Of a stretch of 64,000 nucleotides of DNA, positions 1 to 64,000 are shown piece by piece. Below the pieces are notes generated by a model. The model did not search any database, was not told the origin of the DNA, and saw only the letters and a list, made by a program, of their open reading frames with translations. The position numbers and the translations under genes are program-made. The DNA comes from Octopus sinensis (taxonomy: Eukaryota): NCBI RefSeq assembly GCF_006345805.1, contig NC_043000.1:8060001-8124000 (forward strand). The letters are read 5' to 3'. The stretch's first letter is position 1; each line of letters starts with the position of its first letter.

Positions 1-163
1 TGAGAACTGAGGTTCGAAATTTTCCCAAGACACCTGATGAAGGCTGGAGGGTATATCAGCTGAAACATTGTGTTAACAACAAACAAGATGAGGACAAATA
101 TCCTTCAAATGTAAATAAAGTAAATAATGTAAATAATTCCTCATCTCTTAAATATAGAATTGT
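1..163 (+). mobile_element. Penelope-like element terminal-repeat fragment (hammerhead-bearing), cut by window start
   Basis: Contains a minimal hammerhead fold at 29-74 followed by an AT-rich tail with repeated GTAAATAA; minimal hammerheads are a known hallmark of PLE terminal repeats. Confidence 0.55.
29..74 (+). ncRNA. Minimal type I hammerhead ribozyme, probably inactivated copy
   Basis: Stem I GACAC(29-33)/GTGTT(70-74); CTGATGA 34-40; extra A; stem II GGCTG/CAGCT; GAAA 62-65; CATT where CGTT would give the AACGTT dimer palindrome. Confidence 0.7.
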
Positions 164-169
164 AAAACA

Positions 170-690
170 CTAGCTTGGATAAACTAAAGCAACCTGTATG
201 GGGCAACATTATTGTATAAGAACAGGTCATCACCACTGGATATATTATGAATTATATCTTCAATTTCTACTTTACATAGGATAAAAGTCATTTGTATAAT
301 GTGTTTCTGAAGTAATGTGCCATATTTTATCAGGATGCTGGACACCAGCTCTCATAAAACAAATTTTAGGATACAATAAGATAGCGAAGCTGCTCTATTT
401 ATCCGTGTCAATCTAATTGTGGTTCCTGAAATATAAAGATTTATGGAACTCATATGAACATTCATTGTCTTAGAAAATGACAATGTGAAAATATTATGGA
501 ACTTTAGCATGCAGACAGACCACCAAATAGCACATAATTATTTTGACATTATTTTTCATGACGATAACGATGTTAATTTATTAATAATCAATATAGCAAT
601 ATCAAGTGGCTGTAATGTTGTATAGAGACAAACTGAAAAACTATCAAGTGATATTGGCTTAGCTATTGAATTAGAAACATTATGGTAGTT
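170..690 (+). mobile_element. Decayed R4/Dong-type non-LTR retrotransposon, zinc-knuckle and restriction-like endonuclease region
   Basis: Broken frames read MCHILSGC...NKIAKLLY and VLENDNVKILWNFSMQTDHQIAHNYFDII, matching the same region of the R4-type copy at 52.2-52.5 kb (KVKILWDFDFQT..RPDI). Confidence 0.7.
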
Positions 691-951
691 AACTCCTGTA
701 GTGCTTTCTCTTTGTAAATCTCTCGATCCTGTTTGAAACTAAAGATTTTGATGAAATGCTGTTAGTCCAATAAAAAAAATGTCATAAAAATCTAACGATC
801 ATATGAATTTGGATGAAATTTGCTGATAATCGTTAGTGTACATCGTGAGTGTGGTTTTTACTTGTTGATTATATAACTTTCACTTTCATTTTCTAAGGTA
901 GGTTGAACACAGTTAAGTTGATTACAAGTAAATGTTTTCATATATATATTT

Positions 952-1358
952 AGGCATAGGAGTGGCTGTGTGGTAAGTAGCTTGCTTACCAACCACATGG
1001 TTCCGGGTTCAGTCCCACTGTGTGGCACCTTGGGAAAGTGTCTTCTACTATAGCCTTGGGCTGACCAAAGCCTTGTGAGTGGATTTGGTAGACAGAAACT
1101 GAAAGAAGCCCATCATATATATATATATGTATGTATGTGTGTATATGTTTGTGTGTCTGTGTTTGTGCCCTCAACATGACTTGACAACCGATGCTGGTGT
1201 GTTTACGTCCCTGTAACTTAGCGGTTCGGCAAAGAGTCCGATAGAATAATTACTAGGCTTTCAAAGAATAAGTCCTGGGGTCGATTTGCTCAACTAAAGA
1301 CGTTGCTCCAGCATGTCCACAGTCAAATGATTGAAACAAGTAAAAGAGTAAAAGAGTA
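952..1358 (+). mobile_element. tRNA-headed SINE family A (about 400 bp, internal TA/TG tract, AAAAGAGT tail)
   Basis: A-box-like TGGCTGTGTGG, B-box-like GGTTCAGTCCC, CORE-like ACCTTGGGCAAGT segment, tandem GTAAAAGA tail; about 20 full or partial copies in the window (partials at about 3646, 7880, 26690, 28520, 49375, 51540, 53500, 59640, 60010, 60735). Confidence 0.85.
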
Positions 1359-1833
1359 AACTACTAATTTTGGTATTTACAAAATATTGATTTCTAGGCA
1401 TCAATTTCTTGTTCCACAGGTGAATTTGTGCTCCAGTTAGTCTTTGTAATTTTGGAAATGCACAACTCCCAAGAGATAAAGAATTTTGAGATATGACTTC
1501 ATCTTCATTTTGTAAGGCCCAACAAATTAGAGTTATTTACAACAGTTAGTGCTAATTTCAGTAATCATGCTCTCCTCATGTATTCACCAGTATGAAGAGA
1601 TGCTGCATTCTAAAATATGTCAGTAAATTAATGTTCTTCAATTCTTACCATTCATTAAAAAGTGCATTGATGTAATATGATATAATATGAACTAAGTGAT
1701 AATATCCTGCTCAGAACTGATAAATTTTATCATTTAGATGGCTGGTCTTTACAGATGTCACTGAAATATCATTCTAATTATTTTCTCCAAGTCTAAGCTT
1801 TCTTTCTCTAATTAAATCATGATAAATAAACAA

Positions 1834-2035
1834 TATTTCGTTTTTGGATTTGGTTTGCAAGATTCTTTATATGAGTTCGTGTGTTGAAGCATATTCTGTT
1901 GTGTCTGGGGAGAGTCATTTTCTTTTTGCGCCTTATAATATAACACAATCACTGGTAAAATTTCCACTTTTTTCTTATTTTTATTTTCCTAAAATTTTCG
2001 TTGCATCTTGCAACCTTTTCAATAGTCTTGACTCT
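1834..2035 (-). mobile_element. Repeat family D (probable PLE terminal repeat with variant hammerhead fold at 1989-2025)
   Basis: Same sequence at 8451-8596 (+), 30920-31125 (-) and 46174-46411 (with inversion). Confidence 0.7.
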
Positions 2036-2299
2036 GTCTGTTATTTATACTGTGTTCCCTTTTGTTTGTTTGTGTGCATGTGTGTGGGTCAGTGTGTGTG
2101 TGTGTGTGCCTGTACATGCATGCAGTAGTTTGTAATATATATATATATGAAAACATCTACTTGTAATCAACTTAACTGTGTTCAACCTACCTTAGAAAGT
2201 GAAATAAATAATAATTCTTTTTGATATTGGTACAAGGTCTGGAATTTAGGGTGTTAGGGTTAGTCAATTACAATGACCCCAATGGTCAAATGACACTTA

Positions 2300-3046
2300 T
2301 GAAGCTGGGCTGAAAAGTTAATATGTTGACCATGAAGAAGTGATGTTAGAGCTGTGAAATGTTGCATGCATTAATTTCAGCCCTTCTTGTTAATAACTGA
2401 ATAGTTTTCTTCCAGGTAAACTGATATGTGACTGTTCATACAAGACTTTGAAAGTAACTAGTAGTGACTTTTCTTCAAAATGAACAAAATTTGGTATCAT
2501 GGTGTTATCAAGTACCTGCAGAATAATGGTTTGCCCTCTAAAGACATTCATGCTGACATGATAACTACATTAGGGGATGATACTCCAGCTTTATCAACAG
2601 TGCAAAAATGGGTGGCAGAATTTTTGAGGGGAAGGGGGAGTCTTGAAGATGACCCAAGGTCTAGGTGTCTTGCAACTGCCACTATTGAGGAAAATATTGA
2701 TCATGTTCACCACATGGTGATGGATGAAAGGTGACTGACAATAAATCAAATAACCAATACTGTTAGCATATTCTGTGAGAGAGTTGAACTATTCTGCACT
2801 ATGAACTTGGCATGACAAAGGATTCTGTCTGGTGGATGTCATATCTTCTGACACCTGATCAAAAGTGCACTAAGCTGATTGCATCATGGGAAAATCTGAC
2901 ATTGTTTGAGTCCAGATCCAATTGGTTTCTTTGAATGCTTCCCAAGCCAGGATGAATATTGGCAAAAATAAATGCATGTATGGTGCAAACAGAAAGTGTT
3001 TTAAAATGAATTTCTTTCTAAATTGAGGCTAAACTTGGTTCCTCAT
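2300..3046 (+). mobile_element. Internally deleted mariner element, transposase N-terminal remnant
   Basis: MNKIWYHGVIKYLQNNGLPSKDIHADM...LSTVQKWVAEFLRGRGSLEDDPRS (HTH region), continuing with stops to a QDEYW first-Asp motif; mariner-like left end after TA. Confidence 0.85.
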
Positions 3047-3094
3047 GCAGAAGAGGGCTTAGTTCCTATTGTCAACTCCCACTGCAACAACAGC

Positions 3095-3308
3095 AGCCGT
3101 TTAAGAATTTGGACCTGGAGATCTCCATTTCCAACGACTTCGAGGGCCACCTCCCAGTGGTGTTGGGCGTCAACGAAGAGCCCTTGACTACAACAAGACG
3201 ATCAAAGTTTTTTTTTGCCAAGGTCTGGGGTCTCCTGCCCCTAAGCCCTAGACCCCCACCTAATCACCCTTACTTGTCTTGTTGCTTAACAACAACAGCA
3301 ACAACAAC
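3095..3308 (+). mobile_element. Unclassified GC-rich interspersed repeat with (AAC)n tail
   Basis: Inverted copy at 11680-11889; ends in CTTAACAACAACAGCAACAAC. Confidence 0.55.
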
Positions 3309-4365
3309 ACTGCTTGAATTGCAGTTTTGTGTGATGTAGGTGTTTGGAAGAGCTGCTGATATTTACAGAATAAGATTTTAAACCCTTTATCATTCAGATG
3401 CTTCTATCAAATGTAATGCTTGTTAATATGCTTGTTCATTCACGTTAGTTTGAATTGACCATGCGTTATCTTGTAGCTTTGAGGTTTGATGATGTGAATA
3501 TTTATTTTTAGAATGACTTTGTAACGTAGGTACAAGGGGTTGATCTGGCCAGTTTGAACAGAAAACAGGTAGAATATTTTCGCCTGATATGGTTGGGTTA
3601 GATGCTAAAGGATTAAGGGCACCAACAGATTATTTATAGTATAGACACATAGGTGCAGGCATGGCTATGTAGCAAGAAGCTTGCTTCCCAACCACATAGT
3701 TCTGGGTTCAGTCCCACTGCATGGCACCTTGGGCAAGTGTTTTCTACTATAGCCTCAGGTTGACCAAAGCCTTGTGTGTTTGTGTCTGACACAAACACAC
3801 TTGACAACTGATGTGTGTATTTCAAGTGAGTGTGGACAAGCATATGCACATAGGCAGACATGTGTAGGTGTGCGTGCACGAATGTTTATGTATGGACATG
3901 TGCGCATATGTGTTCGCCATATTCACTCCTTTACTTTTTATTCTTATTGCTTATTTTTTACACTTTTTTACACATTTTCTCTATTTTCCCTTTAGCCCTG
4001 TTTTTTCTTGTGCATGTGCGTATATAGACATGTGTATGAACCTTTTTAGTGTGCGTGTATGTATGTGCATGCGTGTATGTGGGTACGTATATATTTTTTG
4101 GCGAATGTGTGGGTAAGCATGTGTGTGTTTCAAGTGAGGGTGGATGAGTATATACACATAGGCACATGTACGTGGGTGTGTAGGCGTGCATGTGTATGTA
4201 TGGACATGTGCGCTTATGCGATTGCTATGAACATTTTTACTCCCTTACCTTTACCCCCCCCTACTTAGCGGTCATTCTAATGGCTCTTTTGTCTTAATAG
4301 CGGTCAATCACACAGTAATTTCCCTTTGTTTAACGGTCATTTCCATAGCATTTTTTGATGGCTCA

Positions 4366-4424
4366 ATAACTGAAGAGATGCCAGCGTGGGTTTCTGCCCC
4401 GACATCTGAAACTTGGAGTTTTAT
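4366..4424 (+). ncRNA. Type I hammerhead ribozyme-like motif (PLE-type)
   Basis: Stem I ATAA/TTAT; CTGAAGA 4370-4376; stem II GATG.C/G.CATC; one extra T; GAAAC 4408-4412; quasi-palindromic stem III ACTT-G-GAGT; GTT triplet 4418-4420. Confidence 0.6.
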
Positions 4425-4549
4425 CATGGCTACCGAATAATTGTCACATATTATATATGTATGCGTATATATATATATATATATATATGATATGAGATAT
4501 ATATATATATATATATATCTCATCATCATCATCTACTGGAATGTTCTTG

Positions 4550-4744
4550 GGTTTAAGGGTATTGCAAAAGGCCTGGTTGGAGGCCCAACCTTCTGAGTTC
4601 TTTTACATGGTTTAGAAAAACTGAAGGACTGCCGCAATTAGCGTGTGAATCCGAGAGGGGAATATGTTGAATAAAATCATGATTAACTGATCCTCCTGTA
4701 TTTTCTGTTACCCTAAGCCAGGACTTCTTCAGCATCCCCTTGTA
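4550..4744 (+). mobile_element. Mariner 3' end fragment
   Basis: Reads AWLEAQPSEFF..GLEKLK...RGEYVE-stop, then a TIR-like GCCAGGACTTCTTCAGCATCCCCTTG ending at TA. Confidence 0.7.
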
Positions 4745-5721
4745 TGTATGTATGTATGTATGTATGTGTGTATGTGTCATTATTCAGTTTCATTTCAAGA
4801 TGTTTTGGCATTAGAAAAAGAACCAGTTTCTAACCTAGATCCTTGGCTCCTTCACTAGAATTTCAGCAACATCAACAGGGTATTTTTGTATGTATGATTC
4901 TGTGTAGATTTGTATGTGTTGCTTTATGTATGTATTCTCATGCATATAGTTGCATATCTAGACATGCTCATATAAATTTAAATGATAAACTTCTGGAAAG
5001 TTTTACGAATTTTTACTGTTCCAGTGATGGATAGGATCTGTAGTCTTCGAATCAGCTCTCTCCTTTCTGGTTTTGAGAAGCCTAATTTCTCAAGACTGGT
5101 ATTTAGGCAGTGTGTTACATATCTAAGTGCCTAAATGATTACAGGTATATATCTAGTACATGTGTATATGTGTGAATGTATTTGCACATCCTGGCCTTGA
5201 CATCGTCTGATTGTTGTAAATGACTATCACCATTATATGATCCGTGCCATTTGTTTCCAGTCTTCTGTGAGAACATGACCTGTCATGAAGGAATATTAGC
5301 TTGCTTGGAAACAAGTGAAGGCTGGCAACCAAAAGGGCAATTGGCTATAGAAAATCATCTGCCTTGATAAATTCTGTCTGACCCATACAGGCATGAGACA
5401 ATGTACATTAAAACAATGATGATGATGATGATGACAATGTTGAATGTGATAATTTTTCTACAATATTTGCTCACATTGAACATTTTTATGCATGATTTCA
5501 AAAGGCATTCTCCTAATATTTTTGCTGATGCAGGAAACCAAGCTCTTGAACCTATTTCTAAAATCATTTATGCACAGAGAGAGAGAGTGAAAGAGAAAGA
5601 CGGACAGAGAATACTTAAAAGTGAGAGGAGAATTCTAAAAGTGTCAGGTAGTTTCTGTCATTAAAAATCCTTCTTTGGGAATTGTCTGGAGGTAGAAGAA
5701 TATGAAGAATATGAAAGAAAA

Positions 5722-5957
5722 GGCAACCTGGCAGAGCTGGCAGAAACGTTAGCATGCCAGGCAAAGTGCTTAGCAGTATTTCACCTGCCGTTACGTTTGG
5801 AGTTCAAATTCCGCAGAGGTCGACTTTGCCTTTCATCCTTTTGGGATCGATAAATTATGTACCAGTTACGCTCTGGGGTCGATGTAGTCGACTTAATCCC
5901 TTTGTCTGTCCTTGTTTGTCCTCTCTATGTTTAGCCCCTTGTGGGCAATAAAGAAAT
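5722..5957 (+). mobile_element. SINE family B with 17-bp target-site duplication
   Basis: GAGCTGGCAGAA head, GAGTTCAAATTCC box, GTCGACTTTGCCTTTCATCC core; AAGAATATGAAAGAAAA at 5705-5721 and 5958-5974. Confidence 0.85.
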
Positions 5958-6092
5958 AAGAATATGAAAGAAAAAGCTAAGATGGAAAACAAATTGCAAA
6001 ATATATACATAGGATAGATGCACAATCACTTATGTGAGTATATTTATATAAAGTTGTTTTATATACATGGTGTGTGTATCTGTATGCTCATA

Positions 6093-6123
<31 letters not shown>

Positions 6124-6156
6124 AGATACATACATGCACACACACATATTCATACA

Positions 6157-6192
<36 letters not shown>

Positions 6193-6193
6193 C

Positions 6194-6247
<54 letters not shown>

Positions 6248-6255
6248 ATATATGT

Positions 6256-6540
6256 GAAGTTGCATGGCTCAGTGGTTAGTGCATTCGGCTCATGATCATA
6301 AGGTTGTGAGTTCAATTCCTGGTGACACATTGTGTCCTTGAGCAAGACATTTTTTTCACGTTATTCTTATCCACACAGGTATTTCAACAGTCCAGCCTTG
6401 TCTCACTCTGTGTCATGCTAAATCTCCCTGAGAACTATGTTAAGGGTACACATGTCTGTGGAGTGCTCAGCCACTTGCACATTAATTTCAAGAGCAATCT
6501 GTTCCATAGATCGTATCAGGTGGGACCCTCATCGTTGTAA
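6256..6540 (+). mobile_element. tRNA-headed SINE family C
   Basis: TGGCTCAGTGGTTAG (A box), GAGTTCAATTCC (B box), then TGTGTCCTTGAGCAAGACA. Confidence 0.7.
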
Positions 6541-6569
6541 CCAATTGAGTGCTCCTTGTATATATACAA

Positions 6570-6955
6570 GGCACAGGAGTGGCTGTGTGGTAAATAGCTT
6601 GCTTACCAACCACATCATTCCAGATTCAGTCCCACTGTATGGCACCTTGGGCAAGTGTCTTCTACTATAGTCTCGGGACAACCAAAGCCTTGTGAGAAGT
6701 CCGTCGTATATATGTATATGTATATATATGTGTGTGTGTGTGTGTGTTTTGTGTCTGTGTTTGTTCCCCCAACATTGCTTGACAACTGATGCTGGTGTAT
6801 TTACATCCCTGTAACTTAGTGGTTCGGCAAATGAGACCAATAGAATAAGTACTAGGCTTACAAAGAATAAGTCCTGGGGTCGATTTGCTCGACTAAAGGC
6901 AGTGCTCTAGCATGGCCGCAGTCAAATGACTGAAACAAGTAAAATAGTAAAGAGT
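6570..6955 (+). mobile_element. SINE family A
   Basis: Full-length match to 952-1358. Confidence 0.85.
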
Positions 6956-7412
6956 ATATATATATATAAACACACACACACACACACATACATATATATT
7001 TATATGTGTGTGTATTCACACATATTATATACGTATTTGAGTGTATGTGTGTGTGTGTATATATATATATTTATTAATATTTGGCAGAAGTAAGAGAGTA
7101 ACACAAAGGCCATGGTCAAAACAATACAAGTTATAAAAGTTTAATGATACAGATCGATGGTTAGGACTATTAACTAGTTAGGACTATTATCTAACACCTT
7201 TTCTCCATATATCTCTTGAAGAACAGGTCCTAATCGTATAAAATTGATATATCAGGTAATAGTAATAGATTATTAATTTTTGATAAGTTGCATTATTTGG
7301 CCGTAGCCCTTTTGTAAAGCACTTTTGCCTATTACAAAATTACAAAAACAAAAGTTTAAACATTTATATACATCAGATAACGCTTTCTGAAGACTATACT
7401 ACTGTACCATAT

Positions 7413-7863
7413 TACTCTTTTACTCTTTTACTTGTTTCAGTCATTTGACTGCAGCCATGCTGGAGCACCGCCTTGAAGGGTTTTAGTAAAAGAAATCAAC
7501 TCCTAGACTTATTCTTTGTAAGGCCAGTACTTATTCTATCAACCTCTTTTTGCTGAAGCAATAACTTATGGGGCCATAAACACACCAGCATCGGTTGTCA
7601 AGCAATGGTAGCAGGGGACAAACACAGACACACATAAATAGATATATATACATGCATACATACATATATATGTATACGCATGCACACACAAACACACACA
7701 CACAGAGTAGGCTTCTTTCAGTTTCTATCTACCAAATCCACTCAAGGCTTTGGTTGGTCTGAGGCTATAGTAGAAGACATTTGTTCAAGGTGCCACACAA
7801 TGGAACTGAACCTATAACCATGTGGTTGGGAAGCAAACTTCTCACCACATGGCCATGCCTACT
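7413..7863 (-). mobile_element. SINE family A
   Basis: Reverse complement of family A including TACTCTTT tail. Confidence 0.85.
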
Positions 7864-8310
7864 CCCATTTATGTTTTACCTGTAACTTGTTTCAATTGAT
7901 TTCAGTCCTTGCTGTGGTGCCACCTTGAACACTTTGAACAAACAAATTAACCTTGGTACTTTTTATTTTTTTATTTTGCCTTAAGCAAAATTCTATTGAT
8001 CACCTTTGGCCAAACTGCTAAGTAACAGAGACATAAACAAACCAACACAGGCTGTCATGTAGTTGTTGGGGACAAACACAAAAACTGACTTTTATTTTCC
8101 TCTACTGGTTCTTATGCACACACACACATACACTACACTTTGATCTTAGTCAATAGGCCGAGAAATATTTATATCAAGTCATATGTGTGTGTGTGTGTAT
8201 ACATGCGTTTGCATGCATGAATATATATGTGTGTGTGTGTGTGCATCTATATGTGTGGGTGTTGTATTTATGCATAAATGTATGTGTATTTCTTTACATA
8301 CATGTATATA

Positions 8311-8667
8311 CAGTTGCCTAAAAGTAGGTTTTGCAGTTATTCAACTATCTCTTTTGCATTCATATATTAATGGTTTAGATCTTAATTTTAGAAAAAATGT
8401 GAAACCATTATTCTATGCTAATTTAGTTAATTGTAAGATAGAAATTTAAAGAGAGTCAAAACTATTGAAAAGGTTGCAAGACGCAACGAAAATTTTAGGA
8501 AAATAAAAATAAGAAGAAAGTGGAAATTTTACCGGTGAGTGTGTCACATAATAAGGCACAAAAAGAAAATGACCCTCCCCAGACACAACAGAAATTTAAA
8601 TGTAATGTTTTAAAAGAAATTTAGAGTGCCTACGTGATAACTGTAAACCTACTTTTGGGCCACCCTG
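8311..8667. mobile_element. Tc1/mariner-type MITE with nested repeat D
   Basis: Imperfect terminal inverted repeats CAG.TGCCTAAAAGTAGGTTT / AAACCTACTTTTGGGCCACCCTG with TA on both sides. Confidence 0.7.
8462..8498 (+). ncRNA. Variant minimal hammerhead fold (U3-A8 core) in repeat D
   Basis: CTA | TTGAAAA | G | GTTGC-AAGAC-GCAAC | GAAA | ATT-T | TAG; palindromic AAAATTTT at stem III; stem I only 3 bp. Confidence 0.5.
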
Positions 8668-9184
8668 TATATGTATATATGTTTGTATATACATATTTAT
8701 ATACATTTAGGGAGAGAAAGACAAAGGTATGAAAAGATAGACAAATAGATGGATAGAGAGAGAGAGAGAGAGAGAGAGGGAGGGGCAAGAGAGATGAAGA
8801 AAGAAGCAAGGAGATATGAATTAAGGATAGTAAAAAAAAGGGGTAAAAATGAGATGATATGAAATGGAAGCAATAAAATGGAATGGGTGCTTTTGCGATA
8901 AAAGAATGTCTGCTTCACTGTTGGTTATTGCCATTGTGTATGTCAAAAAAAAATTACATCATCCAACAGGAACAGTTATCTTCTCTGTTACCTGCTTAGT
9001 CACAACATACCCTAATAATATAAGGTTCTCCTGGGGTTCTAAAAGTATTGTTATTTTTGTTGTTGTTGCTTTTTTTAGCCTCGTGTCATCCCAGCTATGT
9101 AGCTGCCCCTCTCTTTACTGCTATGTAAAACCTGTATAGGGTATGCATGATTGTGTGTGTCAAATGTGTGTGTATTTGTGTGTA

Positions 9185-9221
<37 letters not shown>

Positions 9222-9354
9222 ACATATATATATCCATATATAGATCTATCTATCTATCTATCTATACACACACACACACATACATATATATACATGAGTG
9301 ACTGAACAAATAAAAGGGCACTCAACCAACTTATTGGGAGTTATGTGAATGGAT

Positions 9355-9412
9355 CATTGGTACTCATTCATTGGTACTCATTGGTACTCATTGGTACTAA
9401 TTCACTGGTACT
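9355..9412 (+). repeat. Five near-tandem copies of CATTGGTACT
   Basis: 9355-64, 9369-78, 9379-88, 9389-98, 9403-12 (last copy CACTGGTACT); reverse complement of 9466-9475. Confidence 0.9.
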
Positions 9413-9427
9413 CTTCAGGTTCAAGTG

Positions 9428-9475
9428 CAATGGCTGACAACTAGCATCATTTGCTGAAACTCAAGAGTACCAATG
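9428..9475 (+). ncRNA. Degenerate type I hammerhead-like motif
   Basis: CAATGG/CCAATG stem I (one mismatch); CTGACAA 9434-9440 (CTGACGA with CpG decay); AGCA/TGCT stem; GAAAC 9456-9460; ACTC-AA-GAGT; GTA triplet. Confidence 0.5.
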
Positions 9476-9489
9476 ATTTTGAATCCAAC

Positions 9490-9528
9490 TGTGTTTTTGG
9501 ATCCATATATATTATATATATATATATT

Positions 9529-9566
<38 letters not shown>

Positions 9567-9877
9567 ATAATATATATATATATATCTGTATATATATATA
9601 ATGTGTAATATTATATCTTATCATATCATCATCAATCATCACATCGTTTAACGTCTGTTCTCCATGCTAGCATGGTTTGGACGGTTCAACTGGGGATCTG
9701 GGAAGCAGAAGGCTGCACCAGGCTCCGTTCTTATCTGGCAACGTTTCTACTACAGCTGGATGCCCTTCCTATAATATATATAATATATATATATGTATAT
9801 ATGTATATATATATTATATATGTATATATGATAATGATGATATATATTATATTATATATAATATCTATATGTATGTA

Positions 9878-9919
<42 letters not shown>

Positions 9920-10028
9920 ATTATATATATGTATATATGTATATATGTATATATATAAATATATATATAATCTATTCTATATATGTATTTGTTATATAAT
10001 ATATATATATATATTTGTTTATCTATAT

Positions 10029-10063
<35 letters not shown>

Positions 10064-10181
10064 TGTATATATATAATTATATATGTATATAATTATTTGT
10101 ATATTCATCATCATCATCATCATCATATATATATGTGTAAATATATATATATATATGTGTATATATATATGTGTATATATA

Positions 10182-10234
<53 letters not shown>

Positions 10235-10420
10235 ATATATATATATGTATATATCATCATCATTTAACGTCCGTTCTCCTGCTAGCATGGGTTGGAATAT
10301 ATATATATATATATACATATATATCACATTATATATATATACTATAATATATATATACATATATATACATATATATGTATATATATATATATGTGGGTGT
10401 ATATATATATATATATGTAT
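9490..10420. repeat. Degenerate (TA)n microsatellite block with embedded RTE 3' ends
   Basis: About 900 bp of TA-dominated sequence; RTE tails at about 9620-9770 and 10252-10295. Confidence 0.9.
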
Positions 10421-10424
10421 GTAT

Positions 10425-10762
10425 TGGCTTCTGTGCTGGTGGCGTGTAAAATGCACCATTCAAGCATGATTGTTACCAGAGTCACCTTACTGGCACTTGT
10501 GCCGGTGGCATGTGAAAAAATATTTGAGCCTGGCCGTTGCCAGTACTGCCTGACTGGCCCTCGTGCGAGTGGTATGTAAAAGCACCCACTACACTCTAGG
10601 AGTGGTTGGCATTAAGGAGGGCATCCGGTCGTAGAAACTCTGCCAGATCAGATTGGAGCCTGGTGCAGCCATCTGGTTTGCCAGTCCACAGTCAAATCGT
10701 CCAACCCATGCCAGCATGGAAAGCGTACGTTAAACGATGATGATGATGATGATGATGATGAT
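10425..10762 (+). mobile_element. 5'-truncated RTE LINE (3' UTR only, family of 33815-37466)
   Basis: GTGCCGGTGGCA subrepeats, GGCATTAAGGAGGGCATCC, CCAACCCATGCCAGCATGGAAAGC..GTTAAACGATGATGAT tail. Confidence 0.85.
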
Positions 10763-10813
10763 ATATATACATGCATGAATAGATATATTCATATATATAT
10801 ATACATATATATG

Positions 10814-10861
<48 letters not shown>

Positions 10862-10876
10862 AACATACATATAGGA

Positions 10877-10995
10877 AAACTGGATATAAGAGAAATCAGA
10901 AGTTGTGTGCATGAGAAAAGACTGCACTGGTTTGGTCATGTGACGTGTATAGATGAGGATAGCAGCATAGAGAAGTGCCAAGCTCTTATTGTGGG
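10877..10995 (+). mobile_element. RTE ORF2 C-terminal fragment
   Basis: KLDIREIRSCVHEKRLHWFGHVTCIDEDSSIEKC aligns with KLDLRSISCGVQERRLRWYGHVARMDEDSCVKKC of the long RTE. Confidence 0.8.
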
Positions 10996-11118
10996 GTTTA
11001 GTTTATCCCCCATTACTGCTTGGCAACCAGTGTTGGTGTGTTTACGTCCCTGTAACTTAGTTGTTTGGGAAAAAGGACCAAGAGAAGTAACAGGCTTACA
11101 AAAATAAATAAATAAATA

Positions 11119-11527
11119 GGCACAGGAGTGGCCGTGTGGTAAGTAGCTTGCTTATGAACCACATGGTTCTGGGTTCAGTCCCACTGTGTGGCACCTTGGG
11201 CATGTGTCTTCTACTATAGCCTCGGGCCGACCAAAGCCTTGTGAGTGGATTTGGTAGATGGAAACTGAAAGAAGCCCGTCATATATATGTATATATATAT
11301 GTATGTGTGTGTATATGTTTGTGTGTCTGTGTTTGTCCCCGCAACATCTCTTGACAACTGATGCTGGTATGTTTACGTTCCTGTAGCTTAGTGGTTTGGC
11401 AAAAGAGACCGATAGAATAAGTACTAGGCTTACAAAAAGAATAAGTAAGTCCTGGGGTCGATTTGCTCAACTAAAGGTGGTGCTCCAGCATGGCCACAGC
11501 CAAATAACTGAAACAAGTAAAAGAGTA
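11119..11527 (+). mobile_element. SINE family A
   Basis: Full-length match to 952-1358. Confidence 0.85.
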
Positions 11528-11679
11528 AATAAGTACTGGGATCAATTCATTTGACTGAAAATTCTTCAAAGTGGTGTCCCAGCCTGGCCACAGCCGAGGA
11601 AATGTTTAAAGTCAAATTATGAAAGATAACAGTGATATTAATGAAGGTGATAATGCTGGTGGTAGTGATGATGGTGCTG

Positions 11680-11889
11680 TTGTTGTTGTTGTTGTTAAGC
11701 AACAAGACGGGTAAGAGTGATTAGGTGATGGTCGAGGGTTTAGGGGCGGGAGACCCCAGACCTTGGAAAAAAAAACTTTGGTTGTCTTGTTGTAGTCGAG
11801 GGCTCTTCATTGACGCCCGACACCACTGGGAGGTGGCCCTCGAAGTCGCTGGAAATGGAGATCTCCAGGTCCAAGTTCTTGAATGGCTA
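11680..11889 (-). mobile_element. Second copy of the (AAC)n-tailed repeat at 3095-3308
   Basis: Reverse complement shares AAGAA(C/T)TTGGACCTGGAGATCTCCATTTCCA(G/A)CGACTTCGAGGGCCACCTCCCAGTGG onward. Confidence 0.6.
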
Positions 11890-13019
11890 GTAATGATGAT
11901 GATGATATTTGTAATGGTAATGTTGTTGTTGTTGGTGGCGTTGGCACTGGTGGTGGCATTGTTGGTAGGGTTGGTGGTGATGGTGGGGTTATGGTAATGG
12001 TGGGTGTGGTGATTAGGGAATAATGATGACATGTTAATGATGAAGATCATGATGGTAATGATGATGATAATGTTTGTGATGGTAATGTTGTTGTTGTTGT
12101 TGGTGCGATCAGTAGTGTTAGTAGTAGTGGTGGTGGTGTTGGTGATTAGGGTCTAATAATGACTATGATAGTAATGATGATGATGACGACGACGATGACG
12201 ATGATGATGGTGATGTGGTTATAGAGGTGACGATGTTGGTGGCGGAAAATCAAGGAGATGGTAAATGGTGGCGTTGCCAGAAGTGATGATGATAGTGTTG
12301 GTGTCATTGGTGGTAAAAAAAAACCCCAAAAAAACCCCACCCCAACTCCACCCAAAGAAAAAAACAAAACAAAAAAGTAAAGCAAAAAAAAAAGAGCCAA
12401 AAAAAAAAACAAGAAAAGACCATACCAAAGAGGTTAGGAAGAGAAAGGGCTTTGTGTATATTTTTGTGTATATTTTCAGAACAGTAGACTTGGAATGAGT
12501 AAACGGAAAGAGACAAAGGAACGTATAAAGTTACAAACATGATTCTGTGTCTAGCATTTCTTTTTTTTCTTTTGTACATTTTTATGTGTGGTATGAGTAA
12601 ATGCACGTGTATGTTTACATGTTGAGGTTGTATAGTAATGTAGTTCTGTAAGAGAAAAAATATATATATATATATATCGATATATATATATATTATTTTT
12701 AGCATTGCCTGAAAATGACTTAGGGGAGGGAAAGTTATCATCATCACCACCCGTGGCCCCTGGTGCCACCACGAGAGAGAGAGAGGGAGGGAGGAGAGGA
12801 AGAAAAAGTAAGAAAGAGAGAGCGTGTCTTTGTGTGTCTGAGTGTGTATGTATGTGTATACATGTGTGGATGTATGTATGTATGTATGTGCATATGCATG
12901 AATCTGTGTATGTGTGTGTATGTATGTATAAACATATGTATATATATGATGATATATATACACACACACACATATATATATATGCATATGTTTGTATGTC
13001 TGTATTGTGTATGTAAGTG

Positions 13020-13054
<35 letters not shown>

Positions 13055-14554
13055 GTGTAGTAAGAGACAAAGTAGAAGGATGTAGGCTTGATGATGGAAG
13101 GATTGTAATATGGAATTTTCTGTGTTATGTAATGTTCTGATTTGTCTCTAAGTTTTCTGTGTGATTTTACGCTTCAATCATCTCTACATTTACCTCTTTT
13201 TATATATATGTATGCGTGTGTGCATGTGTGTTTGACTATGTCTAATGGTTTAAGCTTGTGATGCATGTGTGTATGTATGTGTCTGCATATCACCATCACC
13301 TTCATTGTCATCATCATCACCATCATCATCAGTATCCTCCTCCTCCCCTTCATGCTCTTTCTTTTTCTTCTCCTCCTTCTCCTCTTCACTTCCCCCTCTT
13401 TCTACCCCTTTTTTCCCCTCTTACTCCACCTTCTCATTTCTATTTATTTTTTAAATGGGTTGGCCAGGTCTCAGTGTCTCTCCACTCATTATATTTCGTT
13501 GCTCCCCAACACATAGAACAATAGAGAAAATTGGCTGCCCTTACTCTAAATGTCATATTTTTAGCATATTTAGGGCTGGATGCCTTTCCTAAAATCAAGT
13601 ATTTTACAGCATGGAATGAATGCATTTTATTGTGTCAGTGGTATTAAAAATGATGAATGCATTCACTACTATCTCAGTCAGGGTCTTTATCCAGAGTTAT
13701 TATTTTCCGAAGTCTCTTGTGCTTTGATCTGCAGACTGTTTCCTCTCTTCATTCTTCCCTCTTGTTTTGTTTGTCATGAGTTTTATATATGGATGCCCTT
13801 TTTATAACCAACTACTTTCCAGCAAGCATTGATTGGATAATTTACTGTAGCAGATACTATTTACTGAGCCTCAGTTTTTTAATATGCTAGACCACTGGTG
13901 TTAAATTGATGTTATCAAATTAATATCCAATTTTTCACCCTCATTTTAATTTTAATTTTAAATTAATACGTTCTCAAACCAGCAAAGCCTACTGCAGTAA
14001 ATTATTTTATGCAGTATTATTTCCGGTAATTTAGTGCACCAAAACAAAGACTTTTGAAAAATAACCACAAGTGTACTAGGTAGTCCTGCATGCATATTCG
14101 ACCTCGTGTTGATGTCTGGTGTGTAGTTCTTCAAATTATATTTGTATGGACGATCATACTGAAGATCTACAGATAAACTGCATAAGTAAAATTACTTAAT
14201 TTGTTGATAGTGAAACATTGTTTATGATTAATCTATATTTTTGTTACTTTTCATTTGTCTCACTCGCTTATGTTTCTGGTGTTTACTAAATTTTCTAGAG
14301 AACAATTCTTAGTGGTAAGACCATAGCGGATCTTCTTCTAGCATAAGGGCTTCCACATAGTGGTAATTCCCTCTTATATGTATGGAATACTATTTACTGA
14401 ACCTCAGTTTTTAATATGCTAGACCACTGGTGTTAAATTTATGTTATTAAATTAATATCCAATTTTTCACCCTCATTTTAATTTTAAATATATATATATA
14501 TATATATATATATGATGATGATGATGATGATATATATATATATATATATATATA

Positions 14555-15824
14555 CGAGGGGCGTTCAATAAGTAATGCCCCTGACCCACTTGCAGTTGTT
14601 TGATCTAGCTGAAAGTTTGCATGTGCACTTATTTATACCTCTATAGATTAAGTGGCGAATTACAGCTCTGAACTAATTGTGGTTTCTGATTTACAGGTGT
14701 TTGAACTGAGTCAAGTGTGAAATGGAGCCTGTTGAGTGTCGAGCAGTGATCTGGTTTTTGTATTTGAAAGGACGCACACCACGGGAGACTTTTGATGAAA
14801 TGAAAGTAGCTTATGGTGATGATGCCCCATCATATGACCTTGTAAAACGCTGGCATTGTGAATTCAAACATAGTCGGAACTCTGTGGAAACAGCTCCCAG
14901 ATCTGGTCGCCCCCTTCTGCCGTTGATGAGACGTCTGTCCGTCAAGTTGAGGCTGCCATTTTGGAAGGTCAATGCATAACTATTCGCTAAATAACCCACG
15001 AGGTCAAGATTAGTACCGGGTCTGTGGAAACTATCATTCATGACCATTTGCATATGCAAAAGGTGTCTGCCAAATGGATTTCCAGGTTGCTCACACCTTT
15101 CCAGAAGCAAGAACACGTTGAGTGCTCGAGGATGAATTTGGAGATGTGCCAAGAAGATGAGTCAAAATTTTTCAAAAGACTGATCACACAGGATAAAACC
15201 TGGGTCCATCACTATGATCTAGAGACCAAAGCCCAGTCAATGCAGTGAAAGCACCGTGACTCACCTCCTCCAAAGAAGGCAAGGGTGCAGCCCTCCGCTG
15301 ACAAGGTTATGCTCACAGTCTTCTGGGACCTGGACGGAGTAGTGATGACAGATTTCCTGGCAAAGGGTACCACAATTACAGGAGCCTATTATGCTTCACT
15401 TTTGAGGAAATTAAGAGAAGCTATTAAAATCAAGAGGCGGGGCAAGATCAGCAAAGGCATCCTCCTCCTGCAGGACAACGCTCCGGTCCACAACTCGCGT
15501 GTCACCAGATCAGAAGCACAGGCGTGCCGCTATGAACTCCTCCCCTTGCACCCTCTGATTTTCACCTCTTCCCAGCCATGAAGTTGATTTTGAAAGGAAA
15601 GCGTTTCCCAGATGATGCAGCCTTGATTTCTGAAGTCATGTCGTGGTTGGAGGACCAAGCTGGGGTCTTCTACAAAAACGGTCTTCAGAGCTGCATCAAA
15701 CGATGGAAGAAATGCGTAACTCTGGGTAGTTCCTATGTTGGAAAAGCCTAATAACTGTGCCAAGTTTCGTTGCTCTACTGCTATGGGAAGTGGGTCAGGG
15801 GCATTACTTATTGAACGCCCCTCG
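14555..15824 (+). mobile_element. Full-length mariner transposon (1270 bp) in a (TA)n tract
   Basis: Perfect 37-bp TIRs CGAGGGGCGTTCAATAAGTAATGCCCCTGACCCACTT (14555-14591, 15788-15824), TA on both sides. Confidence 0.97.
14722..15751 (+). pseudogene. Mariner transposase, disrupted
   Basis: MEPVECRAVIWFL...RSGRP; WISRLLT (WVPHEL equivalent); ITQDKTWVHHY; LLQDNAPVH; LAPSDFHLFP; frameshift near 14915, internal stops, HPPYSPD segment missing. Confidence 0.95.
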
Positions 15825-16511
15825 TATATATATATATATATACATCATCATCATCATTTAGCATCCATTTTCCATGCTGGCATGTGCTAAATGGTTTGAC
15901 TGGGACTAATAAACCAGAGAACTGCACCAGGCTCCAGTCCAATTTTTGGCTTGCTTTCTACAGCTGGATGCCCTTCCTAACGTCAACCACTCCAGGAGTG
16001 TAATGGGTGCCTTTGACAAGTCACTGGCACATATATATATTTATTCATTATTTTAATTGACAGATTGGTAGGCATTACAAAGTGACTCAAGGGCCGAGAG
16101 TTTTGTGCATTGGCAATCCATGAAACTCGCATCCTCTTGAATCATTCTATAATTTCTGCTGATTAATAATGAGAGAAAAATGATTTTTGACCATTAGATT
16201 TATGCCATGAGTCAATTGCTTTTCTGTAATTATCTGTGTCTTGTTATGACTATTGTTTCCATGATTAATCATCTATTTTTCTAAAGGATGCTGTGCAGGA
16301 TATATTTATTATTTACTTATATTTTCCTGTCTGCTTTCATTTTGTGTTGCGTGATGGAGTATATTGTAATTGTTCCTTGTTACAAGTGTATGGTGAGCTG
16401 GCAGGAGGATGTCTTTCATGGACAGGCAATAAAACAAGTTACCAATGACTAATGTGATTTACTAATATAAAATTTGTAAACTTCTTATTCTGGTTGTTAT
16501 ATTGGTATATA

Positions 16512-17560
16512 CAGGGTATCCCAAAAGTCACTGATGGAACAGTTCTTAATTTTACGAATAAATGCATGAACTGTTGATACAATATAAAGGGCATAACAGA
16601 AATTAATAATAAGGCTGTGAACTGGCAGAAACGTCAGCACGCCGGGCGAAATGCTTAGCAGTATTTCATCTGTCTTTACATTCTGAGTTCAAATTCCACC
16701 GAGGTCGACTTTGTCTTTCATCCTTATGGGGGTCAATAAATTAAGTACCAGTTATGCACTTGGGTCAATGTAATCATTGTCCTTGTTTGTCCCCTCTATG
16801 TTCAGCCCCTTGTGGGCAATAAAGAAATAAGAAATTAATATACACAAGGACATCACTTAAATGGCAGCCATTTTCAGCTTTGCCCACCTGTGCTCTTTAC
16901 AAAACTTGCACCATAATCCCCTCAAGAGTTTCAAACCCCACTTATCTGATTTTTCTATTCATGTTCTCCTTCAGTTGCACCAGGGTCTCTGATTTGTTGA
17001 TATAAACACTCTCTTTCAGGTATCCCCACAAGAAAAAGTCCAGGCTAATCAAATCTGGGGAATGTGAAGGCCATTTGACATTGTCATAGCAGAAGATTAT
17101 TCTCTTTCCAAAGCACAGCCATAGCAGCTGCATTGTTTCTCTTGTGGTATGAGCTGTTGTTCCATCTTGCTGGAACCATGTGTGAGGTCTATTTTGAAAG
17201 ACTGGGTGCAAAAAGGATCTCAATCATGGATACCTGAAAGATGGGGTTTATGTCAACAAACTGGAGACCCTGGTACAACTGAAGGAGAAATAATAGAGAA
17301 ATCAGTGAAGTAGGGTCTGAAACTCTTTAGGGTGTTATGGTGCAAGTTTTGGAAAGAGCACGGACATTCGAAACCGAAAATGGCTGCCATTTAAGAGATG
17401 TCATTTTTCATATGTGATGTAGTGGTGTTGCAACATTTGACTTGTGCATATTAATTTCCATTATGTCCTTTATATTGTACTAAAATTTTCATGCATTTAT
17501 TTGTAAAGTTAAGGAAGTTATTAAAAACCGAAACTCATCAGTGACTTTTTGGACACCCTG
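16512..17560. mobile_element. Fold-back Tc1/mariner (DD41D, rosa-type) derivative built from two 3' ends
   Basis: TA-CAGGGT.TCC.AAAAGTCACTGATG ends; minus ORF 16942-17223 QQDG...WPSHSPDLISLDFFLWGYLK with 41 residues between the two Asp; 16850-17025 is inverted at 17225-17400. Confidence 0.9.
16609..16829 (+). mobile_element. SINE family B inserted in the left arm of the DD41D element
   Basis: 11-bp TSD AGAAATTAATA at 16598-16608 and 16830-16840. Confidence 0.85.
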
Positions 17561-17849
17561 TATATACTAGTGCCACAACCTTCCACTATCTCACTATTCA
17601 TATACAGTAATATACTTCATTACACAACACAAAGCAAAACTAAATCGAAAAAAAAACATTAGTAAACAACACATCTATACTATGTAAAATCAGCAGAACA
17701 CAATGCTATGATAAGCATATAGGTAACATACACTACTTCCAAACACTAATAAATACCCATCTAGTGACATACATCTAAAGATCAAAAGTTCAAATTCTAG
17801 TGGTAATGCTTATACCAGTCACATTGGCCCTGTCTATGATAAAGTGCAA

Positions 17850-18480
17850 CAACACATGCAAGTATCACTTCATTCAGAGGCTGAGCCTGTGAAGATCTGG
17901 AAATGTCTATGATGCATTTGAGAACTTTACTGTTTCAAATAAATTGCAAAGAGCTAACAGTAAATTGGAAGACATGTGTAGTACCCTATCAAAGGCCTTC
18001 TCCAGAACAATGGACTCTAGGTGTAGAGGCTAGCTCTACACTGTCAAAGATGGTATCAATGGTACACCATTCTTTAATTCATTGTAGTATAACATTTTTC
18101 TCTAACTTCCATAATTTTGTTGCCTACTTACTTACATCTTTCTGGAATCCCTCTCTTCCCATTCTAGCAGTCAATGAAGATACTGTTATGCCGGTCATTG
18201 ACAACAATTCCTTACTACTGACTAACATCTGTCCTACTTCAGCATGTTTTCAGCATCTCAAGGACTATATCTAATGGGACAGCTGCTTCCTCTGCTTTCA
18301 TATGCTCAAGAGCCATTATGATGATATAACTGTTGATTTCAATAACTGGTGCCTCGTTTAAGCCGATGTGGGATAATTCCATTCTTTCCTATGTGTTCTC
18401 CTCACTCAGCAACCTCTCGTAGTAATTTTTTTCTTTTTATCAGCATCAATGAAAGTAAGTGTTTCATTATCAATACTTAC
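17850..18480 (-). mobile_element. Old RTE reverse-transcriptase remnant
   Basis: Minus frames read YYERLLSEEN, MALEHMKAEEAAVPLDIVLEMLK and VLEKAFDRV, paralleling the long RTE. Confidence 0.7.
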
Positions 18481-18489
18481 ACATATATC

Positions 18490-18920
18490 AGTTGAGGCAA
18501 GTGAAAATGAAATCGAAATCAAAATCGGTGACTGGCATCCGTTGCTAGTGGAGCGCTAAGAGTACCATACGAGTGAGATCATTGCCGGAGCAACAAGCTG
18601 GACTTTGTGCCGATGGCATGTTAAAAACACCATTTGAGCATGATCGTTACCTGCGTCACCTTACTAGCACTTGTGCAGGTGGCACATAAAAAGCACCATT
18701 TGAGTGTGGCTGTTGCCAGTACCACCTAACTGGCCCTTGTGCCAGTGGCATGTAAAAGTACCCACTACACTCTCAGAGTGGTTGGCATTAGGAAGGGCAT
18801 CCAGCTGTAGAAACTCTGCCAGATTAGATTGGAGTCTGGTTCGCCAGACCTCAATCAAATCGTCCAACCCATGCTAGCATGGAAAGCGGACGTTAAACGA
18901 TGACAATGATGATGATGATA
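18490..18920 (+). mobile_element. 5'-truncated RTE 3' UTR
   Basis: Same 3' UTR with subrepeats and GAT tail. Confidence 0.85.
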
Positions 18921-19445
18921 TCACTAACAATATATTATGATTAATATTAACTCATTGCTTAGACATCTAGATTATCTTATATATATGATTTTTTTCCTTT
19001 CTAAAAGTCCCAAACAATGCAATAAGCCAGAGTGAAAGGGACTATGAAGAAGGAGAAATTAAACGAAAGAAATGAATTTACCTTAGACTTGAAAGAGTTC
19101 AGATAATAAGAAGGGAAAAAAACAATGCGATGGAAAAGGGATCCAAAGTCTAGCAATTTGAGGGGAAAAGGCTATGACCATAGCAAAACTTCTTTATTTG
19201 TGGAAGCAAAACAGCATTTAGAGGAAGTCACTGTGAGTTCTGAGTCAGGTAAGATGACACAAAGTGAACTAAGTGGGAAAGTTAATTAGAGCACTTCTAG
19301 TGGGAGTAACGATAAAGAAGACTAAGATTGGTGAAGGGTTAAAGAGTTCAAACAAGAAATCATCAATGAGCATTTTGTATTTTACTTCTCTTTTTACTAC
19401 ATGTACCTCATGGCCACAGTCAAATGACTGAAACATGTAAAAGAA

Positions 19446-20879
19446 TCTCTTATTATAAAAGGCAGATTTTATCTGCCTCCCTTTGTCTCTTATAGAAATC
19501 TACAATATAGGATTTCTTCAATTACAATTTACCTAGCATTTTTAAGAGTAGAATGCATCGGGTCATGCCAGGTACAGTTTTTCAAATTTCACCCCCAATT
19601 AAGCAAAATTTCGAGAAAACTCACTTTGTGGTGTGTAAGTGAAGTGCTTTTCTTAGTGTGGGCTACAGCACACACACACACAACGGAGCGAACTGCTTCA
19701 CTCATGCTATCACCCTAATTTCTCCTCCTTTCTCTTTGCAAGTGTGCAACGATTAAAGTGAAAGTATTTATATAAAACGGATGAACTGCTTCACTCATAC
19801 TTTCTCTTTGCAAGTGTACCTTAAACCACTACTCAAAAAATAAAAAGCACAGCAAACAGAAACAAATAAATACATAACGATTTACTCCTCACACAATTTC
19901 TTCAATTAGAGTTTACCTATAATTTTTCAAAGTACTTCCATTCGGTCATGGCATACAAAATTTCTTTCAATTTCACCCCCATTTCAGAAAAAATTCGAGA
20001 AAACTAAATATTTTACCATTTCACTTCAAAGCCTTTACTCTGCATATTACTCCCACTTCCTCTTTACACACATACACACGCAAATATATAAATAAAATTG
20101 TAAGCTAACATGTGTGTGTGTGTGCATGTGTGTGAGTATGTGTGTGTGTGCGTGTGTGTGTGAGGGTGCGTACTGGTTTTCAGTTCATATTAATCAAATT
20201 AATATTCACAACAAGAAGGACTATTCATTATAATACATCAGTTCCACACATTTACCCTGGTTCCATTTCGGACAACTGCACAAACATTTGCCATTTCACA
20301 CATGTATGTAAACAAATTCATTTCTTAAAAATTTCAATTCATTTTCTTTTTCAATTCATACAAAGTTTTTTAGGACGAATATAAGATCTAAAGTATATCC
20401 AAGTAGCAGAAAGATCGCCCAAAAGTGTATATAGATATTTAAATGTATTTATATATTCATCTATACACAGATGTATGTATAATGTGTGTGTATATATTTC
20501 CATAGACGAAACCATTCACTCCGCACAAAGGTTTTTTAGGACGAAAATAAGATCTAAAGTTATCTCTAAGTAGCAGAAAGATCGCCCAAAAGTGTATATA
20601 GATATATAAATGTATTTATATATTCATCTATGCACACATGTATGTATAACGTGTGTGTATATATTTCCATAGAGGTAACCATTCACTCCATACAAAGTTT
20701 TTTAGGACGAAAATAAGATCTAAAGTTATCTCTAAGAAACAGAAAGATCGCCCAAAAGTGTATATAGATATTTAAATGTATTTATATATTCATCTATACA
20801 CACATGTATGTATAATGTGTGTGTATATATTTCCATAGAGGTAACCATTCAATCCATACAAAGTTTTTTTGGACGAAAA
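19446..20879 (+). mobile_element. Helitron-like 5' segment with internal repeats
   Basis: Starts A|TCTCTTATTATAAAAGG, similar to the Helitron 5' end at 20880; hairpin GGCAGAT-TTT-ATCTGCC at 19461-19477; diverged internal direct repeats; no own CTAG end seen. Confidence 0.5.
20357..20879 (+). repeat. Tandem repeat, about 166-bp unit, 3.1 copies
   Basis: CATACAAAG-like starts at 20357, 20522, 20689, 20855. Confidence 0.9.
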
Positions 20880-21729
20880 TCTTTATATATATAAAAGAAA
20901 GGTTGTGTGATTGTCTACTCCGATTTAGATTCCTAACTACTCCCACATTTTGCGATGCAGTTTAACCAAAACCGGGTATCTTATAGTCGTGATTCATATC
21001 GAGCCCTTCTGGGTATTAGCGCGTGTCTACGATGAGTCTACGATTTTACAAATAATTTACCATAATTTTTTTCCATTTTAATGCATATTTTTTTAAAATA
21101 AAGGGAAGTAACTCTCAAACTTCACACCAATATGCGTGCTCATATGCGACGTAATATCACATCAGCAGCATTTCCTCACACCCTCCTTGCACTTGGCGAA
21201 GGCAAAATACCAGGGGATGAAAATGGTAATATTGCCATCGATTCCATTTGTACCATTGTTAAGACGCCTTCTGATCTCAGAGATGCAGTGTTCCCAGATC
21301 TACAAGCTAATTATCAGAATATGGATTGGATTGGCAAAAAGGCTATACTGGCCCCGACGAATAAAACTGTTCACCATATTAATGATGAAATGCTAAAACT
21401 CATTCCTGGGGAAGTCTATGTATATCAGTCTATCGATACAACTCCTGACCCAGAGGACGTCATCAACTATCCAATAGAGGTACTCAATTCCTTTGAGCAC
21501 CCCGGACTACCACCACACATTCTCAAACTTAAAGTTGGTGCCCCTATAATGCTCATCAGAAATTTGGTTCCCCCAAAACAATGCAATGGCACACGTTTGA
21601 TCGTTAAGTCCTTATCTCCCACAGTAAACTTATATCAATATTTGCCTGAATAATCATCATAATTCAGTGCAATCATTAACAGTACTTTCAAGCAATTCAG
21701 CCCCGAGCAACGCCGGGAAATTCTGCTAG
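20880..21729 (+). mobile_element. Non-autonomous Helitron (850 bp)
   Basis: A|TC 5' end (TCTTTATATATATAAAAG); 3' hairpin CCCGAGCAACGCCGGG (21702-21717) then CTAG|T. Confidence 0.92.
21132..21653 (+). CDS. Open fragment of Helitron PIF1-type helicase
   Basis: AILAPTNKTVHHIN, YPIEVLNSFEHPGLPPHILKLKVGAPIMLIRNL, CNGTRLIV motifs; 173 codons without a stop. Confidence 0.85.
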   Translation: MRAHMRRNITSAAFPHTLLALGEGKIPGDENGNIAIDSICTIVKTPSDLRDAVFPDLQANYQNMDWIGKKAILAPTNKTVHHINDEMLKLIPGEVYVYQSIDTTPDPEDVINYPIEVLNSFEHPGLPPHILKLKVGAPIMLIRNLVPPKQCNGTRLIVKSLSPTVNLYQYLPE

Positions 21730-22349
21730 TAGAAAAATAAAAGAATGTCTAACTTCACTTCTAGTTGCTGGGTATAGTTCCTTGCCCCTTATTTGCCTCA
21801 AATCTCTCCAAGTTTCTGTCTTGTCTTTTATGACTCCATCAATCATACCAGTCAACTACCATGCTACCTTCCATCTTACTGGAACTTTCTCCATTCACAG
21901 TCATTTCACATCTGAGAAGGCTCTCTCTCTCTCTCCCTCTTCTCAGCATAAACATCGCCAAATACTTCTTTTAAATCTGTGTTTAACCAAAGAATCTTTC
22001 AGGTTCCATCATCATTATCATCATCGTTCTTCTCATCGTTGTCTTCATCATCATCATCATCATCGTCATCGTCATCGCTGTCATTGTTGTCATCATTGTC
22101 ATCGTCGTCGTCGTCGTTGTTATCATCATCATTGTTGTCATCATCATCATCATTATTGTCACCACAATGTGGCAGATTTTCTACACTTGGTTGCCCATAG
22201 TGTTGCTAACATTCACTTGTTTCCAAGCACAGTAATATTTCTCCATAGTTAGACATGTTTTTGTGGAAGATTGGAAATGAAGACTTGTATGAAAGTGATA
22301 CACACACACGCACACACACACATACACACACACACACACATACATACAT

Positions 22350-22380
<31 letters not shown>

Positions 22381-22800
22381 TACATACATACACACACACA
22401 CACATACATACATACATACATACATATTGTGGACTCCCCTCTCATCCATTACAGATGAAGTGTTCCACCATTTCTTGCTGGATAAACATCCTGCAAGAAT
22501 GATTTGTATATAGAGATCAAATGTTTGTGCTGTGCATTAATAACCAGCACAAATGATTTGTTAAAGTGATCAAATGTCTATGTTGCACACTCCCTCCTCC
22601 AAATCGATATTGCCTGTTCAGATTTATGGTGTGCCACTTGTCAGATGTTAGAAGTGATTATAGGGCAATTTCAAATGAAGTGCTTTGCTTGAAAACACAA
22701 TGTACCATCCATTCTGAATATTGAAACCTCAATCTTGCTATCAGGAATGCAACAGCCTGACCACTTGGCTGTGTATATAAATACATATAAACTTATATAT

Positions 22801-23216
22801 ACTCTTTTACTCTTTTATTTGTTTCAGTCATTTGACTGTGGCCATGCTGTAGCACTGCCTTTCGTCGAGCAAATCGACCCCAGGACTTATTCTTCAGAAG
22901 CCTAGTACTTATTCTATCGGTCACTTTTGCAGAACTGCTAAGTTACAGGGACATAAACACACCACCATCGGTTGTCAAACGATGTTGGGGGACAAACACA
23001 GACACACAAACATATACACACACATACACATATACATATATATACATATATACAATGGGCTTCTTTCAGTTTCTGTCTACCAAATCCACTCACAAGGCTT
23101 TGGTCAGCCCGAAGCTATAGTAGAAGATACTTGCCCAAGGTGCCACACAGTGGGACTGAACCCAGAACCATGTGGTTCGTAAGCAAGCTACTTACCACAC
23201 AGCCACTCCTACACCT
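22801..23216 (-). mobile_element. SINE family A
   Basis: Reverse-complement match. Confidence 0.85.
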
Positions 23217-23229
23217 ACATATATATTTT

Positions 23230-23732
23230 TTTTACTTGTTTCAGTCAATTGACTGTGGCCATGCTGGTGCACCACCTTGAAGGGTTTTAGTCGAACAAAT
23301 CAAACCCAGGTGTTATTATTTGTTAAGCCCAGTATTTATTCTATTGGTCTCTTTTGTTGAAGCACTAAGTTACAGGGATGTAAACATACTAACACCAGTT
23401 GTCAAGTGGTGATGCGGGGGACAAACACAGACACACACACATATACATATACACACACACACACATACACAAACACACACACACATATACATATACACAC
23501 ACACACACATACACAAACACACACACACATATACATATACACACACACATACACAAACACACACACACATATATATGATGAGCTTCTTTCAGTTTCTGTC
23601 TACCAAATCAACTCACAAGTTTTTTTAGTTGGCCCATGGCTACAGTAGAAGACACTTACCCATGCAGTGGGACTGAACATGGAACCATGCAGTTGGGAAG
23701 CCAGCTCCTTACTGCACACCCATGCCTGCACC
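23230..23732 (-). mobile_element. SINE family A with expanded CA tract
   Basis: Reverse-complement match. Confidence 0.8.
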
Positions 23733-24082
23733 TATATGTATAAACATATGCACACACAGACTGTCATTTGTATAGTAAAGATATTGATTTTATCCTTTAC
23801 TCTATTAACAAAAGCATTATTAAAGTTTGTGAAAGAAAAAGACACTCATATGCATATTGGTTTCAAATTTTAACATAGGGCCAGCAATTCTGAAGAGGGG
23901 CTAAGTCGATTACATTGACCCCAGTGTCCAACTGGTACTTATTTTATTGACATGGAAAGGCTGAAAGAGGCAAAGTTGACTACGGCGGAATTTGAACTCA
24001 GAACATAAAGACAGCCTGCTTGCCCATTAAGACATACTGATGTACATATGCATATGTGTGCGCATATGTGTATGTGAGAGTA

Positions 24083-24116
<34 letters not shown>

Positions 24117-24869
24117 TGTATGTGCATGTGTATGTTTATGTGTGTCTGTGTGTGTGTGTTTGTGTATTTGTGTGTGTGTGTGTGATTCTGTGTGTGTGTT
24201 TATGTATATGTGTCTGTGTGTGTGTATGTGTGTGTGCATGTGTATGTGTGTAGCATAAAAATCTGCACAGTTACCATTACCAAATTTCACTCACAAATCA
24301 TTGGTTGACGTAAGGGTGCAGCATGAAACATTTGCCCCTCAGTACTACACAGCAGTATTGAAACCCTAATTTTTTTTTAACCCTAACCATAACATGTCTG
24401 TATATGTATATCATGCATTACAAAACAAAAAAAATATCCAAACATTAAAAAAAAAGTTCTGTTTTTCATAGGAGATCAAATATCAAAATTAATTATTATA
24501 GAACATAGTAAGTACAAGAAACCTTTGAGGAAAAAAACTGAAGCTTGCAATATGAGTGGGGAAGCTACAGTGGTGGCATAGAAGTTAGGGAGTACAAAAA
24601 GAAACATGGGATATATGAGCTGAACAGTTTCTAATAACAATCTCACGAGGGGGCCTTATCTCCTGGGTAGAGAACAGAGAACTTTTGCATCATAATATAT
24701 AGTTGATGACCTGCTTGTCTAAGATGTGATAGTAAGAGGTGTGTATTTTGTGTTTGTATAGGTGGATGGATGGATGGATGTTTCATATCTATTTGTTTTG
24801 CATGCATGTGTATTTTTGATAACATGTGTATATGTATCTGTGTCTATATGCATATGTTTATACCGTATG

Positions 24870-24946
<77 letters not shown>

Positions 24947-25140
24947 ATGTATGTATTTATATATGTGTGTACATTTGTACATACATACACACATGCACAC
25001 ACATTTACGTGGGTGGCTGTGGGTTCACATAAGTGCATGTATGAGAGGCAGACATCATGCCTGCATACATGCAGTTATATATATATAAACACACACACAT
25101 ATACATATACATACACACACATACATTTATGCATACATTT

Positions 25141-25620
25141 GTATCATCATCAACATCGTTTAACGTCTGTTTTCTGGGAAGCCAGAAGGCTGCACCTGGC
25201 CCCAATCTGATCTGGCAGTGTTTCTACAGTTGGATGCCCTTCCTAACGCCAATCACTCCATGACTGTAGTGGGTGCTTTTTACATGCCACTGGCACAGGG
25301 GCCAGAGGAGCTGGCATTGACCATGATCGGATGGTGCTTTTTTATGTGTCACTGGCACAGAAGCCAGTCAAGGCAGCACTGGCATTGACCACATTCAGAT
25401 GGTGCTTTTTACATGCTACCAGCATGGGGCTTGCAACTATAATTTCCATTTGATTTGATTTTGATATTGCTGTTGATGTTGATGTACTTGACTCAATAAA
25501 TCTCCTCAGGCACAGTATGCCATCCTACGATCCAAGGTACTTTTGAGTGGGCTGGTTATGCAACACTGGTGTAGGTTACAGCTGTGGACTCACTTTATTT
25601 TCCGGCTGTTCTCAGTCACA
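25141..25620 (-). mobile_element. 5'-truncated RTE 3' UTR (diverged subfamily)
   Basis: CATCATCAACATCGTTTAACGTC tail end, GATGCCCTTCCTAACGCCAA, repeated GGTGCTTTTTACATG units. Confidence 0.8.
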
Positions 25621-26007
25621 TATGGATATATATATATATATATATATAAATCTTCTTCCCTATTTCTGTGTGTGTATACACTTATGTATGTGAGTACATA
25701 CACTCATGCATATATCTGTGATCTGTCTGCATGTAAATGTATTTTCATGAGATGGTGTATGCAAACATATTTGTTTTGATATAAACATATGGGTATAATA
25801 GCTGGAGGTTTAGCTGTGTGGTTAAGAACATCTCTTTGAAATACACATGGTTCTGTGCTCAGTCTGTGCCCAGAACAAAACCTTATGTAAATTTATTCTT
25901 CTGTAGCTTCCATTTAATATATTGTGAGTGAAATTCGATGGGATGATGTTCCGTGGAAGCCTGTCACATCCTCCTCCTCCTCCTCCTCCTCCTCCTCCTC
26001 CTCCTCC

Positions 26008-26039
<32 letters not shown>

Positions 26040-26044
26040 TCAGC

Positions 26045-26480
26045 TGGTGGTGAACTGTCTGCACATATAGGTCTGTGGTGACTCCCTATGGTCTGCCTAG
26101 CAGATTCTGTTCCCCTCTGCAATCAGTCCTGCAAGTACTGTTGGTGCAGGTGGCAATCTTGATGTGCCATTGTAACCCTTGGTCGGTCACTGCATGGGCG
26201 ATCATCTGTGCTGTTTATGGCACCGTTTTGTTCCCTCTGCTGCTCAATTGTCTGAGTACTGCAGTCCAAGTCATTAGCAATGACCCATGGGTGTCAACCA
26301 GCATGGAGACTTCCAATGGCTTGCGCCCTCTGATTTCATGTCAGTGTTGGCATGCTTGCTGTGTCCGGGAAATGAATGACAAGCTGGTAAATTTGGATGC
26401 CTATTATACCCAATGAGTTAACATTTTGACCCTGCATCATGCTTTTCATAAAGATGAGTTCATAAGCATCACCATGTTCA
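26045..26480 (-). mobile_element. Tc1-type transposase N-terminal remnant
   Basis: From ATG at 26353: MPTLT*NQRAQAIGSLHAG*...DCSTQTI...DDRPCSDRPRVTMAHQD (HTH plus GRPR motif), with stops. Confidence 0.7.
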
Positions 26481-26839
26481 TGAAAAGTGAGTGAGTTCAA
26501 ACACTTCATGTAATCCTTGTGCTTTCAAAAGACGATGGTGTTATGGGTCAGTGATATCTTCCTGATGGCAAACTACCTAGAAATGTGATAAAATCCATAT
26601 ATTCTCAATATCGTGTGTGAAACAAATAATCTTTTAGAGTGCAACAACGTTTCTTTTGTGTTTCAGTCTATATATATATAACAGGCTTCTTCTAGTTTCC
26701 ATCAACCAAATCCACTCGCAAGACTTTGGTTGACCTGAGACCATAGTAAAAGACACTTGCCCAAGGTGCCATGCAGTGGGACTGAACCAGGAACCATGTG
26801 GTTGAGAAGCAAGCTCCTTACCACACAGTCATGCCTGTG

Positions 26840-26882
<43 letters not shown>

Positions 26883-27537
26883 ATATACATATATGCACAC
26901 ACAGATATATTCATTTATATTTGTACACTCAGTTACTCATTTATACATATATGTATACACACACACACAGATACAGATATAAACATATGTAAAAATATAG
27001 CAATATAAATATAAAGAATATAAATATAATATAAATATTTACATAAAGAAATTAGATAAATAAGTGCATCAAAATATTAGCAATGAAGGACTACAGAGAT
27101 AGAGAGTTCACGCATTAGACGATCAAATATTTCACTAATGGTTAGAACATAAAAGTTGCAAAACATTACATTAAGAATACATAACTAAGGATAATAAACA
27201 ATATAATGTTATGTGTTAATTGATGGACAGAGAAAAAGAAACGTAGCAGAAGCGGGTAACTTCACAACAAGTAGGCAGAGATATCTAAGGTGATGTGAAA
27301 GCATAAATTACTGCTTGCATTAAATAATATTCAAATGAAACAATTTCACAAAACTAAATTACAAATGATAGATTAAAATAAATGCTTAGAGGTAAGAGAT
27401 TAAGTAGTAAATATTCAAAGCATTTTTAGTTAATGGGTTTAAAAAGTGTTTCTAATGTATAAAAACGTGTTTCTAATATAGTGTAAGCATTTTGCCCTAA
27501 GTTCACTAAGATACTTTGAATATTTATTATTTTATAA

Positions 27538-27764
27538 GGTGGCGAGCTGGCAGAAATGTTAGCACACTGGGTGAAGTGAAATGTTTAGCGGTATTTTGTC
27601 TGTCTTTATGTTCTGAGTTCAAATTCCGCCAAGGTTGACTTTACCTTTTATCCTTTCGGGATCGATAAATTAAGTATCAGTTGCATACTGGGGTGGATCT
27701 AATTGACTGGCCTCTCACCCCGACCATCTAAAATTTCAGGCCTTGTGCCTAGAGTAGAAAAGAA
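27538..27764 (+). mobile_element. SINE family B (variant tail)
   Basis: GGCGAGCTGGCAGAA head and GTTGACTTTACCTTTTATCC core. Confidence 0.8.
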
Positions 27765-27971
27765 TCATCATCATCGTTTAAATGCTAGCATGGGTTGGAC
27801 GATTTGACTGAGGTCTGGCAAACTAGATGGCTGCACTGTGTGGTATCTTGGGCAAGTGTCTCCTACTATAGCCTTGGGTCAACCAAAGCCATGTGAATGT
27901 ATTTGGTAGACAGAAACTGAAAGAAGCCTGTTTTGTATACATATATATATATATATATATATATGTATAGG

Positions 27972-28265
27972 TGGAGGCACAATGGCCCAGTGCTTAGGCA
28001 GCGGACTCGTGTTTGTAGGATCGCGGGTTTCGATTCCCAAACCAGGCATTGTGAGTGTTTGTTGGGCGAAAACACCTAACAGCACCACAAGGCTCCGGCA
28101 AGGGATGGTGATCCTGCTGTACTCTTTCACCACTCTTTCTTCTGTTGGCCTGCTCGCTTAGCCAGCGGGATGGCATCATTTGAAAGCTAAAACAATGCAA
28201 ATGCATTGTGACCAGTGATGTGTAGCAACATCTGATAGTCTGGTCGGTCATGTGATCACGTGATA
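27972..28265 (+). mobile_element. tRNA-headed SINE family G
   Basis: TGGCCCAGTG (A box) and GGTTTCGATTCCC (B box); body unrelated to families A and B. Confidence 0.7.
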
Positions 28266-28486
28266 TATACACACACACACACATATATATATATATCATC
28301 ATCATCATCATCATCATTTAACGTCCGCTTTCCATGCTAGCATGGGTTGGACGTTTCAACTGGGGTCTGGGGAGCCCGAAGGCTGCACCAGGCCAGTCAG
28401 ATCTGGCAGTGTTTCTACAGCTGGATGCCCTTCCTAACGCCAACCACTCCGAGAGTGTAGTGGGTGATTTTATGTGCCACCGGCAC

Positions 28487-28522
<36 letters not shown>

Positions 28523-28769
28523 TTGTGTGTGTTTGAGGATGGCTTTGTCCTTCACCACTGCTTGACAACTGTTATTGGTGTGTGTATGTCCCTGTAACTT
28601 AGCAGTTTGGCGAAAGAGATCAATAGAATAAGTACAACACTTAAAAAATATAAGTACTGGAGTCAATTCATTTGATTAAAAACAAAAATTTTTTCAAAGC
28701 AATGCCTCAGCATGGCCATAGTCTAATGACTGAAAAAAGTAAAAAGATAAAAAGACAGAAAAAAAACAT

Positions 28770-29285
28770 AATGTGTGTATGTGTGTGCATGTACATGTTA
28801 ATGAATATATTTATATTTGCATACATATATATATACACACACACACACATACATACACACACACATACATACACATACACATACATACATACATGCATAC
28901 ATACATACATACATACATACACACATACACTCATACACACATAAATACATACACACACATATACATACATACATGCATACATACAAACATACATACATAC
29001 ATACATACATACATACATACATACATACGCACATACACTCATACACACATAAATACATACACACACACATACATACATACATGCATGCATGCATACATAC
29101 AAACATACATACATACCTACATACATACATACATACATACATACATACAAACATACATACATACATACATACATACATGCATGCATACATACATGCATAC
29201 ATACATACAAACATACATACATACATACATACATACATACATACAAACGTACATACATACATACATACATACATACATACATACA

Positions 29286-29315
<30 letters not shown>
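28770..29315. repeat. (CATA)n microsatellite with higher-order duplication
   Basis: CATA units; CACATACACTCATACACACATAAATACATAC occurs twice. Confidence 0.9.
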
Positions 29316-29317
<2 letters not shown>

Positions 29318-29334
29318 AAGGCTTATTTGTCCCT

Positions 29335-30218
29335 AAAAATTAGATCTAGGAAAAATTAGCAAAACAATAATCAACAGAAGAATACCTGTACTGAAAATGT
29401 GATACACATGATATTAATGGTCAAACACTTTAGAAGTAATTAATTGGTTTAAAGACTTAAATGATTAGGATGGCATTAAAATTATGCAAATAGATATTTC
29501 TAGTTATTACTCATCCCTTGTCTACTTAAAATAAAGTCTCATGTTTTGTTATGAAGAACTCCTGTTTATTGAGAAAAGATGTAGATAGAACATTAGCAAT
29601 TAGGAGAATAATTATTGAATCCGAAGGTAAATATTGGACTAAAAAGAACAGGCCTAACGACTTTGATGTAACCATGGGAACAAGTGACTCATTGCAAATT
29701 ACTCATCTCGTGGGTATTTATATTCTGTGTTGCATTAAAAGGGAGTTCCCTAAAATGGGGCAGGGCAGTGTATATTAGGATGATGCATTTTTTCCTTTGG
29801 TAAATATAGTAACATAAAGCTTAAGAGGAATAGGAAAAAAATTAACTGCACCAAATTCATAAACAATAAAACTGGTATTGAGAGATTATGTAAGAGAGAT
29901 ATTGTATGGTTTAATCTTGTTTCAAAATTAATGTAGCCTTGAATATCCCTGGAATTTTCTTCAAGGCTTTGGAAAAGTATTCCTCCCACATCAAGTAAAT
30001 TTCTTAAAAGTACACTGTAAAGTATGCATATTCTTGCATGCCTAATTTAGCTGATAATATTGCAAATATCAGCAAAAGGAAATTAAAAATATTAGTAATG
30101 GGAGTCTACTTTTAATTTTTCATGTAGTAAGTACAATTCTAAGTATATATAATATATCACTATCTGGCATAGCTAATACTATTACTTTGAGTCCAGCAAC
30201 AACAACAACAACAGCAAC

Positions 30219-30258
<40 letters not shown>

Positions 30259-30915
30259 GAGCAATATATAATGTTTCAGCAGATGATAAATCTGATATGT
30301 AACTGTAGGTATCAAAATAAATGCCGTTTAAATAACCAATGCTTTAGAATTAATTTAGGGTATAAATGTTCTGTTAAAACACTTGATAAATTTCAGTATT
30401 ACATTGGTTCCATGGCATCTAAATTCAAATTTAGATTACATAATCGTATTTATTCCTTTAATAACCATTTCATATTTTGGTACCAGGTCAGCAAATTTGA
30501 TGGGTGGAGAAGTTAATCCAGTGCTCAACTGGTACTTATTTTTCAATCCTGAAAGGATGGAAGGAATAGTTGACCTTGGTCGAATTTGAACTCAGAACAT
30601 AGAGTTAGATGAAATGCCACTAAGCATTTTGTCTGATGTGCTAATGATACTGCCAGCTCATCCCCTTATATATTCCTTTAATAATAAAAGGAAAACTTTG
30701 AACACTGCACTTACTAAATATATCTGGGATGTCAATGACAAGAATAATGTTTATTCAGTTTCATTATTATACATGCCACACTTCCATAAAAACTGGATGT
30801 GGAAACTGTTATTTTTACCTTCTGTGGAAGCAAGTATAGGTCGGGACTAATTGATAAGTGTAATGAATTATTGATTTGTTGTTCCCACAAAGCCAATAAA
30901 ACTTTCTTGAATATT
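29335..30915 (+). mobile_element. Decayed Penelope-like element (RT plus GIY-YIG), internally deleted
   Basis: VINWFK..IMQIDISSYYSS; FDVTMGTSDSLQITHLVGIYIL; DIVWFN; YSCMPNL; CNCRYQNKCRLNNQC...YYIGS...FKFRLHN; NTALTKYIWD; DKCNELLICCSHK; interrupted by (ATA)n and a SINE B (30485-30666). Confidence 0.85.
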
Positions 30916-30919
30916 CTCT

Positions 30920-31125
30920 CTAAGTATTTCGTTTTGGGATTTGGTTTGTAAGATTCTTTATATGAGTTCATGTGTTGAAGCATATTCTGTTGTATCTGGG
31001 GAGAGTCATTTTCTTTTTGTGCCTTATATTATAACACACTCACCGGTAAAATTTCCACTTATTTCTTATTTTCATTTTCCTAAAATTTTTGTTGCATCTT
31101 GCAACCTTTTCAATAGTCTTGACTC
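30920..31125 (-). mobile_element. Repeat family D
   Basis: Match to 1834-2035; hammerhead-like fold 31080-31116 carries GAAA to AAAA (CpG decay). Confidence 0.7.
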
Positions 31126-32488
31126 TCTCTAAGTAACTTCCCTAATTTTAATAGAATAACACTCTTAGTCTTTGTATTGTGCCAGATTTATCACAGATGA
31201 TTCTATATAAAATATTCTCAAGATTTTAATATTTCTTGCATAAAGGTTTTTCTATGTAGCCCGTTTTTTATTTTTTAACAAATGATTTTATTAAATTTCA
31301 ACTCTAATTGATGTAATAGTATTGAACTACAGCCAAGTGAAATTGTAGTCGTGGCTGTTGCCATTGTCATGTAAATGGTACCCATGTTGGTGACATGTAA
31401 AAAGCACCCAATTCACTCTCAGAGTGGTTGGCATTAGGAAGGGCATCCAGCTGTAGAAACTCTGCCAGATCAGACTGGAGTCTGGTGCAGCCCCCTGGCT
31501 TACCAGTTCCAGTCAAACTGTTTCACCCATGCCAGCTTGGAAAACCGACATTAAATGATGATGATGATGATGATGATGATGAATTCCTGTGACATTCTTA
31601 TAGTTCTATTTTGTAACTTTATTCTAATTACTTTTCCTCATTCCTTCAAATTTTATCTGTTTCTCAATTTACTCTTTATATTTTTGCCTTCCTCCAATTA
31701 TAAAGAAGTAAACTGTTCAAGAATATAGTAGTAAACTGTCACCTGTTTGAACATCTTTGTATATATTAGTCAGTTTATCTCTCCCTGGGTACAAAAGTAT
31801 ACAATAAATCTTTAAATTCTTAAATCTGTCAGATGCTCTGAAGACTTACAATAGATCTAACAAATGGACCTCAGAAGACATTGTTTTCATAGTCCATCTA
31901 CTTTGGTGCTTTTCTGATAGTGAAACAATCTACTGTTTAATTTGTTCCCATGATTTTCTAAGCCCCTCCCATTCTCATTATATTTATTTAACTAATTTGG
32001 CTAAGTAGATTTGTATTGCATTTGCACCAAGTTTTATGAGATGGTTGATGGAAAATTTCCTGTAATATTATATAGTTTTATACACACATTTTTTTATGTG
32101 TATAAACTAACATGTTAATTGATGTAACATTTCCACTAATTATCAAGACGATTGTAACTGATTAATAAATGTAATACTGTAATCTGTATTCCTTTGTTTG
32201 CCAATATTTAGACTCTGCATTGGAGGCAGCGATCTCATAATCAATACGTTTTCCTGAATTTACAGTTCACATGAAATATCTTTCTTTGGATTCAATGAAT
32301 ACTAATTCTAATTTTCTTTCCCTTATATTCTGTTAGCCTGGTTTTCACATGATTGCAGACTGAAGTACTTGCTTAACTTTCTTAAATTCCTACTTTGTTA
32401 TAGACATACATACATACATGCATATATATATATAAAGCGAGAGAGGGAGAGAGAGAGAGAGAGAAAGAGAAAGATATATAGAGAGATG

Positions 32489-32520
<32 letters not shown>

Positions 32521-32971
32521 TGTTTATGAGAAAGAAAATATATATGTGTTGAGTATTTATATGTATTCACACACACACAACACATTTATACACATACATA
32601 TGCATTTATATATATGAAAGTGCAAATGTGTATAAGTTATGTGTGTCTGCTTGCTTGTTTGTACATAAATCTTTAGTTAAATATATTCAATGAGAATATT
32701 ATATACTGAATATATATTGAGTGCTCTATTGTATTGAAGTATTAATACTATTAAAGTATTTATGTATTTAATATGAGCGATTATATATATTTTATATAAT
32801 ATATTATTATTAATATCAGGAAATCAATATCAGAAAATTCTCCAGAAAGATATATACGTGTGTAAAATAATTGTTGTATTAAAAATATAAATATATATGA
32901 ACATTTGTAAATATGTATAAGTATAAATATATAATAATGACATTTTAAAAGTTTCGAATTAAGTTTTTAAA

Positions 32972-33065
32972 GCATCTTACGAGCGTTTCACAGAAGTGCT
33001 GTCTCTATAATGGAATCCTATATTGATAAGCATTTTTAGACAACTCTTTTGCTCTTCAGAGATAT
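32972..33065 (-). ncRNA. Type I hammerhead ribozyme with intact core and extended stem II
   Basis: Minus strand: ATATCT CTGAAGA [GCAAAAGAGTTGTCT...AGACAGCACTTCTGT, 13 of 15 pairs, extendable] GAAA C-GCTC-G TA AGATGC. Confidence 0.8.
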
Positions 33066-33249
33066 AAAATGTGAAATTTGTATAATTGATTGAATGGTAG
33101 TATCTTAAAAATATGAAGTAATATAGGAAAATGGTGTTTGTTTGAAATATAAAATAAAATTTAAAATTACTGCTTTTGATTTTGGTAAGTACACTATAAA
33201 TAAATGCATGTAACAAAAAATAAAAGTACGCATATGCATATGTGTGTAA

Positions 33250-33310
<61 letters not shown>

Positions 33311-33784
33311 TGTGTGTATTGTGTGTGTGTGTGTGTGTGTATTGGTGTGTTTGTTTTGCTGTTGTTCTTTAGTCCCAAGTTGACACTGATCAGGTGGACC
33401 CATGATGAAAGACATTCAAAATTCCAGTGCAGAACATTCCTGCCTTTTCAGTAATAGTACTGTATCCCTACCAACATATTGTTAGAAGCATATAGGGCAT
33501 GGTTTGAGGGAGAATTGGGTGCTAATTCAAGCTAACTGTATGGCCACATGAAGGCTCTGTCATTAGTTAGTGTATATATCTGTTGTTTTTACATGTGGTT
33601 ACTAACACAATAAAGCCGTGACTAAAGGTTTCTTTCATATAGTTAGTTTTACCTGAATGGCTGCACTCATTAATGGATGAAAGGAACGCATATTGTAATC
33701 TATACATCTCTGATTGATTTTATTGAGCAATTTTATGTTATGTAGACACACATATATGCATGTGCAAATTTATGTGTGTGTGTG

Positions 33785-33814
<30 letters not shown>

Positions 33815-33815
<1 letters not shown>

Positions 33816-36800
33816 CATCATCATCATCATCATCATCGTTTAGCGTCCGTTTTCCATGCTAGCATGGGTTGGACGGTTCTACTGGGGTCTGTGAAGCCAG
33901 AAGGCTTCATCAGGCCCAGTCAAATCTGGCAGTGTTTCTACGGCTGGATGCCCTTCCTAACGCCAACCACTCCGTGAGTGTAGTGGGTGCTTTTTACGTG
34001 CCACCCGCACTGGTGCCAGACAGAGCTGGCAAACGGCCACGAACGGATGGTGCTTTTTATGTGCCACCGGCACGAGGGCCAGGCGAGGCTGGCAACGGAC
34101 ACGAAACGGGGCGGTGCTGGCGACGGTCGCGAAGCGGAAAGTTCTCTTACATGCCACCGGCACTGGTAACACATCTGCAATTTCCATTGATCGATTTCCA
34201 TTGATCGATTTCGATTCTGATCGTCACTTGCCTCAACGGGTCTTCACAAGCAGAGTTTTGACATGCCACCGGCACTGGTAGCACATCCGCAATTTCCATT
34301 GATCGATTTCGATTCTGATCCTCACTTGCCTCATCACGTCTTCACAAGTAGAGTTTTGTGTCCAAGAAGAAGGAAGGTATGCATACGTAGGCTGGCTCCA
34401 TCCCATGTAGAAGGCCACGGGTTATGGACTCACTTGTCCTGCTGGGTCTTCTCGCGCACAGCACACTTCCAGAGGTCTCGGTCTCTAGTCATTTCCTCAG
34501 TGAGACCTAAAGTTCGAAGGTCGTGCTTCACCACCTCGTCCCAGGTTTTCCTGGGTCTGCCTCTTCCACAGGTTCCCTCAACCGCTAGGGTGTGGCACTT
34601 TTTCACACAACTATCTTCATCCATTCTCGCCACATGACCATACCAGCGCAAACGTCTCTCTTGCACACCACAACTGATGCTTCTTAGGTCCAGCTTTTCT
34701 CTCAAGGTACTTACACTCTGCCGAGTGTGAGTACCGGCATTACACATCCATCGGAGCATACTGGCTTCATTTCTAGCGAGCTTACGCATATCCTCAGCAG
34801 TCACAGCCCATGTTTCACTGCCATGTAGCATGGCTGTTCGTACACACGCATCATACAGTCTGCCTTTCACTCTGTGCGAGAGGCCTTTTGTCACCAGCAG
34901 AGGTAAGAGCTCTCGAACTTTGCCCAAGCTATTCTTACTCTAGCAGTTACACTTTCAGCACACCCGCCCCCACTGCTGACTTGGTCACCTAGGTAACGGA
35001 AACTATCAACTATTTCTAGTTTTTCTCCCTGGAAAGTGACGGAAGTTGGTCTCAGAGCATTTTCAGTGTTATTGTTCCTGAGCATCTGCCACATACAAAA
35101 ACCATCTTCCTAGTTAGCCTTCCTTTGACATTGCTGCATCTCTTATGTGTCCATAGCTTACACTTGGTGCATCTTATAGAGTTTCTACCTACACCTTTTC
35201 TACAGATCGAGCAGGGCCATCTACCTGAAGGTGTTTGTGATTTGTCTACCTTCTACTGATTACGACTTTGGTTTTAGCTAGATTGACTCTGAGGCCCTTC
35301 GATTCTAATCCTTGTTTCCACACCTGAAACTTCTCCTCCAGTTCTGATAGCGACTCAGCAATTAGAGCAAGGTCATCAGCATAGAGGAGCTCCCAAGGGC
35401 ATCCTGTCTTGAATTCCTCCGTTATTGCTGGAGGACTATGATAAATAGGAGGGGGCTGAGGACTGAGCCTTGGTGGACCCCTACCTCTACCCGGAATTCT
35501 TCACTGTACACATTTCCAACCCTCACCCTACTAGCGGCGTCCCTGTACATGGCCCGCACAGCTCTCACTAACCATTCATCTATCCCTAGTTTCCTCATTG
35601 CCACCAGATAAGGGATCGGGGGACCCTGTCGAAGGCTTTCTCCATGTCAACAAAAGCCAGGTACAGGGGCTTATCTTTGGCTAGGTATTTCTCCTGCAGC
35701 TGCCTTACCAGGAATATAGCATCAGTAGTACTTTTCCCTGGCACGAACCCAACTGCATCTCATCTAAACTAACTCTCTCTCTAATTAGTTGGGCTATGAC
35801 CCTCTCCGTAACCTTCATCACCTGGTCCAACAGCTTGATACCTCTGTAGTTATTTGTATCTAGGGCATCACTTTACCTTTGTAGCAGTTGACTATTATAC
35901 TGCTACACCAGTCATTGGGTATGACCCCTTTGTGTATCACCTGATTAACTATACGGGTGACTAGGCTATAGCCGACACTACCAGACATTTTGAGCATCTC
36001 TGCAGTGATTCCTGATGGGCCTGGGGCTTTCCCTGTCTTCATGCTTCTAATTGCCTTAGCTACCACGGAACTATCAACTTGGATAGCTGGTCCCTCTGTT
36101 GGGTCAACATTCGGCAGACTCTCTTTATCCCATTCATTTTTTCATTCAGCAACCTTTCATAGTGGCATCTCCAAACCTCTCTCTTTGCATCCTCATTTAG
36201 CGCAAGTGAACCATCTTTCATGCGAACACACTTCTCTCCTACCACATCACGATTCTCTCTCACACACTGTCTTGCAACACGAAACACCTCCAGTCTTTGG
36301 TCCTCACGGCGCAGAACATTGGCAAATTTTTTCTTATCTGCTTCCCCTCTGGCTAAATAAACCTGTCTCCTAGCTTCTCTTTTGGCAGTCTGATACAATC
36401 CCCTGCTACCCCCATTTTTCCAGACCTTCCAAGCCTGTCTTTTCTCTAATAGCCCTGTCTACAATATTGTTCCACCACCACGTTATTCTAGGTCGAGAGG
36501 GGACTTTGCACCAGCCACAGATCTGGTCAGTGGCTCTCAGCAGGTTGTCCCTTAGAAACGTCCAGCTGTCTTCTACCCCCTGTGATGCTCTATCCCCTTC
36601 TACTTCGTCAGAGGCTTCAAGTAATATGTCCCTAAATCTCTGTCCATTTGCAGGATCTTTAAGCTTCCAGATCCTTCTTCTCCATATTTGTTCTTCTGGT
36701 TGTCCTCCTAGTCCTGATCCTAAAGTCACTAACTACCAGTCTATGTTGTGGGGTACATTCTTCACCTGGGAAGGTTTTGGCATTTATAAGCAGCCATCTC

Positions 36801-37466
36801 TCCCTTGCCTTGTAAGGATGTAGTCAATTTGGCTGGTATGTGGCCCGATTGGTAAGTGACTAGGTGGCTGGTAGGTTTCCTGAAGTTAGTGTTGCAAATC
36901 ATAAGATTATTTGCATCGCAGAACTCCAGCAGCCTGGTTCCCTCCTCGTTGCGGGAGCCATAGCCATAGCCTCCATGTACGCCATGGAAGCCCCCAGCAT
37001 GTCGTCCAACGTGACCATTGAAGTCACCAGCCACAAAGATAAGGTCTCTGTCGTTCGTCAACAAGGTAGTCTGCAGTAGAGTGTCATAGAATCGGTCTTT
37101 CTGTCCATCGGGTAGCCCCGACTGAGGAGCATAGGCTGATATAATGGTTGCTAAACTATGATGAAGCACTAATCTAATCTTAAGTATTCTGTCACATACT
37201 CTGATTACCTCAATTACTTTATCTACCCATTTCTCAGCGATAAGTATACCACGCCACCAACCCCGTCAGTGTTCCCTGCCCAGAAATCTTGTACCTGCGT
37301 TCCTTGCCTGTGAGGAACCTAGCTGCCTCCTCTCCACCTTATTTCTTGCATGCAACATATATCCACACATCTCTGTTCAAGCATCTCGACTATCTCACCA
37401 GACCTACCTTTCAGAGTGCCAACGTTGAGGGTGCCAACCCTGAGGGTGTGGGAGGCATGGGCTCTA
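33815..37466 (-). mobile_element. Near full-length RTE-clade LINE with about 600-bp 3' UTR and (GAT)n tail
   Basis: APE (LNVGTL, MQEIRW, SAYAPQ, AGDFNGHVG), RT (DMEKAFDRVP, GVHQGSVLSPLLF, LLYADDL, FRYLG), GRGRPRKTW; flanked by (TA)n on both sides. Confidence 0.97.
34430..37460 (-). pseudogene. RTE ORF2 (APE-RT with PHD-type insertion), split by several frameshifts
   Basis: ORF-track pieces 36762-37169, 36406-36729, 36060-36398, 35860-36066, 35422-35604, 34891-35094 and 34430-34927 tile one protein. Confidence 0.92.
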
Positions 37467-37470
37467 GATT

Positions 37471-37494
<24 letters not shown>

Positions 37495-37501
<7 letters not shown>

Positions 37502-37667
37502 ATATAGAGGGCATTATACATACATGCCAGAGGGCATTATACATACATGCCACACGCTAAGAGGACAATTAGTCATTTCTACCAAAAATATTACTATTTT
37601 TGGTAGAAATGACTAATTGTCCCTCTTAGCATGTGGCATGTATGTATAATGCCCTCTATTATAAATT
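37495..37667. repeat. Near-perfect fold-back hairpin with 4-nt loop
   Basis: 28-bp perfect inner stem 37563-37590/37595-37622; arms about 70 bp; 23-bp tandem duplication (37506-37528, 37529-37551) in the left arm. Confidence 0.9.
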
Positions 37668-37791
37668 AATATGTTCAATAAGAAATAATTATTTTCGAAA
37701 TTTTTTTCTCTTATGAGGTTTTCATGCTATCTACCTGACAATTTCTTGTTAAGTTTTCCTTATTAAGTAGTTGTCCTTAATTGCTATAATA

Positions 37792-37826
<35 letters not shown>

Positions 37827-39582
37827 GTATATATGTATATACACACACACACACGTATATATATACACCGTATTTATACATATATGCATACATATCTATA
37901 TGTATATATATATATATATATATGGACGTGCATATGGGTGGGTGTGTAGGTGTGTATGAGTGTGTGTGTGTGTGTGTGTTTGCTTGTGTCTATATGTGTG
38001 TGTGCCTGTCTGTTGTCATGAACTGAGTAGTTATTTACAGAAGTCTTTAAAACAGAGACTGATTCCTAGCCAATTACATCAGATGTAGTCGATATTAAGA
38101 ATCATCATCATCTGCAGCAGCAGCACCACTGCCCCTGCCGTCGCCACCGCCACCACCACCACCATCACCACCACCACCACCACCACTACCACCACTACCA
38201 CCACCACCATCACCATCATCATCATCAACATCAACATTTTCCTCCTCTTTCTTGTTATCATTATTATCATCATCATTGTCACCAACATAGTTTATTATCA
38301 TTATGTAGTTATACAACTGTGGGTTAAAAGAGTAAAGACCCCTTTTGGTCATGAATGACCCTGGGATTGCACCCCAGAAAGTTACCCTCTGAGACACAAG
38401 TCTCGGCAAGGCTTCCTCTCACCATGCCACAGATGTTATCCAGGGGAAAGGCAAAGACCGATACAGCTTGGCACCAGTGACGTTGCAACTCATTTCTACA
38501 GCCAGACAACAGTAACAACAAGAAGAACAACACCAACAACAACAAGCAACCAAACAACCAACCAACTACAGTCTCCTCTGAAGTCTCTCTTTCCCACAAA
38601 ACTCCTTACTCTCCACCTGTTTTGCATCTCTCACCACCTTCTTGTGACTCTGCTTCTCTTTCATCTAATACAGGCTCACATGCCATCAATCCATCCTACA
38701 TCTTTTTCCACTCATTATGATTGCAAGACGTTATCATTGCACACATCATACAATGTGGAATATAAATGTAATTTCTGATTCAATCTGATCTTTTCCCTTC
38801 TTTCTTTTATCTTCACAATTAACTAACTCAGCTAACATACTATATTACTTCTTTGAAATAATTTGCCTGTCTTGTTTTGTTTGTTTTTGTCCCTTTAATT
38901 TTTTTTTTTATTCGTGTATCAATGTTTGAGACCCTGCATGTGCTTCTGTGTGTGTGTGCATGTGTGAGAATGGATGTATGAATGCATGCATCTGTGTATG
39001 TCCATAAGAATGTATGCAATTATGATTTTGTATTCGTATGAAAATGTGTACAACTTATGCGTGCATGTGAGTATTTATGTATGCGTGTTTGTGTATGGAT
39101 GCACTTATATTTGAATATCCGTATGAATGTATGTATATATGTGCACATATACATATGTATGTATGAATGTATATTTCTATGCATAAATGTATTTAGCTGT
39201 GTATCTAAGCTTGTATTTATTAATGTGTGTATGTGAATATGGACATATGTATGTATGTATGTATGAAAGTGTGTAGCTTTATAGTTATACATGTATACAT
39301 ATATGTATGAAAAAATGTATGCATGCAACTATACATATGCATGTAACTATATATATATGTATGCCTATCCATAAGTACATATGGATGTAAATATGTATGT
39401 ATGTGTATATATATATATATACATATATATGTATGTATGTAAGTATGTATCTATGTATGTACATAAGTATGTAAGTAGCTATGGATGAATGAATGCATAT
39501 TTGTATGCATATATGTAAGTATTATTTATGCATATTGCATACATCTGTCTATCTGTTTGCTCATCAATCTTTCTTACCTTTT

Positions 39583-39643
<61 letters not shown>

Positions 39644-39823
39644 CTGTCTTACATCACTTTTCAAGTGAATGGCATCTCTGAAATATTTTAATTTAAAGAT
39701 ACTTCTTTCCTATACCAATCAATGTAGAGAAGGTTATGGCCCACAAATAAGGTCAGAATAACATCAAAACATATTCACTGTTGTCTCCCATTCTTGCCAA
39801 CGAGATGCAAGTAATCTTTATAT

Positions 39824-40049
39824 TCTCTTATTCTTTTACATGTTCCAGTTATTTGACTGTGGCCATGCTAGAGTATTGCTTTTAGTTGAGCAAATCGACC
39901 CCAGGATTTATTCTTTGTAAGCCTAGTACTTATTCTATCATCACTTTTGCCAAACTGGTAAGTTATGGGGATGCAAACTCACAAGCATTGGTTGCCAAGC
40001 GATGTGGTGGGGACAAACACAGACACATAGACACACACACACACACGTG

Positions 40050-40093
<44 letters not shown>

Positions 40094-40254
40094 ATGGGCT
40101 TCTTTCAATTCTGTCTACCAAATCCACTCACAAGACTTTGGTTGATCTGAGGCTATAGTAAAAGACACTTGCCCAAGATGCTACGCAGTGGAACTGAACC
40201 CAAAGCCATGTAGTTGGTAAGCAAGCTACTTACCACACAGCCACTCCTGTGCCT
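39824..40254 (-). mobile_element. SINE family A
   Basis: Reverse-complement match. Confidence 0.85.
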
Positions 40255-41595
40255 ATGTTGACTACATAATTGTTTCTTTGTATTAAATATCTTAACCACT
40301 GCTAATTATCCCCCATTCTTTAAGCATTACATGGTGTCTTCATTGAGTTAAACATTTATAGTGGTTGAGTAAAAGACTCAGTGGTAGCTGAGTGGTTAGG
40401 GTACTGGGTAACTTATCCAATGGCCATTTTACTGGTTTCAGTGAAGAAATTCATTCCACATAGTAAATCTAGTTCTTCATTCATTTGTTCAAAGAATTAT
40501 TGCAAATGTCTAACTTTGCATAATTGTCTAAATTTATGATAAGTGTTAATTAATTGAGAGAAATTGGTGACTTATAATTATCATTGATGGCTTGAATATA
40601 TGAATTTAAATCCCGTTATAATTTATCATCACTGACAATTCATCATCATCATATTTTCCATCATCACCATCATCACCACCGCCGCCACCGCCACCACCAC
40701 CAACAACAACAGCAACATCACCATTACCACCACCACTAGCAAAACCGTTGCCATCATCATCATCTCCTTGTCCTTCTCTTCCTTGCTCTTCTTTTCCTCC
40801 ACATTCTCATTCTTGTTGTCCTTCTCCTCATCCTCCATTCGTCCCCATTCTTGTTCTCCTCCTTGTCTTTGTCCACATTTTCCTCATTCTCCATTGTCTC
40901 TACATTCCTCCTCCTCCTCTTCATCATCATCATTTTGCTGTCACTTTTCCCATATGAGCATGTGTTAGGTCATCACAGATCATGTCAGACCTTATTCAGG
41001 TTAGTGTCCCCTGACACAAGCCAGAGATCATATTGCTCTTACAATTACCGTTTTTCATATGACATCTACAGCAAGATGCTCTTTCTATTGTCAACTATTT
41101 TATTGAGTATACAGCGAGCATTTTATTGTGACTGTAACATCAGGAAGTTGTCTTGTTCATAAGTCTAAAGAGAGCTCTTTTTATTCCATTTAAATGACAA
41201 CGACAAATCAGTACTCATTCTGAGATCAATAACCTTTCTTTTTCTGTCAACTTGCGTGAGGAACAATAATAAAAGTATTACATATCATCCCATTGATTAT
41301 TGTATTTATGTAGCCTTTTCCTCATCATTAAATCTTTCACGGATAAATAACATCTTTAGCTTTGAAAAGTATATTGATGGAACAATGATAAAATGCTTTT
41401 TGTTTTGTTTAGGATGTTTGAATTTTTTCGATGTATTTTATTGAGCAATAAAATCTAATGAAACAATCTTTATATGTGTATACATAAACATATACATGCA
41501 TATATAGGGAGAATTCACAAAAAAAAAAAAGACAAAGACAGGTGGTGTAGACAACAAACAGATGAATTAGTTTAATGCTCAGGAATTGAAAAGGT

Positions 41596-41630
41596 TTTTA
41601 ACGTTTTGAGCCTACGCTCTTCCACAGAAA
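41596..41630 (-). ncRNA. Degenerate minimal hammerhead-like motif
   Basis: Minus: TTT CTGTGGA A GAGC-GTAG-GCTC AAAA CGTT AAA; two core deviations (A6U, G12A). Confidence 0.45.
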
Positions 41631-42449
41631 GGAACACAGAAAGAATCAAGGAGAGAAAATAAAGAATGTATAGTGGCTAGCGATCTATCATGGCGAATGC
41701 CGGACAGAAGGGAAACACAGGAGAGCAGGAAGAAGGGGAGATAATAAAGTAGTGGTGATCCCAAAACGAAGGTGCACGTGTGTGTGTATAAGAGAGCATG
41801 TATGTGTGTGTGGAAGAGGGCTGGTGACCTTGACATGTACGTGTGTGTATGTGTATGTGTGTGGACGATGGTGTAGGGCTGGGAAGTGGTCAGTGCTAGT
41901 GTGTGTGTGTGTTGATGTGATGTGATGTGACGTGGTGTTGTGTGGTATGGTGGCGCATGGTGTGGTGGTGTGTGGTGTGATGGTGTTGGGATGTGGGGGA
42001 GGCGAGAGTGGGGAAAGCAAGGGTGGGGTATGGGTTTGGCTGGGGGTGGGGGTAGAGATGGGGTATGTGTGTATATGTGTGTATATGTATGTAATATATA
42101 TATACACATACACACATATATATATCATAGTACTAAAGAAAGGTTAGTGTATATATTATTCAATCAAGGTATTGTTTACCAGGATTACATTGCTCATAAT
42201 TAGTGATATGTATTAAGGTGTTGAGCTGGCAGAATTGTTAACATGCTGGATAAAATAATTAGCAACGTTTCACCCGTTGCTATATTCTGAGTCCAAAATT
42301 TTGCCGATGTCAACTTTGCCTTCCATCCTTTTGGGGTCGATAAATCATGTACCAGTGAAAACCTGGGGTTGATGTAATCGGCTGTCCCTCTCTCCCCAAT
42401 TTCAGGCCTTGTGCCTGTAGTAGAAAGGAATAATTAGCGATGTGTATTG

Positions 42450-42504
<55 letters not shown>

Positions 42505-42930
42505 CATTATTATTATTTTTATCAATCATCATCATCATTATTATCATTGTTATCATTATTATTGTTGTTGTTATTATAACAATTACTATTATTAATAGTT
42601 ATTGTTTTTTTATGGTTTGTGTCAGACTGAAGGAACTGTGTCATGACCTCTGTTGATCATCAGAGACTGATGCTGTTGATGTTTAGTTTGAACTGCTACA
42701 AATTGTTGCTTAGACCCAACCCTGATTAAGAACACCTATGATGAAAGGTATTCCAACCATAACTTTCTCATCTTATTGTAGAGAACACAGAACCATATTC
42801 TATAAAGTGTCCTTTTTTTAATAAAAAAATAGGCATGTGATCTGTGAGGGAGATTTCCCTGTTATTTCTAGCAGGTCAAAAGACACTACATTGTTGGCTT
42901 TATACTCAATGCTTATAAAAAATCCATATC

Positions 42931-43109
42931 AGGACAAATACCCCCAGGGCAATTAGGCCACCTCCCAGGACAGCTCCCTCTAGGACTACCCCCAGTTAAT
43001 TACCCCCTCTCCAATATATTAAGAAGTTTTAAATCATCATCTTTTGTCCTCAGGGGTAATCATCATCTTTTGTCCTTGGTGAGTTATTGTCCATGGGGGT
43101 AAATGTCCT
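42931..43109. mobile_element. Short MITE-like element
   Basis: AGGACAAATACCCCCA / TGGGGGTAAATGTCCT inverted ends (14 of 16), internal GGACA-like subrepeats. Confidence 0.5.
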
Positions 43110-43672
43110 AAACTCAAAAAATCTAAGTGAGATAAGATTTCTAGAGGGTTGACTTGATGGGGAGGAAGGACTAGATTACATGGTTAGTGCAGGACCTGGC
43201 ACAGAGGGGAGGTAAAGGAATAGATTGAATTAGAAGAGAGCTTAAGGGGGATGGTAGAAGGGTACCATGGTAGACCATTGTAGTAGCCGTTATGTTCTGA
43301 GTTCAAATTCCACCAAGGTCGACTTTGCCTTTCATCCTTTCAGGGTCAATAAATTAAGTACCAGTTACACACTGGGGTCGATGTAATCGACTTAATCCGT
43401 TTGTCTGTCCTTGTTTGTCCCCTCTATATTTAGCCCCTTGTGGGCAATAAAGAAATAACAAACTGTCAAGAATGGTACATGTAGAACCTTAGACCAAATG
43501 CCTTTCAGTATTTAGCTGCATATCTTTACCTTCTGAGTTCAAATTCTGCTGAGGTCAGCTTTTGTTTTTTATCATTCAAGTGTAGGTAAAATATAATATC
43601 AGTTTTGCATTGGTGCTGATCAAATCAACTGCCATTTTCCACTAAATTTTGTGGTCTCTGATCTTTGCAAGA

Positions 43673-43920
43673 TCAGACACATACTGCAGAATGAACCCTA
43701 AAATGTGATACGACAAGCACTTGACTGGAACCCACGGAAGAAAAGGAAGCGAGGATGCCCGAAGCAGCCATGGAAGCAGAGCATTTTGGACGAGCTCAGG
43801 ACCACCGACCTGACATGGGAAGCAGCCAAGAAACGCGCCAATGCCCGCAAAAAGTGGAAAACAACTGTTGAGGCCCTGTGCTCCACAAGAGGCAAAAAGG
43901 ATTAAGAAGAAGAAGAAGAA
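43673..43920 (+). mobile_element. 5'-truncated RTE LINE, second family, (AAG)n tail
   Basis: IRQALDWNP..KRKRGCPKQPW...VEALCSTRG-stop; 13-bp TSD GATCTTTGCAAGA at 43660-43672 and 43921-43933. Confidence 0.9.
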
Positions 43921-45784
43921 GATCTTTGCAAGAAACCATTTTTAATGTAATGTTTTATTTGTTTTGAAAAATGAAATGATGACAGTGACAACAACAAGTA
44001 TAGCTACAACAATACCTGTTAGTCCTAAACAGCAATTAGCAGAAGATCGTTAATTGAGCATAGAGTGATTAATTGACACAATCATTAGGGCCTCAGACAA
44101 TTATTTTGCTGTTCCAGTTCTTGAGATTGATTTCAACTTTGTTCTTTGTTCCTCCAGGGTTGGGGTTAGGTTCAAATAAAGGTACCGGTCATATACTGGA
44201 ATAGGTTCTTCCTGCCTGTCTCTCTTCCCATCTCTTTCTTTGTCACTAAATCTTGTTTTCTGTCTGTCTGTCTCTCTCTCTCTCAGATAGGATAAGTTGT
44301 GGTGGGAGAGAGTTGTGACCAAGTATTCACAGTACCTTCTTTCCCCAAGAAATGATATAAGATTTTACTAAAAACAAGCATCTTCTTTACGGCTGCAAAA
44401 GCCAACAAAAGGACAATATAACATGGTCAACAGGGATGGAATGATTTGTTGTAAGGCATGAAATAGTTACAAAAGAAAAAAATTTAGGTGCATGTAAAAC
44501 TTAGTCTGTTTAGATTTATTCTCATATTTTGTTTCTCCCCTCTTTTCTTTTATTATATAACTCAAAGTTAAAATTTAAGATTAATTTCTTTCCTTTATTT
44601 TTCTATAGATTTTAACATGATTGCATTAAGATTTAACCTAATCTTTCATCTATAACAGAAATCAGAAAACTTTTTGGGAGGCGGGCCAGACTAGAAATAC
44701 TTTTATGACTTGCAGACCAAAACAAATAAAATTTAAAAAAAAAAAGCATGATTGCACAAATTATATAAAGAGTTTGCTTTTTCGATTTTTAATCTTTTAA
44801 ATGCCATCTGCCATAATGAAGTAATTGTTACACTTCTAAAGATGTAAGAAAATAAAACTGCATGCATCCATGTATGACACAGTGTGTAGTGGAGAGTTAA
44901 AACATGTTTCAGTTCGACTGAATGGAGATGATTGTAGATTTGAGGTAAATGTGACACCTGCCAGTTTACTTGTTTTTTTCAATGGACAGGTATTTTTTTT
45001 TGTTTTGTTAGCTTGTCACTCCCACTCTTATTGTCAGTTATTCATGTCAACTATATTGAGACAGTGTACAAAATACTGTCAGTGTCTATTGCTCTATTCA
45101 GTTGGGAAAGTGAAAAGATTTATTGTTTAAAATCTCACACCCAGGTAAACTTTCATTTTTTAACTAGCAAAAGGAATATCACATAGAACTGGTAGAATCA
45201 TTAGCATGCCAGGCAAAATGCCTAGCAGTATTTCGTCTGCTATTATGTTCTGAGTTCAAATTCTGCTGAAGTTGACTTTGCCTTTCATCCTTTTGGGGTA
45301 GACTAGATAAGTATCAGTTATGCACTGGGGTCGATGTAATCGACTTAATCCCTTTGTCTGTCCTTGTTTGTCCCCTCTATGTTTAGTTGCCTGTGGAAGT
45401 AAATATCACATTTTATATATCTTTTATTTTTTGTCGTTTGCTTGTTTCAGTCATTCTTTACTCTCACCTAGAATTCCTATTACAAATTCTGCTCCTCTCT
45501 GTAACTTATCTTCTATCTCTATCTTCCCCCAGGCTACCAACATATCAAGAATCCAAATAACTGAACATCAGCCGCAATAACTTCACTTGCCTGGTCTTGT
45601 TTCTGAGTTAACTCTTTGTTTGTCCAATGTACCAACCACATGAAATGCAGGACATATTTCCCTGGTGTCCAAGCATCATGTATGATATATGTTCCTAAAT
45701 TTTTACGGCTGCCAGAGTAACTAGCGACTTTTGAAAGGAAAGTTTTTATATCATTCAATACATTTGAAACAAGTTTCGTTTTTG

Positions 45785-46173
45785 GTGGCTGTGTGGTAAG
45801 TAGCTTGCTAACCAACCACATGGTTCTGGGTTCAGTCCCACTGCGTGGCATCTTCTGCATAGCCCCGGGCCGACCAATGCCTTGTGAGTGGATTTGGTAG
45901 ACGGAAACTGAAAGAAGCCTGTCGTATATATGTATGTATATATATAAGTGTGTGTGTGTATGTTTGTGTGTCTGTGTTTGTCCCCCTAGCATTGCTTGAC
46001 AACCGATGCTGGTGTGTTTACGTCCCCATCACTTAGCGGTTCAGCAAAAGAGACCGATAGAATAAGTACTGGGCTTACAAAGAATAAGTCCCGGGGTCGA
46101 TCTGCTCGACTAAAGGTGGTGCTCCAGCATGGCCGCAGTCAAATGACTGAAACAAGTAAAAGAGTAAAAGAGT
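45785..46173 (+). mobile_element. SINE family A
   Basis: Close match to the family consensus. Confidence 0.88.
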
Positions 46174-46411
46174 AAGATTCTTTATATGAGTTCGTGTGTT
46201 GAAACATATGCTGTTGTGTCTGGGGAGAGTCATTTTCTTTTTGTGCCTTATTATGTAACACACTCACCAGTAAAAACTATTGAAAAGGTTGCAAGATGCA
46301 ATGTAAATTTTAGGACAATAAAAATAAGAAAAAAGCGAAAATTTTACCGGTGAGTTTGTTACATAATAAAGCACAAAAAGAAAATGACTCTCCCCAGACA
46401 CAACAGAATTT
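46174..46411. mobile_element. Repeat family D with internal inversion
   Basis: 65-nt arms 46211-46275 and 46342-46406 (62 of 65 complementary) around the hammerhead-like segment. Confidence 0.8.
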
Positions 46412-46658
46412 GAAACAAGGGCTACCTAAAAGTCTGAAAAGAAGCACGGATGTGCAATGGCAAACTTAAGAAAATGCTTTGGTTAACATCTGGGAAATAA
46501 AAGTCTATTGATGAGAACATCACCTGCCCCTCCTCTTTCGTGTCTTATTCTTCTTTCTCTTCCTCATCATCATCATCTTCCTCTTCTCCTGCCTCCTTTT
46601 CTTCTTCTTCTCTTCACTCCCTTCCTCTTTCTTAGGCTAACACGTAAACAAATCTTAC

Positions 46659-46766
46659 CGCAGCATCTGCAAGCCACCAATCAGAAAGCTTTGCGAGGAT
46701 GAAAAAGTTTAATTTCTGATATGTCATGATTTACAACATGTGTTAGTCTGCAATAGAAACCAAAGC
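46659..46766 (-). other. Candidate host exon (unverified)
   Basis: Long pyrimidine tract then TATTGCAG acceptor; GCG|GTAAGA donor; unique sequence; ATG-initiated MTYQKLNFFILAKLSDWWLADAA reaches the donor. Confidence 0.3.
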
Positions 46767-47099
46767 CTGCAATATCGGAAAGTAAAACAAGAAAAAAAAA
46801 AGAAAGAAAGAAAGAAAGAAAGAAAGAAAAAAAGAGAGAGAGAAGGGGAGAGAAAAATCTCCATTTACTTTGACTTTGTTGTGTGGACAATAATTCTTTT
46901 TGCAGCAGACACAATCATTTTTACAGCTCCGTGATGGTGAAATTAGAGTTGATTGCCTTCCATACATTGCAAGCATTAAGTTAATTGCCTTGCATACATT
47001 ACATACATTACAAGAAATACTAATTACATCTGTTGATTACTATAGTGGCTGATAATCTTTTTACATCTAAGATGTATATGTAATACGTTTTATAACCAA

Positions 47100-47420
47100 C
47101 TAGCAGTATCGTCCGGCGTTGCTCGGGTTTGTTTCGACCCTCTAGAATTGTAATTTTTGAAAAGTAAAAATTTTGCATTATGTAGCTTGTTATTCTCTTT
47201 AAGTGAACATTTTTCTGGTTGAAATATACCAAAAAATGGCGACAGAGCAGTCAAAAAATCGTAAAAAATAGGGATTTTAATAGAAAAAAAGCACCTTTTT
47301 AATGTAAATAATTTTTGGTGTTAACATGGTCCTATTTGAATTTTTTCTTCTACAGAAGGAAGAGCAAGCCTTCTTCTATCATACTTTCAATTTTGGTCAA
47401 CTTGCGCTGCAGGGTCTCTC
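47100..47420 (-). mobile_element. Helitron 3' portion
   Basis: Minus strand ends CCCGAGCAACGCCGGACGATACTGCTAG|T, the same hairpin and terminus type as 21702-21729; 5' end not found. Confidence 0.75.
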
Positions 47421-47709
47421 ACTGACTTCTCTTCAGTACAATGATGTATACAAAAGAGGTGTTTAGTCAAATTTATTATAGTTGCTGTGCAAAATACATT
47501 AATGAAGTTCACATATCCAGAACAAATCAAAAGAACAAATTTGAAAGTCACATTTGTACTTTGTCAGTATAATATGTAACTATGTACATGCTGTAAAGAC
47601 AACATTGTGAAGAATCTCTCAGTCACCTGTCACCTGCCTCCATGAGGCTCAATGCTTGAATGAGGCCTTTTATGTGTCACCTGCATGAGTGCCATGATTT
47701 AGCCATGAC

Positions 47710-48133
47710 TACTCTTTACTCTTTTACTCTTTTACTTGTTTCAGTCATTTGACTGTGGCCATGCCGGGGCACCACTTTTAGTTGATGAAATCAACCCCAG
47801 GACTTATTCTTTGTAAGCCTAGTACTTATTCCATTGGTCTCTTTTGCCGAACCGCTAAGTTACAGGGATGTAAACACACCAGCATTGGTTGTCAAGTGAT
47901 GGTGGGGGACAAACACAGACACACAAACATATACATGCACATACATATACACACACATATACATATATACGACGGGCTTCTTTCAGTTTCCATCTACCAA
48001 ATCCACTTACAAGGCTTTGGTCAGACTGAGGCTATAGTAGAAGACACTTGCCCAAGGTGCCACGCAGTGGGACTGAACCCAGAACCATGTGGTTGGTAAG
48101 CAAGCTACTTACCACACAGCCATTCCTGCACCT
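47710..48133 (-). mobile_element. SINE family A
   Basis: Reverse-complement match. Confidence 0.85.
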
Positions 48134-48887
48134 ATTTTTTTTTTTTTCAAATATTTTATTTATTCAGAATCTTTATAAAGTAAAACAAAACGTTTTAAAT
48201 TATCAAGAAGTGCAAAAAAAGTAAATTATAAATACTTCATTCACAATTTTGTATGTTATGGTATATGATGTTATGGTATATGTAGTGCACCTGAGCACTG
48301 TACACAATTATTATTATTATTATTATTATGATTTAAGTTGGCATCATAAATATATGGTGTAATGTCTATTTACTTATCTATTTACAGAGCAAATTTCTGT
48401 CTTCATAAAAACCAAAATATGCACTGTATTGTTATCAATGTCAATTTCACTTTCTGATTATTTCCTATAAATACACATGAGGTAAAATTTGGCTGTATTT
48501 TGTCAGGCATTGATTGATACAATCTCCTATATTGTTATAAACATAAAAATAAATTGAATATTTATCACAAATGGCAAATATAAGTTATTTGAAATTAGGG
48601 TCATCAACCTTCAATATGGAAGGATGTACAAGATATAATCCAAAATGTAAACACTTTCATTATACTTACACTCCAATACTTTCATTGTTGGATACATTTA
48701 ATTCTACTGGAGTTGACTTTGCCTTTCACCCTTTCTGAGTCAACAAAATAAGTACCAGCTGGGCATTGGGGCTGATGTAATTGACTAGCCCACCTCCTGC
48801 CAATTTTTAGGTCTTGTATTAATAGCAGAGAAGTATTTATACATCGAAGAGGCTAGGGAACAGAAGAAAGAAGACATGCACCCAACA

Positions 48888-49042
48888 CCAGAGCTGAAGA
48901 CACCTCTGAAAGGTGGGGCCCTGCCAATTCAAAATGGTAGAGGAGAAGGGGCCGAAACCAGACGTGGTTCCTCCTGATGATGTTTTGAGCTAACTGGATC
49001 CTATAAAGGAGCTGTTGTGGTAGCAGACCACGAAACACGGTT
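48888..49042 (+). other. GC-richer segment with two CTGANGA...GAAAC pairs (hammerhead-like, imperfect)
   Basis: CTGAAGA 48894, GGCCC/GGGCC stem, GAAACC..GGTT; CTGATGA 48974, GTGGT/ACCAC stem, GAAAC 49032. Confidence 0.35.
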
Positions 49043-49614
49043 GTAATTCCTTCCTAACACACCATTTAATAATTACATTATTTCAGAAACAAATGTATTT
49101 ATTTCTTTCAATTTATGTTCACATTTCAATAGTTACAGTCATTATCCATCATCATTAATAACTATATATTAATTTAATGTTCAGATTAAATAATTAAACT
49201 GATGATTTTGATAATGCTTATTGATTGAAGTATGTAAAGAATGGAACTATTTCATTTTATGTTCCCATTCAGATAATGAATGTGTTCCAGTCTAGCTTTC
49301 CATAAGGTTAATTAGAATATGTCTACAGTACTTATGTTTGTCACTTGTGTTAATTATTCAGACATATTATCAATTGTATGGTAAGAAGCTTGCTTCCCAT
49401 CCACATGGTTCTGAGTTCAGTCCCATTGTGTGGCACCTTGAGCAAATGTCTTCTACTATATCTTCAGATTGATCAAAGTCTTGTGAGTAGATTTGGTAGA
49501 TGGAAACTGAAAGAAGCCTGTCGTATGTATATACATCCGAAGTGTACAGTATTATATATATCCATTACAGCTGATCTTACCAATTGGTTTTGTGCTAGGG
49601 ATTCAATGCAGTGT

Positions 49615-50030
49615 TACTCTTTTACTTGTTTCAGTCATTTGACTGCAGCCATGCTGGAGCACCACCTTTAGTCGAGCAACTCAACCCCAGAACTTATTCT
49701 TTGTAAGCCTAGTACTTATTCTATCAGTCTCTTTTGCTGAACCGCTAAGTTACAGGGATGTAAACACACCAGCATCAGTTGTCAAATGATGTTAGGGTGA
49801 CAAACACAGATACACAAACATACACACACACATATATATATATATACATATATATATACATATATACGATGGTCTTCTTTCAGTTTCCATCTACCAAATC
49901 CACTCACAAGGCTTTGGTTGGGCTGAGGCTATAGTAGAAGACACTTGGCCAAGGTGCCACACAGTGAGACTGAAGTCAGAACCAGGTGGCTCATAAGCAA
50001 GCTACTTACCAATTAGCCACTCCTGTGCCT
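49615..50030 (-). mobile_element. SINE family A
   Basis: Reverse-complement match. Confidence 0.85.
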
Positions 50031-50191
50031 ATGTTACAGAATTATGCCAAGAGTACTGATAACCTTTTCTTAAGATAACAAGGAAACAATTTCTAGTGCA
50101 GCTATGAAAACTGAATTATTGATCTTTACATTTGTCGCCAGACTGAGAACATGTTAATATTTTCTGCTTAAATTATTTACTTGTTTCATCA

Positions 50192-50229
<38 letters not shown>

Positions 50230-50478
50230 GTTTATATAATATATTGGTAGGTCATCTAAGAATACATATATGTGTGTGCATATGTATATATATATTATAT
50301 ATATATATATATAAATAAATAAACATATATATATATATATATATACATAATTAAATCTAATGTATGTATATATATATCAATCTCTCTTTATCTCTAGGTA
50401 TATGTCTATCTGTCTGTCTGCTTCTCTCTATATATATGTATATATATATATATATGTGTATATATATATGTATATATA

Positions 50479-50791
50479 TTCCTTCTTATTCCCCGTCTGT
50501 CTTGATAGACAATGGGTTGCGCCAAGGGTGGGGCCTACTTTGATGATGTGCAGCGTCTGCTGTGACTGAACAGTCCAATTCTAGAGTGGCAGTCCTTGGT
50601 ACAGTTGCTGCACACGAACATCGATGGGTACGTGTGGGGTGTTGCTGCAGTTGTCCTCCTCCTGTCCCGCCTGTCCAACCACAGCTGTGCTCTCCTCTCC
50701 TCAGCCATGGAAACGCCTTTCCTCACCGTCTGACGCCAGGCAGAGCGGTCACCAGCTGTTTCCTCCCACGTGTCCACACAGATGTTGGCAG
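50479..50791 (-). mobile_element. 5'-truncated RTE LINE, third family, with C-terminal zinc finger
   Basis: [18 protein letters not shown]...[23 protein letters not shown]-stop; short 3' UTR; in (TA)n. Confidence 0.88.
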
Positions 50792-50792
50792 T

Positions 50793-50851
<59 letters not shown>

Positions 50852-50854
50852 TAC

Positions 50855-50917
<63 letters not shown>

Positions 50918-51445
50918 CATACACACATATGTACATATAAATATATATATATATAGATAGATAGAAAGAGAGAGAGACAGCTAGATAGCTTTGATTCTTG
51001 TTTTCTGCTTTAGTTTATGTGTGTGTGTGCATGTGTGTATGTATGTATGTATGTGTGTGTATGTATGTATGTATGTATGTATGTATGTATGTATGTGTGT
51101 ATGTATGTACGTATGTGTGTGTGTGTGTGTGTGTGGTGTGTGTGGAAATTCAGTTGTCAACTGATTTCTTCTTAAGTTTGACAATTTCCATGACAACTGC
51201 AGTTAGATGTGTTGTTATCTTAAAATTCTGCATCTGCTTCACTTCATTTAATGGTATTCAATTACAGCAAATTCTATTATTTTGGTCCACTGTTGGTGCT
51301 GCAAACCTACCTTACAGACACAACATGAAATCATCTTTATATTCTATAGACACATTTTTGTATTTTGTGTTACCATCTATTAGGCAGTGCTACTCCCAAT
51401 GGCAAGTACATTTAATTCTCAGTGATTGAAATGGTCTATCTCTCT

Positions 51446-51489
<44 letters not shown>

Positions 51490-51682
51490 CTGTGTGCATG
51501 TGCATGCATGCACACGTGTGACTGATGTATGTTGTATATACAGCTTGGCTGAGTGGTAAGAAGCTTGCTTCCCAACCACATGGTTCTGGGTTCAGTCTCA
51601 CTATGTGGCACATTGAGCAAGTGTCTTCTAATATAGCCTCAGGCTGACCAAAGCCTCGCGAGCAGATTTGGTAGATGGAAAC

Positions 51683-52865
51683 CGTAGTGCATCCATCCTG
51701 CAATGGACACAAGTGGAGATTAACCAACTCAATCACACTACCCAAAAGACAGTGACAATGCATGGTGTCCTCCACCCTAAGGCAAATGTACACAGGCTCT
51801 ACATGAAAAGGAGTAAAGGTGGACGGGGACTGATTAGCATATGGGAGTGCATGAACACTGGAGGAAGAAAGATGGCAGAATATTTGGTAAGCAGCAAACA
51901 AGACCTGCTACAGTATGCTGCTAATGCAGAAGGATTTAACAAAAATGGAGATGAGAGTGCTCGTGAATTCTGATCAAGGATAGCCAATGAGACAGAAGAA
52001 ACCCTACTCCCCATAGAATTACATGGTCAGTTCCACCGTGAAACCAACAAACTAAAAGACCAGGAAGTATCATGGTGGTGGCTTAACAAGGGCGACCTAA
52101 AAAGAATACTGAAAGCCTAATCATTGCTGCCCAGGACCAGGCATTGAATACCAACTCAATGAAAAGGAATATATACTACACAAGTGCAACGGATCTCTGC
52201 AGAATGTGTGGGAAGAAGGGTCAAAAGAGTGACTTACATTGTTAGTGCTTGTGAAAGTCTTGCACAGAAAGCATACAAGTATAGACATGACAAGGTAGCC
52301 CAAAACCTCCACTGGCTACTATGCCATAGGTATGGATATGAGGTTACAGGTTCTTGGAACCAACATTCACTGGAAAAGGTAATAGACGAAAAGGAGAAGG
52401 TAAAAATCCTCTGGGACTTTGACTTCCAGACAATCAAGATATTAGAGCACTGAAGGCCAGATATAGTAACCTTTAGGAGGGACAAACAGGAGTCCTAATA
52501 ATTGATGTAGCAGTGCCAGATCAACATATCATCATGAAAGAAAGAGAAAAGGTTGATAAATATGGGGACCTGAGAATTGAGATCGCTAAGATGTGGCAGC
52601 TATGAGAGTCAAACATAAAGGTTATCCCTATTGTCATCGGGGCACTGGGTTCAATACCACTCAATCTGAAAAACATCTGCAAACTTTAGAAATGCCCTAC
52701 AATTTAGGTGTATTTCAAAAGTTGGCATTACTTGGAACTGCATGCATATTGCATAAAGTACTATCTGTCCAAGGTTCTTGTAATTTGACAAACTGTACAA
52801 ACCCCCGGTAGACACAGTATTTTCAATCAAAAACCTCACAATATTGTATATTGTGTAACATCTAC

Positions 52866-52903
<38 letters not shown>
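51683..52903 (+). mobile_element. 5'-truncated R4/Dong-clade LINE with (TAA)n tail
   Basis: LHPKANVHRLYMKRSKGGRGL; LHGQF; ESLIIAAQDQAL; CRMCGK..YIVSAC; RHDKVA; KILWDF; RPDI..IDVAVP..EKVDKY; VIPIVIGALG; (TAA)n 52868-52903. Confidence 0.93.
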
Positions 52904-52905
<2 letters not shown>

Positions 52906-53420
52906 GCCCTGATGCAATACCAGGCAGTGACTCTCATGGCTTCTGATCATAACTGATTGGAAGTGTTATCATGTACATTGTTTTGTCTTGGTATAAAAGA
53001 TGGGCTACAGCAAATATTCTGCTCAACACCACAGATTTACTTGTCATTTGCTTGACCTTAACAAGCTGAGCATGTCCCTTGGTGCTGACAATATGAGCAG
53101 AAGTAGCATAGCCATGTGTTGAGAGGAATTCTTTGGAGTTTGAATGATTCACCTCTGGAAACATGGGCGGTTCTTTCAACATCCTTAAACAAACCTTATT
53201 CAGAGACCATTTGAGCAGGATGGCCTACTCGACCTGAAGAAAATTCTAACTGGATCCCACCTGCAAAGTCATGCACTGTTTATCTTTATATGAGATCACC
53301 ATGTTGCACACATACGGTTGTCATGCATGTGCCTGGTGTACCCTTATCAAATAGTTAGTCAAAATGGGTATATTGGGCTTCATATAATTGTACTCCATTA
53401 TCAATCACATTGATGGCATG
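52904..53420 (+). mobile_element. Non-coding repeat family F, copy 1
   Basis: Starts right after (TAA)n; matches 53454-54057; followed by (AAC)n. Confidence 0.7.
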
Positions 53421-53453
53421 TAACAACAACAACAACAACAACAATGATGATGG

Positions 53454-54058
53454 TGATGCAGTACCAGGCATTGGTTCATCTGATTTCTCATCTTTATAAA
53501 GGCGGTGCTCCAGCATGGCCGCAGTCAAATGACTGAAACAAGTAAAAGAGTAAAAGAGAGTTAACTGATTGGAAGTGTTATCATGTACATTGTTTTGTCT
53601 TGGTATAAAAGGTGGTTTACAGCAAATATTCTGCTCAACACCACAGATTTGCTTGTCAGTTGTTTGACCTTAACCAGTTGAGCATGTCCCTTAGTGGCTG
53701 ACGATATGTGCATCTCTGATCACGAGCAGAAGTAGTGGGGAGCATCATAGCCATGTGTTGAGAGCAATTCTTTGGGGGTTTGAATAATTCACGTCTGGAA
53801 ACATAGGTGTTTCATTCATCATCCTTGAACACAAACCTTATTCAGGGACCTTTTGAGTGGGAGGACTACTTGACTTGAAGAAAATTCTAACTTGGCCCCA
53901 GCTGCAAGCTCATGTGCTGTTTATCTTGACATGAGGTCCCCATGTTGTGTGCATGTGGTTGTGTTGCATGTGCCTTGTGTACCCTTATCAGATGGGTAGT
54001 CATGATGGGTATATTTGTACCCCAGTGTCACTTTGTTGGCATGCATTGCTCTCTCCTA

Positions 54059-54121
<63 letters not shown>
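53454..54121 (+). mobile_element. Non-coding repeat family F, copy 2, with (TAA)n tail and an inserted SINE A 3' end
   Basis: Ends GCTCTCTCCTA(AAT)n 54058-54121. Confidence 0.7.
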
Positions 54122-54122
<1 letters not shown>

Positions 54123-54292
54123 GAGGTGGTTTCAAATTTTGCCACAAGGACAGCGGTTTTGGGGGAGAGGATGAGTTGATTACATTGACCCCAGTGTTCA
54201 ACAGGTACTTATTTTATCGACCCTGAAAAGATGAAAGGTAAAATCAACCTTAGCAAAATTTGAACTCAGAATGTAGTGATGGGCGAAATACC

Positions 54293-54521
54293 TATTTCTT
54301 TATTACCCACAAGGGGCTAAACACAGAGGGGACAAACAAGGACAGACATAGGTATTAAGTCAATTACATCAATCCCAGTGTGTAACTGGTACTTAATTTA
54401 TCGACCCCGAAAGGATGAGAGGCAAAGTCGACCTCGGCGGAATTTGAACTCACAACATAACGCAGACGAAATACCGCTAAGCATTTCGCCCGTCGTGCTA
54501 ACGCTTCTGCCAGCTCGCCGC
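54293..54521 (-). mobile_element. Young SINE B nested in an older SINE B
   Basis: 16-bp TSD TGATGGGCGAAATACC at 54277-54292 and 54522-54537; host SINE continues on both sides. Confidence 0.9.
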
Positions 54522-55091
54522 TGATGGGCGAAATACCACTAAGCATTTCATCCGGTGTGCTAACGATAATAATCCTTTCTATTATAGGCACAAGACTTGA
54601 AATTTTGGAGGAATAGTCTAGTTGATTTCTTGATCACTCATCTATTATTTCATCTATCCCAAAAAGGTGGAAGGGAAGACCTTGATGGTATTTGAATTCA
54701 GCATGGAAAGATTAGATGAAAGGCCTGAGTGTCCTGAGTGCTAACAAATCTACCATCTCACTGCCTTATCTGATTTAAATAATGGTAACAAAATTAAATC
54801 TGTTACAAACATACAAGGATCAGATTGTGATGGAATAAAACTAGGCATTTTGTTGCTTCTTCGAAATAAAAAAGAAATTAAGAAGTAGTTTAGTTCTAAA
54901 TTTTAGTTCTACAAAAAGAAAAAAAAATATATTCAAAATATGCAGTAAAGAATTATTGATTCCACATAAACAAGTGCCATTTGTGTTTCATTTGAATAAA
55001 AGAACTTTACTTTATGCCATTCAAACCAATGTAGGTTGCTGAATAAAAATTTTCTCATAAAGAGAATCAATCCCAAAGATACATTCTATAT

Positions 55092-55137
55092 GTTGTACCT
55101 TCATCATCATCATCATCACCACCATCTCCAATGCCAC

Positions 55138-55169
<32 letters not shown>

Positions 55170-55548
55170 CCACCACCACCACCACCACCACTACCACCAT
55201 CACAATTATCATCATGATCATCATTAACATCATCATCATTATCCTCATGATCATCATCATCATGATCATCATCATGATCATCATCATCATAACCATCATC
55301 ATCATCATCGCCATCATGATCATCATCATCAACATCATCACCACAACCCTCATCTCCATCATCATCATCGCTATCATCATAATCATCGTCGCTCTCATCA
55401 TTGGCATCGTTGTTGTCATCATCATTATCATCATCATCATCACTGTCATTGTCATCATTATCATCATCATCATCACTATCTCATTGTTTTCATTGTCATT
55501 ATCAATGTCGTCATCATCATCATTGTTGTCATCATCATCATCATCATT
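55092..55548. repeat. Long imperfect (CAT)n microsatellite
   Basis: About 450 bp of CAT/CAC triplets. Confidence 0.92.
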
Positions 55549-55773
55549 CTGAAGATATTTTTACACTTTATTGGCATGTCTTGGAATACAATCTATCAAA
55601 ATTTATGTCTAGTCTACAATATTGTTACCATCAAATAAATAATAGAGTTAAGATTTAAAAGCAACATTAGCTTATCAAAACTCCTAATTCCGTTTATATT
55701 TCAGAAAATCTCTATAGTGCACTTTTCACTGCTTTCGTAACTTCAAAACCAAATCATGATCATTTACGTGGCT

Positions 55774-55811
<38 letters not shown>

Positions 55812-56188
55812 CATATATATAATAATTTATGTATTTTACTTGCAAAAGGAATAATGAAAAGTGGAGCTTTCAAACATTCTGTCAGTGTAGGTGCCACAAC
55901 TTGGCTTTCAGCCAAAGGTTTACTTACTGAAGAATATATATATATATATACACACATATATATATGCATATATATATATATACACACATATATTATATGC
56001 ATATATAATATATATATATATATACACACATATATATAGCATATATATTACACACATATATATATGCATCATCATCATCATCATCATCGGTTTAACGTCC
56101 GTTCTCCATGCTAGCATGGGTTGGACGGTTCGACCGGGTTCTGGGAAGCCAGAAGGCTGCACCAGGCTCCAGTCTAATTTGGCAATGT

Positions 56189-56226
<38 letters not shown>

Positions 56227-56303
56227 CACACACATATATTATATGCATATATTCATATATACATATGCATATATGCATATATATATATAGACATATATAT
56301 ATA

Positions 56304-56343
<40 letters not shown>

Positions 56344-56601
56344 TATATGATACATATATATATATGCTAGCATGGAAAACGGACGCTAAACGATGATGAT
56401 GATGATGATGATATATATATATATATATAAGCATACTACATACACATACTTTGATTCTATTATCCATGCACATACATGCATACACACACATGAACACATT
56501 TAGATGTATACACACTGCACACATATGTATACATATATGCATATATACATAAATGTATATATATATATATATTATATATACATACACATATATATATAAG
56601 T

Positions 56602-56633
<32 letters not shown>

Positions 56634-57744
56634 TATATATATATATTTATATATGTTTACACACACACACACGCACATATATATCAAAACACACATACAT
56701 ATATGTGTGTTTTTGCATGTATGTGTATATACATATATAAATGTGTTTATGTGTGTGTATGCATGTATGCATATGGATAGTAGAATGTATACGTGTATAC
56801 ATATATGTACCTTTATATATATACTGCTCACACACATACGCCCACTCACCCTAAACCACCACATTTATTTATCAAAAAAAAAAGTAAGTGTCTGTTCATG
56901 CAGACACCCATTCAACCATCAAGCATTACATTGTTTGGCCCCGAAACATTAAAGTATTCCTGTGTCCTGTAATAACTCAGTAAATGATTAAATTGTTATT
57001 CATCACAGCTAAAAGTCAACTCTTCTGGGGAAAAGAATAACCAATTTTTGTGATTAGTTGATGTTTTCCGATGACGCAATTCCCAGTCAGGACCGAGAGA
57101 AGGTTACATATTTTGGTTAGCTTGTTGCATTTAAAGCAATCTATATTTTATATTTGATAGGATTCGCATTCCTGCCAAATAACACAATACAAACCTTAAA
57201 CTATCACGCATAATTTCAGGTGAACGTAACCTCACTTTTGGCAGTTTACCATAATGCACGGATTGATAATCAAATGCTATTTAATTTAATAATTTTGTCT
57301 CTACTATAGCAGTTGAGAAGTCAATATTTTTGGCAAACTTGTAAAGCTGATATACTGAATATTAGTAAAAAGTCCTGATTAAGAAACACAGGATGCAGTA
57401 ATTACACAGTAATAAAAACAATAATCACCCGTTAAGAAATAATGTTTCACCACCCAGTATGTTGTAAAGGGTTACTAATTGGCTGATATGCTAAGTCTAT
57501 AAAAGTAGGATTGATGTTGTGAATGAAATGACATCCAGCTGTAAACTACTCTATCAAAAAACTACAAGTTTATTTCTTACTACATCCTTAGTTTATTTTA
57601 TTAGTCCCTTTTCCCAATAAGTCACACATATGCTAACAGTCAGCTTAAGATGTTTGACATGACTGCTTTGCCTTAGAGAAAAAAAAATACTGGAATGAGA
57701 ATTAATGGTTTTGCAAAACAAAAAATGAGTTTTTATTCATTAGT

Positions 57745-57779
<35 letters not shown>

Positions 57780-58481
57780 TTTGACAGTTTTAATCTATAT
57801 TCTGAACTTTAGATGTTTGACATGAACGTTTTTGCCTTAGAAAAATATAAGAAAAAAAAAAACAGAAACAAAAACAAATTAATGCTTTGCAAAATAAAAA
57901 AGTACACTATAAAAGTATTTATTTATTTTGGGGGAAGTTTTGATATATATTTGTAATTTGTCAGAACATGTCTGTATTTAAGGTAATTTTTTTCTTTAAT
58001 TATGTTATTTTAAATACCAAATGGTTTGCATAAATGTCTTAGTTTTAATTCGTTTGTCATAGCCTAAATAAATTAGCATTCACATTCTGTGTTAAGGAGT
58101 AAATGTGATTTATTTTATCAGTTCTAGAAATATGGAAGTCTAAATCAAATTTGAAGGTGTAAAATGTCCAAGCATAGCAATTAGCCATTTGTCTGTAGAT
58201 TATGGATTTTATTTTTTCCCCTAATTTCTCTCAGTAAGCTAACCATAATTTTCAATTTATATGAGTAATGAGCAGATTGTATGTGACTTGTGTTAGAACT
58301 ACAATTCTGCATGGTAATAATACATGGATCATGAATGCAGGGGATTTCAGTAAACTGGAAAGAAATGAAGAAACATTGAAGGTTGCCTACCTCCCTTTCT
58401 CATTCTCCATCTCTCACTCTCTCTATACACCCTTGCACTCTCCTCCCACACACTCCTGATCCTTCTACTCATCTCATTTCT

Positions 58482-58713
58482 TATTTCTTTATTGCCCACA
58501 AGGGGCTAAACATAGAGGGGACAAACAAGGACAGACAAAAGGATTAAGTCGATTACATCGACCCTAGTGTTTGACTGGTACTTTATTTATCGACCCCAAA
58601 AGGATGTACGGCAAAGTCGACCTCGGTGGAATTTGAACTCAGAACGTAACAGCAGACGAAATACCGCTAAGCATTTTGCCCGGCGTGCTAACGTTTCTGC
58701 CAGTTTGCTGCCT
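58482..58713 (-). mobile_element. SINE family B
   Basis: 16-bp TSD TACTCATCTCATTTCT at 58466-58481 and 58714-58729. Confidence 0.9.
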
Positions 58714-59183
58714 TACTCATCTCATTTCTACCCACCTCATACCTCACAGGTCCATCCTGACACCACTATTTCTTATCATTTTTCAACACCACCCAATCAC
58801 TCTCACCTTCTCTTCTAAAACATAAGTAGTCATGTTGCTCTTCTCCTGCAAGAAACCTTTTCTACTTTGGCCCCTTCTCTCATATTTTTACATCTCATCT
58901 CCTAGCATAAAGCTGCTTCCTTGGGATTCATAATCTTTCAAACTGCTTGGGGACCTCTCTAGTGATTGTGGCATGAAAACATACCCAATACTCCCTGTAA
59001 AGTTGTTAGCATTAGGAAGCGCATCCATCCATAGAAACCGTGATAAAGCAGGCAATGGAGCATGATGGAGTCATTGAGCTCATTGGATCCTGCCAAACTG
59101 TTCCTCCTATGCCAGCATGGAACATGGACATAAAACTGTCCTCAAACATCTTATGCCCCTGTATAATACACACACACACACAC

Positions 59184-59257
<74 letters not shown>

Positions 59258-60210
59258 TCATCATCATCATTGTTTAACATCCGCCTTCTATGCTGGCATG
59301 GGTGGGATGGTTTTACAAGATCTGGCCAGGCAGAAGCCTGCACCAGACTTCTGTGACTGTTCTGGCAGAATTTTTACAGCTGGATGACCTTCTGAACACT
59401 AACCACTTTACACTGTGGAGTGCGTGCTTTTAAGTGGCACCTGCACTAACAGGGTCACCAAGTATTTGCAAGACAGAAAAAAATAAAATCTCGAGAGAGG
59501 AGGTGGAATTGGAGGAGGTAATCTTGTGTTGGATGATGAAAGGTTTTAGTGAGACAGAGAGACAGAAACAGGTGTCTTACTGTAGAAGAAGTACAAGGTT
59601 ACCCAGCCAGAGAGAGAGAGAAAGATATTGGTTAGACTAGGTCTATAGCAGAAGACATTTGCCTAAGGTGCCACACAGTGGGATAGAACTTGAAACCACA
59701 TAGTTGCAAAGTGATCCTCTTAACCACATAAACAAAAAAACAGAAGACAGAGACAGGTAAGGAAACACCTGTTGCCTGCACCTATAATCATGTCTTCAAA
59801 AGGATTAAAGCAAGAAATGTTTATAGTTTTGGTAAGTATTTTGAACATTAAAACAAAATGCTCCAACCAGTATGTGAATAAAGTTACAAGTTTCATCTAT
59901 GGTCTACATTTAAAGTATTGCTAATTAAAATGCAATTTTACTTTTTAAATACTGTTAAATGTTATTCTACCTTCTTGACTTATGAACTTAAAATTCAATA
60001 ACTTATCCATTAGGTATGGCTGTGTGGTTAAGAAGTTTGCTTCCCAACCAAATGGTTTTTGGGTTCGGTCTCACTATGTGACAGCTGGGGTGTCTTCTAC
60101 TAAAGCCTCACACTAATCATAGCCTTAAGAGTGGATATGATAGATGACAACTGAAAGAAGCCAGTTCTGTATATTATATATATATATATATATATATATT
60201 ATTATTATTA

Positions 60211-60239
<29 letters not shown>

Positions 60240-60242
<3 letters not shown>

Positions 60243-60536
60243 GCAGCATGGAAGTTGTTTGTAAGCCATTTAAGAAACACACAAAAGACGTTCAATTCAC
60301 TTTAACATTCAAGTTTAATTTGTCAAAATATTTTCGTTGCTTTAAGACCGCGACCTGTTCATGACAAAAATCCGTGCTGTATCAGATGCAGCACGGATTT
60401 TTGTCAGTTTTGTCAGTGAAAGGTCGCGGTCTTAAAGCGACGAAATATTTTGACAAATTAAACTTGAATGTTAAAGTGAATTGAACGTCTTTTGTGTGTT
60501 TCTTAAATGGCTTACAAACACCTTCCACGCTGCAAT
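60240..60536. repeat. About 297-bp palindrome (1-nt spacer at 60384) of a probable PLE end; each arm carries a variant hammerhead fold
   Basis: Arms complementary over about 145 nt with few differences; arm consensus TTTGTCA GTGAACA G GTCGC..GCGAC GAAA ATATT T TGACAAA. Confidence 0.9.
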
Positions 60537-60646
60537 TGTTTTCGTTTCAGCACACGATCTCAGATCAAATCACTTGCTATGCAAGTACATCTCCATAATA
60601 TTATTATTATTAGATAATAAAATGTATGGAATATTAGCCAAATATA

Positions 60647-60677
<31 letters not shown>

Positions 60678-60696
60678 TATATATATATTTATTATA

Positions 60697-60732
<36 letters not shown>

Positions 60733-61148
60733 GCTGGTATGGCTATGTGGTAAGAAGCTTGCTATCCACCACATGGTTTCAGGTTCAGTCCTACTGTATG
60801 GCACCTTGAGCAAGTGTCTTCTACTATAGCCTCAGGCTGACAAAAGCTTGTGAGTAGATTTGGCTGATGGAAACTGCAAGAAGCCCATTGTATATATATC
60901 ATCATCATCATTTAGCGTCTGCTTTCCATGCTAGCATGGGTTGGACGGGTCAACTGGGGTCTGTGAAGCTGGAAGGCTTTGTCAGACCCAGTCAGATCTG
61001 GCAGTGTTTCTACGGCTGGATGCCCTTCCTAACGCCAACCACTCCGCAAGTGTAGTGGGTGTTTTTATGTGCATATATATATATATGTATGTATATGTAT
61101 ATTATATATATGTGTTATGTATATATATATAGATATATATATGTAGTA

Positions 61149-61192
<44 letters not shown>

Positions 61193-61539
61193 CATATCAT
61201 ATATTATATATATATATATGTATGTATAATATATACATATATATAAATATATATGTATAGAAAATAAATATAAAATATAATTATAAAGTGGACCAGAACG
61301 CAATAACCACAAGAGACGACACAAAAAAACAGATGGTTCACTTGAAGCCTCTAATCTTCATTCGGGAACCGGATCATCTTAGTAATTTCGGCTGTTTAAT
61401 CTCGATATATACATACACATACACACACACATACTCACATATATATATATATATTATATATCATACATATATATATATTATATATATATATATATATAAT
61501 ATATATATTATATATAGACGAAATTGATGTTTTAATAAA

Positions 61540-64000
61540 CACATGGTTCTCTCTTTCCCAAACAGAAAATCTAAATGTCTTGTGTTTGAATGAGATTGCC
61601 GAAAAAACATCACAAGTGGTCAACACACATCCGTCAAACAGATTCGTAGCAAGTTGAAACATATCGAAGTATCTTTCAAACTGATAAGAGGCCATTATGA
61701 AAAGCTTCTACATATTTTCACAGTTCAAGAACAACAACAGCTAGAAAATCAGCAGCCACAACAACAACAACAACAGAATGAACCACTCCTGGTTCCCAGC
61801 ACAATGGCTGACCCTGACATCGGTCAGGCACAACAACAACAACAACAGCCACAGCAACAAGAACAACAACAGCCACTCCTCAACTCTAGCTTACTAGACG
61901 ATTCACTAAATGCCAGTATCTTTTCACCGCTCTCACAGCAACCACCACAATTATCATCATCATCATCACCACACGCTGCCACCATCGTCTTCTATCACAC
62001 AAAAATACCAACAGAAAACCAAATAAGAAACCACTGCCCTCTTCCCCACATCACCACCTCAATACTACTGCAGTAACAAAAACTTAAAGAAACATAGGAA
62101 GCAGAATGCGCCCCCCACGGCACAAACAAGAAATCCCCAAATATGCCGCTATTCACTGCGCCAGAGACTCTGCACAAATAGTGACTGCATCTTCATCACG
62201 CATCTACCCGGCACTAGACGCACTACCGCCAAGGCCAAAGCACGCATCCCACAATAACATCAACACCACCAAATAGTAAATCGAAATTCAAAACACACAC
62301 AACTCGGAGTCCCAAAATCTGCCGGTATTCCCAACGTGAGAGAACATGTCTACTGAGTGACTGTCCCTTCACTCATCTTCCAGGGACCCGACGCACAAAC
62401 AGAAACAGGGCCTGAAGCCAACACACAAACCTGAATAAAATAAAAAATAGAACACACCATGCTGCAGTAATGCTGGTCCAGTCTTTTCAGGAAGACACAA
62501 AACAACAACAACAAAAGTGGAAACTACAACCCTATCCAACAGTGCAACCACACCTCCAGCCAAAAACTGCTCCCTAAGCAGGAAAATTCTTTTTTAGCCA
62601 TGTTGAACATGGCAAAAGAGATACGCAAAAACATTCTAGCCATCACTCAACACCATCCTATGCTATTACCCCTGCACCCAATCCCCACATTGCTGCCACT
62701 AACACACACAAAAATCCAAGCCCCCTGCAACAGTCAAAACCAGCCACTACACTAACCTCCACATTCCTACTCAATGCACAAGGTGTCAGCCCTTCCATCA
62801 ATGCACAAAAATGGAAGGTCCAATTCATTGAAGACTGGGTTGGTAACCATCCACACCACATCCCTTTCTTCATTCTCACTGAGACCCACCTTGACAACTC
62901 CCACTTGGAAGCCGAAGTGAGAGTGAAGAATTTCACAACCATCCGCGCGGATCGTATCGGCAGGAGGAAGGGTGGAACTGCCATTTTCCTGCATGATTCA
63001 TTTACGGCAGATGGAAATAGTATATTCTCCAACGGCTACTGTGAATCAGTCACCGTGCACAACAAAGCCAATGACCTGACAGTAATTGGGCTCTATAGGC
63101 CGCCCCAAACACCCATACTGTGCTTTAAAGAATGCCTCAACAGCATTAAGTGCTTTATTCAACAGTGCCATTCTAGCAACATACTCATGATGGGAGACTT
63201 CAATCTACCCTGTGTTGACTGGACTACAAACTGTTTGAAACCAAGCACTCCCCCGCCTCAACCGCTGACAAAGAAGCAGCAGAGTCACTTTTCGACTTTA
63301 CGAATGAGTTTTTCTTGTCCCAACTTGTCCTTGCACCAACAAGACATCAGAACATTTTGGACCTAGTGTTTAGTAACCACACTAACACTATACATAACGT
63401 TACAGTGGAAAAAACCCTTCTTTCAGACCATGACATGGTTCTCTGTAACATGAAATTCCACCAGCGGAAAGCTAATCCCAGTGACCTTCCTCCAGCCCAC
63501 CCATTTGACAACATGGATCTCCATAAAGCCAACTGGGATGCAATCAGGAACGAGCTATCAAATGTTGACTGGTCCTTTACACATACACACATCTCCACCA
63601 ACCATAAAACATCTTGGCAGATCTTTGTAGACACCGTCACAGACATATGTGCAAAACACTCCCCACCAAGACCTGTGAACAAAAAGTGCAGAATCCACCA
63701 AACCAGAAAAACCATTATCAGAAAAATAAAAAGAACAAACAAAAAATTAACAAACTAAAGTACTGCCAACAGCAATACACCATTCGACGGCTATCGCACT
63801 GCTTGAATCCAAAAAATATAACCTCCAACAATGCATGAAGACCCTCATCAATAACCAAAGATCAGCTGAGGAGAAGTGGGCCATTGAAAAAATCAAACTC
63901 AACCCCAAGTGTTCTTTTCATTTGCGAGGAAACGCAGGGTCACTGTCCTCCACTGTAGGCCCTCTAATTGACGAAACTGGCACTCTCCAGATAATGCCAA
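61540..64000 (+). mobile_element. CR1/L2-group LINE, ORF1 remnant plus APE endonuclease, truncated by window end
   Basis: ORF1 with Q-rich tract, CCCH-type modules and FLAMLNMAKEI; APE: FLNAQG, LTETHL, IRADR..RKGGTAIF, GLYRPP, MGDFNLPCVDW, PTRHQNILDLVF, SDHDMV; IK.NPK motif; frameshifts and stops; 5' boundary uncertain. Confidence 0.88.

What the first reader, a model, noticed from the sequence alone, without database searches (positions are those of the whole stretch)
8462..8498. Hammerhead-like fold with compensatory U3-A8 core in multi-copy repeat D
Seen: the topology stem I - 7-nt linker - G - perfect 5-bp stem II - GAAA - palindrome AAAATTTT - stem I is that of a minimal hammerhead, but the linker is UUGAAAA instead of CUGANGA. 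The same linker occurs in all four copies (1989-2025, 8462-8498, 31080-31116, 46277-46313), so it is a family trait and not decay. Established: positions 3 and 8 pair in the active hammerhead fold and U3-A8 can replace C3-G8. Inference: a dimer-cleaving variant ribozyme that CUGANGA-based searches would miss. Weak point: stem I is only 3 bp.
Basis: partly seen in the sequence, partly recalled or inferred. Interest (0 to 1): 0.75.

Follow-up and report, generated by a model that had tools for sequence, protein, structure and literature searches.

The report
Penelope-type minimal hammerhead in octopus repeat
The motif is real and most likely a known kind of stripped-down hammerhead ribozyme carried by Penelope-like retroelements, here sitting in a short mobile repeat of an octopus genome, so it is a new example of a known thing and cleavage remains untested.

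Summary
The 37-nt motif is exactly where stated, and all four copies exist. They belong to a 140-205 bp dispersed repeat ("D") in an octopus genome.

The layout matches, feature by feature, the "min-HHR" hammerheads described in 2014 in Penelope-like retroelements (PLEs):
- a core with the natural U3-A8 swap;
- one unpaired base before helix II;
- a G10.1-C11.1 pair;
- no helix III loop, only a palindrome;
- a short helix I.

A descriptor built from those published features hit only D copies and none of 1000 shuffled windows.

Repeat D also inserts the way PLEs do: target-site duplications of 9-12 bp, head-to-head inverted pairs, and two alternative 3' ends in AC-rich sequence about 95 and 150 nt after the predicted cut.

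A distant sister family ("E", 60240-60597) has the same layout with compensatory changes in helices I and II.

Against this reading:
- no Rfam hammerhead model matches;
- no PLE protein gene lies nearby;
- helix I is only 3 bp;
- only 2 of 6 D copies keep every feature, and the rest decay neutrally, mostly at CpGs.

Verdict: probably a new member of a known class. It is not a new ribozyme variant, and catalysis is untested.

The parts
8451..8589 (+). Repeat D, copy c2 (short form, about 139 bp). The + strand is the inferred sense (A-rich) strand.
   Evidence: Self-BLAST and alignments. Boundaries are set by the flanking 11-bp direct repeat (sequence read).
8440..8450 (.). Left target-site duplication AGAAATTTAAA of copy c2. 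The right copy is at 8590-8600.
   Evidence: Longest common flank substring is 11 bp.
8590..8600 (.). Right target-site duplication AGAAATTTAAA of copy c2.
8462..8464 (+). Helix I, 5' strand (C2.3 U2.2 A2.1).
   Evidence: Sequence. It pairs with 8496-8498. The helix is present in the MFE fold of the full-length element RNA computed on copy c1.
8465..8472 (+). 5' core strand U3 U4 G5 A6 A7 A8 A9, plus one unpaired G (8472) between A9 and G10.1.
   Evidence: Sequence. It is identical in all 6 D copies. U3-A8 and the extra nucleotide are published min-HHR traits.
8473..8487 (+). Helix II hairpin GUUGC-AAGAC-GCAAC (G10.1-C11.1 ... C10.5-G11.5). It is 6 bp with a 3-nt loop in copies that carry AAGAU.
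   Evidence: It is the only helix in the MFE of the isolated 37-mers, -5.2 to -6.4 kcal/mol, z -1.1 to -2.2. The 10.3-11.3 pair is U-A in D and C-G in family E.
8488..8495 (+). 3' core: G12 A13 A14 A15.1 A15.2 U16.2 U16.1 U17. AAUU is a palindromic helix III that can pair only between two molecules. The predicted cleavage is between 8495 and 8496.
   Evidence: Sequence. G12 is lost in c3 and L011a, and A13 in c4.
8496..8498 (+). Helix I, 3' strand (U1.1 A1.2 G1.3).
   Evidence: Sequence.
1834..2039 (-). Repeat D, copy c1 (long form, 206 bp). The motif at 1989-2025 is fully intact. No target-site duplication was found.
30927..31123 (-). Repeat D, copy c3 (long form), flanked by TCTCTCTAAGTA at 30915-30926 and 31124-31135. 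The motif at 31080-31116 has G12->A (31090).
46269..46410 (+). Repeat D, copy c4, direct arm (short 3' end). The motif at 46277-46313 has C11.1->U (46302) and A13->U (46304).
46173..46275 (-). Repeat D, inverted 5'-truncated arm joined head-to-head to copy c4. It abuts the 3' tail of a tRNA-derived SINE (45786-46175).
60381..60597 (+). Sister family E, direct arm (long 3' end). Its hammerhead-like region at 60409-60457 has helix I UUUGUCA/UGACAAA, linker GUGAAAG, helix II GUCGC/GCGAC, GAAA, and an AUAU palindrome.
   Evidence: nhmmer hit with the D profile, E=0.009. Sequence, self-BLAST and alignments.
60240..60387 (-). Sister family E, inverted arm (short 3' end, next to an (AAT)n microsatellite), 89% identical to the direct arm. 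Its hammerhead-like region is at 60319-60368.

Best explanation
Repeat D is a short (about 140-205 bp), non-coding, non-autonomous retroelement of an octopus genome. It is, or derives from, the terminal RNA module of a Penelope-like element (PLE) and is probably copied by a PLE reverse transcriptase/endonuclease encoded elsewhere. The same applies to its distant sister family E at 60240-60597.

The motif at 8462-8498 is its PLE-type minimal hammerhead (min-HHR) on the sense (A-rich) strand. Its parts are helix I (CUA/UAG), the core U3 U4 G5 A6 A7 A8 A9, one unpaired G, helix II (GUUGC/GCAAC), G12 A13 A14, the palindrome A15.1 A15.2 U16.2 U16.1, and U17. The tertiary C3-G8 pair is replaced by U3-A8.

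By analogy with published members, a single copy cannot form helix III. If the RNA cleaves at all, it would do so between 8495 and 8496, only when two copies pair through AAUU or when the element's protein holds the fold, and probably slowly.

Shown here: the sequence architecture, its improbability by chance, the mobile-element nature of D, the insertion signatures, and the cross-family compensatory changes. Inferred: PLE dependence, the sense strand, and any catalysis.

The genomic copies themselves are dead relics that decay neutrally. Only 2 of the 6 copies covering the motif keep every feature.
For: (1) The architecture equals the published min-HHR traits: no helix III loop with palindromic 15.x-16.x, a conserved nucleotide between 9 and 10.1, G10.1-C11.1, short helix I, and the U3-A8 covariant (PMC4209133, against the sequence).

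(2) Descriptors built from those traits hit only D copies c1 and c2. They gave 0 hits in 400 and 600 dinucleotide shuffles of the 64-kb window, and 0 in 61 kb of other octopus DNA.

(3) D is a mobile insertion. The direct repeats are 11 bp (c2), 12 bp (c3) and 9 bp (L011 composite), with no poly(A) and no terminal inverted repeats.

(4) PLE-like insertion signatures (described in PMC8557442 and PMC11167929):
- Head-to-head inverted pairs with the 5' ends in the middle occur three times: c4, L011 323-628 and family E.
- There are two alternative 3' ends about 52-55 nt apart. In the L011 and E composites, one arm has the short end and the other the long end.
- The ends lie in AC-rich sequence about 94 and 150 nt after the predicted cut. 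In the anole PLE the distance is 85-92 nt, plus a 30-40 bp tail.
- Targets are AT-rich or microsatellite.

(5) Only with the A-rich strand as sense do the inverted pairs have their 3' ends outward, as target-primed reverse transcription requires. That is the strand carrying the motif.

(6) Family E is about 60-65% identical to D over its whole length. It keeps both helices with double changes at 2.2-1.2 (U-A vs C-G), 2.3-1.3 (C-G vs U-A) and 10.3-11.3 (U-A vs C-G), plus GAAA and an AU palindrome. In a simple neutral simulation all 8 pairs survive in 0.4-1.6% of trials.

(7) The MFE fold of the whole sense RNA of c1 contains helices I and II inside a domain closed by AGAGUCA/UGACUCU.

(8) Octopus vulgaris carries 31 recently active Penelope-like families (PMC13282606).
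Against: - No Rfam hammerhead model matches, even at E<=10 in a 57-nt search.
- No PLE reverse transcriptase or GIY-YIG gene is in the window or next to the O. vulgaris copies. No tandem or pseudo-LTR arrangement was seen.
- Helix I is only 3 bp. U17 is, to my knowledge, an uncommon cleavage-site base.
- The intermolecular AAUU helix is worth about 0 kcal/mol. The competing AAAAUUUU pairing (-1.4 kcal/mol) and an intermolecular helix II swap (dimer MFE -17.1) would give inactive dimers.
- The motif is no better conserved than the rest of the repeat among copies.
- The two E arms have a 7-nt, not 8-nt, 5' core strand that fits no hammerhead core as it stands.
- My descriptor and the structural alignment of helix I between D and E were made after seeing the motif.
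- The sample is small: 6 D copies and 2 E arms cover the motif.
- The 'tail' is 52-55 nt, not the published 30-40.
Confidence: 0.6

Rival explanations
1. The motif is a conserved structured RNA element of this retroelement family, for example a protein-binding two-helix junction used for recognition by the reverse transcriptase. It looks like a hammerhead, or descends from one, but no longer cleaves.
For: Helices I and II are kept between D and E by compensatory changes, while the E core strands do not fit a hammerhead core. Published PLE hammerheads cleave poorly, and cleavage was dispensable for insertion in vitro. No genomic copy begins at the predicted cut site: 0 of 9 D-type copies or arms.
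Against: The D consensus has every invariant hammerhead base in place (U4 G5 A6, A9, G12 A13 A14, A15.1-U16.1, H17) and the 3-8 positions changed together, which a mere protein-binding hairpin would not require.
Confidence: 0.2
2. It is a chance resemblance: an AT-rich repeat happens to contain a 5-bp hairpin flanked by A-rich strings, read as a hammerhead by a permissive eye. This was my own first reading.
For: There is no Rfam hit. The isolated 37-mer folds only into the hairpin, with unremarkable z-scores of -1.1 to -2.2. Essential bases are lost in 4 of 6 copies, and there is no excess conservation. A descriptor allowing any 2 linker mismatches gives 0.2 hits per shuffled window and hit two unrelated loci, 5544-5580 and 5690-5729.
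Against: The specific published architecture gave 0 hits in 1000 shuffles. The carrier shows PLE-like insertion behaviour that was found independently of the motif. The sister family E keeps the layout with compensatory changes. Decay of dead copies says nothing about the master copy.
Confidence: 0.15
3. Repeat D is a foldback/MITE-type DNA transposon, and the hairpin is part of its inverted-repeat structure.
For: Some copies are long palindromes (c4 46173-46410; L011 323-628) with about 9-bp flanking repeats. An internal GAGAGTCA is inverted relative to one terminus.
Against: The outer ends of the palindromic copies are not the same sequence: position 5 vs 57 in L011, and 24 vs 57 in c4. Solo copies have no terminal inverted repeats. 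Flanking repeats vary from 9 to 12 bp.
Confidence: 0.05

Closest known systems
min-HHR: minimal type I hammerheads in the pseudo-LTRs of metazoan Penelope-like elements, including the U3-A8 core covariant of Schistosoma mansoni Cercyon elements (Cervera & de la Pena 2014, PMC4209133)
   Same: It shares the type I topology, the lack of a helix III loop, palindromic 15.x-16.x, one unpaired base between A9 and G10.1, G10.1-C11.1, a short helix I, and U3-A8 in place of C3-G8. It also occurs mostly as single dispersed copies and as pairs on opposite strands 100-700 bp apart.
   Different: Helix II is 5-6 bp (published 6-8) and helix I is 3 bp (published 4-5, or 2 in D. virilis). The cleavage-site base is U17. 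The host is a cephalopod. No PLE open reading frame was found next to any copy, and the carrier is a 140-205 bp unit.
Poseidon PLE of Anolis carolinensis (PAc): hammerhead plus internal initiation of reverse transcription (Frangieh et al. 2024, PMC11167929)
   Same: The hammerhead lies roughly 90 nt upstream of an AC-rich region where copies end. There are two alternative 3' ends (the 'tail'). Both target strands are used, which explains head-to-head inverted copies. Targets are AT-rich.
   Different: PAc has a canonical C3-G8 core and a protein-coding body. Its tail is 30-40 bp, against 52-55 nt here. Nothing here was tested biochemically.
Non-LTR retrozymes of animals (Cervera & de la Pena 2020, PMC7229834; Li et al. 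2026 preprint, 10.64898/2026.07.22.740005)
   Same: These are short, AT-rich, non-autonomous elements carrying a type I hammerhead, and are thought to depend on PLEs.
   Different: Retrozymes are tandem arrays with canonical hammerheads and circular RNA intermediates. D and E are dispersed single units or inverted pairs, never tandem in the DNA examined.
Canonical hammerhead families in Rfam (Hammerhead_1, _3, _II, HH9, HH10)
   Same: It shares the invariant bases U4 G5 A6, A9, G12 A13 A14, A15.1-U16.1 and H17, and two of the three helices.
   Different: No model matches at any threshold tried. There is no intramolecular helix III, the core has U3/A8, and there is an extra base before helix II.

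Membership tests
Hammerhead ribozyme, canonical (Rfam models) | Scores against a curated hammerhead covariance model | tested here: not met
   There were no hits at gathering score in the whole window. No hammerhead family appeared at E<=10 in 401-nt and 57-nt searches around 8462-8498.
Hammerhead ribozyme, canonical (Rfam models) | Core C3 U4 G5 A6 N7 G8 A9 ... G12 A13 A14 ... A15.1-U16.1 H17 | tested here: not met
   The core reads U3 U4 G5 A6 A7 A8 A9 (+G) ... G12 A13 A14 A15.1 ... U16.1 U17. All invariant bases are present except that C3 and G8 have both changed, to a pair that can still form.
Hammerhead ribozyme, canonical (Rfam models) | Three helices around the core within one molecule | tested here: not met
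   Helix II forms. Helix I (3 bp) appears only in the fold of the whole element. Helix III cannot form within one molecule because AAUU has no loop.
Hammerhead ribozyme, canonical (Rfam models) | Site-specific self-cleavage | not testable with these tools
   This needs in vitro transcription and cleavage assays.
PLE-type min-HHR (Cervera & de la Pena 2014) | Core CUGANGA or its natural covariant with U3-A8 | tested here: met
   UUGAAAA is present in all 6 D copies. The covariant is described in PMC4209133.
PLE-type min-HHR (Cervera & de la Pena 2014) | One unpaired nucleotide between A9 and G10.1, and a G10.1-C11.1 pair | tested here: met
   G8472 is unpaired and G8473-C8487 pair. Both are listed as emergent traits.
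PLE-type min-HHR (Cervera & de la Pena 2014) | No helix III loop; positions 15.2-16.2 palindromic, so that two copies can pair | tested here: met
   The sequence is GAAA-AU-U-U, with A15.1 A15.2 U16.2 U16.1 = AAUU. Family E has AUAU or AAUAUU. The predicted stability of the intermolecular helix is about 0 kcal/mol.
PLE-type min-HHR (Cervera & de la Pena 2014) | Helix II 6-8 bp; helix I 4-5 bp (2 bp in D. virilis) | tested here: inconclusive
   Helix II is 5 bp, or 6 bp in copies with the AAGAU loop. Helix I is 3 bp in D and 7 bp in E.
PLE-type min-HHR (Cervera & de la Pena 2014) | Consensus families with covariation and compensatory changes | tested here: inconclusive
   There is no covariation within D, because the copies are too alike. 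Between D and E there are three double changes in 8 shared pairs. The sample is only 6+2 sequences, and the helix I alignment is structural.
PLE-type min-HHR (Cervera & de la Pena 2014) | Lies in the pseudo-LTR of an element encoding a telomerase-like reverse transcriptase and a GIY-YIG endonuclease | tested here: not met
   Pfam on the ten transposon-like reading frames picked by eye from the list of frames of at least 90 aa found mariner, Helitron and AP-endonuclease LINE pieces only. None was seen in L011, judged by reading its five frames of at least 130 aa without a Pfam scan. The genome-wide search needed for this could not be run, and most published min-HHRs are also solitary.
Penelope-like element insertion signature | 5'-truncated copy in inverted orientation joined head-to-head to a direct copy | tested here: met
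   This is seen at c4 46173-46275/46269-46410, L011 323-456/453-628 and E 60240-60387/60381-60597. The pattern is described in PMC8557442.
Penelope-like element insertion signature | Optional extension ('tail') giving two alternative 3' ends, often at one end of the unit only | tested here: met
   The short end is ...ACACAACAGAAT and the long end lies 52-55 nt further on, in both D and E. The L011 and E composites have one of each. The length differs from the published 30-40 bp.
Penelope-like element insertion signature | Partial tandem copies forming pseudo-LTRs | tested here: not met
   No tandem D or E copies occur in the window or in L010-L012.
Non-LTR retrozyme | Tandem repeats of about 170-400 bp, each with a type I hammerhead | tested here: not met
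   The copies are dispersed singles or inverted pairs.
MITE / foldback DNA transposon | Terminal inverted repeats at both ends and a fixed-length target-site duplication | tested here: not met
   The ends differ between copies and between arms, and the duplications are 9, 11 and 12 bp.

The most novel reading that the evidence does not exclude
Octopus genomes carry families of very short (about 140-220 bp), SINE-like parasites of Penelope-like elements. These consist of little more than a minimal hammerhead plus the reverse-transcription start module. In them the catalytic 3-8 tertiary pair has been swapped naturally: U-A in family D, and possibly G-C in the ancestor of family E, whose two arms read GUGAA-AG and -UGAACAG. 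If these RNAs cleave as dimers or with protein help in vivo, they would be the smallest hammerhead-bearing mobile units known and a natural covariation series at the ribozyme's active site.
Probability: 0.2. Interest if true: 0.45.

Novelty: new member of a known kind. Interest (0 to 1): 0.3.

Why it matters
If the assignment is right, it extends the U3-A8 minimal hammerhead, so far described for flatworm Penelope-like elements, to cephalopods. It also points to a very small non-autonomous carrier with the same insertion signatures as full Penelope-like elements. That is useful for annotating the many 'unclassified SINE' and unknown repeats of octopus genomes. It also gives a compact natural substrate for testing how these weak, dimer- or protein-dependent hammerheads work.

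It does not reveal a new ribozyme class. The idea that CUGANGA-based searches miss such variants was published in 2014.

Tried and rejected
(1) Chance resemblance was my working verdict through. It rested on no Rfam hit, only the hairpin in the MFE, and lost core bases in copies. I revised it after reading the min-HHR literature, running the descriptor/shuffle tests and finding family E.

(2) More copies from public DNA. A 20-mer from the repeat scanned against metagenome, GTDB genome and IMG/VR collections gave only 20-21 bp chance matches.

(3) More copies through spurious reading frames. The T-rich strand has a frame open through all copies, but its peptide has no relative in the protein database, and amino-acid changes show no constraint. 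It is not a coding sequence.

(4) Octopus DNA through transposon proteins. Only three O. vulgaris loci (61 kb) could be fetched. They yielded three D copies or arms (two of them one inverted pair) plus two D/E-like 3' modules.

(5) MITE or foldback transposon: rejected because the termini are inconsistent.

(6) LINE twin priming for the inverted pairs: rejected because the two arms overlap by 70-135 nt and each runs to a 3' end, rather than being one copy split in two.

(7) The 9-bp 'duplication' TGAAACAAG and the 16-nt 'extension' at the left of the c4 composite. I withdrew these when that stretch proved to be the 3' tail of the neighbouring tRNA-derived SINE.

(8) Conservation among dead copies as a test of function. 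It is uninformative, because copies decay neutrally. The repeated G12->A and C11.1->U changes sit in one CpG.

(9) Lunse, Weinberg & Breaker 2017 on dimeric PLE hammerheads could not be read because it is not held.
Full report
**1. What is in the sequence**

Window 8462-8498 (+) reads CUAUUGAAAAGGUUGCAAGACGCAACGAAAAUUUUAG. A 38-nt pattern finds exactly four copies, at 1988-2025(-), 8462-8499(+), 31079-31116(-) and 46277-46314(+). They carry 0-2 mismatches, and none is expected by chance.

Two things were not stated. First, the listed parts overlap: the palindrome AAAAUUUU shares bases with GAAA and with stem I. A consistent numbering is:
- C2.3 U2.2 A2.1 (helix I, 5' strand);
- U3 U4 G5 A6 A7 A8 A9 (core);
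- an extra unpaired G;
- helix II, G10.1-C10.5 / G11.5-C11.1;
- G12 A13 A14;
- A15.1 A15.2 U16.2 U16.1 (palindrome);
- U17;
- U1.1 A1.2 G1.3 (helix I, 3' strand).

The cut would fall between 8495 and 8496.

Second, two of the four copies have lost core bases. Copy 31080-31116 has G12->A. Copy 46277-46313 has A13->U plus C11.1->U.

**2. The motif is part of a dispersed repeat in an octopus genome**

The window has about 36% G+C and is full of interspersed repeats and microsatellites. A LINE reverse-transcriptase fragment (34430-34927) and a SINE-derived reading frame find their closest relatives in Octopus vulgaris and O. bimaculoides.

The four motifs lie in a repeat ("D") that is 88-94% identical over 140-206 bp. 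D comes in two forms:
- a long form: c1 1834-2039 and c3 30927-31123;
- a short form lacking about 52-55 nt at one end: c2 8451-8589 and c4 46269-46410.

Three 20-kb O. vulgaris loci reached through transposon proteins hold further D sequence:
- L011 holds an inverted pair (323-456/453-628), both arms covering the motif, and a 5'-truncated copy (18327-18452);
- D/E-like 3' modules lie next to SINE ends at L010 6549-6657 and L011 9915-10060.

Scans of metagenome, prokaryote-genome and viral collections gave only chance 20-mers.

**3. First reading: chance**

No Rfam family matched at gathering score. No hammerhead model appeared even at E<=10 in 401-nt and 57-nt searches. The isolated 37-mers fold only into the helix II hairpin, with z-scores of -1.1 to -2.2.

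Among the six D copies that cover the motif, only c1 and c2 keep everything. The others have these defects:
- c3 and L011a have G12->A.
- c4 has A13->U.
- L011a also has an 11-nt deletion that removes the cleavage site.
- Both L011 arms are truncated so that the 5' strand of helix I is lost.

Deviations from the majority base are 16/226 cells in the motif against 52/978 elsewhere. The recurrent changes sit in CpGs. This shows that the genomic copies are not under selection.

**4. The literature changes the picture**

Cervera & de la Pena 2014 (PMC4209133) defined "min-HHR" hammerheads in the pseudo-LTRs of Penelope-like elements (PLEs) across metazoans. Their traits are:
- type I topology;
- no helix III or loop 3, only the conserved bases with palindromic 15.2-16.2, so that two copies pair;
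- a short helix I (4-5 bp; 2 bp in Drosophila virilis);
- a long helix II;
- a conserved unpaired nucleotide between 9 and 10.1;
- a conserved G10.1-C11.1 pair.

In Schistosoma Cercyon elements they also found a natural covariation, U3-A8 instead of C3-G8, with about 1,300 hits. Most motifs are solitary or occur as pairs on opposite strands 100-700 bp apart. Cleavage in vitro is absent for monomers and weak for dimers and trimers.

Every peculiarity of the D motif is on this list.

**5. Is the match more than chance?**

I wrote a descriptor from those published traits: a C3-G8 or U3-A8 core, 0-1 extra base, G10.1-C11.1, helix II of 4-8 bp, GAAA, complementary 15.2/16.2, U16.1, H17, and helix I of at least 3 bp. 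It hit only c1 and c2, nothing in 61 kb of O. vulgaris DNA, and nothing in 400 dinucleotide shuffles of the window.

A broader version allowed any Watson-Crick 3-8 pair and a 4-8 nt palindrome. It gave the same hits and 0 in 600 shuffles.

By contrast, allowing any two linker mismatches gives 0.2 hits per shuffled window. It picked up two unrelated real loci, at 5544-5580 and 5690-5729. The descriptor was written after seeing the motif, which weakens the statistic somewhat.

**6. Independent evidence from the carrier**

D is a mobile insertion. Copy c2 is flanked by AGAAATTTAAA (8440-8450/8590-8600). Copy c3 is flanked by TCTCTCTAAGTA (30915-30926/31124-31135). The L011 composite is flanked by TGAAAATGC (315-323/626-634). 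There is no poly(A) and no terminal inverted repeat.

Three times a 5'-truncated copy is joined head-to-head to another copy:
- c4: 46173-46275 with 46269-46410;
- L011: a perfect palindrome centred on CAATTG;
- family E (below).

Only with the A-rich strand as sense do the 3' ends point outward, as target-primed reverse transcription requires. That is the strand with the motif.

Copies end at one of two sites in AC-rich sequence, about 94 and about 150 nt after the predicted cut. In the L011 and E composites one arm has the short end and the other the long end.

These are the published hallmarks of PLE insertions (PMC8557442):
- 5' truncation;
- an adjacent inverted 5'-truncated copy;
- an optional tail, often at one end only;
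- microsatellite or AT-rich targets.

In the anole PLE both target strands are cut and extended. Reverse transcription starts at two internal sites in an AC-rich stem-loop 85-92 nt downstream of the hammerhead cut, and the tail is the stretch between them (PMC11167929). The tail here is 52-55 nt rather than 30-40. O. vulgaris has 31 recently active Penelope-like families (PMC13282606).

Against this, no PLE gene is in the window or beside the fetched copies, and no tandem copies were seen.

**7. A sister family**

The D profile weakly hits 60420-60588 (E=0.009). This is family E: a direct arm at 60381-60597 and an inverted arm at 60240-60387 (89% identical), inserted in an (ATT)n/(TA)n microsatellite. 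E aligns with D over its whole length at roughly 60-65% identity and has the same layout:
- helix I UUUGUCA/UGACAAA (7 bp);
- a 7-nt linker, GUGAAAG or UGAACAG;
- helix II GUCGC/GCGAC, with GCAAC in the inverted arm (a CpG change);
- a 9-nt loop;
- GAAA;
- an AUAU or AAUAUU palindrome;
- a U run.

Relative to D, three pairs differ on both sides and stay paired: 2.2-1.2, 2.3-1.3 and 10.3-11.3. In a simple neutral simulation, all eight D pairs survive in 0.4-1.6% of trials. They survive with at least 3 double changes in about 0.04% of trials.

Caveats apply. The helix I alignment is structural, and only the helix II alignment came from MAFFT. In addition, neither E arm has a core strand that fits a hammerhead as it stands. 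The two arms differ by two single-base indels exactly at positions 3 and 8, so an ancestral GUGAACAG (G3-C8) is possible but unproven.

**8. Energetics**

In the MFE fold of the full sense RNA of c1, helices I and II both appear, inside a domain closed by AGAGUCA/UGACUCU.

The intermolecular AAUU helix is worth about 0 kcal/mol. The 8-bp AAAAUUUU alternative (-1.4 kcal/mol) would bury A13, A14 and U17. The homodimer MFE is a helix II swap (-17.1 kcal/mol). Any activity would therefore be weak or need a protein, as reported for this class.

**9. Verdict**

The most likely explanation (0.6) is a PLE-type minimal hammerhead with the known U3-A8 core, in a short non-autonomous PLE-like retroelement of octopus. 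The copies in the window are decaying relics.

The rivals are:
- a conserved but non-catalytic structured element (0.2);
- chance (0.15);
- a foldback DNA transposon (0.05).

It is a new member of a known kind. Catalysis and the PLE partner remain to be shown.

Noticed in passing
window 60240-60597: There is a second, distantly related repeat family ('E') with the same hammerhead-like layout. It is present as a head-to-head inverted pair inserted in an (ATT)n/(TA)n microsatellite. Its two arms differ by single-base indels at core positions 3 and 8.
   Followed up: partly
window 45786-46175, 47717-48147, 22800-23232, 11106-11535, 958-1360, 49614-50035, 6574-6956, 39821-40259, 7412-7877: An abundant tRNA-derived SINE of about 430 bp has at least 9 copies in 64 kb. 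Its 3' tail is ...GTAAAAGAGTAAAAGAGTAA. The stretch just before the tail resembles the region of D/E downstream of the hammerhead. In O. vulgaris (L011 9915-10060) a SINE tail is followed directly by an E-like 3' module.
   Followed up: partly
L010 6549-6657; L011 18327-18452; window 46173-46275: Three D-type copies all begin within 6 nt of the same internal point (GGTAAAAT in the T-rich orientation), about 30 nt downstream of the predicted cut. The c4 arm abuts a SINE end and the L010 copy a SINE head; the L011 copy abuts a sequence I did not identify. This may be a truncation hot spot or a separate 3' module shared with SINEs.
   Followed up: no
window 1844-2128 (+) and the same frame in the other D copies: A reading frame on the T-rich (antisense) strand stays open through every D copy. 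The peptide has no database relative, and substitutions are not constrained. It is probably an effect of T-rich composition.
   Followed up: yes
window 15285-15581, 16942-17223, 21132-21653, 34430-37169, 62905-63758: The window contains fragments of a mariner transposase, a Helitron-type Pif1 helicase and AP-endonuclease LINEs (endonuclease and reverse-transcriptase pieces). No Penelope-like protein was seen.
   Followed up: partly
window 28800-29320 and related stretches near 22298-22426, 39000-39530, 51013-51144: There are long arrays of a short CA/TA-rich repeat of roughly 4-8 bp periodicity. Similar arrays lie at several places in the window.
   Followed up: no
window 5544-5580 (-) and 5690-5729 (+): Two unrelated low-complexity loci satisfy a hammerhead descriptor that allows any two linker mismatches. 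They are useful as examples of what chance gives at that looseness.
   Followed up: yes
window 46148-46156 and 46411-46419: The 9-mer TGAAACAAG occurs on both sides of the c4 composite, but the left copy lies inside the neighbouring SINE's 3' region. Whether it is a duplication or a coincidence is unresolved.
   Followed up: partly
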